A DNA stretch of 63,731 bases, filler included. It is 18 parts of 18 records of this genome, joined end to end, with 100 filler letters (N's around TTAATTAATTAA, not from the genome) between each part and the next. Parts side by side here need not be neighbours in the genome. Positions count along the whole stretch, not along the records: positions 60,444 to 63,731 come from SRR11831580_1823; 17 more parts are not named here. One strand, 5' to 3'. Position numbers and translations under genes: made by a program. Below the pieces are notes generated by a model. That model searched no databases. It saw only the letters and a list, made by a program, of their open reading frames with translations, and was not told the DNA's origin. Shown here one piece after another: positions 1 through 63,731 of the stretch. Position 1 is the stretch's first letter; every line of letters begins with the position of its first letter.

Positions 1-538
1 GGTGGTTAGTCGGTTCGTCGAGCAGCAGCAAGTCTGAACGGCAAATCAGCGCCTGGGCAAGGTTAAGACGCATACGCCAGCCCCCGGAAAAATCACTTAC
101 CGGGCGCTCCAGTTGTTCATTGCTGAAACCGAGGCCGTGCAGCAGGCTGGCAGCACGGGAGCGAATACTCCATGCGTCAATAGCATCCAGCTTGCCATGA
201 ATGGTCGCAATGGCGTGCCCGTCGTTACGTTCGTTGGCGTCGTGTAGCTGCGCTTCTAGTTGACGATATTCACGGTCGCCGTCAATGACATATTCCAGCG
301 CCGCTTGCGGTAACGCCGGCGTTTCCTGATTCACCCACGCCAGTTGCCAGCTTCCCGGAAAGGTGTAGCTGCCGCCGTCGGCGCTGATTTCATTTTTCAG
401 CAATGCCAGCAGGGTAGATTTACCACAGCCGTTTTTACCCACCAGGCCGACTTTCTGCCCAGGGTTGATGGTGGCGGTGGCATTATCCAGCAGGACGCGC
501 ACGCCGCGACGAATTTGTAACGAGGAGAAAACAATCAT
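1..538 (-). CDS. yheS: ABC-F family ATPase, 5' part (runs off window)
   Basis: Reverse strand from ATG 538 reads MIVFSSLQIRRGVRVLLDNATATINPGQKVGLVGKNGCGKST (Walker A); divergent from kefG as in E. coli. Confidence 0.93.
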   Translation of the reverse strand, partial: MIVFSSLQIRRGVRVLLDNATATINPGQKVGLVGKNGCGKSTLLALLKNEISADGGSYTFPGSWQLAWVNQETPALPQAALEYVIDGDREYRQLEAQLHDANERNDGHAIATIHGKLDAIDAWSIRSRAASLLHGLGFSNEQLERPVSDFSGGWRMRLNLAQALICRSDLLLLDEPTNH

Positions 539-665
539 AAGGTGCCGTATGTTCAGACTATGTTAACTTATCATTATGATAATGTAATGTATGGGCGAGC
601 TGCCGCACCGGGCGCAATGGTAGCCCAAAACAGCGACTATACACAAAAACCATACCGGGAGGGGG

Positions 666-1220
666 ATGATGTCTCAGCCAGCGAAAGTTTTGCTGCTGTA
701 TGCCCATCCGGAATCTCAGGACTCGGTGGCAAACCGGGTACTGCTTAAACCGGCCACGCAGCTCAGCAATGTTACCGTGCACGACCTTTACGCGCACTAT
801 CCCGATTTTTTTATTGATATCCCCCGTGAGCAGGCATTACTGCGCGAGCACGAGGTGATTGTCTTTCAGCATCCTCTTTATACCTATAGCTGCCCGGCGC
901 TACTGAAAGAGTGGCTGGACCGGGTATTAAGTCGTGGTTTTGCCAGCGGGCCGGGAGGAAACCAACTGGCGGGAAAGTACTGGCGTAGCGTGATTACCAC
1001 CGGCGAGCCGGAAAGTGCTTACCGTTATGACGCGCTGAATCGCTACCCGATGAGCGATGTGCTGCGCCCCTTTGAACTGGCGGCGGGCATGTGCCGGATG
1101 CATTGGTTAAGTCCCATCATTATTTACTGGGCGAGACGGCAAAGCGCACAGGAGCTGGCGAGCCACGCCAGAGCCTACGGTGACTGGCTGGCAAATCCGC
1201 TGTCTCCAGGAGGCCGCTGA
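666..1220 (+). CDS. kefG: KefB ancillary flavodoxin-like protein
   Basis: 184 aa [32 protein letters not shown]; overlaps kefB start. Confidence 0.96.
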
Positions 1221-3025
1221 TGGAAGGTTCCGATTTTTTACTCGCAGGAGTGCTGTTTCTCTTCGCGGCGGTGGCTGCGGTGCCGCTGGCATCGCGGCTG
1301 GGTATTGGCGCTGTGTTGGGATATTTGCTGGCAGGGATTGCAATTGGCCCGTGGGGGCTGGGGTTTATTAGCGACGTCGATGAGATCCTCCACTTTTCGG
1401 AACTCGGCGTGGTATTCCTGATGTTTATCATCGGCCTTGAGTTGAATCCCTCCAAACTTTGGCAACTGCGGCGTTCGATTTTTGGCGTAGGCGCGGCACA
1501 GGTGCTGTTAAGCGCGGCGTTGCTGGCGGGATTATTGATGCTGACGGATTTCGCCTGGCAGGCGGCGGTGGTCGGTGGCATTGGCCTTGCGATGTCTTCA
1601 ACTGCAATGGCGTTGCAATTGATGCGTGAGAAAGGGATGAATCGCAGCGAATCCGGCCAGCTCGGGTTTTCGGTTCTGCTGTTTCAGGATCTGGCAGTAA
1701 TCCCAGCACTGGCGTTAGTGCCGTTGTTGGCGGGGTCGGCAGACGAACATTTCGACTGGATGAAGGTCGGCATGAAGGTGCTGGCGTTTGTCGGCATGCT
1801 GATTGGTGGGCGCTATTTACTGCGTCCGGTATTCCGCTTTATTGCAGCTTCTGGCGTGCGGGAAGTGTTCACCGCCGCGACGCTGCTGCTGGTGTTGGGT
1901 TCCGCATTGTTTATGGATGCGCTGGGGCTGTCGATGGCGCTCGGTACATTTATTGCGGGCGTGCTGCTGGCGGAAAGTGAATATCGCCATGAACTGGAAA
2001 CGGCTATCGATCCCTTCAAAGGCTTGCTGCTCGGTTTGTTCTTTATCTCTGTCGGCATGTCACTCAACCTCGGGGTGCTTTATACCCATCTGTTGTGGGT
2101 AGTGATAAGCGTGGTTGTGCTGGTGGCGGTGAAAATTCTCGTGCTGTATCTGCTGGCGCGATTGTATGGCGTGCGTAGCTCAGAGCGGATGCAGTTTGCT
2201 GGCGTGTTGAGTCAGGGTGGTGAGTTTGCCTTTGTCCTCTTTTCTACCGCTTCTTCACAACGCTTATTCCAGGGCGACCAGATGGCGTTGTTGCTGGTGA
2301 CGGTGACGCTTTCCATGATGACCACGCCGTTGCTGATGAAGCTGGTGGATAAATGGCTATCCCGCCAGTTTAACGGACCGGAAGAAGAAGACGAAAAACC
2401 GTGGGTCAACGATGATAAACCCCAGGTCATTGTCGTGGGCTTCGGGCGTTTTGGTCAGGTGATTGGTCGTTTGCTGATGGCAAATAAAATGCGCATTACC
2501 GTGCTGGAGCGGGATATCAGCGCCGTTAACCTGATGCGTAAATACGGCTACAAAGTTTATTACGGCGACGCCACGCAGGTCGATCTTTTACGTTCTGCGG
2601 GTGCAGAGGCCGCTGAGTCTATCGTCATTACCTGTAACGAGCCGGAAGACACCATGAAGCTGGTGGAAATATGCCAACAGCACTTTCCGCATTTGCATAT
2701 TCTTGCGCGAGCGCGCGGACGTGTGGAAGCGCATGAGTTATTACAGGCAGGGGTGACGCAGTTTTCCCGTGAAACATTCTCCAGTGCGTTAGAGCTGGGG
2801 CGCAAGACGCTGGTCACGCTTGGCATGCATCCGCATCAGGCACAGCGAGCGCAACTGCATTTTCGCCGCCTGGATATGCGGATGCTGCGAGAGCTCATCC
2901 CAATGCATGCCGATACCGTACAAATTTCTCGCGCCAGGGAAGCCCGACGCGAACTGGAAGAGATTTTCCAGCGTGAAATGCAACAAGAACGACGCCAGCT
3001 GGACGGCTGGGATGAATTTGAGTAG
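1220..3025 (+). CDS. kefB: Glutathione-gated K+/H+ efflux antiporter
   Basis: 601 aa CPA2 membrane domain plus KTN domain (GFGRFG). Confidence 0.97.
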
Positions 3026-3034
3026 AGGGTAAAG

Positions 3035-3235
3035 ATGGCAATCCGAAAACGTTTTATTGCGGGCGCAAAATGCCCGGCCTGTCAGGCGCAGGATTCAATG
3101 GCGATGTGGCGCGAAAATAATATTGATATTGTTGAATGTGTTAAGTGCGGACATCAGATGCGAGAAGCAGACAAAGAAGCCCGCGATCACGTTCGCAAAG
3201 ATGAGCAAGTGATCGGGATTTTTCATCCGGACTAG
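3035..3235 (+). CDS. yheV: Small Zn-ribbon protein
   Basis: 66 aa, CPAC and CVKC motifs; synteny between kefB and slyD. Confidence 0.93.
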   Translation: MAIRKRFIAGAKCPACQAQDSMAMWRENNIDIVECVKCGHQMREADKEARDHVRKDEQVIGIFHPD

Positions 3236-3329
3236 CGATATGCGCCGAGTTTTTTTAAGCTAGTGAGTACACGGCTGCAGAATTCCGCTACAATCTGCGC
3301 CACTATTCTTCCCATGCTCAGGAGATATC

Positions 3330-3920
3330 ATGAAAGTAGCAAAAGACCTGGTGGTCAGCCTGGCCTATCAGGTACGTACAGAAGACGGTGTGTTGGTTGA
3401 TGAGTCTCCGGTGAGTGCGCCGCTGGACTACCTGCATGGTCACGGTTCCCTGATCTCTGGCCTGGAAACGGCGCTGGAAGGTCATGAAGTTGGCGACAAA
3501 TTTGATGTCGCTGTTGGCGCGAACGACGCTTACGGTCAGTACGACGAAAACCTGGTGCAACGTGTTCCTAAAGACGTATTTATGGGCGTTGATGAACTGC
3601 AGGTAGGTATGCGTTTCCTGGCTGAAACCGACCAGGGTCCGGTACCGGTTGAAATCACTGCGGTTGAAGACGATCACGTCGTGGTTGATGGTAACCACAT
3701 GCTGGCCGGTCAGAACCTGAAATTCAACGTTGAAGTTGTGGCGATTCGCGAAGCGACTGAAGAAGAACTGGCTCATGGTCACGTTCACGGCGCGCACGAT
3801 CACCACCACGATCACGACCACGACGGTTGCTGCGGCGGTCATGGCCACGATCACGGTCATGAACACGGTGGCGAAGGCTGCTGTGGCGGTAAAGGCAACG
3901 GCGGTTGCGGTTGCCACTAA
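3330..3920 (+). CDS. slyD: FKBP-type PPIase with His/Cys-rich metal-binding tail
   Basis: 196 aa MKVAKDLVVSLAY...GGCGCH. Confidence 0.98.
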   Translation: MKVAKDLVVSLAYQVRTEDGVLVDESPVSAPLDYLHGHGSLISGLETALEGHEVGDKFDVAVGANDAYGQYDENLVQRVPKDVFMGVDELQVGMRFLAETDQGPVPVEITAVEDDHVVVDGNHMLAGQNLKFNVEVVAIREATEEELAHGHVHGAHDHHHDHDHDGCCGGHGHDHGHEHGGEGCCGGKGNGGCGCH

Positions 3921-3935
3921 TACCGAAAAAGTGAC

Positions 3936-3959
3936 AAAAAGCGGGAATCCCGCTTTTTT
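3936..3959. terminator. Bidirectional intrinsic terminator between slyD and slyX
   Basis: AAAAAGCGGGA-A-TCCCGCTTTTTT inverted repeat flanked by A/T runs between convergent genes. Confidence 0.8.
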
Positions 3960-3965
3960 ACGTCC

Positions 3966-4184
3966 TCAATAATGTGGCGGTGGCGTTTCTTCAGCCTGCG
4001 ACGCGATGTTCGACGGCTGGCTGGCTTTTAACTTCTCGGTCAGCAGACGCAGATGATCGCGCAGTTTCGCCATCTCCATTTCATGAGCGGTCACCGTGAC
4101 GTTCAGTTCTTCAATGGTGATTTCCTGAAAAGCCAGTCGGCTCTCCAGCTCTGCCAGGCGTGCTTCCAATGATAAATCCTGCAT
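3966..4184 (-). CDS. slyX: SlyX protein
   Basis: 72 aa ending ETPPPHY. Confidence 0.96.
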
Positions 4185-4404
4185 GATTCACCTCTTTTGT
4201 CGAATGGTCGCCGCGGATTCTACTTAACTTTGCTGCCCGAGACAGCACTCATTTCGCGGTCATCGAAACTAATTTAAACAAAAAGAGTCTGAAAATAGAT
4301 GATAATAGGGCGTGTCTGTATGTAGATTTGTTCGACAACGCTTTATAGTACCCTTCTGATAATAGTTAACCCTGGGGTGAGATGCCCCGATCCTGGAGAT
4401 ATGG

Positions 4405-5217
4405 ATGAAATCACTGTTTAAAGTAACGCTGCTGGCGACCACAATGGCCGTTGCCCTGCATGCACCAATCACTTTTGCTGCTGAAGCTGCAAAACCTGCT
4501 ACAGCTGCTGACAGCAAAGCAGCGTTCAAAAATGACGATCAGAAATCAGCTTATGCACTGGGTGCCTCGCTGGGTCGTTACATGGAAAACTCTCTAAAAG
4601 AACAAGAAAAACTGGGCATCAAACTGGATAAAGATCAGCTGATCGCTGGTGTTCAGGATGCATTTGCTGATAAGAGCAAACTCTCCGACCAAGAGATCGA
4701 ACAGACTCTACAAGCATTCGAAGCTCGCGTGAAGTCTTCTGCTCAGGCGAAGATGGAAAAAGACGCGGCTGATAACGAAGCAAAAGGTAAAGAGTACCGC
4801 GAGAAATTTGCCAAAGAGAAAGGTGTGAAAACCTCTTCAACTGGTCTGGTTTATCAGGTAGTAGAAGCCGGTAAAGGCGAAGCACCGAAAGACAGCGATA
4901 CTGTTGTAGTGAACTACAAAGGTACGCTGATCGACGGTAAAGAGTTCGACAACTCTTACACCCGTGGTGAACCGCTTTCTTTCCGTCTGGACGGTGTTAT
5001 CCCGGGTTGGACAGAAGGTCTGAAGAACATCAAGAAAGGCGGTAAGATCAAACTGGTTATTCCACCAGAACTGGCTTACGGCAAAGCGGGTGTTCCGGGG
5101 ATCCCACCGAATTCTACCCTGGTGTTTGACGTAGAGCTGCTGGATGTGAAACCAGCGCCGAAGGCTGATGCAAAGCCGGAAGCTGATGCGAAAGCCGCAG
5201 ATTCTGCTAAAAAATAA
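4405..5217 (+). CDS. fkpA: Periplasmic FKBP-type PPIase/chaperone
   Basis: 270 aa, signal peptide, VIPGWTEG FKBP motif. Confidence 0.98.
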   Translation: MKSLFKVTLLATTMAVALHAPITFAAEAAKPATAADSKAAFKNDDQKSAYALGASLGRYMENSLKEQEKLGIKLDKDQLIAGVQDAFADKSKLSDQEIEQTLQAFEARVKSSAQAKMEKDAADNEAKGKEYREKFAKEKGVKTSSTGLVYQVVEAGKGEAPKDSDTVVVNYKGTLIDGKEFDNSYTRGEPLSFRLDGVIPGWTEGLKNIKKGGKIKLVIPPELAYGKAGVPGIPPNSTLVFDVELLDVKPAPKADAKPEADAKAADSAKK

Positions 5218-5225
5218 GCATTAAG

Positions 5226-5255
5226 AACCGCCGCCTGACCAGGCGGCGGTTTTTT
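5226..5255 (+). terminator. Intrinsic terminator after fkpA
   Basis: AACCGCCGCCTG-AC-CAGGCGGCGGTT then T run. Confidence 0.85.
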
Positions 5256-5381
5256 ATTACAGGCCGGATATAATTAGTGCTGGAAAGCGGAACCTCCGCT
5301 GTATTAATTTAGTTACCCGCATCATTAATGAGCCTGCCCTGAAAAGTTAACGACAGGCTCCTGAAAAGGAGTGTTTTTTTC

Positions 5382-6489
<1,108 letters not shown>

Positions 6490-6490
<1 letters not shown>

Positions 6491-6660
6491 TGAAACGAAT
6501 TGCGTTTGTTTTTTCTACTGCACCTCATGGTACAGCCGCAGGCCGGGAAGGTTTAGATGCTTTACTGGCAACTTCCGCATTAACTGACGATCTGGCTGTC
6601 TTCTTTATAGCTGATGGCGTTTTTCAGCTGCTGCCAGGACAAAAGCCCGATGCAGTGCTG
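6490..6660 (+). CDS. tusC: Sulfur relay subunit, 5' part (contig end)
   Basis: [27 protein letters not shown]. Confidence 0.95.
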
Positions 6661-6760
6661 NNNNNNNNNNNNNNNNNNNNNNNNNNNNNNNNNNNNNNNN
6701 NNNNTTAATTAATTAANNNNNNNNNNNNNNNNNNNNNNNNNNNNNNNNNNNNNNNNNNNN
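6661..6760. other. Artificial contig-joining spacer (first of 17)
   Basis: 44 N + TTAATTAATTAA (stops in all six frames) + 44 N; same unit starts at 12353, 15963, 21418, 24320, 26748, 29879, 32955, 37193, 39954, 42266, 45201, 47328, 50264, 54658, 56907, 60344. Confidence 0.99.
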
Positions 6761-6869
6761 CGAAGGGAATATGCCGACATGCAATAAATGGCCGGATCCG
6801 TTATCTTTGGATGAACAGACTCATATTCTTTTCTTTTCCTGCGCGCCGCTCAACTCACTGCGCGATATA

Positions 6870-9800
6870 ATGACCGACCGCCCTCCGTCTATGGTGGGTG
6901 GTCTGATGTCTGGAAACCGTGAGAAATGGCAGCAACTTGCCGAAAGCCATCCCACGTTCGTAGACGTGGACAGTATACAGCACCGCATACGTGAATCGAT
7001 CGCGATTGTTTCCCGTGATCAGGCGGCGTTCCATTTATCACCGGTAGGTAGAGAGTGACAATTGCGTATTTACCCTCGATCCCTGTCTGATTTTGACACA
7101 TGCATGCAGGTGATAATATATAAGTATGGTGGATTACCAGCACTTACAGCAATTATTGACAGTGGCATCATACCATTTGATGCAATAACCGTCGCGCTCG
7201 TATTTCTGCGGCAGTCGAACGTTTCGGTAGAGTTCTCCGCTCTACCAGAGGTGTATCAGCCGCTGCTCAACAGACTCCGCTACTATCCTGGGGCAGTGGT
7301 CCACCTAGTGAAGGATCCTTCTATGGGCGATCCCATACTACTGGTACCTTGCTCCTTCGGCTGCGTGTGTGTCTGTCTGGTACACTTGTGTTCTTCATGC
7401 TTGTCCGGTTGTATGATCAGTGGTCTTCATCACGTTTGCACTTGCGTGCCCCCATGCATGCAGGACTGATGCGTATATAATTGTTTTTGCGTGGTCATTC
7501 ATGCATGCGTGCAGGATCCGCAATTGTTCTTTTGGATGGATGCCAGCTACGAGGACAACTTGCGGGATTGGCGAGGTCACGAACAGCTATCATCAACGAC
7601 CCAAGCCGAGTCAGTCAATTTGCAAATAATGTCCTTCATACCCATGTCCACATCGGACGCAGAACAGGAATCGCCGTTGGCCTTCGATGGTGGCTTCACA
7701 CGCGTTTTGGGTGAAACAGATATGGAACTAGAGGACGGTACGTTAACGATCACTGCGTGTACCGCTACCGATCTAGTGACAACATACAAGACAGTGCATC
7801 TACATTGCATGACGACAGCCGCGCGTTGAGATGCGTGTGTGCGCGCTTTGAGCTTTTGATATGTGTTCTGGATTCAGGTTGTCGTCACTATGCTTATATG
7901 TGCTTTCGAATGCATGTGCATGCAGGCTCGGACGACGATGACATGGCAGACGATGGCGATGATAGCGCCAGTGACTTCGACCAAAGCCAGGTTAATGAAG
8001 GCAGCCCTGTCGGTACTGAGACGACCTGGCGAGAGTTCGTAGACAATGTTGAAAGTATCCTTGAACAAGTACGTTCGCGTGCATTTGTGTCGTGTGGGGT
8101 TCTGCATGCTTGCTTACTTGTTTGTTACTTCCTGCGTTGTAAATATGAGACAAATGCATTTTTGTACTTGCATATAATATCGTTGTTCATCCTCTTCACG
8201 ATACTCGAATGAATGTTGACAGTGCCTACTTCCCTACAGCGCGCGGGAAAAAGCAGGACATATCATGCTCCCCGCGTCTCACTTCCGCCGGACCGCGTCA
8301 CCGTGGACGATCTGACATCCGAGGCCGTGTCACTGGTTGCGGATGTTGATGCAATCCGTTTTATGCTGTGCAGCAGCGACGCTCTGAGTCAATTTACGCG
8401 CACAGCAAAATTACGCAAAGAAGTATACAACGGAGGCCAACGAATTCGAGGAAAACAGTCTACCAGCGGATGGATGTATCACACCCATAGCGACAGCTAC
8501 AAGGAGCTAAGATGGGACCGCGTCCCGCACATTGGTTTGGGTGATATCGAGCAATGCGGGCTCGGTACTCTCAACATCGAGTACTACTTTCCGCGTCTCG
8601 AGCGCTCTACACCCAAGACTGCATTGTCACGTTCGGAGAAGGGGGTCCTTCACACCGCGTTAACCAACGCTACGCGGTCCCTGTCCGAGAGCCGCGCCCG
8701 AGACTCGATCAACACCTCGCTGGCCATGCCCCGTGAACACACCCACAGTGTTTGCAGTGCGACAACGCTGGCAGAGCTACACAAGGGCATTTTCGAGCGC
8801 TGTCGTGCTACAGTGCTCGGTCCGCCTGTGGTTCGTGTGCAGTCCGTGGGAGAAAAACGGATTTGCTCGGCGCGCGTTCAACTGGCGCAGTGCTTAGCGG
8901 AAGTCCGTCAGACATGTCTGGATGAAACGCTTGTTGAGGTACGTGTGCGTGAGTTGCAGTGCATGACTCTGCTTCAGCGGTATAATCAAGTTTCATATTC
9001 GCGTGCTTACGCGCGTGTATGCACGCAGAACTCAACTTTGGACTATGCTATCGAAGTGGTGGCGCCAGAAGGTCGTGTCTTGCTGTTTGACGCATCTCGA
9101 GTGAAAGATTGCATCAAGATGTATCGAGCAAATGCCCACGAGGTTCCTGTGGAGACCTACAACGCGTTGCTTATGGGAAATCTCCTAAGTGGGTTCGCGG
9201 TTGATTTACAGGAGACACCAGTGACTCGAACCGATGAATTCCGCCTCGGTATATCTCAGGTGCGCATGCATTGTGAAGTTATCGGGGTTAATCCAAGTAA
9301 GGTGCACCATGTGTTGTATATTGGATGGCTGCACATGCATATATTTGGACTTCTGCATGAATTACATGTTCACTGATAATGCATGATTGGTAATTTATGT
9401 ACGCGCGTGTTGGGGACATGCTTATATACAGGGGATGATGCGTCGAATCGTTGGCTATAACCCAGGGGTGAAACTCGGGACCGCCAAACGTAACCATCCA
9501 TTTCGGTACACGGACCTTGCGGCACCGTTTGTGAATTTCGCGTCGAATGAGCTGTTCCTCAAATGGTGTGAGGGCATTCACCTATGGACGGTATGAATAT
9601 CGTTGACATGTGCGCTTAGTGACTAACGCGCGTTTATGTCATCATGTTTAGAAAGGTTCTAGTTTGCACGACGCTCTCCAGAACTACACGGATCGAGTTC
9701 GTGACGCTCGAGAATGCCTGCTGCGTGGGGTGTCAGGGATGGGCAACCATTTGCGCATCGAGGCAGAAGTTCGTACCGCGCAGCTCATGGAAGCGCCCGA

Positions 9801-12108
9801 GTGTGTGCTTGGATTTGTGGTCAACCTAGCGAAAAACGGTATGCATACATATATAGCAAGTATACATGTACATAGCCATCGTGTATATGTACATGCGTGC
9901 ATACAAGCACGTGCATGTGTATTGTGCCTGCTGTAAACTGCAAGTTGTGTACACCCTATATTGTCGCTTCATACGTACTCGCGCGCGTATACCCATGTGT
10001 ATTGTTCATGTGTATGATATAGGCTGCATTATATCAATACCTGTGGAGGAGGTAGACGCGGTGATCACGAAGGAAATTAAGTGGTCGGTGGGCATGATCG
10101 TGGCCGCACTGACTAGCTACGTCCGAGACCGAGAGCTCGCATGTCTCACGATTCAGCAACGGCTGTACTGTCAGCTCCGGGAGTCGTTCATTATGATGCT
10201 GTTCGACGGTACGCAGACGTTACATACATGCATGGGCACGCTTTCCCACATGTCGCATGCATGGAAGCGTGCCCATATGATTGCGTGTCAGTCACATGAT
10301 TTTCTATATTCACATAGCCGTAACTCGACTGCAGGAACTATGCGCTACATGTTCAACGCTGGGCCAGGGATGGTCTCCGGAATCCGTAAGGAGATGAAAA
10401 AGCGGAATCTCGTAGCAATCCCGGAGGAGCTGTTCATGTGTCACGGAGATGAGGTTCCGTATGTGAGTCAGACGGAGACAGAGAGTGAGGATGCTATGGA
10501 GCGCTGGAGCAAGTCGCGTATCCGTTCTACGACGCCGAAAAATGACGTGGAGTTTGCGAAGGACGTGTTCCAGTTGGGAAAGAAGATCGATGCATGGGGC
10601 AGCCGTTCCGATACGATCTCGCTGTCTGAAGTTGGGGAGGTGCTGACCCAGGTACATCCATGCATGCACGTTCTTGCACGCCTGCTCGTGACCTCGTACA
10701 TGTTTTTTGTGTGCATGCGTTTTGAGCTTGGGCACAGAAATTATGTTCGACAAGTATTCATGCATCTGATGTGCATCGATTACTAGGCCGTGTCGCTCGA
10801 GATATGGCGGTCCCTCCAATTTCCCGGCAAGGTTCTCAAGCCCTCTGCACAGTGTCCTTCCTATTTCCCTAGGGAGGAGAGCTTAAACAAGCTTCTGGTG
10901 AGAAACGTTGACAGACTACAGACCCGTAATCTGATAGAATACTTTCGTGTCATCTTCAAAGGCATGTGCACGCGTTCGTTCTTATGTATCATTGATTCAA
11001 GTAACATGTTGCGGCTGTATAGGGGAATTGCGTATTGTGGGCAATCGCCAGCCACTGGCGAACATCCTGGTAGATTTGATATCTCGACGAGCAAAGGCAA
11101 ACGTTGCGCTGAGTGCTTTTGTGCGCGAGCACAACGTCGACGTGTTTGTGAAAGCCGCTTTGTTGTGTGTAAGGCTGCGCGGAATATTTGACTGCGTTCC
11201 AGCGTTCCAAGGCAGCAGTCATTGGGGCCGTGGCGGTGTTGGCAGCTTTGTGCGCGCCGTCATCCCCCATGTCTATATGGAGAGCCCGCAAGTGCTCCAA
11301 AAAATGCGCCTAGCGGAATCAGTGGACGAGTTTATTCTGCCTGCCGTCAAGGTAGGTAGGTTCGACACCCCTGCGTCAGAGCTCCTACGCGTGACCGAAG
11401 CTGAACAACAAGACACTATCAGCAAACTGGAGCTGGCGCTTCAAGGCACCAGTACAGTGGGTACGCGGAAGTACATGCGCAGATGCATGCATGCCCTGGA
11501 CTAAAGAGCCGTGTACATGCAGTGAGCGAGTCGGTGGCAAAGAAACTGGAGCTGGTGGCACCCATCGTCAAAGAGTGTTTCTTCCATGATTACAGCAACG
11601 TCAAACATCGGGAACTGGTGATGGATGCTGACAAAGTGGGACGTAAGAGGGCGCAGCCGGCTCCAGCGGGCACGGGCACACGTACAGGACGTGGGAACTC
11701 GTCCCGTGGGAATCGAGTCATACCTGAGCGTGTGCAAGCCGCGATGATGCTGGCGGAAACGCAGGGGCCTCAGTCACCTTGGTATCCATTCGCCAACGGT
11801 CGTCCTGCCAACAACTTGCGTCTACTCTGCCAAAGTTCTGTTGCGTACGTGAGTGCATGAGACAAATGTCGTGTGCAGTCAATGCTGACATGCTGTTATA
11901 TAGGATATACGACCCGTTCAGCAACGAGCTTATCATTGACAAACAACAACTGGCTGACTCGCGCGGTTTCCTGAAGACTTCTACGGTGAAGCAACAGGAA
12001 ATTCGTGAGCGTTGGCGCATTGACGAACCGGACGCGGCTGCTGCATTAATCCATTTGGAAGCACTTGAGGAACTGTCCAGGTGGCATCGTCAGTCAATGC
12101 ATACCTAA
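6870..12108 (+). CDS. Eukaryotic 14-exon gene, ~1230-aa protein of unknown function
   Basis: Manual splicing with phase-consistent junctions: exons 6870-7043, 7110-7343, 7515-7737, 7926-8068, 8240-8938, 9029-9259, 9432-9590, 9652-9838, 10023-10208, 10335-10651, 10787-10961, 11023-11460, 11523-11844, 11904-12108 give 3693 nt with no internal stop; start could be ATG 6771. Confidence 0.72.
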
Positions 12109-12320
12109 GTGTGCCTTCGCATGTCCGACTGCGACATCTCAGACGCGCGACCTGCCATAAATGATGGTCACAACGATATCAGCATTTGTGCGTTTGAGGA
12201 TGGGAGCATGGGCTTGGAAGAATGCCTGGTAAGGGTTGGGGTGTGGTCCATAAGAAGCAGGTGGATGGATATTATACACATGCAGGAACATGCAGTCCCC
12301 GATAAAATTTATTAGCTTGT

Positions 12321-12352
12321 CCCACACACACCCACACCCACACCCACACACA
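12321..12352 (+). repeat. CA/CACACC microsatellite at contig end
   Basis: cccacacacacccacacccacacccacacaca. Confidence 0.8.
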
Positions 12353-12452
12353 NNNNNNNNNNNNNNNNNNNNNNNNNNNNNNNNNNNNNNNNNNNNTTAA
12401 TTAATTAANNNNNNNNNNNNNNNNNNNNNNNNNNNNNNNNNNNNNNNNNNNN

Positions 12453-12479
12453 GATAAGGCGTTTACGCCGCATCCGGCA
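12453..12479. repeat. REP element (partial)
   Basis: GATAAGGCGTTTACGCCGCATCCGGCA, the enterobacterial REP consensus. Confidence 0.9.
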
Positions 12480-12506
12480 ATTCTCTGCTCCTGATGAGGG
12501 CGCTAA

Positions 12507-15962
<3,456 letters not shown>

Positions 15963-16062
15963 NNNNNNNNNNNNNNNNNNNNNNNNNNNNNNNNNNNNNN
16001 NNNNNNTTAATTAATTAANNNNNNNNNNNNNNNNNNNNNNNNNNNNNNNNNNNNNNNNNNNN

Positions 16063-16328
16063 TGGCGAGAGCCACCCGCAGCGGCGATGAAGTGATTCTT
16101 GAGGCGCAACATTTTGCTTTTCCTGAGGTGACGTTGCCGACGCCAGAAGTGGCGGCGGTGCCCGTTGTTAAGCAAAACCTGCGTGAAGCGACAGAAGCGT
16201 TCCAGCGTGAAACTATTCGTCAGGCACTGGCACAAAATCATCACAACTGGGCTGCCTGCGCGCGGATGCTGGAAACCGACGTCGCCAACCTGCATCGGCT
16301 GGCGAAACGTCTGGGATTGAAGGATTAA
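16063..16328 (+). CDS. norR: Sigma54-dependent NO-responsive activator, 3' end
   Basis: [27 protein letters not shown] Fis-type HTH; adjacent to gutQ. Confidence 0.92.
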
Positions 16329-17289
16329 ATAATCCCGGCCTGATAGAAATCCTGCAGGTTTATTGCGCCGGTGAGTTTGCCGTTTTCATCCACCACCGGT
16401 GCGGCAGTGATTTTGCGCTTCATCAGGATCTCTTTGGCGTCGATGGCGCGACTTTGCGATTGCAACGTGGTGCCGCCGACCGTCATCGCTTCATTGACTG
16501 GCGTGGTGAGTGCGCCGCCGCCAACCAGCCAGCGACGTAAATCGCCGTCGGTAAAGACGCCTTGTACCTGTTGTTGAGCGTCACATACCGCCACCAGCCC
16601 CAGACCGGTGCGGCTGAGTTCCAGCATCGCATCCATCACGCTGGCGGTTAACGCCACCTGTGGGATGGCATCGTCACGGCGCATCAGATGATGCACTTTA
16701 TTCAGCAAGCGAGCGCCCAGTGCCCCGGCTGGGTGGGAGCGGGCAAAATCTTCTTCATTAAATCCGCGCGCCTGCATGACCGCCATCGCCAGCGCGTCAC
16801 CCATCATCAGGGTATTGACGGTGCTGGAGGTCGGCGCAAGGTGCATCGGGCAGGCTTCGCGTTCTACGGAGATATCCAGCACCGCTTTTGCCGCCAGGCC
16901 CAGCGGTGACGTCGGTTTGCCGGTCATCGCCAGCAGCGCGATAGATTTATCTTCCAGACGCGGAATAATCAGATCCAGTTCCTTCGCGCCACCGGAGTAA
17001 GAGATAAACAGCATCACATCGCGGCTTTCGATCATCCCCAGATCGCCGTGCAGCGCTTCTGCCGGATGGACAAAAAAGCCGGAGTGCCGGTACTGGCAAG
17101 CGTTGCGGCGATTTTCTTACCAATGTGGCCCGATTTGCCAATTCCCGAAACCACCACTTTGCCTTCACAGTGCAGGATGATATTGGCGGCGCGAACAAAA
17201 TCATCGCCCAGACGTTCCGGTAAACGGCTTGCTTCCTGCAACTCCAGCATTAACGTCTGACGTCCCGCGTTCAGTAGTGCTTCACTCAT
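16325..17289 (-). CDS. gutQ: Arabinose-5-phosphate isomerase (1-base deletion near 17072)
   Basis: SIS domain [15 protein letters not shown] plus CBS pair split over two frames at an A/T run. Confidence 0.94.
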
Positions 17290-18055
17290 TGCTCTCTCCG
17301 GTTATGATCACATCGATCCCTTTCTCTTCCAGCGCCTGACGAAACGCCGGATCGATACCTGCGTCGGTAATCAGCTTATCGACGCTTTCAAGACTGCAAA
17401 CTACGTTGGGGCTTTTACGGCCAAACTTTGATGAGTCCGCCATCAAAATCACTTCGCGCGCGGCATTGCACATTGCCTTACTGACGGTATAAACCTCGTT
17501 AAAGGTGGTTACGCCCGCATTGAGATCGATGCCGTCGGTGCCCATAAACAATTTATCGAAGGTGAAATGCTCGAAGGCATTCTCTGCCAGTTGCCCGTGA
17601 AATGAGGCCGATTTTTTGCGAAACGTTCCGCCTGGCATCAGGATAGTTTGTTCGTTATCCAGTTCGGATAGCGCATTGACGATATGCAGGCTGTTGGTCA
17701 TCACCGTGATGTTATTAAAGCGCGAGAGCAGGGGAACCATCTGCAAAACGGTACTGCCAGCATCAAGAATGATCGAATCGCCATCATGGATAAAACTAAC
17801 GGCAGCTTCTGCAATCAGCTCTTTCTTGTGGGTGTTGATGAGTGTTTTATGATCGATAGGCGGATCGGATTCCTCTTTATTCAACACCACTCCGCCATAA
17901 GTACGAATGACGGTTCCGGCATGTTCCAGAATGACCAGATCTTTGCGAATGGTTGTGCCTGTGGTGTCAAAGTATTGCGCCAATTCTTCAACCGAGCATT
18001 TACCCTGCTTTTGCAGATACTCCAGAATGGCGGCCTGACGCTGACGAGGTTTCAT
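17282..18055 (-). CDS. srlR: DeoR-family glucitol operon repressor
   Basis: 257 aa [14 protein letters not shown]. Confidence 0.97.
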
Positions 18056-18121
18056 GGGCGTGATTACCTGATTTAGGTTTCAAAATGATAACTTCGCAAG
18101 CAAGTAACATTCACAACGAAA

Positions 18122-18481
18122 TTATCCACGTTTCAGTTTAAGCGCCAATGATAGAGCATTCTGTGATAGTGGATCATGGGGAAAGATCACATCGGGCTGT
18201 AAATCACCCGCATGCATACCGGTAATTGCGGGAATTTTTTGCGGTCGGGCGAAGACGGTCAGTCCTTTCATAAACAAGGTGTCGACGATGCGCTGCTGAT
18301 CGTCCAGCGCGATGGCGACCACGACCCGCGGTTTAAAGCGCCCGCTGGAACGGCCCACGCCAACCCGCCCTTGCTGGCATAGTGTGTCGAAGGCACGGTT
18401 AAAACGAGAAATTTGCCAGCCGCCTAAGGCCAGTTGCGCACACCAGGCGATAACGGCGACGGTGATGAGTGCGGATACCAT
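18122..18481 (-). CDS. gutM: Glucitol operon activator
   Basis: 119 aa; position between srlD and srlR. Confidence 0.95.
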   Translation of the reverse strand: MVSALITVAVIAWCAQLALGGWQISRFNRAFDTLCQQGRVGVGRSSGRFKPRVVVAIALDDQQRIVDTLFMKGLTVFARPQKIPAITGMHAGDLQPDVIFPHDPLSQNALSLALKLKRG

Positions 18482-18515
18482 AACTTTTCCTTAATGTAGT
18501 GGCGGAAGTCCTGTA

Positions 18516-18542
18516 TGCCTGATGAGCGTAGCGCATCAGGCA
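18516..18542. repeat. REP-like palindrome
   Basis: TGCCTGATG-agcgtagcg-CATCAGGCA. Confidence 0.7.
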
Positions 18543-18585
18543 TTCTATAGTCTCACGGAGATCCTTAATGGATCTCCGCTGTTGA

Positions 18586-19740
<1,155 letters not shown>

Positions 19741-19750
19741 GTTTCAGCCT

Positions 19751-21287
<1,537 letters not shown>

Positions 21288-21392
21288 TTATTGTTTTATT
21301 ACCAAACGGCAACCTAATCTAATCAGATTGAAAGATTTAAAAGTGTTATTTTGATCGCAAAATGAAAGATAAATATTTTAATTTGAAAGTTT

Positions 21393-21417
21393 TCGTATAA
21401 CTTCGTATAATGTATGC
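21393..21417 (+). other. 454 Titanium paired-end circularisation linker remnant (contains 21 nt of loxP)
   Basis: TCGTATAACTTCGTATAATGTATGC at contig end; loxP arm plus spacer at 21397-21417. Confidence 0.9.
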
Positions 21418-21720
21418 NNNNNNNNNNNNNNNNNNNNNNNNNNNNNNNNNNNNNNNNNNNNTTAATTAATTAANNNNNNNNNNNNNNNNNNNNNNNNNNN
21501 NNNNNNNNNNNNNNNNNATAAATAAGGTTGAAAAGACGCGCTGACAATACGCCTTTTGACAGCATTTTTCACCTCCTAACTACTTAAAATTGCTATCATT
21601 CGTTATTGTTATCTAGTTGTGCAAAACATGCTAATGTAGCCACCAAATCATACTACAATTTATTAACTGTTAGCTATAATGGCGAAAAGCGATGCTGAAA
21701 GGTGTCAGCTTTGCAAAAAT

Positions 21721-21734
21721 TTGATTTGGATCAC
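21721..21734. promoter_or_regulatory. FNR-like site upstream of adhE
   Basis: TTGAT-TTGG-ATCAC against consensus TTGAT-N4-ATCAA. Confidence 0.6.
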
Positions 21735-21957
21735 GTAATCAGTACCCAGAAGTGAGTAATCTTGCTTACGCCACCTGGAAGTGACGCATTAGAGATAATA
21801 ACTCTAATGTTTAAACTCTTTTAGTAAATCACAGTGAGTGTGAGCGCGAGTAAGCTTTTGATTTTCATAGGTTAAGCAAATCATCACCGCACTGACTATA
21901 CTCTCGTATTCGAGCAGATGATTTACTAAAAAAGTTTAACATTATCAGGAGAGCATT

Positions 21958-24319
21958 ATGGCTGTTACTAATGTCGCTGAACTTAACGCACTCGTAGAGC
22001 GTGTAAAAAAAGCCCAGCGTGAATATGCCAGTTTCACTCAAGAGCAAGTAGACAAAATCTTCCGCGCCGCCGCTCTGGCTGCTGCAGATGCTCGAATCCC
22101 ACTCGCGAAAATGGCCGTTGCCGAATCCGGCATGGGTATCGTCGAAGATAAAGTGATCAAAAACCACTTTGCTTCTGAATATATCTACAACGCCTATAAA
22201 GATGAAAAAACCTGTGGTGTTCTGTCTGAAGACGACACTTTTGGTACCATCACTATCGCTGAACCAATCGGTATTATTTGCGGTATCGTTCCGACCACTA
22301 ACCCGACTTCAACTGCTATCTTCAAATCGCTGATCAGTCTGAAGACCCGTAACGCCATTATCTTCTCCCCGCACCCGCGTGCAAAAGATGCCACCAACAA
22401 AGCGGCTGATATCGTTCTGCAGGCTGCTATCGCTGCCGGTGCTCCGAAAGATCTGATCGGCTGGATCGATCAACCTTCTGTTGAACTGTCTAACGCACTG
22501 ATGCACCACCCAGACATCAACCTGATCCTCGCGACTGGTGGTCCGGGCATGGTTAAAGCCGCATACAGCTCCGGTAAACCAGCTATCGGTGTAGGCGCGG
22601 GCAACACTCCAGTTGTTATCGATGAAACTGCTGATATCAAACGTGCAGTTGCATCTGTACTGATGTCCAAAACCTTCGACAACGGCGTAATCTGTGCTTC
22701 TGAACAGTCTGTTGTTGTTGTTGACTCTGTTTATGACGCTGTACGTGAACGTTTTGCAACCCACGGCGGCTATCTGTTGCAGGGTAAAGAGCTGAAAGCT
22801 GTTCAGGATGTTATCCTGAAAAACGGTGCGCTGAACGCGGCTATCGTTGGTCAGCCAGCCTATAAAATTGCTGAACTGGCAGGCTTCTCTGTACCAGAAA
22901 ACACCAAGATTCTGATCGGTGAAGTGACCGTTGTTGATGAAAGCGAACCGTTCGCACATGAAAAACTGTCCCCGACTCTGGCAATGTACCGCGCTAAAGA
23001 TTTCGAAGACGCGGTAGAAAAAGCAGAGAAACTGGTTGCTATGGGCGGTATCGGTCATACCTCTTGCCTGTACACTGACCAGGATAACCAACCGGCTCGC
23101 GTTTCTTACTTCGGTCAGAAAATGAAAACGGCGCGTATCCTGATTAACACCCCAGCGTCTCAGGGTGGTATCGGTGACCTGTATAACTTCAAACTCGCAC
23201 CTTCCCTGACTCTGGGTTGTGGTTCTTGGGGTGGTAACTCCATCTCTGAAAACGTTGGTCCGAAACACCTGATCAACAAGAAAACCGTTGCTAAGCGAGC
23301 TGAAAACATGTTGTGGCACAAACTTCCGAAATCTATCTACTTCCGCCGTGGCTCCCTGCCAATCGCGCTGGATGAAGTGATTACTGATGGCCACAAACGT
23401 GCGCTCATCGTGACTGACCGCTTCCTGTTCAACAATGGTTATGCTGATCAGATCACTTCCGTACTGAAAGCAGCAGGCGTTGAAACTGAAGTCTTCTTCG
23501 AAGTAGAAGCGGACCCGACCCTGAGCATCGTTCGTAAAGGTGCAGAACTGGCAAACTCCTTCAAACCAGACGTGATTATCGCGCTGGGTGGTGGTTCCCC
23601 GATGGACGCCGCGAAGATCATGTGGGTTATGTACGAACATCCGGAAACTCACTTCGAAGAGCTGGCGCTGCGCTTTATGGATATCCGTAAACGTATCTAC
23701 AAGTTCCCGAAAATGGGCGTGAAAGCGAAAATGATCGCTGTCACCACCACTTCTGGTACAGGTTCTGAAGTCACTCCGTTTGCGGTTGTAACTGACGACG
23801 CTACTGGTCAGAAATATCCGCTGGCAGACTATGCGCTGACTCCGGATATGGCGATTGTCGACGCCAACCTGGTTATGGACATGCCGAAGTCCCTGTGTGC
23901 TTTCGGTGGTCTGGACGCAGTAACTCACGCCATGGAAGCTTATGTTTCTGTACTGGCATCTGAGTTCTCTGATGGTCAGGCTCTGCAGGCACTGAAACTG
24001 CTGAAAGAATATCTGCCAGCGTCCTACCACGAAGGGTCTAAAAATCCGGTAGCGCGTGAACGTGTTCACAGTGCAGCGACTATCGCGGGTATCGCGTTTG
24101 CGAACGCCTTCCTGGGTGTATGTCACTCAATGGCGCACAAACTGGGTTCCCAGTTCCATATTCCGCACGGTCTGGCAAACGCCCTGCTGATTTGTAACGT
24201 TATTCGCTACAATGCGAACGACAACCCGACCAAGCAGACTGCATTCAGCCAGTATGACCGTCCGCAGGCTCGCCGTCGTTATGCTGAAATTGCCGACCAC
24301 TTGGGTCTGAGCGCACCGG
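21958..24319 (+). CDS. adhE: Bifunctional aldehyde/alcohol dehydrogenase, 3' truncated
   Basis: [38 protein letters not shown]. Confidence 0.98.
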
Positions 24320-24446
24320 NNNNNNNNNNNNNNNNNNNNNNNNNNNNNNNNNNNNNNNNNNNNTTAATTAATTAANNNNNNNNNNNNNNNNNNNNNNNNN
24401 NNNNNNNNNNNNNNNNNNNAATGCAGTACCCCGGTGTAGGGAGGTT

Positions 24447-24751
24447 TTAACGGCGTGCCAGCAACAGTCCTAGTACCAGCCCAACGGCCGCGCCCACACC
24501 AATTCCTTGCCAGGGTTTTCGTGGACGTAGTCATCAGCACGATAAACTGCCTGCTTCGCCCGATAGTAATAACTGTCTGAAGCCTGGCTAACCCGTTTTT
24601 TCACATCATCCAGCGCTTTTTCTGCACGCGCTTTCAGCTCAACATATTTCTGATCGGCGGGATCGCCAGAGGAGCGGAGCACCTCTTCCAGTGTTTCACT
24701 AAGCAGCGTCAGGTCGTCATCGATACGTGTATCACCAAACTGATTAGACAT
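24447..24751 (-). CDS. elaB: Tail-anchored stress protein (1-base deletion near 24517)
   Basis: MSNQFGDTRIDDDL; shifted frame ends PWQGIGVGAAVGLVLGLLLARR. Confidence 0.92.
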
Positions 24752-24805
24752 TCTCGTTCTCCATTTGCGTAAAACCTGTCACTAACTATAGACAAGGGTT
24801 GTTGA

Positions 24806-25267
24806 TTACGCCTGAATTACCTCGCGTGCCATCCCAATGTGTGGGATACCATCTTCTTCATAGACCTCCGTCACAGGGATAAAACCGAAACTCTGGTAGA
24901 AGTTTTGCAGATGCGCCTGCGCCCCGAGGTAAACAGGCTTATCAGGCCAGTGATGCGTACATGTTTCGAGTGTTTTACTCATCAGCTGCTGCCCCACTTT
25001 TTCGCCACGCAACGCTTCACTGACAATCACCCGACCTATAACGACCGGCTCAAGATCATCATCACTTTTCAGAATCCTCGCATACGCCACCAGTTCATCA
25101 TTTTTCCAACCGAGAATATGGCGATTATCCCCCGTCAAATCATCACCATCGATATCCTGATAAGGGCAATTCTGCTCGACAACAAACACCGCGCAACGCA
25201 GTTGTAATAAGGCATAAAGCTGGGAAACCGATAATTCAGAGTGATGCAGATCTTGCCATTCAATCAT
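24806..25267 (-). CDS. elaA: GNAT acetyltransferase
   Basis: 153 aa, VFVVEQNCPYQDID. Confidence 0.95.
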   Translation of the reverse strand: MIEWQDLHHSELSVSQLYALLQLRCAVFVVEQNCPYQDIDGDDLTGDNRHILGWKNDELVAYARILKSDDDLEPVVIGRVIVSEALRGEKVGQQLMSKTLETCTHHWPDKPVYLGAQAHLQNFYQSFGFIPVTEVYEEDGIPHIGMAREVIQA

Positions 25268-25331
25268 AATGCTCTCCTTTTAGATGTATGCCTTATACTA
25301 GCCGGAATATTTTTTGAAACGTGATGAACTC

Positions 25332-26248
25332 ATGGAATTAATTTTTTTAGGTACTTCAGCCGGTGTGCCAACCCGCACGCGCAATGTCACGGCAATATTG
25401 CTTAACCTGCAACATCCGACCCAGAGCGGACTTTGGTTGTTTGACTGCGGTGAAGGCACCCAGCATCAGCTACTGCATACCGCCTTTAACCCTGGAAAAC
25501 TGGACAAGATTTTTATCAGTCACCTTCATGGCGATCATCTTTTGGTTTACCCGGCTTGCTGTGCAGTCGTTCTATGTCAGGCATTATCCAACCCTTAACG
25601 ATTTATGGTCCGCAAGGTATCCGTGAATTTGTGGAAACCGCGCTGCGGATTAGCGGCTCATGGACCGATTATCCGCTGGAAATTGTCGAAATTGGCGCTG
25701 GCGAAATTCTCGATGATGGCCTGCGCAAAGTAACCGCTTATCCGCTGGAACACCCACTGGAATGTTATGGCTATCGTATTGAAGAACATGATAAACCGGG
25801 TGCATTAAATGCCCAGGCATTAAAAGCTGCTGGCGTGCCGCCTGGCCCACTGTTTCAGGAATTAAAAGCGGGCAAAACAATCACGCTGGAAGATGGAAGG
25901 CAGATTAACGGCGCAGATTACTTAGCTGCTCCAGTGCCAGGTAAAGCGCTCGCTATTTTCGGCGATACCGGCCCCTGCGATGCCGCACTTGACCTGGCTA
26001 AAGGTGTCGATGTCATGGTGCACGAAGCGACGCTGGATATAACCATGGAAGCCAAAGCCAATAGTCGCGGCCATAGCTCTACACGCCAGGCTGCGACACT
26101 AGCCCGTGAGGCTGGAGTCGGCAAGCTAATCATTACCCACGTCAGCTCGCGCTATGATGACAAAGGTTGTCAGCACCTGTTACGTGAATGCAGGTCAATT
26201 TTCCCGGCGACTGAACTGGCGAATGATTTCACCGTGTTTAACGTTTAA
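25332..26248 (+). CDS. rbn: RNase BN/Z (1-base deletion near 25541)
   Basis: [17 protein letters not shown] metallo-beta-lactamase motif, HEAT, THVSSRY. Confidence 0.95.
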
Positions 26249-26435
26249 CTCTGCTTATTATTAAAAACAGGGCGAAACTTGCCCTGTTATCGCAACCCGC
26301 GCTACATATATCCACCCACACAGGCATATTGAGCGATTTTTGATATTTATTCATCTCCTTACGCACTATATTCAGAGCAATAAGTTGCCTCTTTTCATCT
26401 TGATTCAGCACAACCTTTGCAACTAAAAGGAGCCC

Positions 26436-26747
26436 ATGATGGTTACAGTTGTCAGCAATTATTGTCAATTATCTCAAACGCAACTCAGTCAGACATTTGC
26501 AGAAAAATTTACTGTGACCGAGGAATTACTGCAGTCTTTAAAAAAAACAGCGTTATCCGGAGATGAAGAAAGCATTGAGTTACTGCATAATATTGCGTTA
26601 GGTTATGATAAATTTGGGAAAGAAGCTGAAGATATTCTTTACCATATTGTTAGAACCCCAACAAATGAGACCCTATCGATTATCCGACTTATCAAAAATG
26701 CTTGTTTAAAATTATATAATCTGGCACATATCGCAACCAACTCCCCC
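26436..26747 (+). CDS. elaD: Deubiquitinase-like protease, 5' part
   Basis: [16 protein letters not shown]-rich; follows rbn as in K-12. Confidence 0.85.
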
Positions 26748-26847
26748 NNNNNNNNNNNNNNNNNNNNNNNNNNNNNNNNNNNNNNNNNNNNTTAATTAAT
26801 TAANNNNNNNNNNNNNNNNNNNNNNNNNNNNNNNNNNNNNNNNNNNN

Positions 26848-27828
26848 AAGCTGAATATCCGTCGGCGGTATGGTGCGCGCCAGTTCACGCATCCGCAGCT
26901 CGATGGCGGCCATGTCGTTGCCAAGTGCAGCAGGCGAAAGTTGTACCATCGCAATACGATGCAACAGGCCGAGCATTTCCACCAGCAACGCTTCCCACTC
27001 GATACCACGGGCAGCGGCTTCATTAATCAGCGCCATTACGCGCTCGCCGTTGGCCTCGACCATCGCTTCAACCAGCGACAGCGCCTGATCGTCGTCAAGC
27101 GTACCCAGCATCGCACTGACCGCCTGGGTTGAAACCTGGCCGTCACCGCTGGCAATCGCCTGGTCGGTCAGACTTAAGGCATCTCGCAGGCTGCCTTCAG
27201 CGGCGCGTGCCAGCAATTGCAGCGCCCGCGGCTCGTGAGCGATATGTTCTTCGTTGAGGATGTGCTCAAGCTGATGGCGAATTTGCTCGACATCCAGCGC
27301 CTTGAGATGAAATTGCAGACAGCGTGACAAAATCGTCACCGGCAATTTCTGTGGATCGGTCGTCGCCAGCAGAAACTTAACGTGCTCCGGCGGCTCTTCA
27401 AGGGTTTTTAACAGTGCGTTAAAGCTGTGGCGCGACAGCATATGCACTTCGTCGATCAGATAAACTTTGAAACGACCACGCGCCGGAGCGTACTGGACGT
27501 TATCCAGCAGGTCGCGGGTATCTTCAACTTTGGTGCGCGAGGCGGCGTCGATTTCAATCAGATCGACAAAGCGCCCCTGCTCGATTTCACGACAGTTATC
27601 GCACACGCCGCACGGCGTCGCGGTAATGCCGGTTTCGCAGTTTAGCCCCTTCGCCAGCAGTCGGGCGATAGAGGTTTTTCCGACGCCACGGGTGCCGGAA
27701 AAAAGATAAGCATGATGAATACGCCCTAACGACAAGCCGTTCGCCAGTGCGGTCAGCACATGTTCCTGGCCGACGACGTCAGCAAAGGTTTGTGGGCGCC
27801 ATTTTCGGGCTAAGACCTGATAACTCAT
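26848..27828 (-). CDS. dnaX: DNA polymerase III tau/gamma, 5' part
   Basis: MSYQVLARKWRPQ, GTRGVGKT, DEVHML, SRC. Confidence 0.98.
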
Positions 27829-27956
27829 TGGCAGGCTCTGAAACGCTGGAAGGTGGATTCACGAAGGGGTAATGCTAACACAGCCCCGTCAGAACGGCGA
27901 GGCTGAATGCACATCTTGTGCTGTCCGTAGCGTGGGCAGCACAAGACTGGCGATAA

Positions 27957-28508
27957 TTAATGGCCCGGGAACGGGACAAGGCTGTAGCTGGTAATGCCCT
28001 GTTTTTCGAGACGCTGTTCGCCGCCGAGATCGAACAGGTTGATAATGAACGCAGCGTCAGCCACTTCACCACCCAGACGACGGATCAGTTTAACGGTCGC
28101 TTCGATAGTGCCGCCGGTTGCCAGCAGGTCGTCCACCACCAGAACTTTGTCGCCCGGTTTGATGGCATCAACGTGGATCTCCAGCTGATCGGTGCCGTAT
28201 TCCAGGTCGTAAGTTTCACTGATGGTTTCACGCGGCAGTTTGCCCGGTTTACGGACCGGTACAAAGCCAACGCCCAGACCCAGAGCTACCGGAGCGCCAA
28301 ACAAGAAGCCACGCGCTTCGGTGCCGACAACTTTGGTAATGCCCGCATTTTTGTAACGCTCAACCAGCAAGTCGATGCTGAGAGCGTAAGCTTTCGGGTC
28401 TTCCAGTAAGCTGGTGACATCGCGGAAAAGAATGCCGGGTTTTGGGTAGTCCTGAATGCTTTTGATGCTATTTTTGAGATACTCAAGCTGCTGTGCAGTC
28501 GCGGTCAT
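27957..28508 (-). CDS. apt: Adenine phosphoribosyltransferase
   Basis: ATG 28508 [25 protein letters not shown] motif. Confidence 0.97.
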
Positions 28509-28660
28509 AAGTGTATGCCTGCTTGTTACGGTGGTACTCACGGCGCGTTTTAAACGTATCAAAAGTAACAGTTGTTTAACCTTTGACCGCCTGCGCCTGT
28601 GCTCGAAAACGCCAGAATGTACTGGCTGTACGCAATAATTGCAACTGCGATTGTTGTGCT

Positions 28661-29038
28661 TCAGTGCTTTTCTTGCTTTTCATCAATCACCGGAATTCGC
28701 CACATATAGAAAAGCAAACAGGCGAGAATTACCAGCAACATGATGCGCACCCATGGCATCTGGACGAACCACAGAGAAATGGCAAACGTGAGCAAAATAA
28801 GCAAAATCGCCCGCGGTTTGACGCCGCGCGGCATCGCATGATGTTTCTGCCAGAAACGTAGATAGCTGCCAAACCATGAGCGGTACAGCAACCAGGCGTG
28901 AAAGCGCGGGGAAGAACGGGCAAAGCACCAGGCCGCCAGCAGGATAAACGGCGTCGTCGGTAATACCGGTAATACCACGCCCAGCGTACCCAGCACTACC
29001 GCCAGCCAGCCAATGATGATTAAAATGATTCGTTGCAT
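28661..29038 (-). CDS. ybaN: DUF454 inner membrane protein
   Basis: 125 aa, LPVLPTTPF. Confidence 0.94.
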
Positions 29039-29107
29039 ATTGAGTGTTGTCAGCTTACAGAGTGGCTACTTTAGCATAACAATTATCATTTTCATTGAGG
29101 TCTTATC

Positions 29108-29635
29108 GTGAAAACCGCCCTGCTGCTGGAAAAACTGGAAGGACAGCTCGCTACGCTGCGTCAGCGTTGTGCCCCGGTGTCACAGTTCGCCACGCTAAGT
29201 GCTCGTTTCGACAGGCATCTTTTTCAGACTCGTGCGACAACACTACAGGCTTGTCTCGACGAGGCGGGCGATAATCTGGCTGCGCTTCGTCATGCAGTTG
29301 AGCAGCAACAGCTGCCGCAAGTGGCCTGGCTGGCGGAACATCTGGCGGCACAACTGGAAGCCATCGCGCGTGAAGCCTCCGCCTGGTCATTGCGCGAGTG
29401 GGACAGTGCACCACCGAAAATTGCCCGCTGGCAGCGTAAACGTATTCAGCATCAGGATTTTGAGCGGCGGCTACGTGAGATGGTTGCCGAACGCAGAGCC
29501 CGTCTGGCGCGGGTGACCGATCTCGTGGAACAGCAAACGCTGCATCGTGAAGTGGAAGCCTATGAAGCGCGCCTGGCACGCTGCCGCCATGCGCTGGAAA
29601 AAATCGAAAACAGGTTAGCGCGTTTAACCCGCTAG
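29108..29635 (+). CDS. priC: Primosomal replication restart protein
   Basis: 175 aa, GTG start, [13 protein letters not shown]. Confidence 0.95.
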
Positions 29636-29648
29636 CAATGGAGAGAAT

Positions 29649-29810
29649 ATGTCACTGGAAAATGCCCCTGACGATGTCAAACTGGCTGTCGATTTGATTG
29701 TGCTGCTGGAGGAAAATCAGATCCCTGCCAGTACCGTGCTGCGCGCGCTGGATATTGTAAAGCGTGATTATGAAAAGAAATTAACGCGCGATGATGAGGC
29801 GGAAAAGTGA
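29649..29810 (+). CDS. ybaM: 53-aa DUF2496 protein (below ORF-track cutoff)
   Basis: [25 protein letters not shown]...DDEAEK after priC. Confidence 0.9.
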
Positions 29811-29862
29811 GAAATAAATGGGGTCGCTAAATGTCCCCTAAGGTTGCGGGCAAACGCAAAAC

Positions 29863-29878
29863 TGCCTGATGCGCTACG
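29863..29878. repeat. REP element start at contig end
   Basis: TGCCTGATGCGCTACG. Confidence 0.7.
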
Positions 29879-29978
29879 NNNNNNNNNNNNNNNNNNNNNN
29901 NNNNNNNNNNNNNNNNNNNNNNTTAATTAATTAANNNNNNNNNNNNNNNNNNNNNNNNNNNNNNNNNNNNNNNNNNNN

Positions 29979-30662
29979 TTTCCTCGTTCCAACCCCCTTT
30001 CGCCCGGCAACAGCAATTACTGAAGCCTGGGAAACTCTGCGCGAAGGGTTAGAGACAACGCCGTTTCTGACGCTCACCGGCTACGGGCGGCAACTGGTGG
30101 ATTTTGCCGATAAACAGGTAACGGAAATCTCCTGTCACGGGCTGGGCGCACGGTTTCTTGCGCCAGCAACGCGCGCGGTAATCGACATCGGTGGTCAGGA
30201 CAACAAAGTGATTCAGCTTGATGATGACGGTAACCTGTGCGATTTCCTGATGAATGACAAATGCGCGGCGGGCACCGGGCGTTTCCTGGAGGTGATCTCG
30301 CGCACGCTTGGCACCAGCGTCGAGCAACTCGACAGCATTACCGAAAATGTCACGCCGCACGCCATCACGAGTATGTGCACAGTGTTTGCTGAATCAGAAG
30401 CGATCAGCCTGCGCTCAGCGGGCGTCGCGCCAGAAGCGATTCTCGCAGGAGTGATTAACGCGATGGCGCGGAGGAGTGCCAATTTCATTGCTCGTCTCTC
30501 CTGTGAAGCGCCGATTCTGTTTACTGGTGGCGTTAGTCATTGCCAGAAGTTTGCCCGGATGCTGGAATCTCACCTGCGAATGCCGGTAAATACCCATCCT
30601 GATGCGCAATTTGCTGGCGCAATTGGCGCGGCGGTAATTGGTCAACGAGTGAGGACACGCCG

Positions 30663-30666
<4 letters not shown>
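29979..30666 (+). CDS. yjiL: 2-hydroxyacyl-CoA dehydratase activator-type ATPase, 5' truncated
   Basis: TGYGR, IDIGGQD, NDKCAAGTG, CTVFAESE. Confidence 0.92.
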
Positions 30667-31845
<1,179 letters not shown>

Positions 31846-31912
31846 CAGGCTGGCATGCTTCACCTTTTTGTTATTAACTTGTTAACAACAAAAATGACAA
31901 ACAAGGTTAAAC

Positions 31913-32954
31913 ATGCCTTCGTCCACGCATCCCGTAGAACGCTTTTCTTTCAGCACCGCGCTTTTCGGGATGCTGGTTCTGACCTTAGGTATGGGTTTAG
32001 GCCGCTTCCTTTATACGCCTATGTTGCCCGTCATGATGGCGGAAGGATCGTTTTCATTTAGCCAGCTCTCGTGGATTGCCAGCGGCAACTATGCGGGGTA
32101 TCTGGCTGGCAGTCTGCTATTTTCTTTTGGCGCATTTCACCAGCCATCGCGCCTGCGCCCATTTCTGTTGGCTTCTGCCCTGGCGAGCGGGTTGTTGATC
32201 CTCGCAATGGCATGGTTGCCGCCATTTATTCTGGTGTTATTGATTCGCGTCCTGGCGGGTGTCGCCAGCGCCGGTATGCTGATTTTTGGTTCGACGCTGA
32301 TTATGCAGCACACGCGCCATCCTTTTGTGCTGGCAGCTTTGTTTTCTGGCGTTGGCATTGGCATCGCACTGGGCAATGAATATGTTCTGGCAGGCCTGCA
32401 TTTTGACCTCTCCTCGCAAACGTTATGGCAAGGCGCCGGGGCGCTTTCTGGCATGATGCTGATTGCACTTACGCTTTTAATGCCCTCGAAAAAACACGCC
32501 ATCACACCAATGCCATTGGCAAAAACGGAGCAACAGATAATGAGCTGGTGGTTACTGGCTATTCTGTACGGCCTGGCGGGATTTGGTTATATCATCGTCG
32601 CGACTTACCTGCCGCTCATGGCGAAAGATGCAGGCTCACCATTGTTAACCGCCCATCTCTGGACGTTAGTCGGCTTATCAATTGTGCCTGGTTGCTTTGG
32701 CTGGCTATGGGCAGCAAAACGTTGGGGGCTTTGCCCTGCCTGACGGCGAATTTGCTGGTGCAGGCTATCTGTGTGCTGCTTACTCTCGCCAGCGACTCGC
32801 CTCTCTTGCTTATCATCAGCAGTCTTGGTTTTGGCGGTACCTTTATGGGCACGACATCTCTGGTGATGACTATCGCCCGCCAACTGAGCGTACCGGGAAA
32901 TCTCAATCTTTTAGGCTTTGTGACGCTCATTTACGGCATTGGGCAAATCCTCGG
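31913..32954 (+). CDS. yjiJ: YbfB/YjiJ MFS transporter, 3' truncated, indel in G run near 32725
   Basis: [14 protein letters not shown]; second frame continues [13 protein letters not shown]. Confidence 0.9.
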
Positions 32955-33054
32955 NNNNNNNNNNNNNNNNNNNNNNNNNNNNNNNNNNNNNNNNNNNNTT
33001 AATTAATTAANNNNNNNNNNNNNNNNNNNNNNNNNNNNNNNNNNNNNNNNNNNN

Positions 33055-33156
33055 CGTACTGGCCGCAACCCGCAGACCGGTAAAGAGATCACCATCGCTG
33101 CTGCTAAAGTACCGAGCTTCCGTGCAGGTAAAGCACTGAAAGACGCGGTAAACTAA
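33055..33156 (+). CDS. hupB: HU beta subunit, 3' end
   Basis: [33 protein letters not shown]. Confidence 0.95.
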
Positions 33157-33347
33157 GCGTTGTCCCCAGTGGGGATGTGACGAAGTTCAAGGGCGCATCT
33201 ACTGATGTGCCTTTTTTATTTGTATTCGGTGACTTTCTGCGTCTTGTGGGCTGACAATTGCCCCCGTTTCTTGTCACAATAGGCCTTTGCGCGCATCGAT
33301 ACGTTGCGTGAGGTACACAGTCATCTACAGCGGAGTGTTGTTACACC

Positions 33348-35801
<2,454 letters not shown>

Positions 35802-35835
35802 TGTACTTATAACAACAACGTAAGGTTATTGCGCT

Positions 35836-36234
35836 ATGCAAACACAAATCAAAGTTCGTGGATATCATCTCGACGTTTACCAGCACGTCAACAACGCCCG
35901 CTACCTTGAATTTCTCGAAGAAGCCCGCTGGGATGGGTTGGAAAATAGCGACAGTTTTCAGTGGATGACGGCCCATAACATCGCCTTCGTCGTGGTCAAT
36001 ATCAATATTAACTATCGTCGCCCAGCGGTATTAAGTGACCTGTTAACTATTACCAGTCAGTTGCAGCAATTAAACGGTAAAAGCGGCATCTTAAGCCAGG
36101 TCATTACACTGGAGCCGGAAGGGCAGGTGGTAGCGGATGCGCTTATTACGTTTGTTTGTATTGATCTTAAAACGCAGAAAGCATTAGCTCTGGAAGGGGA
36201 ATTGCGCGAAAAGCTGGAGCAGATGGTTAAGTAA
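35836..36234 (+). CDS. fadM: Long-chain acyl-CoA thioesterase III
   Basis: 132 aa, DVYQHVNNARY hot-dog fold motif. Confidence 0.95.
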   Translation: MQTQIKVRGYHLDVYQHVNNARYLEFLEEARWDGLENSDSFQWMTAHNIAFVVVNININYRRPAVLSDLLTITSQLQQLNGKSGILSQVITLEPEGQVVADALITFVCIDLKTQKALALEGELREKLEQMVK

Positions 36235-36245
36235 ACGTTTTGTGG

Positions 36246-36271
36246 TGCCGGATGCTCAAGCCGCATCCGGC
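36246..36271. repeat. REP-like palindrome between fadM and queC
   Basis: GCCGGATGC-tcaagcc-GCATCCGGC. Confidence 0.75.
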
Positions 36272-36285
36272 GACACCCGGAATAA

Positions 36286-36981
36286 TTACCTCAACCCGGT
36301 TTTCTGCTTCATCGCTGCCATCACCGTCGGTTTATCGGCCAGATAATGATTCAAACCGTTGGCGCGTAAATTACATGCCGCACAATGACCGCAACCGTCG
36401 CCTTTAAAGCCGTTATAGCAGGTCAACGTTTCGTTACGGACTAAATCCAGTTTGCCGTAATAATCTGCCAGCGCCCAGGTTTCCGCTTTATCAATCCACA
36501 TCAGCGGCGTTTCAAAACGAATATCTTTCGCCATGCCCAAACTGACGGCATGGTTTAGTGCTTTCACAAACTCATCGCGGCAATCCGGGTAGCCGGAGAA
36601 ATCCGTTTCGCAGACGCCAGTAATTACGGCTTCTGCTTTTACCTGATACGCATATATTGCCGCCAGCGTCAGGAACAAAATATTACGCCCTGGGACAAAC
36701 GTATTCGGGATACCATCGGCTTCAGGTTCATAATCAGGCACCGGAATGCTGTCACGCGTCAGGCTACTGACCGCCAGCTCGTTGAGCAGGGTGACATCCA
36801 GCACCTTATGCGCGCGTGCCCCCAGTTTCAGCGCCAGTTCGCGTGCCACGTCGATTTCTGCGCGATGCCGCTGACCGTAATCGAACGTCACGCAATGGAC
36901 TTCATCATATTGTTGTAATGCCTGCACCAGACAGGTGGTGGAATCCTGACCTCCACTGAACACAACGACAGCACGTTTCAT
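36286..36981 (-). CDS. queC: 7-cyano-7-deazaguanine synthase
   Basis: 231 aa, SGGQDS, YPDCR, CGHCAAC. Confidence 0.98.
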
Positions 36982-37045
36982 AGATAATCCTGCTTGAACA
37001 ATAAAAGCGTTATGGTAACGCCTGCGATTAACCCGGACCAGCTAT

Positions 37046-37192
37046 TCATTGCGATGGCGCGGGAAGCCAGGCTTCGGTAAATTCAAACCAGCCGCGCGGT
37101 GTCAGTCGCACACCGTTCACGCCGGGAGGGGCACTAATGCGATAGTGATAGTTGAACAGCGGCGTCAGCGTCGCATCTGTCATTAACTGGCT
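37046..37192 (-). CDS. ybaE: SgrR-family protein, 3' end
   Basis: Reverse strand ends LTPRGWFEFTEAWLPAPSQ*; upstream of queC. Confidence 0.85.
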   Translation of the reverse strand, partial: SQLMTDATLTPLFNYHYRISAPPGVNGVRLTPRGWFEFTEAWLPAPSQ

Positions 37193-37292
37193 NNNNNNNN
37201 NNNNNNNNNNNNNNNNNNNNNNNNNNNNNNNNNNNNTTAATTAATTAANNNNNNNNNNNNNNNNNNNNNNNNNNNNNNNNNNNNNNNNNNNN

Positions 37293-39142
37293 GGGTTCCC
37301 GTGATGAGCAGGCGGTGCTGCGAGCTGTAGAGGCGCAGGACCTGGGCCAGCACAGACTCCTCGTTCTTGATGCGGTGCGCCTCGTCAATGATCATGTAGC
37401 GCCAGCGGATCTTCTTGAGGGCCGCTGCACCGCAGTTAGCACACGTACATAGAAAACACACACCAAAACACACACAGGTCGCAGCATACACAGGGACGCA
37501 CCTTTCTCGCGGATACAGACTTCGTATGTGGTGACACACACATCAAACTTCCCCGGTGCAATGATCTCCTTCACGATCTTCGTCTGCGCGCACATGTGAG
37601 AAACACAACTCATTCCCTCTCACACTCACGGCGACACATACACACATAAACAGTCAGCAACACGTACGCGCGTCTCCTGGTTTCCATGGAATTTGACCGC
37701 CCGGATGGAGGGGCACCACATATCGATCTCGCGCATCCAGTTGCCGATGGTGGACTTGGGCGCAATGACCTGCCCCGCACACATGCTGTCAGGACGTACA
37801 CACAGCATAGCCGCGGGGGACAGCAGCGAGGAAGAAACATGCGACAGCAGGGCAAAGAAGGAGCATGGAGGAACATGAGAGACATGGAGACGCACCAGGT
37901 GTGGGCCACGGACCCCACGGAACTGTTTGAGATACCCCAGCAGGGAGATGGTCTGCATCGTCTTGCCCAGACCCTGCACACACACGCACACTCAGAACAT
38001 GCACGACAAACACACTAAGGGACGTCCCAGCACAGACCACAGACGCAACATACACACACGCAGAGAGAGAGAGACCCACCGGCACAACACACACACGCCC
38101 ATGCAGGACGCACCATCTCGTCGGCAAGGATGCCGTTGATGCCTGTCTCGTAGAGGCGCACCAGCCAGTTGAGGCCGTCCAGCTGGTACCCGCGCATGTT
38201 GCCGCGGATGCACGAGGGCTGCACGGTGAGACGGGTCGCCTGTGTGCGGTGGCTGTCGTCCTGTGGGGGAGGGCGGTGAGCAGCGCAGGCATGCACGAAT
38301 AGATACACGCATGGAGTCAACCAACTGATTCAATACGGCATGCGGAATGCACAGCACGATGCATCTACGACGTGGTAGATGCGTCGCGCGACGATACACG
38401 CCGTTCACGTTCTCACATATGCCCCACTGGCACACACGGACTGCCACTCCACTCACCCACTATGCTCACACACGCACCGCATCCATCTCGTCGTGCAGCA
38501 TCCTGTCGTCTTCCTCGCGTTCCGTGACACGATGCCGCGACTTCTGGCGCTCACTACACAGCAGACAGCACATGAGATCGTGCGACGCACATCACACACA
38601 GAGAAGGATGCCAGAATAACGTACCGCTTCTTCTTCGCAGGTGTAGTGGGCGGCTCGCCCTGTCCCTGCGCCATGATACTCGCATACACATCGGTCTCCA
38701 TCAGCAGCTTCTTCAGCTCCACTTTCGCAGGGTTCTCGTTGTTGGTCTGGCACAGATGAGAACGCTGAAAACAACACTCACCAGAACACACCGCTGCCTC
38801 TTCGTCGAGCTGCTGCTTGAGAGCCTTCAAAGCCAACGCACGCTTCTTCTTGAGCTCCGCCAGCTGAGTGCGATCTTCTTCCTGCAATGGTTTTCACGTT
38901 TACTCAGAGTCGCATCATACGCGAACGCGTTACATCACCTCTTTAGTGGCAAGGGCGTGCTGTGATTGTTCCTGATCCGACTCGTCGATACTTTTCCCAT
39001 CCGAGTCATCCTGTGTGCCTGTGACTTGAATGCCTTCATCCTCTCCACCTTCTTCTATCTCATCCAACTCTTGCTGCGTCGTCTCACTTGAGACACTCGA
39101 ATCGAGATCGTCATCGGTAACGCGCTGTGATCCACGACTCAT
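37293..39142 (-). CDS. Eukaryotic ISWI/SNF2-family chromatin remodeller, 5' part, multi-exon
   Basis: Spliced: acidic N-terminus, [78 protein letters not shown]. Confidence 0.93.
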
Positions 39143-39465
39143 CGTGGAAAAGAACGATGCTATATCGATGGAAACACCAAATACAGCTGCGAACCGCACG
39201 GAAAAAAGGAATTGAGTCCGAGTGCAACACATGCAAGCCCTACCACGAGCCAGAGTTTGCATCCTCACAAAAAGTCTGACAGGCTACGGGAAGCTTGTGC
39301 TGTGTTCTATCGGTGCGATACGCTCAAGACGGGAGACCGAACACACCACCCGCCACGAACACGCGCCACCCGTGAGTCCACCGCGTTCCCCCATCCTCAT
39401 TTACTTCGCGATAATGCACGTATATAGCACTAGCTCACTACGATCGGCAGGGCATGTGCGCGAGG

Positions 39466-39894
39466 CTACGACTCGTCTGCCTGTCCGTCAAGGTCCACGG
39501 CTGGCGTGTGAGACTGTTGCCGTAGCAGCTGGAGAAACCGCTTGCCAAACAGGTACGCATCCCCGGGCCACCTATCAACACGCACTCAGCTCCTCGCCTT
39601 GATGTATAGACCATACGATATTCAACATAGGTTTGTGACACACATAACATCCGCGCAGACCGTACCGTGCGGACAGATAATTCCCGTCGTCGAACACAAA
39701 GGCCGGCTCGTCGTTGTAGAAGGAGCCCCGTGATCCTGCCCGCATCACATGCGCATACAGTCAGTGTCAGCGGTAGGAGCTACTTCACAGTAACTACATA
39801 TATGCAGCTAACACGCACCTAGCGTCGTGGGTCCCTCCGCAAATTGCAAATCGGCATTTGCCAAAAACGATTTCACTTCGTCCGCACAGTGCAT
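39466..39894 (-). CDS. Eukaryotic DJ-1/PfpI (class I GATase-like) gene, last three exons
   Basis: Exons 39894-39819, 39735-39666, 39571-39466 splice to ...FAEGPTTLGSRGSFYNDEPAFVFDDGNYLSARWPGDAYLFGKRFLQLL...ES*. Confidence 0.8.
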
Positions 39895-40070
39895 CTGCAC
39901 GCAATACCATCAACCTCCGAGACAGAAACCAAAGATCAACTCCCTGATGCCCGNNNNNNNNNNNNNNNNNNNNNNNNNNNNNNNNNNNNNNNNNNNNTTA
40001 ATTAATTAANNNNNNNNNNNNNNNNNNNNNNNNNNNNNNNNNNNNNNNNNNNNAAAACAGGGGGCAAGGG

Positions 40071-41918
40071 ATGTTGCTTAATATGATGTGTGGTCGTCAG
40101 CTGTCGGCAATCAGTTTGTGCCTGGCCGTAACATTCGCTCCACTGTTCAATGCGCAGGCCGATGAGCCTGAAGTAATCCCTGGCGACAGCCCGGTGGCTG
40201 TCAGTGAACAGGGCGAGGCACTGCCGCAGGCGCAAGCCACGGCAATAATGGCGGGGATCCAGCCATTGCCTGAAGGTGCGGCAGAAAAAGCCCGCACGCA
40301 AATCGAATCTCAATTACCCGCAGGTTACAAGCCGGTTTATCTTAACCAGCTTCAACTGTTGTATGCCGCACGCGATATGCAACCCATGTGGGAAAACCGT
40401 GATGCTGTTAAAGCCTTCCAGCAACAGCTGGCAGAGGTGGCGATTGCCGGTTTCCAGCCGCAGTTTAATAAATGGGTAGAGTTACTGACCGATCCTGGTG
40501 TTAACGGGATGGCACGCGACGTGGTGCTCTCTGATGCGATGATGGGCTATCTCCATTTCATTGCAAATATTCCGGTCAAAGGCACTCGCTGGCTATATAG
40601 CAGTAAACCTTATGCACTTGCAACGCCGCCGCTCTCGGTGATTAACCAATGGCAGCTGGCGCTGGATAAAGGTCAATTGCCTACGTTTGTTGCAGGACTG
40701 GCACCGCAGCATCCGCAATATGCGGCGATGCATGAATCGTTACTGGCCTTACTCTGTGACACCAAACCGTGGCCCCAACTGACCGGCAAAGCAACGTTGC
40801 GCCCAGGGCAGTGGAGTAACGACGTACCGGCGTTGCGCGAAATATTGCAACGCACAGGCATGTTGGACGGGGGGCCGAAAATTACTCTACCTGGCGATGA
40901 CACGCCAACTGACGCGGTAGTCAGCCCATCCGCTGTTACTGTTGAAACAGCAGAAACTAAGCCGATGGATAAGCAAACGACGTCTCGTAGTAAACCTGCG
41001 CCTGCCGTTCGCGCCGCCTACGATAATGAACTGGTGGAAGCCGTTAAACGTTTTCAGGCATGGCAAGGATTGGGGGCAGATGGTGCTATTGGCCCGGCAA
41101 CACGTGACTGGTTAAACGTAACGCCCGCCCAGCGTGCTGGTGTGTTGGCTCTCAACATCCAGCGATTGCGCTTGCTGCCAACAGAGCTTTCTACCGGGAT
41201 CATGGTTAACATTCCGGCCTATTCGCTGGTCTACTATCAGAACGGCAATCAGGTGCTGGATTCGCGAGTCATTGTCGGTCGCCCCGATCGCAAAACGCCG
41301 ATGATGAGCAGTGCCCTTAACAACGTAGTGGTAAACCCGCCGTGGAACGTACCTCCAACTCTGGCACGCAAAGATATTCTGCCAAAAGTGCGCAACGATC
41401 CGGGATATCTCGAAAGCCATGGCTATACGGTGATGCGCGGCTGGAACAGCAGAGAAGCGATTGACCCATGGCAGGTTGACTGGTCTACAATCACGGCCTC
41501 GAATTTACCGTTCCGCTTCCAGCAGGCTCCAGGCCCACGGAACTCGCTGGGGCGCTATAAATTCAATATGCCGAGTTCAGAGGCCATTTATTTGCATGAC
41601 ACGCCGAACCACAATCTGTTCAAGCGTGATACACGCGCATTGAGCTCAGGCTGTGTACGAGTGAATAAAGCTTCCGATCTGGCGAATATGCTGTTGCAGG
41701 ATGCAGGCTGGAATGACAAACGTATTTCTGATGCGCTGAAGCAGGGTGATACACGTTACGTCAATATTCGGCAGTCGATTCCGGTGAATCTCTACTACCT
41801 GACGGCCTTTGTTGGTGCAGATGGTCGTACCCAGTATCGTACAGATATTTACAATTATGATCTGCCTGCGCGATCCAGCTCGCAAATCGTATCGAAAGCG
41901 GAACAATTAATCAGGTAA
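40071..41918 (+). CDS. ldtD: L,D-transpeptidase
   Basis: 615 aa, IYLHDTP...SSGCVRV. Confidence 0.97.
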
Positions 41919-42098
41919 ATGAAGTAGTTCGGGGAAATCAGTTGTCGTAATAATTAGCATGATTGGGGGCGATTCTCTGCAGCCCCCGTCACTGCTGGGG
42001 TTGAGTCATCTTGACGTCTGCTTTACGGGCGGTTAAGGTGCCTCTTGTGCGCCAGAAGTGCATATAAACGATAACATTGACCTGTAGACTTGATTATC

Positions 42099-42265
42099 AT
42101 GGACAAATTCGACGCTAATCGCCGCAAATTGCTGGCGCTTGGTGGCGTTGCACTCGGTGCCGCCATCCTGCCGACCCCTGCGTTTGCAACACTCTCTACC
42201 CCACGCCCGCGCATTTTGACACTCAATAATCTTCATACCGGAGAGTCAATCAAAGCGGAGTTTTT
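42099..42265 (+). CDS. mepK: Peptidoglycan endopeptidase (ycbK), 5' part
   Basis: MDKFDANRRKLLALGG Tat signal, NLHTGES. Confidence 0.93.
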
Positions 42266-42365
42266 NNNNNNNNNNNNNNNNNNNNNNNNNNNNNNNNNNN
42301 NNNNNNNNNTTAATTAATTAANNNNNNNNNNNNNNNNNNNNNNNNNNNNNNNNNNNNNNNNNNNN

Positions 42366-43078
42366 GCCAGGCCGTTCACACTGCAAAGACACATCAGTGA
42401 TCATGCATACGCACACACAATGAGGGAACGACTGTAGACGGATAAAGAACAAGCAACATGCAAACATGCGCATTAAAGCACAGTAACGTACCCACGAATG
42501 CGGGTGACAAAGACGAGGCGAGGCTCGGGCTCTGCGTAGAAGTTGCCCTGAGCGCGAGCTTGGCGTTTAAGCTGAACAAGCTGCTTCTCCTTCCGGCGGT
42601 ACTCAGTGACGTACTGCTCAGCGCGCTACGAACGGAGACAAATGAGCAACCGAAACAACAAGCGCGACGACGGACATACCTTGAAGATAACCTGGCGCTT
42701 CTTCTTGGCAGCCTAATTGTTTCAAAAAAGCACATAAGCGACCAGTCATGCAGCACACAACCGACCACAACTTACCTGAATGTCGTGGGACAGCTGAGAT
42801 GCTCGCTGTTCCTTGACCTTCTTTTGAGCGGCTCGCTTCTTGAGGAGAGTCTCGGGGACACTACCAACACACAAAAATGCACATGAGCCAAACGTTCAAA
42901 CTCAAACTTACGGTCCATATGACTGCATTAAACGACGCCAAGACGCAAACAGGCCACAAACACTCAGCGATCACAAAGGCACCACATGGGACCGACATCG
43001 AAATCAACATCTCCAAACACAGGAGCAAGCACTGAACGAGCAGCAACAACACGGTATGTACCGGGCAGCGGTCGACAT
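42366..43078 (-). CDS. RPL7: Eukaryotic 60S ribosomal protein L7 (uL30), 5' part, five exons
   Basis: Exons 43078-43062, 42860-42776, 42712-42680, 42625-42492, 42380-42366 give MSTAARVPETLLKKR...VIFKRAEQYVTEYRRKEKQLVQLKRQARAQGNFYAEPEPRLVFVTRIRGVNGL. Confidence 0.93.
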
Positions 43079-43285
43079 TCTATGCAGCGCCGTAAACGTA
43101 AAAGGACCGAACTCCAGTGCGGATGCCTGTTTATGCGGGGTGGCCAGTAACGCAATTCGCGGGCAGTGGCTTCTTCGGGTGTCGCGTGCTATTGCAAGCA
43201 GTGGCGACTACCCCAACATTTGATCTCAAGCCTTCTGATTGGTGCGGTACACGGTACACAGTATGAACACAGTCTGCGAAATCCA

Positions 43286-45184
43286 ATGAGCTTCAACCGC
43301 TACATATTCAGCAGCAACGACATTCACTCACAAGCTGACACGCTCTCGCAATCACAAACAGGGATGATGGGCGCACGGCCGGCTATTGAGTACTCAAACG
43401 GTGCTGCAAAGCGCGTGAATCACAATGTACGAGTGCTCTTGCTAATTTTCCATCGTTTTCAAGTTATTTCAAGTTGTTCCACCAGTACATGTCCCGCCCA
43501 TCCTCACTGAAATGCACAGGATATGGGAGGGTGTTCCCGATTTTCTCAGCCCCAGCACAATGTGCCCGCGTACCAGCCGGGGGGAAGCTACCCAACATCG
43601 GCACCGGGGAGTGAATCGCAATTGCCGTCGCAGAGTGGATCCGATCACGCCGCCCCTGTGCAGAAGATCACGGAGCTCTTGCTGGTGACCAGTAAGCTGC
43701 ACCATTTGCGTGTCGCATTGGAAGGTACGCCTGGGACTCGATTCACCAGTACTGCTGTTGTGGAGATCTCACCCGATCTCCACGAACAACCGTAGCTATG
43801 AACACCCTAGATGTAACACAGTAACGCTAAGCGGTTATCCAAGTGTTAAACGCCCAAAATATTAGTGTCGTTCCGCAGATCTCTTCTCATCTGTGATCTC
43901 TGTGTGTGTGCTCGCAGAGAACTCCATACGCACGCTCGAGACAGACCGCAGAATAGACGCACACACCGCCACACTTCGTGATCTCACCTCCAGCCTACAA
44001 CAACTGATGGTCAATGTAACCAACTTGTCACAACGAGTGGACGGCTACTCGATCGATATCGCACCGATCCAGGACGCTATGCGCGCAGGCACCGAATCTA
44101 CGGCACAGCGTGTCGAGAAGCATGTCACTCAGGCGGTGCGACAAGCTCTGACAGAGATCGTGCCCGTGATTGTGAGAGAGGAGCTGCGCGATGTGCGATC
44201 GTTTACGGACACGGTATGTGGGGGCGGTGTGTGTGAAACACATTTGTTGATCCACGTACAAGCTAGCGGCAATTGAGAGCACTCGAACATCTACACCTTG
44301 TTAAACGCACTCTCACTAGTTGTCGCTATGATATGTATGCGCAGTGCAAGAATTGCATGTTACACACACACTGTTCTCGTCCCCTTATATCGACATACAC
44401 CGTACAACTTACATTTGTGCCTATACATGGGTGTGTATATGGGTGTGCGCCGATGAAGGTTCATCAAGTAGTGGGCAACTTGACACGCGTGGTGGAAGCC
44501 CAGCACACACTGCAACAATCCACACTGCGCGTGCTCGAACAGGTTCGTGTTTGTGTCCCCTCATACGATCGTGTTGGTGAGAGGCCGTCTATCAAGGTGT
44601 GTGTGCGTGTGTTTGTTGGTGTCATATGTAGACAACATGAGAGAGTAACAATCGGTGCGGATCGTGCATGCTGATATGGGGTGTGTTGTTGGTTGCTGCT
44701 TTGCTAGAGATTCGATGACATGCACACAGCCCAACAGCAAACCCACAGCCTCCTACTGAACATCCTCGCAACCCACAACAACACCTCTAGCGCTCCTGTA
44801 CCCCTTATGCACACAGCCAACGCGGCGCACAACATTACCACCGCCGTCCCTGTGAGTGAACCTGACACACAACCCATCCCAACACATACCATCTCGCATC
44901 ACCACAGCTCTGCGGATGCGCCAACCACCACCACAGCCACAAGCATCACTGCCACCGTCGTTCACGCAGAACAGGAACCTAATACTGACACAGCACAAAG
45001 TGACTCACGGCTGTCTCGTCGGCGAACTGACAAGAACAGAAGCAAGGGTGCGCGTGTTGCCAGTCAAGCACGGAAGCAGACACACTCTCGGCAAACTGAC
45101 ACACAGAGCACCACCATTACGACCCCCGTCACAACAGAGACCCCGCCGTGCCCTGCAACTGGCCCTCGTCGCCAGCGCTGGTGA
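43286..45184 (+). CDS. Eukaryotic multi-exon gene: S/Q-rich N-terminus, coiled coil, Thr/His-rich tail
   Basis: Exon-like blocks MSFNRYIFSS, FSQPQHNV...LRVALE, NSIRTLETDRR...VRSFTDT, VHQVVGNL...VLEQ, RFDDMHT...RRQRW* bounded by GT/AG; first junction ambiguous. Confidence 0.55.
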
Positions 45185-45300
45185 TCAACTTGTCACAAAT
45201 NNNNNNNNNNNNNNNNNNNNNNNNNNNNNNNNNNNNNNNNNNNNTTAATTAATTAANNNNNNNNNNNNNNNNNNNNNNNNNNNNNNNNNNNNNNNNNNNN

Positions 45301-46527
45301 GACTGATGAAACACGGGGTCGATGTCAGGGTCGATATCCATCAGACACTCGTCCGTGATGCAGTCGAGCACGGAGAGCCGGCCGTTCACTCTGCACAGGG
45401 AGAGACAGATGCAAGTTGAGTGTGTGTTTTTATGTGTGTATGTGCGCGCGTGCGTGCGGTGAAGTTGTGAGGTTGCGTGTGTAACTCATACACGGATTAC
45501 CCAACACTCTCTCGCACATGACACGTACCCACACATGAGCACACACGAGGACTGCGGCCCAAAGATGGAGCAGTTGACAGCCACCGGCCAGTGCACGGTG
45601 TAGATAGGATCGGGGTCGATGCGCGGCACAGCGTGCGGCTACGATCAGCATGAGCATGCAACACGCACACACACACACACACACACATCCGAACGCAAAG
45701 AATGTACACAAGCACTTGTGGACCATCACCTAAGTGCAGCACCCCTGCATACACACTCACAGGAGCACACACGACAAAACAACCCAGGGACAAGATGAAG
45801 GAAGCAAAGCCATTGTTCGGAGTACCAGCGCTGTTCGCTCAATATATATATACATGTACACATATGTGAGAAAGTACCTGAGCGATGGACTGGTCACACG
45901 CATACACAGACATGGACCCGCTGCTCCCACAACAGCTCACCAGCATCCCGTCGTCCGACCACGCACAATGCCACAACTACACACGCACACACGCACACAC
46001 ATTACAGAAGTTCACGAGGCATCGCCATTGACTCACGCAGTTACTCACAAAGTACTTTTTGCCTTGCATTGCACCTATACATGCTCCCCCAAGCAAAATA
46101 CTCACACACAAGTACTGCACGTACTTCGTTGCCGGATTCAAGGGACTGCAGAGCGGCGTTCGGAAGGGACTCACTGTAGAAGAAGACGGATGAGATCCAT
46201 TCGCAGACTGATTCTTCCATACAAACGTACAGGTTCTGATATACTTGCTTCCAGTTTAGGTTGTCCTGGTTTGTTGCAGGAGCAAAGCGGTCATAGAACA
46301 CACCCTGTGTGTGTTTGACCATCAAGTTTCTCGGCATAACTGGCATACAGCGCTCTACATACCTTCCACAAGAGATTGTCATTGGCGACATCACGCCATC
46401 GGCGGGAAACTTGGGCAGCGCTGCACACTCCCGACGAGGGCAAGTACGAAAATACATGAAGCAGGAGCTCTATTGGCAAGTCATCGATGCAGCAAGCATC
46501 CTCGGTGATCTTCGCACGTTTCGCCAT
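45301..46527 (-). CDS. Eukaryotic F-box/WD40 protein, 5' part, multi-exon
   Basis: IDDLPIELLLHVFSYL...VSRRWRDVANDNLLWK F-box; intron 46305-46362; later exon LWHCAWSDDGMLVSCCGSSGSMSVY is WD40-like. Confidence 0.85.
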
Positions 46528-47427
46528 AAGTAGATGGAGAAACAGGATCGCGCTTGAATGCCTTCACTGTAAGAGCAAGAACTGGAACTGCGCAAATCTG
46601 CTCAGACGTTTTCAGCATGAAACGACGAAACAGACAGCCTTCGATCGAATAGTGCTATCCATCAACACCGTCATCACACCGTGGAAGTTTCCCGTGGTCA
46701 AACATAAACCTGGAGGATTCTATGTTAAGATGTGTCCTAGCATAAACAAAGAGGTGCAGAGCAGAATTTTCTTTTTGATTTCCGTAGGTGTTTGCGACAA
46801 TCGGGTATCTAACAAACACTTCTGTTCAATCGATAGCACGCTAGAGATATCTATGTGCAACCGTGGTGGTTGAATAGGGCTATGCGTTCAACACACGGCC
46901 ACTTATACGGGTCGTATTGCAGCGTGCAGACGTGTGTATCCTCCCGAACCCAGCTCGTAACACCTTACAGCGCCCAGACAGAACAGGAATCACCAACAGA
47001 ACGCATGCACGCCGACATCTGCATAGACCACGAAGACGAGAAACGCAGGGAGGACAATCAGCATACACAGATTCAGACGTAGACAGACACTATTCGTAAA
47101 CAGGTCTACCGCATGTCTGACTGAAATTCGTTCTTCAGTTCATAGCTCTTCCCTAAAGAGTGCAACATACACACAGCACACTACGCTTAAATACACTGCG
47201 ACATAATCGCATAATACACCGCACCGACCGCGGCCGCACCGCTCATCAGATGCACAGGCACGAGACACACAGTCACAGGCAGGGCAGCGGGGGCTGTCCA
47301 CAGGCCGCTCAGATGCAGCACAAGCAGNNNNNNNNNNNNNNNNNNNNNNNNNNNNNNNNNNNNNNNNNNNNTTAATTAATTAANNNNNNNNNNNNNNNNN
47401 NNNNNNNNNNNNNNNNNNNNNNNNNNN

Positions 47428-48210
47428 TGTACGTGAGTTTGCCGAATGGTTTTCACAAAAACGTCCGGCGGCGATGATGATCGGCATCCGTGCGGATGAG
47501 TCCTACAACCGTTTTGTCGCCATCGCCAGTTTAAATAAACAACGTTTTGCCGACGATAAACCCTGGACTACGGCCGCACCAGGCGGTCATAGCTGGTACA
47601 TTTACCCCATTTACGACTGGAAAGTGGCTGATATCTGGACCTGGTATGCAAATCATCAAAGTCTCTGCAACCCACTGTATAACCTAATGTATCAGGCAGG
47701 CGTTCCTCTGCGTCATATGCGAATTTGCGAACCTTTTGGCCCGGAGCAACGACAAGGATTATGGCTCTATCACGTTATCGAACCGGATCGCTGGGCTGCT
47801 ATGTGCGCACGAGTCAGCGGGGTAAAAAGTGGCGGCATTTACGCCGGACATGACAATCATTTCTATGGGCATCGGAAAATCCTCAAGCCAGAACATTTAG
47901 ACTGGCAAGAATATGCATTATTGCTGCTCAATAGCATGCCGGAAAAAACAGCTGAGCATTACCGCAATAAAATCGCCATTTATTTGCACTGGTATCAGAA
48001 AAAAGGCATCGAGGTTCCACAAACCCAGCAAGGGGACATTGGCGCGAAAGATATCCCCTCCTGGCGCGGATATGCAAAGTTTTACTCAATAACGATTACT
48101 GGTGTCGGGCATTATCATTTAGCCCCACAAAATCGAAGAACTATCAGCGTTATAACGAACGGATAAAAGGAAAACGTCAGGAATGGGGGATACTATGCAA
48201 CAACGATTAA
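47428..48210 (+). CDS. ybdN: PAPS-reductase-like/DUF3440 protein, 3' part (1-base deletion near 48066)
   Basis: GIRADES, YPIYDW; shifted frame ends KRQEWGILCNND*. Confidence 0.9.
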
Positions 48211-48812
48211 CGCAGGATTTAACGCAATTTCTCGCCAGCTTGCCGGAAGATGATCGCATCAAAGCGATTAATGAAATCCGCATGGCGATCCATCAGGTTA
48301 GCCCCTTTCGTGAAGAGCCAGTGGATTGCGTTCTGTGGGTTAAAAACAGCCAACTTATGCCTAATGATTACAACCCAAACAACGTGGCACCACCCGAAAA
48401 AAAACTGCTGCAAAAATCCATTGAAATAGATGGTTTTACCCAACCCATTGTGGTCACACATACGGATAAAAATGCCATGGAAATCGTGGATGGTTTTCAC
48501 CGCCATGAAATTGGTAAAGGCTCATCATCATTAAAATTACGCTTAAAAGGTTATTTGCCGGTGACCTGTCTGGAAGGTACGCGTAATCAACGCATCGCCG
48601 CGACTATTCGTCATAATCGCGCTCGTGGACGCCATCAAATCACCGCCATGTCGGAAATCGTCCGTGAACTTAGCCAGTTGGGATGGGACGATAATAAAAT
48701 TGGCAAAGAGCTGGGAATGGACAGCGACGAAGTGCTGCGCCTGAAGCAAATTAACGGCCTGCAAGAGTTGTTTGCCGACCGTCAATATTCCCGCGCCTGG
48801 ACGGTTAAATAG
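48183..48812 (+). CDS. ybdM: ParB/Srx-like protein (IbrB-like)
   Basis: 209 aa, NDYNPN, IVDGFHR, TIRHNRARG. Confidence 0.93.
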   Translation: MGDTMQQRLTQDLTQFLASLPEDDRIKAINEIRMAIHQVSPFREEPVDCVLWVKNSQLMPNDYNPNNVAPPEKKLLQKSIEIDGFTQPIVVTHTDKNAMEIVDGFHRHEIGKGSSSLKLRLKGYLPVTCLEGTRNQRIAATIRHNRARGRHQITAMSEIVRELSQLGWDDNKIGKELGMDSDEVLRLKQINGLQELFADRQYSRAWTVK

Positions 48813-49972
48813 CTAAAGCTGGCGCAGGCGTTCAGCTGCTGCCAGCAACGTCGATTCCTTCTTGGCAAAACAGAGACGAATCAGTTTATGTGGGAAGGGA
48901 TCGGCGCAAAACACCGACAGCGGAATCGCCGCTACGCCGTGCTCCTGCGTCAGCCACTGGCAAAACTCAACATCATCCAGGGTAGAAACCGCGCTGTAAT
49001 CCACCAGCAAAAAGTATGTACCTTCACACGGTAAAATCTCCAGCCGGCTTTCATTTAAAGCATTCACCAGAATATCGCGCTTCTGGCGATAAAAGTCCGG
49101 TAACGCAAGATAATGCTCAGGTTCTGCACGTAGCATATCAGCAAGCGCCAGCTGTGCCGGGGTATTCACCGAAAAGGTCAGATACTGATGTACCTTGCGA
49201 ATTTCGGCGCTGATGGGCGCTGGCGCAACACAATAACCCACTTTCCAGCCGGTCATATGATAGGTCTTGCCAAATGAAGAAACCGCCACTGCCCGCTCAC
49301 GCAGCTGCGGATGCGCCAGCACACTGGCATGGCCCTGTTGTGAAAAGTTGATGTGCTCGTAGACTTCATCGCTAATGACAAAAATCTCGTGCCCGGCGAT
49401 CGCCTGCCACAAAGCGGCGAAATCAGCCTGCTGCCAGACAGTTGCACTGGGGTTATGCGGAGTGTTGAGGATCACCAGTCTGGTGCGCTCGCTTAATAAT
49501 GCGGCAAATTCCTGCCAGTCAACGCGAAAATGCGGTGGTTGCAGTGCCATACGCTTCACTATTCCCCCAGAAAGCGCGATGGCGGGGCGTAACTGTCATA
49601 GCTGGGATCAAAACAAATCACTTCATCGCCATTGCGCACCAGTGCGGTAATCGCCGCGTATAACGCTTCCGTCGCCCCTGCCGTTACGGTGATATCGCTA
49701 TCGGCATCTGGTTGATAGCCATACAAACGTTCCGTTTTCTGAGCAATCGCCTCGCGCAAGGCCTGCACGCCGGTCATGGGCGCGTATTGGTTTGCCCCCT
49801 GTGCAACGTGGTGCGCCAGCCGCTCCTGTAAATAGCGCGGACCATCAAAATCAGGAAAGCCTTGCGACAGGTTAATCGCCTGGTGTTGCTGCGCCAGCGC
49901 GCTCATCTGGGTGAAAATAGTGGTGCCAAGTTGTGGAAGTTTGCTTTGTGGAATCAGAGGGTTATTTGTCAT
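48813..49972 (-). CDS. ybdL: Methionine aminotransferase (1-base deletion near 49585)
   Basis: INLSQGFPDF, NTPHNPS, DEVYEH, SFGKTYHMTGWKVG. Confidence 0.94.
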
Positions 49973-50080
49973 TTTTATTGTACCTGACGAAGTTGCGTGT
50001 TGAAGGCACTATAACACGATGCTAGTATTTGGCAATCAAGACGTTTAGATGTCTAAATAAAACAATAAGGACAACACAAC

Positions 50081-50263
50081 ATGCCTCACAATCCTATCCG
50101 CGTGGTCGTCGGCCCGGCTAACTACTTTTCACATCCAGGAAGTTTCAATCACCTGCACGATTTTTTCACTGATGAACAACTTTCTCGCGCGGTGTGGATC
50201 TACGGCAAACGCGCCATTGCTGCGGCGCAAACCAAACTTCCGCCAGCGTTTGGACTGCCAGGG
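50081..50263 (+). CDS. hcxA: Hydroxycarboxylate dehydrogenase A (ybdH), 5' part
   Basis: MPHNPIRVVVGPANYFSH; divergent from ybdL. Confidence 0.88.
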
Positions 50264-50422
50264 NNNNNNNNNNNNNNNNNNNNNNNNNNNNNNNNNNNNN
50301 NNNNNNNTTAATTAATTAANNNNNNNNNNNNNNNNNNNNNNNNNNNNNNNNNNNNNNNNNNNNCATTGTTTAATTTTCTTCGGGGCGCAATTGCGCCCCC
50401 TCGCATTCGCAGGAATAACGTA

Positions 50423-52078
50423 ATGACTCATCTTCCCCACTGGTGGCAAAACGGCGTTATCTACCAGATTTATCCAAAGAGTTTTCAGGACACCACGGGT
50501 AGCGGTACCGGCGATTTACGTGGCGTTATCCAACACCTGGACTATCTGCATAAACTGGGCGTTGATGCCATCTGGCTAACCCCCTTTTATGTCTCTCCCC
50601 AGGTCGATAACGGTTACGACGTAGCGAACTATACGGCGATTGATCCCACCTACGGCACGCTGGACGATTTTGACGAACTGGTGACGCAGGCAAAATCGCG
50701 CGGGATTCGTATCATTCTCGATATGGTGTTTAACCATACCTCTACCCAACATGCCTGGTTTCGCGAGGCGCTGAACAAAGAAAGCCCTTACCGCCAGTTT
50801 TATATCTGGCGCGATGGAGAACCAGAAACGCCACCGAACAACTGGCGTTCAAAATTTGGCGGTAGTGCGTGGCGCTGGCATGCGGAAAGCGAACAGTACT
50901 ATTTGCATCTCTTTGCACCAGAACAGGCGGATCTCAACTGGGAGAATCCAGCGGTACGCGCAGAGCTGAAAAAAGTCTGTGAGTTCTGGGCCGATCGTGG
51001 GGTCGACGGGTTGCGCCTGGATGTGGTGAATCTGATCTCCAAAGACCCGCGTTTCCCTGAAGACCTGGACGGCGACGGGCGTCGCTTCTACACCGACGGG
51101 CCACGAGCACACGAGTTTTTGCACGAGATGAACCGCGATGTGTTTACGCCACGCGGGTTAATGACCGTAGGTGAAATGTCCTCCACCAGCCTTGAGCATT
51201 GCCAGCGATACGCGGCTCTGACAGGCAGTGAATTGTCGATGACCTTTAATTTTCATCACCTGAAGGTCGATTATCCCGGTGGTGAAAAATGGACGCTGGC
51301 TAAACCTGACTTTGTGGCGTTGAAAACATTGTTCCGCCACTGGCAACAAGGAATGCACAACGTAGCATGGAATGCCTTGTTCTGGTGTAACCACGATCAG
51401 CCGCGCATTGTTTCTCGCTTTGGTGATGAAGGTGAATACCGCGTGCCTGCGGCAAAAATGCTGGCGATGGTGCTGCATGGCATGCAGGGAACGCCGTATA
51501 TCTACCAGGGCGAAGAGATTGGCATGACCAACCCGCATTTCACGCGCATTACTGACTATCGCGACGTAGAGAGCCTCAATATGTTTGCCGAGCTGCGCAA
51601 CGATGGGCGTGATGCCGACGAGTTATTGGCAATCCTCGCCAGTAAATCCCGTGACAACAGTCGCACGCCCATGCAATGGAGCAACGGCGATAATGCCGGG
51701 TTTACGGCTGGCGAACCGTGGATTGGCCTGGGCGATAACTATCAACAAATCAACGTAGAAGCCGCGCTGGCCGATGATTCCTCGGTGTTTTACACCTACC
51801 AAAAGTTAATCGCACTGCGTAAGCAGGAAGCCATCCTGACATGGGGCAATTACCAGGATCTGCTGCCAAACAGCCCTGTATTGTGGTGCTATCGCCGTGA
51901 ATGGAAGGGGCAAACCTTGCTGGTCATTGCCAACCTTAGCCGTGAGATCCAACCCTGGCAGGCAGGGCAAATGCGCGGCAACTGGCAGCTTGTGATGCAT
52001 AACTACGAAGAAGCCTCACCACAACCCTGTGCCATGAATTTACGGCCTTTTGAGGCTGTCTGGTGGTTACAGAAGTAA
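50423..52078 (+). CDS. treC: Trehalose-6-phosphate hydrolase (GH13)
   Basis: ATG 50423 MTHLPHWWQNGVIYQIYPKSF; GLRLDVVN, NHDQPR. Confidence 0.97.
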   Translation: MTHLPHWWQNGVIYQIYPKSFQDTTGSGTGDLRGVIQHLDYLHKLGVDAIWLTPFYVSPQVDNGYDVANYTAIDPTYGTLDDFDELVTQAKSRGIRIILDMVFNHTSTQHAWFREALNKESPYRQFYIWRDGEPETPPNNWRSKFGGSAWRWHAESEQYYLHLFAPEQADLNWENPAVRAELKKVCEFWADRGVDGLRLDVVNLISKDPRFPEDLDGDGRRFYTDGPRAHEFLHEMNRDVFTPRGLMTVGEMSSTSLEHCQRYAALTGSELSMTFNFHHLKVDYPGGEKWTLAKPDFVALKTLFRHWQQGMHNVAWNALFWCNHDQPRIVSRFGDEGEYRVPAAKMLAMVLHGMQGTPYIYQGEEIGMTNPHFTRITDYRDVESLNMFAELRNDGRDADELLAILASKSRDNSRTPMQWSNGDNAGFTAGEPWIGLGDNYQQINVEAALADDSSVFYTYQKLIALRKQEAILTWGNYQDLLPNSPVLWCYRREWKGQTLLVIANLSREIQPWQAGQMRGNWQLVMHNYEEASPQPCAMNLRPFEAVWWLQK

Positions 52079-52089
52079 ATCTTCCCTAA

Positions 52090-52120
52090 GCCCCGGTAAT
52101 GCCGGTCATTCCGGGGTTTT
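52090..52120 (+). terminator. Intrinsic terminator after treC
   Basis: CCCCGG...CCGGGG stem followed by TTTT. Confidence 0.7.
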
Positions 52121-52221
52121 GTCTGTCAGTATGTTGTTTTGTTGATTTTTCAACCAGCAAATTCATTAAAAAATTTACATATCGCTGTAGCGCCCGTCAT
52201 CCGTACGCTCTGCTTTTTACT

Positions 52222-52309
52222 TTGAGCTACATCAAAAAAAGCTCAAACATCCTTGATGCAAAGCACTATATATAGACTTTAAAATGCGTCCCAACCCAAT
52301 ATGTTGTAT
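52222..52309 (+). promoter_or_regulatory. nrdD promoter: FNR-like site and two NrdR-like boxes
   Basis: TTGAG-CTAC-ATCAA (52222-52235); GCACTATATATAGACT (52263-52278); ACCCAATATGTTGTAT (52294-52309). Confidence 0.7.
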
Positions 52310-52358
52310 TAATCGACTATAATTGCTACTACAGCTCCCCACGAAAAAGGTGCGGCGT

Positions 52359-52444
52359 TGTGGATAAGCGGATGGCGATTGCGGAAAGCACCGGAAAACG
52401 AAACGAAAAAACCGGAAAACGCCTTTCCCAATTTCTGTGGATAA
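52359..52444. promoter_or_regulatory. Two DnaA-box matches in the nrdD leader
   Basis: TGTGGATAA at 52359-52367 and 52436-52444. Confidence 0.55.
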
Positions 52445-52470
52445 CCTGTTCTTAAAAATATGGAGCGATC

Positions 52471-54609
52471 ATGACACCGCATGTGATGAAACGAGACGGC
52501 TGCAAAGTGCCGTTTAAATCAGAGCGCATCAAAGAAGCGATTCTGCGTGCAGCTAAAGCAGCGGAAGTCGATGATGCCGATTATTGCGCCACTGTTGCCG
52601 CGGTTGTCAGCGAGCAGATGCAGGGCCGCAACCAGGTGGATATCAATGAGATCCAGACCGCAGTTGAAAATCAGCTGATGTCAGGTCCATACAAACAACT
52701 GGCTCGTGCTTACATCGAGTACCGTCACGATCGCGACATTGAACGTGAAAAACGCGGTCGCCTGAACCAGGAGATCCGTGGTCTGGTCGAGCAGACCAAC
52801 GCCTCGTTACTCAACGAAAACGCCAACAAAGACAGCAAGGTGATTCCAACCCAGCGCGACCTGCTGGCCGGGATCGTGGCTAAACACTATGCACGTCAGC
52901 ACCTGCTGCCGCGTGACGTGGTGCAGGCACATGAGCGTGGCGATATTCACTATCACGATCTCGATTACTCACCGTTCTTCCCGATGTTCAACTGCATGTT
53001 GATCGACCTGAAAGGCATGCTGACCCAGGGCTTTAAAATGGGGAACGCCGAGATTGAACCGCCGAAGTCGATCTCTACGGCAACCGCGGTAACTGCGCAG
53101 ATTATTGCTCAGGTTGCCAGCCATATTTATGGCGGCACCACCATTAACCGTATCGATGAAGTGCTGGCACCGTTTGTCACTGCCAGCTACAACAAACATC
53201 GCAAGACCGCAGAAGAGTGGAACATCCCGGACGCCGAAGGCTACGCTAACTCTCGAACCATCAAAGAGTGCTACGATGCCTTCCAGTCACTGGAGTACGA
53301 AGTAAACACCCTGCACACCGCCAACGGTCAGACGCCGTTTGTAACCTTTGGTTTTGGCCTGGGCACCAGCTGGGAATCGCGCCTGATTCAGGAATCGATC
53401 CTGCGTAACCGTATCGCAGGCCTCGGTAAAAACCGTAAAACTGCGGTGTTCCCGAAACTGGTGTTTGCGATTCGCGATGGCCTGAACCATAAAAAAGGCG
53501 ATCCGAACTACGACATCAAACAGCTGGCGCTGGAGTGCGCAAGCAAGCGCATGTATCCGGATATCCTGAACTACGATCAGGTAGTGAAAGTCACCGGTTC
53601 GTTTAAAACTCCGATGGGCTGCCGCAGCTTCCTCGGCGTGTGGGAAAATGAAAACGGCGAGCAGATCCACGATGGTCGTAACAACCTCGGCGTGATCAGC
53701 CTGAACCTGCCGCGTATTGCTCTGGAAGCAAAAGGCGATGAAGCCACCTTCTGGAAGCTGCTGGATGAACGTCTGGTGCTGGCACGTAAGGCGCTGATGA
53801 CCCGTATCGCTCGTCTCGAAGGCGTGAAAGCGCGCGTGGCCCCGATCCTCTATATGGAAGGTGCTTGTGGCGTGCGTCTCAATGCTGACGATGATGTTTC
53901 TGAAATCTTCAAAAACGGTCGTGCGTCTATTTCGCTGGGTTACATCGGCATCCACGAAACCATTAACGCGCTGTTCGGCGGCGAGCATGTTTACGACAAC
54001 GAGCAGCTTCGCGCGAAAGGTATCGCCATTGTTGAACGTCTGCGTCAGGCAGTGGATCAGTGGAAAGAAGAAACGGGTTATGGTTTCAGTCTCTACAGCA
54101 CGCCGAGTGAAAACCTGTGCGATCGCTTCTGCCGTCTCGATACTGCTGAGTTTGGCGTGGTGCCGGGCGTGACCGATAAAGGTTACTACACCAACAGTTT
54201 CCACCTCGATGTGGAGAAGAAGGTGAACCCGTACGACAAGATCGACTTTGAAGCGCCTTACCCGCCGCTGGCGAACGGTGGTTTCATTTGCTACGGCGAG
54301 TATCCAAACATTCAGCACAACCTGAAGGCGCTGGAAGATGTCTGGGATTACAGCTATCAGCATGTACCGTATTACGGCACCAATACACCGATTGATGAGT
54401 GCTACGAGTGTGGCTTTACCGGTGAGTTCGAGTGCACCAGCAAAGGCTTCACTTGCCCGAAATGTGGTAACCATGACGCCTCCCGTGTGTCGGTAACTCG
54501 CCGCGTGTGCGGATATTTAGGTAGCCCGGATGCACGTCCGTTTAACGCTGGTAAGCAGGAAGAAGTTAAGCGCCGCGTTAAACATTTGGGGAATGGGCAG
54601 ATAGGTTAA
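52471..54609 (+). CDS. nrdD: Anaerobic class III ribonucleotide reductase
   Basis: 712 aa, ATP cone, MGCRSF, two CxxC pairs, RVCGYL glycyl-radical motif. Confidence 0.98.
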   Translation: MTPHVMKRDGCKVPFKSERIKEAILRAAKAAEVDDADYCATVAAVVSEQMQGRNQVDINEIQTAVENQLMSGPYKQLARAYIEYRHDRDIEREKRGRLNQEIRGLVEQTNASLLNENANKDSKVIPTQRDLLAGIVAKHYARQHLLPRDVVQAHERGDIHYHDLDYSPFFPMFNCMLIDLKGMLTQGFKMGNAEIEPPKSISTATAVTAQIIAQVASHIYGGTTINRIDEVLAPFVTASYNKHRKTAEEWNIPDAEGYANSRTIKECYDAFQSLEYEVNTLHTANGQTPFVTFGFGLGTSWESRLIQESILRNRIAGLGKNRKTAVFPKLVFAIRDGLNHKKGDPNYDIKQLALECASKRMYPDILNYDQVVKVTGSFKTPMGCRSFLGVWENENGEQIHDGRNNLGVISLNLPRIALEAKGDEATFWKLLDERLVLARKALMTRIARLEGVKARVAPILYMEGACGVRLNADDDVSEIFKNGRASISLGYIGIHETINALFGGEHVYDNEQLRAKGIAIVERLRQAVDQWKEETGYGFSLYSTPSENLCDRFCRLDTAEFGVVPGVTDKGYYTNSFHLDVEKKVNPYDKIDFEAPYPPLANGGFICYGEYPNIQHNLKALEDVWDYSYQHVPYYGTNTPIDECYECGFTGEFECTSKGFTCPKCGNHDASRVSVTRRVCGYLGSPDARPFNAGKQEEVKRRVKHLGNGQIG

Positions 54610-54631
54610 TCTTCACTCTGAGCTAAGCAAA

Positions 54632-54657
54632 TGCCGGATGCGGCGTAAACGCCTTAT
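54632..54657. repeat. REP element (partial) at contig end
   Basis: TGCCGGATGCGGCGTAAACGCCTTAT. Confidence 0.9.
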
Positions 54658-54832
54658 NNNNNNNNNNNNNNNNNNNNNNNNNNNNNNNNNNNNNNNNNNN
54701 NTTAATTAATTAANNNNNNNNNNNNNNNNNNNNNNNNNNNNNNNNNNNNNNNNNNNNCAAACCGCGCACACACAATACGCAGCGTCACTAGCGGCCATAA
54801 CCCACTAAAACACGCACACACGATACACAGCG

Positions 54833-56286
54833 TTACGGATGCCATGCCCCCGCCTGCTGAGCGTGCCCCCTCCCGCAGAAATCATGCATACGTCCTGAGG
54901 ACTCGACAAAGACGGGGTTCTGACACCCACTGAGTTTGCAGCGGGGGAGCGAGCCGCCCTGCATGGTAGGGGGACCCGTACTTGCTGCAGAAACGCATTG
55001 GAAAAACAAGAGACGCGAGAGAGAGAAAGCGCGCGCGCGAAAGAGAACGGGGGAAATGCGAATGCAAACTCACGCACAGAAAAGCAGACAGTAAGGACAA
55101 CGGTCGCAGCAGAGTCGAAGACAAACCTGTGCAAGACCACAAGCGCAGACGTGCACACACGCCCACACGTGTGTAAACATACAAAAAATACGTATACATC
55201 ATAAACGTGAACAGGGATGGCGCATACAGGCAGAAGGAGCGGAGTGACCGTCCTGCGCATGCAGCAGAGCATGCTCACGGGAACAGCATTCAAAGGTGCG
55301 GCCTGTACGCTGGTCACGCGCTTTGGGACGGCGACAGTCTCGGTATGCACACACTAGAGACACCGATGAGACGCAGCACAAACCAAGCCACATGCACCGC
55401 GCAGTGAGATAAGACCGCCCCAACGTACTTGTTGCAGCACCTGCGATTCCCGCGATTGCGATCTGCACGCCAAGTTCCAGGGACAGTTGCGCCACCTCCT
55501 CCGGACGAAGAGCTTCTTGCTTGTGCTTCGTGCGCTCGTGAGAGCACTTGCACACAGTCGCACGCGAATCTACACTCAGAAAACGTCAGCCACATGCAGA
55601 TCCCCAGGACACGCCCGTGCTCCCAAGCGGAGAACCAAGTGCATACTGACACAGTGCTGGGAGCAACGATACATTGCGGTCCACACCACACCGTACACGA
55701 CCCACTCCCACAAACTGCACCGTCCCGACCACGCACCACCGGACCACCCCAGACACGGACAGCCTCGCACGATGCAGGGCCCCTGCGCAGGAACGTAATC
55801 TGGTTTCGAGGGCAGCGGGACTGTGGTGTTTGACTGCAGCGGTGTGTAGGTGTACTTGGCAGGCACGGGAGCGGGGTACGACGTAGGCGGGGGCTGTGAG
55901 TACTGCTGTGCATGTGTGAAGGGCAACGGGGGCGCTTGCAGGGGCGGTGCTGTCTGTTGTTGTTGCGGGTAATTGTACTGTTGTGGAGGAGCTTGTGGGT
56001 ATGAGGGTGCAAATTGAGGGGGGTATGTGGTCCCCGATGAGGGAGGACTCGGGTAGACCGGCTGTGCGTACGGAGCCCCGTATGGTTGCTGAGACGATTG
56101 TGGAAAGGAAGGCTGGGGATAAGGTTGTTGGTACGGAGTGGGATTAGGTTGCTGATATGAGGGTTGAGGATAGGGACTCGGGTTGGGGATATTGTGCACT
56201 GTGGCAGCATGTCCGCATCGACACGTATCGTAATGGGCCAAAACGACGCCGAAACACGCACATTGACTACATCGATTGTTCATCAT
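54833..56286 (-). CDS. Eukaryotic ~322-aa Pro/Tyr/Gln-rich protein with four Cys/His clusters
   Basis: Exons 56286-55737, 55569-55429, 55353-55228, 54984-54833 join in phase (969 nt) and end HAQQAGAWHP*. Confidence 0.75.
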
Positions 56287-57006
56287 CGCGGTGATTCGGA
56301 TGGCAAATGGTTATGAATCGGAATATTATGTCGGACTGTACAGGTGCGCGGAGTACACAGCAAAGTGAAAGTTTTGAGGAGGAAACAGAAAAGCCAACAT
56401 AAGCTTGTCAGTGACTCCTCGCTCTCGGCAACGACGCTCGGAAATTTCTGATGACACATGCTTTCGATAATCTACGTCGCTGCTGGTTTGCACTGCTGCA
56501 TCATGGTATTAGGTTCGTGTGTGCTTGAGGGATGGAGAGCTACTCCGAGTGGGGAACAAACAGAGACGCGGACGCTCTCACGTATTTACTTGAAATTAAG
56601 CGCACTATATAATCATCAATAAAATAAAACCACGGTTCTCCGCGACAAACTCACTCATCACTCCACTCGGAACGAACACACGTTCGCCCGAGCACTAACA
56701 CATCTTAGCCCGACCCTTCTTTCACACAAAGGCCCAGCACTATTTCCCACCACCCACCCAATCCCAACAATCTAACAGTTCCGATCACTTGAAGGCACCA
56801 CACGAAACGCAGACACAGCGGTACTAGTGTGTGGTACACAGGCACCGCCGATGCCCAGGCTCGCCCTGCAGTTGCGACGCTGCAGACTCAGTTGGCGAAC
56901 GATAACNNNNNNNNNNNNNNNNNNNNNNNNNNNNNNNNNNNNNNNNNNNNTTAATTAATTAANNNNNNNNNNNNNNNNNNNNNNNNNNNNNNNNNNNNNN
57001 NNNNNN

Positions 57007-59710
57007 GACTAGCACCGTTCTTCGTTTGTATGGGTGCACATGTGTTTCTCGAGCATCTGTTGTCGTGTGCAAATCCCCCCTGCCCCCATATGCGTTCTCA
57101 CTCCGCCTCTCTGTGCGTGCAGTGTCGTACCGTCTTTCGCTTCTTGCGTTCCACAATCATGACTCCATGCTGGTTTCGGAGGGAGAGGGTGACGGGCGTG
57201 TTGTGTTCTGGGACGTATCGCTTATGGTGTCCGCGTACTGGGCTGCCAAGGACGACGAGGTGTGTATATGGGGGTAGCGTACTACACCGTCGTGTGGTGG
57301 TGGTGGTGTAGTGGTTGGGGTAGCTTCGTATCCGCGAGTGTGTGTGAGGATGCGGCTTTGTTGATGTGCCGTGGTGTTTTATTCCGCCCTGTACATTCTC
57401 GGTTTATGTACGTCACGCACTTGACTCATCCATTATGTATCTGGGTTTGTGGTTACGTGTGCGTATGTGTGTATGCGTGCAGAGTATTGCCGATGCCGCA
57501 TCGTCCGCCTTCATCACACAAGAGTCCAGCCGTCCCTTCGGTAGTGTCCTCAGGCGTCCCTTCCCAACCGCCGGCCCTCGACCGTTCCCTACCGTCGGAA
57601 CCGTCGGAACGGTAGACAGCTCATTCTCCCGTCCGTTCGATAGCGTTGAACTGATTCCACCGGCGGGTGCGCCTGTGTGGGGCGGGCCCAAGCCTCAACC
57701 CTCTATGATTATGCACGATCCGAGGGCTGTGTTCCCTTCTGTGGTGGAGACACGCCATTACAAGCACCAGCTGGTGACGATCGATAACGGGAAGACGTTC
57801 GCGACGCAGGACTTTAATGTGTCTCTGACGGGGTCTATATCGATGTATGTACTACGGCTCGGTGTGGGTGATAATGGTTGTGTCTGGCGTCCATCTTGTA
57901 TGATGTACGCTCTCTGTGCGTGTCTGTCTCTTCGTTCTCTTCCTATACATCTTACTGTCTGTCTTTCTCCTCCCACCACGGTTTCTTCGTTCTACCTCCT
58001 ATCTCTCTATCACTTACTTACTGCGTGTGTACCCTCCTTACTAGGATCAAAGTGCTTGACAGTCCCCCGTGTGCTGTGCTCGGCACCGCAGAGGGGCATG
58101 TCGCCATCTATGATTTTGAGGGGCAGCTTTATGGCACACTCTCTCAGAACGAGAGTGCGAAATGGTCCTTCCCGTTTAGTGTGCTGGAGGCGGCAGAGCA
58201 CAAGCTCATGGCCTCGAAGAAGGTACTGTGCGTGGTGGGTGGGCTGACTTACTTGTTGGCGTCTTTGCCGTTGATGTTGTTGTGGTGATGATGATGATGG
58301 TGACGTGGTCGGTGTTACGTGGGGCTGGTATGTTACACACGGTTAGCAGCTTCGTGCACCGAAGGATGTTCTGTCCGATACGTGTGGTATATGTATGTGT
58401 GTGTTCTTATCACGATCGCTAACCTTGACGACTACTAATCATCATTCTTTCTGTTTTGTTTGTCTCTCTGTCTCTTTGTGTGGGACCGCAGTTACTGGAA
58501 GAAGGTGTTCCCACTGCTGCCCTGCTCTCCATCTCTCCCAGTGCATCGGACGCCTCGCTCAAGTTTGCGGTGCCGCCCCGACGAAGAACACGCGAAGAGT
58601 ACGTAACACTGTGCGCTCGTAAACCGCACGCTGCAACTCGAGGACGTGTTAGTTACGCGTGTATGTGTTTGATTCTGTGCCTGTGTTGTTTGCCTGGTGC
58701 TGGTTGATGATGTTGACATTGAATTCTGTTTCGTGTGGTATGTTGTGCGTTGCAGAGAGACAGACCCTGTGTTGCGTTGTCTTCTGCCCCCGTCAATGGA
58801 GGAGCGCGCAGCCCAACCACATATGAAGAAAGGTACGGTACTTGGTTGCTGTCGTTCATGTTTCAGTGAGTGTATTCTGTTCGTGTTGCAGGTCCGTGTT
58901 TGCATTTGACTGTACGTGTCTGCGAGCTGTTTCAAGCGCGTATCTTCATTGAATTCTGCGTGCTCGCATCCTCTAAGTATGATGTGCAGACAAGCCAAAG
59001 ATTACTACGTTCAGCCGTTCGCCAGTGAAGCGAAATGTACAAAAGCAGGCGCAGTCAATTCTGGAACGGGTATGTGCGTATGCGCGCAATGGCGTGCGCA
59101 GGAACTGTCTGTTGTGTTTTGTCTTACATGGTCTGCCGTGCTGTACTTCTCACTGTATGTGCATGTTGGTGGCTCACCGTCGTATCTTGTTGCGTTGCAG
59201 ATCGAAACGGAAGCCGTGCTCAAATCAGGCAACGCCGGGAACACCGACGCGGAGATCGAGCTCATGAAGGGATTTCTGCAGCGCGATATCATGCACCGAA
59301 GAGCTGCCTCCTCGCTGGGTCGTCCTCTCAAGGGCACGTTCTTCTCTCCGACCTCCAGCTCCTACATGACCGACCACAGCTCCCCGAGCCCCACCGACGA
59401 ACGCTCTCTCACACCCATCCCGAGTTCGGATGGGCTGCTGCGAGCACCGCAGGCCCGGGACCACTCACGTTCGCACAGGCGGGTGTCTGTGGTGCGTGCG
59501 TTCAGTAGCACGAGGCGCGAATCGCTGTTTCCTGTGAACGATTCGAGAAGGTCCAGTGCCTCTTGGGGCGTGAACAGCTCGCCGTCGGGGTCGAACGATC
59601 GATTAGGCGGCGTTTCGAGCGATGACGATAACAATGACCGGACGGCCAGTCGTAAGCGTCTGCCGCTGATTAAGAAGTTGACGAGGCAAGTCGCATCGCT
59701 CAAGTATTAA
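57007..59710 (+). CDS. Eukaryotic multi-exon WD40-like protein, 3' part with Ser-rich tail
   Basis: MLVSEGEGDGRVVFWDV and AVLGTAEGHVAIYDFEGQLYGTL blade-like segments; GT-AG introns; final exon ends VASLKY*. Confidence 0.6.
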
Positions 59711-60449
59711 TGGTAAAGACAGCTCTTAGTTTTGTGGATATAGACTGTAAGATAAGAGATTGGCTCTAGCTAGCGCGTAGCACCCTTGATTTTATGAAAT
59801 GATACGTATTATTCAGTGTGTAAGTAGTTAGTAATTAGTAGTGTGACCTAAATTGTCACTATATTTTCGTATATCGTTACAATAGACTGCTACTTAGTAC
59901 ATATAATCATATACCTTTAGTGATACTAATGGTTACATGGCGGGAACTCAACCCGCGTACACAGTTCCCCACGCATACACTGACAGCTCACAGCGAACAC
60001 ACACATACGCCTTCACCTGCGTTGTTGAACGGCAGCTGACGCGGTCAACTTGGCTCGCTGCATAAAGTCTACGGCAGCCGCCTCGTGTCGACGCACAGCC
60101 CTCGTGAGCGACGATGGCGTCACATAATTTAACTGTCGCTCTATTACGCTGTCGAGTGGGGTACTCGAAGAAGAATCATCCCTCTGTGCGTCACCGATGG
60201 TGGTGCTATACGGACCGGCAGGGGAGACGTCATTACGACCCGACCACGAGGCAGATGAGCGAGTGAGTGGCCGCGCGAACGCTGTGGATGACGAAGCTGA
60301 GGAATAGGAGAGAATTTGTGTGTTGCGCGGCTCACGGTCGGTGNNNNNNNNNNNNNNNNNNNNNNNNNNNNNNNNNNNNNNNNNNNNTTAATTAATTAAN
60401 NNNNNNNNNNNNNNNNNNNNNNNNNNNNNNNNNNNNNNNNNNNAACGCC

Positions 60450-62651
60450 TTGCCGCCGTCGGTGCCGTTTGCGCCCGTCCGCCCGACGCCGGATCCCATT
60501 GTTACGGGTGCGTCCCTTCCTTCTCTTCCCGATCAACCTCTTTCGTCCGTTCCTTCGGCATCTCCTCCACTTCCGTTCGCTGTTGCAGCCGTGCCTCCAG
60601 CCTTCGTTCCGTCCTCCCTTCCATTTCCCATCCTTCCCTCTCCGCCGACCGTTGCAGCCCCGCCTCCGGTCTCGCCTGCTCTCGTCCTCTCAACCCCGTC
60701 CCTGCCGTCACCATCACCGCTCGCAGATCGAGCCTCTGTCGTCGGCCGGCTGTGCCGTTTCCATCCTATCTGGCGCCAAGCTGGTGCCGATCCGCTCACC
60801 CTCTCGTGGCTCGCTCAGGGCGTTCCGATCTTGTTCGACCAGCTGCCGCGCATTCCGCCCCCTCGTCCCAACATCATCAGCACGACGGAGCAGCTCGAGT
60901 TCGTACGCAAGGAGGTGGCTACCATGTTGTCCATCGGCGCCGTCTCCCCGTCCCCTCACCGCCCGCTCGCCGTGTGGCAGCTCCTGACCGCGCCCAAGGC
61001 CGGGTCGCGTCGCTTTCGCCTGGTGGTCAACATGAAGCCGCTCACCCCGTCCGTCCACAGCCCCGCCTTCAAGCTCGAGCGCCTGGACGAGTTTCTCATG
61101 TTGCTACGGCCCGGGGACCATATCTGGACCCGCGACCTTCGCGACGGCTATTTTCACCTGGCCATGGCGCCTTCATCCCGGCCATTCCTCGGCTTCCAAC
61201 TCGACGGCCGCTACTTCGTGTACAATGTCCTACCCTTCGGTCTCCGCAGCGCGCCCTTCGTCTTCACCAAGATGATGCGTACCCCGCTTCGCTTGCTTCG
61301 CACTGCGGATATCACGTGTATCGGCTACATCGACGACATAGCCGCGTGCTCACCGCCGGCTCAATCGGAGCGCAAGGCGCAGTTCTGCGACGACACGCTT
61401 CACCGCCTGGGCCTCGTGGTCGCCGAAGACAAGAAGCAGCAACCCGCCCATCGGGCCATTGTGCTCGGCATGCAACTCGACACCGTGCTCAACCGATTGT
61501 CACTCCCCGACGACAAGCTGGCCAAGACATTGGCTCTGCTTCGCGCCGTCATCACTATCGCTTCGCGGCCTTCGCATCGGGTGCCAGCGCAACTCATCGC
61601 GCAGCTATTGGGCAAGTTGCAGTGGTTCGCTCGGGCCGCCCCAGCCGTCCGTCTCTACGCACGATCGCTCCAGTACGACCTGCGCCAGCGCACGTCGTGG
61701 TACGACCGTCTGCTGCTTCGCCTCGAGACCCGCCGCGACCTGGCGCTCATCTCGCGCAACGCTGTGGCCTGGAACAACCAAGGCTGCCCCATCTGGCGCA
61801 ACAACCCGACCGTCCAGGTATTCACCGACGCCAGCAACGTGGGTTGGGGTGCCGCCATGCTGGTCAACGGCCACCTCTCGCAGTGTATCTCGGGCCAGTG
61901 GGACTCGGTCTGGCAGCAGCAACACATCAACGCCAAGGAACTGCAGGCCGTCCTGTTGGCTATCCGCGCCTACCTACCGCAGATGACCGCCGCCGCGGTG
62001 GAGTTCCGCATCGACAACATATCCGCCGTGGCCTACCTACGCAACTGCGGGGGATATTTTCCGCATCTGGCAGCCATCGCCAAGCAGGCGTTGACGCTTT
62101 TGATGTCTGTTGGCGCCCAGTCGTCGTTTCATCATCTCCGCGGCGTGCTCAACATCGTCGCCGACGCTCTCTCCCGCGGTCACTTCCATCCTGTGCTCAC
62201 GCAGCAGCACGGCCAGTTCGACCCGGACGACTGGCAACTCGATCCGCGACTGTTCCGCCAGCTCGACGCCCTTTGGGGTCCCCACACCGTGGATCGCTTC
62301 GCCCGTGTACGGTCGCGTCAAGTGTCTCGCTTTTGGTCGCGCGTTCTGGAGCCTGGCTGCGAGGGAGTCAACTCGCTTACCGCCGACTGGTCCGCCGACA
62401 ACAACTGGGTCAACCCGCCGTTCGCCATGCTCCTTGCCGTGCTGCGCCACATCGTCAACTGCCGTGCCCGGGCCACCGTCATTGCACCCCACTGGCCAGC
62501 ACAGACCTGGTGGCCGCTGCTATGCAAGATCGCGACCGCCTGGCTCCTGCTTCCCTCGCCAATGAAGTATCCCAACCGCCTGGCCGAACCGCTGCGCAAC
62601 CCGTCCTGGCGCCTGTTCGCCGTGCGCGTGGACGGCTCCCGTCTGCAGTGA
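60450..62651 (+). CDS. Reverse transcriptase-RNase H-Dam-like methyltransferase polyprotein (true start uncertain)
   Basis: RT: FRLVVN, DLRDGYFH, LPFGL, YIDD (61326); RNase H: FTDAS (61821), HINAKEL, IDN, NIVADALSR; MT: DDWQL, VDRFA, NWVNPPF (62412), IAPHWPAQTWWP. Confidence 0.92.
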   Translation: MPPSVPFAPVRPTPDPIVTGASLPSLPDQPLSSVPSASPPLPFAVAAVPPAFVPSSLPFPILPSPPTVAAPPPVSPALVLSTPSLPSPSPLADRASVVGRLCRFHPIWRQAGADPLTLSWLAQGVPILFDQLPRIPPPRPNIISTTEQLEFVRKEVATMLSIGAVSPSPHRPLAVWQLLTAPKAGSRRFRLVVNMKPLTPSVHSPAFKLERLDEFLMLLRPGDHIWTRDLRDGYFHLAMAPSSRPFLGFQLDGRYFVYNVLPFGLRSAPFVFTKMMRTPLRLLRTADITCIGYIDDIAACSPPAQSERKAQFCDDTLHRLGLVVAEDKKQQPAHRAIVLGMQLDTVLNRLSLPDDKLAKTLALLRAVITIASRPSHRVPAQLIAQLLGKLQWFARAAPAVRLYARSLQYDLRQRTSWYDRLLLRLETRRDLALISRNAVAWNNQGCPIWRNNPTVQVFTDASNVGWGAAMLVNGHLSQCISGQWDSVWQQQHINAKELQAVLLAIRAYLPQMTAAAVEFRIDNISAVAYLRNCGGYFPHLAAIAKQALTLLMSVGAQSSFHHLRGVLNIVADALSRGHFHPVLTQQHGQFDPDDWQLDPRLFRQLDALWGPHTVDRFARVRSRQVSRFWSRVLEPGCEGVNSLTADWSADNNWVNPPFAMLLAVLRHIVNCRARATVIAPHWPAQTWWPLLCKIATAWLLLPSPMKYPNRLAEPLRNPSWRLFAVRVDGSRLQ

Positions 62652-63670
62652 TGATCGACGCTGCTGATCCGCTGCTCCCTGCCGACCCCTCCGCCAATCC
62701 TTGGGCCGATCCAGCTCCCTCTACCGCCGCCGCGCGCCTCCTCTCGCTAGCCCGTATCGGCGCCTCTTACTCGGTTTCCCAGCGCACGCAGTCACGCTAT
62801 CGCGCACATACCGACGCCTTTGGCCGGTTCTGTCTGTTACACGGCTTTGATCCGCTTCCTGCGACTGTGCAGGCTGTGCTTGCCTTCTGCGGTCATGCCA
62901 TGGACTCTGGCCGCTCGCGCCAGTTGTCAACCGTCCTGACAGCCGTGGCGCATCAACACAAGTCGCATGGCTTCTGGTCCCCGACTCAGCATCCCGCCGT
63001 GTCCCAAGTCCGCAAAGGTATTGCTCGATGGACCGCCACTCACCATCCACGTGTTGCCCGTTGGCGCCAGCCACTTCGACCGCACCATGTGCGACGTTGC
63101 TTCAACCTCGCTGACATGTCCGACCCGTGGACGGCGCAGGCGCTTGCTGTGCTTGCTTTCGGCCTCCGCATAGGCCAGCGCGCCTCGACTCTTGGCCACC
63201 TGCGCTTGGATGACATCCATTTTGGCCGCGAACACGTGTCCGTGTACATTGGACGTAGCAAGACTGATCAGGAGGGGCGAGGTCGATACATCTACATCGA
63301 TTTGCCCACTACGGATGCTCCGGCTTATCATCCCGTGCTGCTCCTGCGCCATCACCTGCGCATCAACCACATCACCACCGGCCCTCTGTTCCGCCTGTTC
63401 AAGGACCGGACGTACATCACAACCCGACCGCTGGCTGGCCGTGGTGTCAACTTAGTGGTCAAGTGGTGCTGCTTTGACATGCTTGGCCTCTCGGGCGATT
63501 ATTCGGGCCACAGCATTCGCATCGGCGCTGCAACAGCCATGTCTGAGGCCGGTGTCGAGGATCACGTCATCCGCCAGACCTGTGGCTGGAAAGGGCCCTA
63601 CTCTAACGTGTACTTGCGTTTTGCCCGCACTTCGCGCGGTGATTTGACTCGAGCTATTGGTCTGGCGTGA
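62651..63670 (+). CDS. Tyrosine recombinase, 339 aa from ATG 62651
   Basis: N-terminal helical domain then GQRAS (R), SKTDQ (K), GHSIRIGAAT (HxxR), CGWK (W), VYLR (Y). Confidence 0.92.
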   Translation: MIDAADPLLPADPSANPWADPAPSTAAARLLSLARIGASYSVSQRTQSRYRAHTDAFGRFCLLHGFDPLPATVQAVLAFCGHAMDSGRSRQLSTVLTAVAHQHKSHGFWSPTQHPAVSQVRKGIARWTATHHPRVARWRQPLRPHHVRRCFNLADMSDPWTAQALAVLAFGLRIGQRASTLGHLRLDDIHFGREHVSVYIGRSKTDQEGRGRYIYIDLPTTDAPAYHPVLLLRHHLRINHITTGPLFRLFKDRTYITTRPLAGRGVNLVVKWCCFDMLGLSGDYSGHSIRIGAATAMSEAGVEDHVIRQTCGWKGPYSNVYLRFARTSRGDLTRAIGLA

Positions 63671-63731
63671 TCATGTCTGCACGTCTTAGTGTCTCTAGTT
63701 CTTCTTCATCATGTGCTTGTGCATGTCTGTA

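Follow-up and report, generated by a model that had tools for sequence, protein, structure and literature searches.

A DIRS-order retrotransposon contig with a conserved methyltransferase-like domain, a replaceable catalytic asparagine and a recombinase frame kept open across pol

Introduction

What the methyltransferase-like (MT) domain at the C-terminus of DIRS retrotransposon polyproteins is for has been asked for 20 years, and the element described here raises the question again. The DNA analysed (the window, 63,731 nucleotides) consists of 18 small contigs joined by linkers, with the DIRS element on the last of these, at 60,444-63,731. A sequence-only reading of this stretch had called the role of the domain unresolved, as it indeed is in print, and had suggested that the element might methylate its own cDNA. 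The same idea, methylation of replication intermediates, is already proposed in a 2026 preprint (Fernandez-Moreno et al., 10.64898/2026.05.21.726589).

The published evidence is mixed. In the sections of the preprint drawn on here, DIRS DAM domains brought no gain of N6-methyladenine (6mA) in dam-deficient E. coli, a result that its authors allow could be due to a misfolded protein or an unsuitable substrate; DIRS DAMs and host 6mA are reported not to be consistently related, and the DIRS domain is described as being without CD-1 and TR-1, which bacterial Dam has. The same sections report Asn-Pro-Pro in almost all DAMs sampled and 6mA enrichment of DAM-bearing LTR elements (10.64898/2026.05.21.726589). 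In the part cited here, an earlier survey assigned DIRS1 MT domains to the PCIF1 clade, predicted them to be likely inactive, and suggested that they might interact with template transcripts or mimic PCIF1 (Iyer et al. 2016, PMC4738411). DIRS-1 intermediates are described as linear single-stranded cDNA in the relevant part of a further study (PMC7192593).

Results

The contig encodes a polyprotein and a tyrosine recombinase

The contig begins at the assembly linker N44-TTAATTAATTAA-N44 (60344..60443, unstranded), which marks its 5' end, and the pol frame is already open at its first base. The pol ORF (60444..62651, plus strand, as are all features below) spans 735 codons and a TGA, with a second in-frame TGA after this stop. 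Its start codon lies outside the contig: the first methionine in frame is residue 161, and in relatives pol starts 10-110 residues upstream of a conserved DRA-VVG box. The N-terminal residues 1-95 (60444..60728) are of low complexity, rich in proline and serine, and differ from the rest of pol in codon-position GC.

The reverse transcriptase (RT) occupies residues 210-345 (61071..61478; Pfam RVT_1, E 5e-14 at residues 210-344), with the motif A aspartate at D231 and YIDD at residues 295-298 (61326-61337). RNase H, at residues 455-579 (61806..62180), is matched by Pfam only weakly (RT_RNaseH, E 0.0028, under the cut-off); its catalytic residues, D462 (61827-61829), E499 (61938-61940), D524 (62013-62015) and D574 (62163-62165), are invariant in 8/8 members of the clade. 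The best solved matches to residues 137-598 are the RT/RNase H of Ty3 and the 'enzymatic polyprotein' 8r0s (E 1e-14 to 2e-17). The uninterrupted frame, YIDD, the D-E-D-D acidic motifs of RNase H, DRFA and NPPF were all as the sequence-only reading had described them. The domain E-values, together with an open frame of 735 codons, exclude a chance origin.

A Cre-like tyrosine recombinase of 339 aa follows (62651..63670; PF00589, E 7.7e-9), its ATG overlapping the pol stop by one base. A profile of the recombinase family matches Cre residues 27-337, covering both domains, with E 2.5e-31, and brings R177 (63179-63181), K204 (63260-63262), H287 (63509-63511), R290 (63518-63520), W313 (63587-63589) and Y321 (63611-63613) into register with the R-K-H-R-W-Y of Cre; the full R-K-HxxR-W-Y set noticed earlier is thereby borne out. 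All but the tryptophan are invariant in 12/12 aligned relatives, and the 8 close relatives have W313 too. On this contig, which starts inside pol, Pfam gave no match to an integrase or protease family.

The contig thus combines a Ty3/gypsy-related RT and RNase H with a tyrosine recombinase standing in for a DDE integrase, as in the DIRS order, and a C-terminal MT domain in pol with a long overlap of the recombinase and pol frames, as in DIRS1-like elements. Ngaro and VIPER elements have no C-terminal MT domain in pol. We consider it very probable that the contig is a 5'-cut piece of a eukaryotic DIRS-order retrotransposon encoding pol (RT-RNase H-MT with NPPF) and a Cre-like recombinase, a judgment that covers identity and architecture, the mechanism of the MT domain being excluded from it; the earlier assignment to a DIRS-type element with this fusion and a complete recombinase behind it was right. 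The nearest public proteins are at 69% identity for pol and 87% for the recombinase. The element represents a new family, incompletely assembled, in a known order, and not a new kind of element. By analogy with its family, the element RNA would be copied into cDNA by RT and RNase H, and the recombinase, not a DDE integrase, would insert this cDNA by site-specific recombination.

The recombinase frame is kept free of stops throughout pol

The reading frame of the recombinase extends without a stop across the whole pol ORF (60446..62650), its 5' end being open at the contig start. Over the 735 pol codons this frame holds 0 stops, compared with a mean of 13.6 in synonymous shuffles, none of which (0/5000) reached zero. 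The avoidance is context-specific: in pol, T-ending codons precede codons starting with AA, AG or GA in 0/89 cases and those starting with AC, AT, GC, GG or GT in 34/236 (Fisher p 1.8e-5), whereas the non-overlapping recombinase ORF is without such avoidance (10/36 vs 36/126). The recombinase frame is actively kept stop-free through all of pol, and constitutes a long ORF overlap of the DIRS1 type. Depletion of ATG in the overlapping frame is not significant (1 observed, 2.3 expected), and no relatives' recombinase proteins of 595-2000 aa showing the overlap were found, which is weak evidence.

A general avoidance of T|A junctions (TpA) was considered as the cause and rejected: contexts that share the first base without forming a stop occur freely, and avoidance is absent from the recombinase ORF outside the overlap.

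Long overlaps of this kind are reported for half of 28 DIRS1-like elements in the section of the survey cited here (Piednoel et al. 2011, PMC3266345). The open frame is a known yet unexplained feature, and the present data demonstrate context-specific selection on it. The overlap had been missed by the sequence-only reading.

The C-terminal domain has a predicted methyltransferase fold

Residues 594-735 of pol (62223..62648), directly behind RNase H, form the MT domain. Dam (PF05869) is the only Pfam family that the domain matches, at residues 594-680 with E 6.7e-6, an E-value that remains significant although its 26.3 bits fall short of the gathering cut-off of 28.1; PHROG 111, 'DNA methyltransferase', is matched with E 9.9e-7. 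The domain contains VDRFA (62289-62303; DRFA, residues 617-620, 62292-62303), the invariant W649 (62388-62390) and NPPF (residues 657-660, 62412-62423), the last conforming to the motif IV pattern (D/N/S)PP(Y/F/W).

An AlphaFold model of the domain (pLDDT 90.4) predicts a Rossmann-type methyltransferase fold. Among viral structures (BFVD), the model finds its best fold matches in DNA N6-adenine methyltransferases of phages (E 2.5e-8, TMq 0.64-0.72), and giant-virus PCIF1-WW proteins rank next. In the PDB, the best 6 fold matches are all CAPAM/PCIF1 (E 5.5e-5 to 4.9e-4, TMq 0.62-0.68), and behind them come KsgA/Dim1/TFB1M, which are rRNA adenine methyltransferases; the 47 PDB matches listed include no DNA Dam. 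One of the nearest Atlas clusters is auto-named as a PCIF1 WW protein fragment. Searched against the PDB as a single sequence, the domain gave chance matches only (E 0.05 or worse), and as a profile it retrieved RNase H chains through its flanking columns and no methyltransferase, CAPAM included, at E up to 10. Pfam gave no match to the WW and helical domains of CAPAM.

The domain is conserved while its catalytic asparagine is repeatedly replaced

Among 24 relatives found with the whole of pol as query, the MT core is the best conserved of the four pol domains in 17; this does not bear out relaxed selection, the outcome that the sequence-only reading had named as telling against its hypothesis. 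Across 169 relatives, the aspartate of VDRFA (D617) is kept in 167 and W649 in all 169; P659 is invariant or nearly so, and N653 and N654 are highly conserved. Motif IV opens with asparagine in 87/169 MT domains, and the full NPP triplet, present in this copy, occurs in 61/169.

In full-length sequences, the query included, asparagine stands at the first position of motif IV in 44/73 and is replaced in 29/73, N657 being swapped repeatedly for F, V or C in relatives that are intact otherwise. A tree of RT-RNase H, built with FastTree only and carrying long-branch warnings, requires at least 15 changes between asparagine and other residues, and well-supported branches force 11 of these. The 150 representatives behind the counts were picked by similarity to the present MT domain, and decaying copies may be among them. 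The query's own clade of 8 has 4 members with asparagine and 4 without (4/7 of the other members). The ratio of MT to RT identity is 1.29 in asparagine-bearing and 1.17 in other sequences, a comparison biased by the selection for MT similarity. Neither the conservation of the core nor the lability of the asparagine had been noticed in the sequence-only reading.

Discussion

No part of pol is more conserved than the MT domain, yet its canonical catalytic residue is labile in evolution, and its nearest solved fold is that of an RNA cap methyltransferase. These properties narrow a long-standing question, the purpose of the DIRS methyltransferase, to a DNA writer, an RNA writer or a binding-only scaffold. 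We tentatively favor the last, and think it possible, at somewhat under even chances, that the conserved job of the domain is to bind S-adenosylmethionine (SAM) or an adenine flipped out in the RNA template or single-stranded cDNA. The domain would then act much as a pseudo-enzyme scaffold, with methyl transfer as an optional extra that the present NPPF copy may still perform. Retention of the full NPP triplet here and in 61 relatives speaks against a binding role, as does the report, in the cited sections of the preprint, of Asn-Pro-Pro in almost all sampled DAMs; the negative E. coli assay may moreover be a matter of misfolding or of the wrong substrate (10.64898/2026.05.21.726589). We doubt that the function lies outside the three readings.

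The reading put forward both by the sequence-only note and by the preprint, an active DNA N6-adenine methyltransferase that would mark cDNA or the RNA-DNA hybrid of its own element as this replicates, to protect it or to give new insertions a permissive mark, appears unlikely to us. In its favor, this copy has NPPF as well as D617 and W649, conservation of the domain is strong, and both its sequence and its fold are nearest to phage DNA N6-adenine methyltransferases (Dam, PHROG 111 and BFVD, with the E-values given above); the 6mA enrichment of DAM-bearing LTR elements points the same way (10.64898/2026.05.21.726589). Against it, 29 of the 73 full-length sequences retain the domain but have lost the catalytic asparagine, and the preprint, in the sections cited, reports no 6mA gain in dam-deficient E. 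coli, no consistent relation to host 6mA, and the lack of CD-1 and TR-1 (10.64898/2026.05.21.726589); inactivity was also the prediction of Iyer et al., as far as their cited section goes (PMC4738411). The self-methylation hypothesis keeps its conserved domain and its NPPF, but has the labile asparagine and the negative published assay against it.

We think it quite improbable that the domain works on RNA in the manner of CAPAM/PCIF1, methylating or binding a transcript adenosine, cap-adjacent or in the template, or mimicking PCIF1 at RNA polymerase II. The six best PDB fold matches, the KsgA/Dim1/TFB1M matches behind them with no DNA Dam among the 47 listed, the giant-virus PCIF1-WW matches and the Atlas cluster name all suggest such a role, which would also agree with the lack of DNA methylation in the E. 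coli assay (10.64898/2026.05.21.726589) and with the placement in the PCIF1 clade with transcript binding or PCIF1 mimicry, as proposed in the cited part of Iyer et al. (PMC4738411). These indications are offset by the higher scores of phage DNA methyltransferases over PCIF1 proteins in the viral fold library, by Dam being the sole Pfam match, by the failure of the PDB profile search to return a CAPAM chain at E up to 10, and by the absence of the WW and helical CAPAM domains; the PDB may hold no phage Dam member, which would explain why CAPAM ranks first. A stronger version, that the DIRS 'Dam' is a CAPAM/PCIF1-type RNA module, live in NPPF copies and binding-only in at least 11 lineages with a replaced asparagine, is likewise a long shot. 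If true, it would account at once for the MT domain being better conserved than the rest of pol, for the failure of DNA 6mA assays and for the success of DIRS elements in hosts that lack 6mA. The one paper found to join PCIF1, DIRS and retrotransposon, that of Iyer et al., makes no link between the DIRS MT domain and cap m6Am, a chemistry discovered later.

The provenance of the contig bears on how far the element can be described. It lies alone on 3,288 bp, and only 61 bp (63671..63731) separate the recombinase stop from the end of the contig and window. The contig yielded neither terminal nor internal complementary repeats, the longest pairs (27 nt, 78% identity) being at chance level; the search covered a contig without the 5' end of the element, and the tail is too short for an internal complementary region (ICR) or a terminal repeat. 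Since gag, the pol start and the termini lie off the contig, neither completeness nor membership of the DIRS1 or the PAT type is shown. The copy had been called intact and possibly young, for neither of which a copy cut by the contig end, with unseen termini and no second copy in the window, gives support: when each of the 18 contigs was searched with blastn and tblastn, self matches alone came back. Rfam had 0 matches anywhere in the window.

The host spoken of in the sequence-only reading is likewise doubtful, as the contig lies in a contaminated assembly, among contigs of which most derive from E. coli K-12, and deviates from them in GC. There is a slim chance that it strayed in from some other eukaryote or is a solitary, dead fragment, in which case claims about family and host would be void. 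At least three of the linker-joined contigs are 99.9-100% identical to laboratory strains of E. coli K-12, enterobacterial genes are present on most of the others, and the GC of the DIRS contig is 0.63 against 0.46-0.56 in the others, with which it has no sequence in common. However, transposons often have a GC unlike that of their host, several other contigs look eukaryotic, and both ORFs, 1,074 codons together, are unbroken, which argues against an old dead fragment. A scan of prokaryotic genomes for pol relatives gave 23 pattern matches, 0 of them confirmed. A Pfam scan of 60 ORFs on six contigs without E. coli-like genes returned nothing beyond one marginal match and an SNF2 domain; the latter, spread across two ORFs, looks eukaryotic.

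Comparison with known systems sets one incompletely assembled family within a well-described retrotransposon order. The recombinase resembles Cre of phage P1 in its full-length profile match and in all six aligned catalytic residues, but their single-sequence similarity is low (phmmer E 0.0018), and here the enzyme belongs to a retroelement. With phage Dam (PF05869) the MT domain shares a (D/N)PP(Y/F) motif after strand 4 and its best fold match in the viral library; it differs in its length of about 150 residues, its fusion behind RNase H, its score under the gathering cut-off, and the variable asparagine of its relatives.

CAPAM/PCIF1, the best solved structural neighbor, has NPPF as its catalytic motif as well, but acts on capped RNA, has WW and helical domains, and escapes detection by the sequence profile. 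The DAM-carrying LTR retrotransposons bear the same eukaryotic DAM family, said in the cited sections of the preprint to derive from DIRS, but have LTRs and integrases and are tied to host AMT1 and 6mA, where the present element has a tyrosine recombinase (10.64898/2026.05.21.726589).

PAT-like/TOC/kangaroo elements, which form the sister group to those of DIRS1-like type, also combine RT-RNase H-MT with a tyrosine recombinase; they are defined by split direct repeats, which the unseen termini leave out of view here, and some have inverted recombinases, whereas that of the present element has the same orientation as pol. DIRS1-like elements (DIRS-1 of Dictyostelium) have a gag and inverted terminal repeats, plus an internal complementary region, none of them visible on the present contig, but share with it a pol of RT-RNase H-MT followed by a catalytic tyrosine recombinase, an RT and RNase H nearest to Ty3/gypsy, and a recombinase frame that overlaps pol at length.

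Architecture and completeness of the element

The DIRS-order retrotransposon fragment fills the entire last contig of the window (60444-63731; 3,288 bp) and carries two forward open reading frames, which together give 1,074 unbroken codons. The pol frame (P0001; 60444-62651, 735 codons) runs from the first base of the contig to a TGA at 62649-62651, which is followed by a second in-frame TGA; the tyrosine recombinase gene (P0002; 62651-63670, 339 codons) begins with an ATG that has one base in common with the pol stop. In this junction (62646-62656) the tandem stop TGATGA closes pol, and the A of the first TGA doubles as the A of the recombinase ATG, an arrangement that would suit termination-reinitiation. 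The recombinase starts at about the same place in five of seven close relatives.

Pol combines a reverse transcriptase (RT; residues 210-344, Pfam RVT_1, E 5e-14), an RNase H (residues 455-525, weak Pfam matches below the cut-offs, E 0.003-0.3) and a C-terminal methyltransferase (MT) domain (residues 594-680, Pfam Dam PF05869, E 6.7e-6, 26.3 bits, below the cut-off of 28.1). Its top relative of solved structure is the RT/RNase H 'enzymatic polyprotein' 8r0s (E 1.7e-17), the Ty3 RT/RNase H structures 7q5b and 4ol8 also match (~1e-14), and the alignments to solved RT/RNase H extend across the RNase H part up to NIVADALSR. All of the motifs listed in the sequence-only reading were located, namely YIDD in the RT (residues 295-298), the RNase H acidic residues D462, E499, D524 and D574, and DRFA (617-620) and NPPF (657-660) in the MT domain; in an alignment of the element with its seven closest relatives they are invariant except for N657 and A620.

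The same reading had called the element intact, which the contig does not show. At the first base of the contig, directly after a linker, the pol frame is already open, and the beginning of pol is absent; the contig bears no gag; and a repeat search of the contig gave chance-level pairs only, with just 61 bp lying beyond the recombinase. The first Met of the pol frame is residue 161, and the conserved DRA-VVG box lies at residues 94-100, relatives starting 10-110 residues upstream of this box. Codons 1-95 (60444-60728, forward strand) form a low-complexity, Pro/Ser-rich stretch with a GC content by codon position of 0.72/0.66/0.56, compared with 0.66/0.47/0.81 in the remaining pol. Because all three forward frames are open over 60444-60728, the true coding frame at the contig start is uncertain. 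A second copy of the element was not found within the window.

Origin of the accompanying contigs

The window (1-63731) consists of 18 contigs of 2.0-6.7 kb, with 17 identical N44-TTAATTAATTAA-N44 linkers between them (for example 6661-6760 and 60344-60443), so features on either side of a linker are not physically linked. The element contig has a GC content of 0.63, against 0.46-0.56 in the other 17, and no sequence in common with them. At least four contigs (1-6660, 12453-15962, 33055-37192 and 50364-54657), bearing kefB-fkpA, aceK, ppiD-queC and treC-nrdD, match E. coli genomes at 99.9-100% identity, their best matches including the K-12 laboratory strains XL1-Blue, TOP10 and MG1655; enterobacterial genes, by Pfam content, lie on most of the other contigs up to 54657 too. 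The E. coli contigs look like cloning-host contamination of the assembly. A minus-strand ORF at 15093-15962 of the ShET2 enterotoxin N-terminal family (E 4e-92), adjoining aceK on a K-12-like contig at a site annotated espL4 in reference records, belongs to this contaminant and not to the eukaryote. On a non-E. coli contig, an SNF2-related domain at 37629-38329 is divided between two minus-strand ORFs (E 1.8e-13 and 1.5e-4), which suggests exons of a eukaryotic gene. Five contigs (6761-12352, 42366-45200, 45301-47327, 54758-56906 and 57007-60343) carry no E. coli-like genes and have long ORFs without a Pfam match, bar one marginal FAM220; they presumably come from the sequenced eukaryote, and none of them resembles the DIRS contig.

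A selected overlap between pol and the recombinase frame

The recombinase frame remains open beyond its ATG, back through all of pol to the contig end. Over the 735 pol codons it contains no stop, compared with 8 in the third forward frame and 12, 16 and 29 in the reverse frames; synonymous-codon shuffles yielded a mean of 13.6 stops in this frame, and none of 5000 was free of them. This avoidance of stops is context-specific and the overlap is under selection: none of the 89 pol codons standing before a codon that starts with AA, AG or GA ends in T, while T-ending codons keep their usual rate before AC, AT, GC, GG and GT starts (34/236; Fisher p 1.8e-5). The same codon-junction test found no such avoidance in the non-overlapping recombinase ORF (10/36 vs 36/126), and depletion of ATG in the overlap frame was not found (1 observed vs 2.3 expected). 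The stop-free frame is the 'long ORF overlap' of DIRS1-like elements, as described for DIRS-1 and half of 28 annotated DIRS1-like elements, Ngaro and VIPER being usually without overlaps (PMC3266345). The recombinase is complete without the upstream overlapping frame; long recombinase proteins were not found among relatives, which is weak evidence.

Fold and family of the methyltransferase domain

A HMMER search with residues 560-735 against 1.84 billion representatives recovered 7,051 clusters at E <= 0.001, 2,040 of them at E <= 1e-10; the MT-domain family is thus very large. With 51 relatives in the input alignment, AlphaFold gave a confident model of residues 580-735 (pLDDT 90.4, pTM 0.85). 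The best six matches of this model in the PDB are all CAPAM/PCIF1, the cap-specific adenosine N6-methyltransferase (E 5.5e-5 to 4.9e-4, TMq 0.62-0.68), followed by the rRNA adenine dimethyltransferases KsgA/Dim1/TFB1M, and there is no DNA Dam among the 47 matches listed. A viral library places phage DNA N6-adenine methyltransferases on top (E 2.5e-8, TMq 0.64-0.72), with giant-virus PCIF1-WW proteins next (E 8e-6 to 8e-5). Sequence searches match the domain to Pfam Dam and PHROG 111 'DNA methyltransferase', and its profile did not find a CAPAM chain among solved structures. By these fold and sequence searches, the modeled fold lies between phage Dam and PCIF1 and is a little closer to phage Dam. 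Two origins are in print: one account has the domain 'derived from cellular PCIF1' (Iyer, Zhang and Aravind 2016, PMC4738411), the other a 'single acquisition of a prokaryotic DAM' (Fernandez-Moreno et al. 2026, 10.64898/2026.05.21.726589).

A conserved domain with a labile catalytic asparagine

Relaxed selection on the MT domain, named in the sequence-only reading as the outcome that would count against its functional idea, is not seen at the protein level, since in 17 of 24 relatives no other pol domain is as well conserved as the MT core (residues 594-700); the 24 came from a search with the entire pol and have all four domains aligned. In distant relatives, identities of 40-52% for MT against 26-32% for RT are typical. 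Of 169 aligned MT domains, 167 retain the Asp of VDRFA and all have W649.

The first residue of NPPF varies: it is N in 87 of the 169 domains, V in 38, C in 22, F in 9, A and H in 4 each, Y in 2, and S, D and L in one each, with the full NPP triplet in 61, in a sample whose 150 representatives were chosen by similarity to the element's own MT domain and may include decaying copies. Among 73 sequences of 550-900 residues (query included), 44 have N and 29 do not. On a FastTree phylogeny of RT-RNase H columns only, which carries long-branch warnings, at least 15 changes between N and non-N are required, and well-supported branches make 11 of these unavoidable. Within the element's own well-supported clade of eight, four members have N (the element, P0003, P0008 and P0034) and the others read FPPF, FPPW, FPPL and CCPF. 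Asn-Pro-Pro is described in the preprint of Fernandez-Moreno et al. for almost all of its sampled DAMs, its name for the same domain (10.64898/2026.05.21.726589).

Possible roles of the methyltransferase domain

To judge from its family, the element would be transcribed, its transcript reverse transcribed into cDNA, and the cDNA inserted by the recombinase. Within such a cycle we tentatively favor, at a little under even confidence, a role in which the MT domain binds first, holding SAM, a flipped adenine (in the RNA template or in single-stranded cDNA), or both; many lineages would do without methyl-transfer catalysis, which this copy may still have. METTL14 and other inactive partners of methyltransferases that have a degenerate motif IV may serve as an analogy for such a role. 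Iyer et al. considered all DIRS1 MT domains probably inactive, and suggested that they bind template transcripts or mimic PCIF1 (PMC4738411). DIRS-1 intermediates are described as mostly linear single-stranded cDNA (Malicki et al. 2020, PMC7192593).

That the domain is a true writer of DNA 6mA seems to us unlikely. The phage DNA methyltransferases heading the viral fold search would fit such an activity, and methylation of the element's own cDNA or intermediate, the idea of the sequence-only reading, is already published as the preprint's proposal that DAM may put 6mA onto reverse-transcription intermediates; the same preprint reports no 6mA increase in dam-deficient E. coli expressing DAMs of DIRS, LTR or adintovirus origin, and no consistent relation between host 6mA and DIRS DAMs (10.64898/2026.05.21.726589). 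An RNA-directed, CAPAM-like activity is a still weaker candidate; CAPAM leads the PDB fold matches. In the literature, none of the matches listed ties CAPAM to retrotransposons or tyrosine recombinases, and Iyer et al. is the only work found to connect PCIF1, DIRS and retrotransposons. A literature search for the NPPF motif in a retrotransposon context found nothing.

Comparison with known systems

By every testable criterion the element is of the DIRS order with an MT domain, and Ngaro and VIPER are therefore excluded. Termini or named references tell DIRS1-like from PAT-like elements, the former having inverted repeats with an internal complementary region and the latter split direct repeats; the long overlap of this element leans towards DIRS1-like. 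The nearest public proteins are unnamed, with 69% identity for pol and 87% for the recombinase, so that, judged against public proteins, the family is probably undescribed. Pol relatives in 185,579 prokaryotic genomes amounted to 23 pattern matches, of which none was confirmed.

The recombinase matches Pfam PF00589 (E 7.7e-9) and PHROG integrase families. As a single sequence it is only weakly similar to Cre (E 0.0018), and the pairwise alignment sets the Cre Tyr on F324. A profile of P0002 and 11 relatives aligns with Cre over residues 27-337 of 343 (E 2.5e-31), placing R177, K204, H287, R290, W313 and Y321 on the Cre R-K-H-R-W-Y and bearing out the full catalytic set noted earlier; all 12 aligned recombinases share R177, K204, H287, R290 and Y321. 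On the strength of the profile alignment and these residues, the ORF read from its own ATG encodes a complete two-domain Cre-like enzyme. The nearest relatives outside its own clade (P0186-P0189) also carry the RSKTDQEG-G box; for one, the source gives a Roseiflexaceae bacterium and the name site-specific integrase, and the remaining three are unnamed or just 'integrase'. This hints that a Cre-like prokaryotic lineage may lie close to the DIRS recombinases. With Cre itself P0002 shares both domains and the catalytic R-K-H-R-W-Y.
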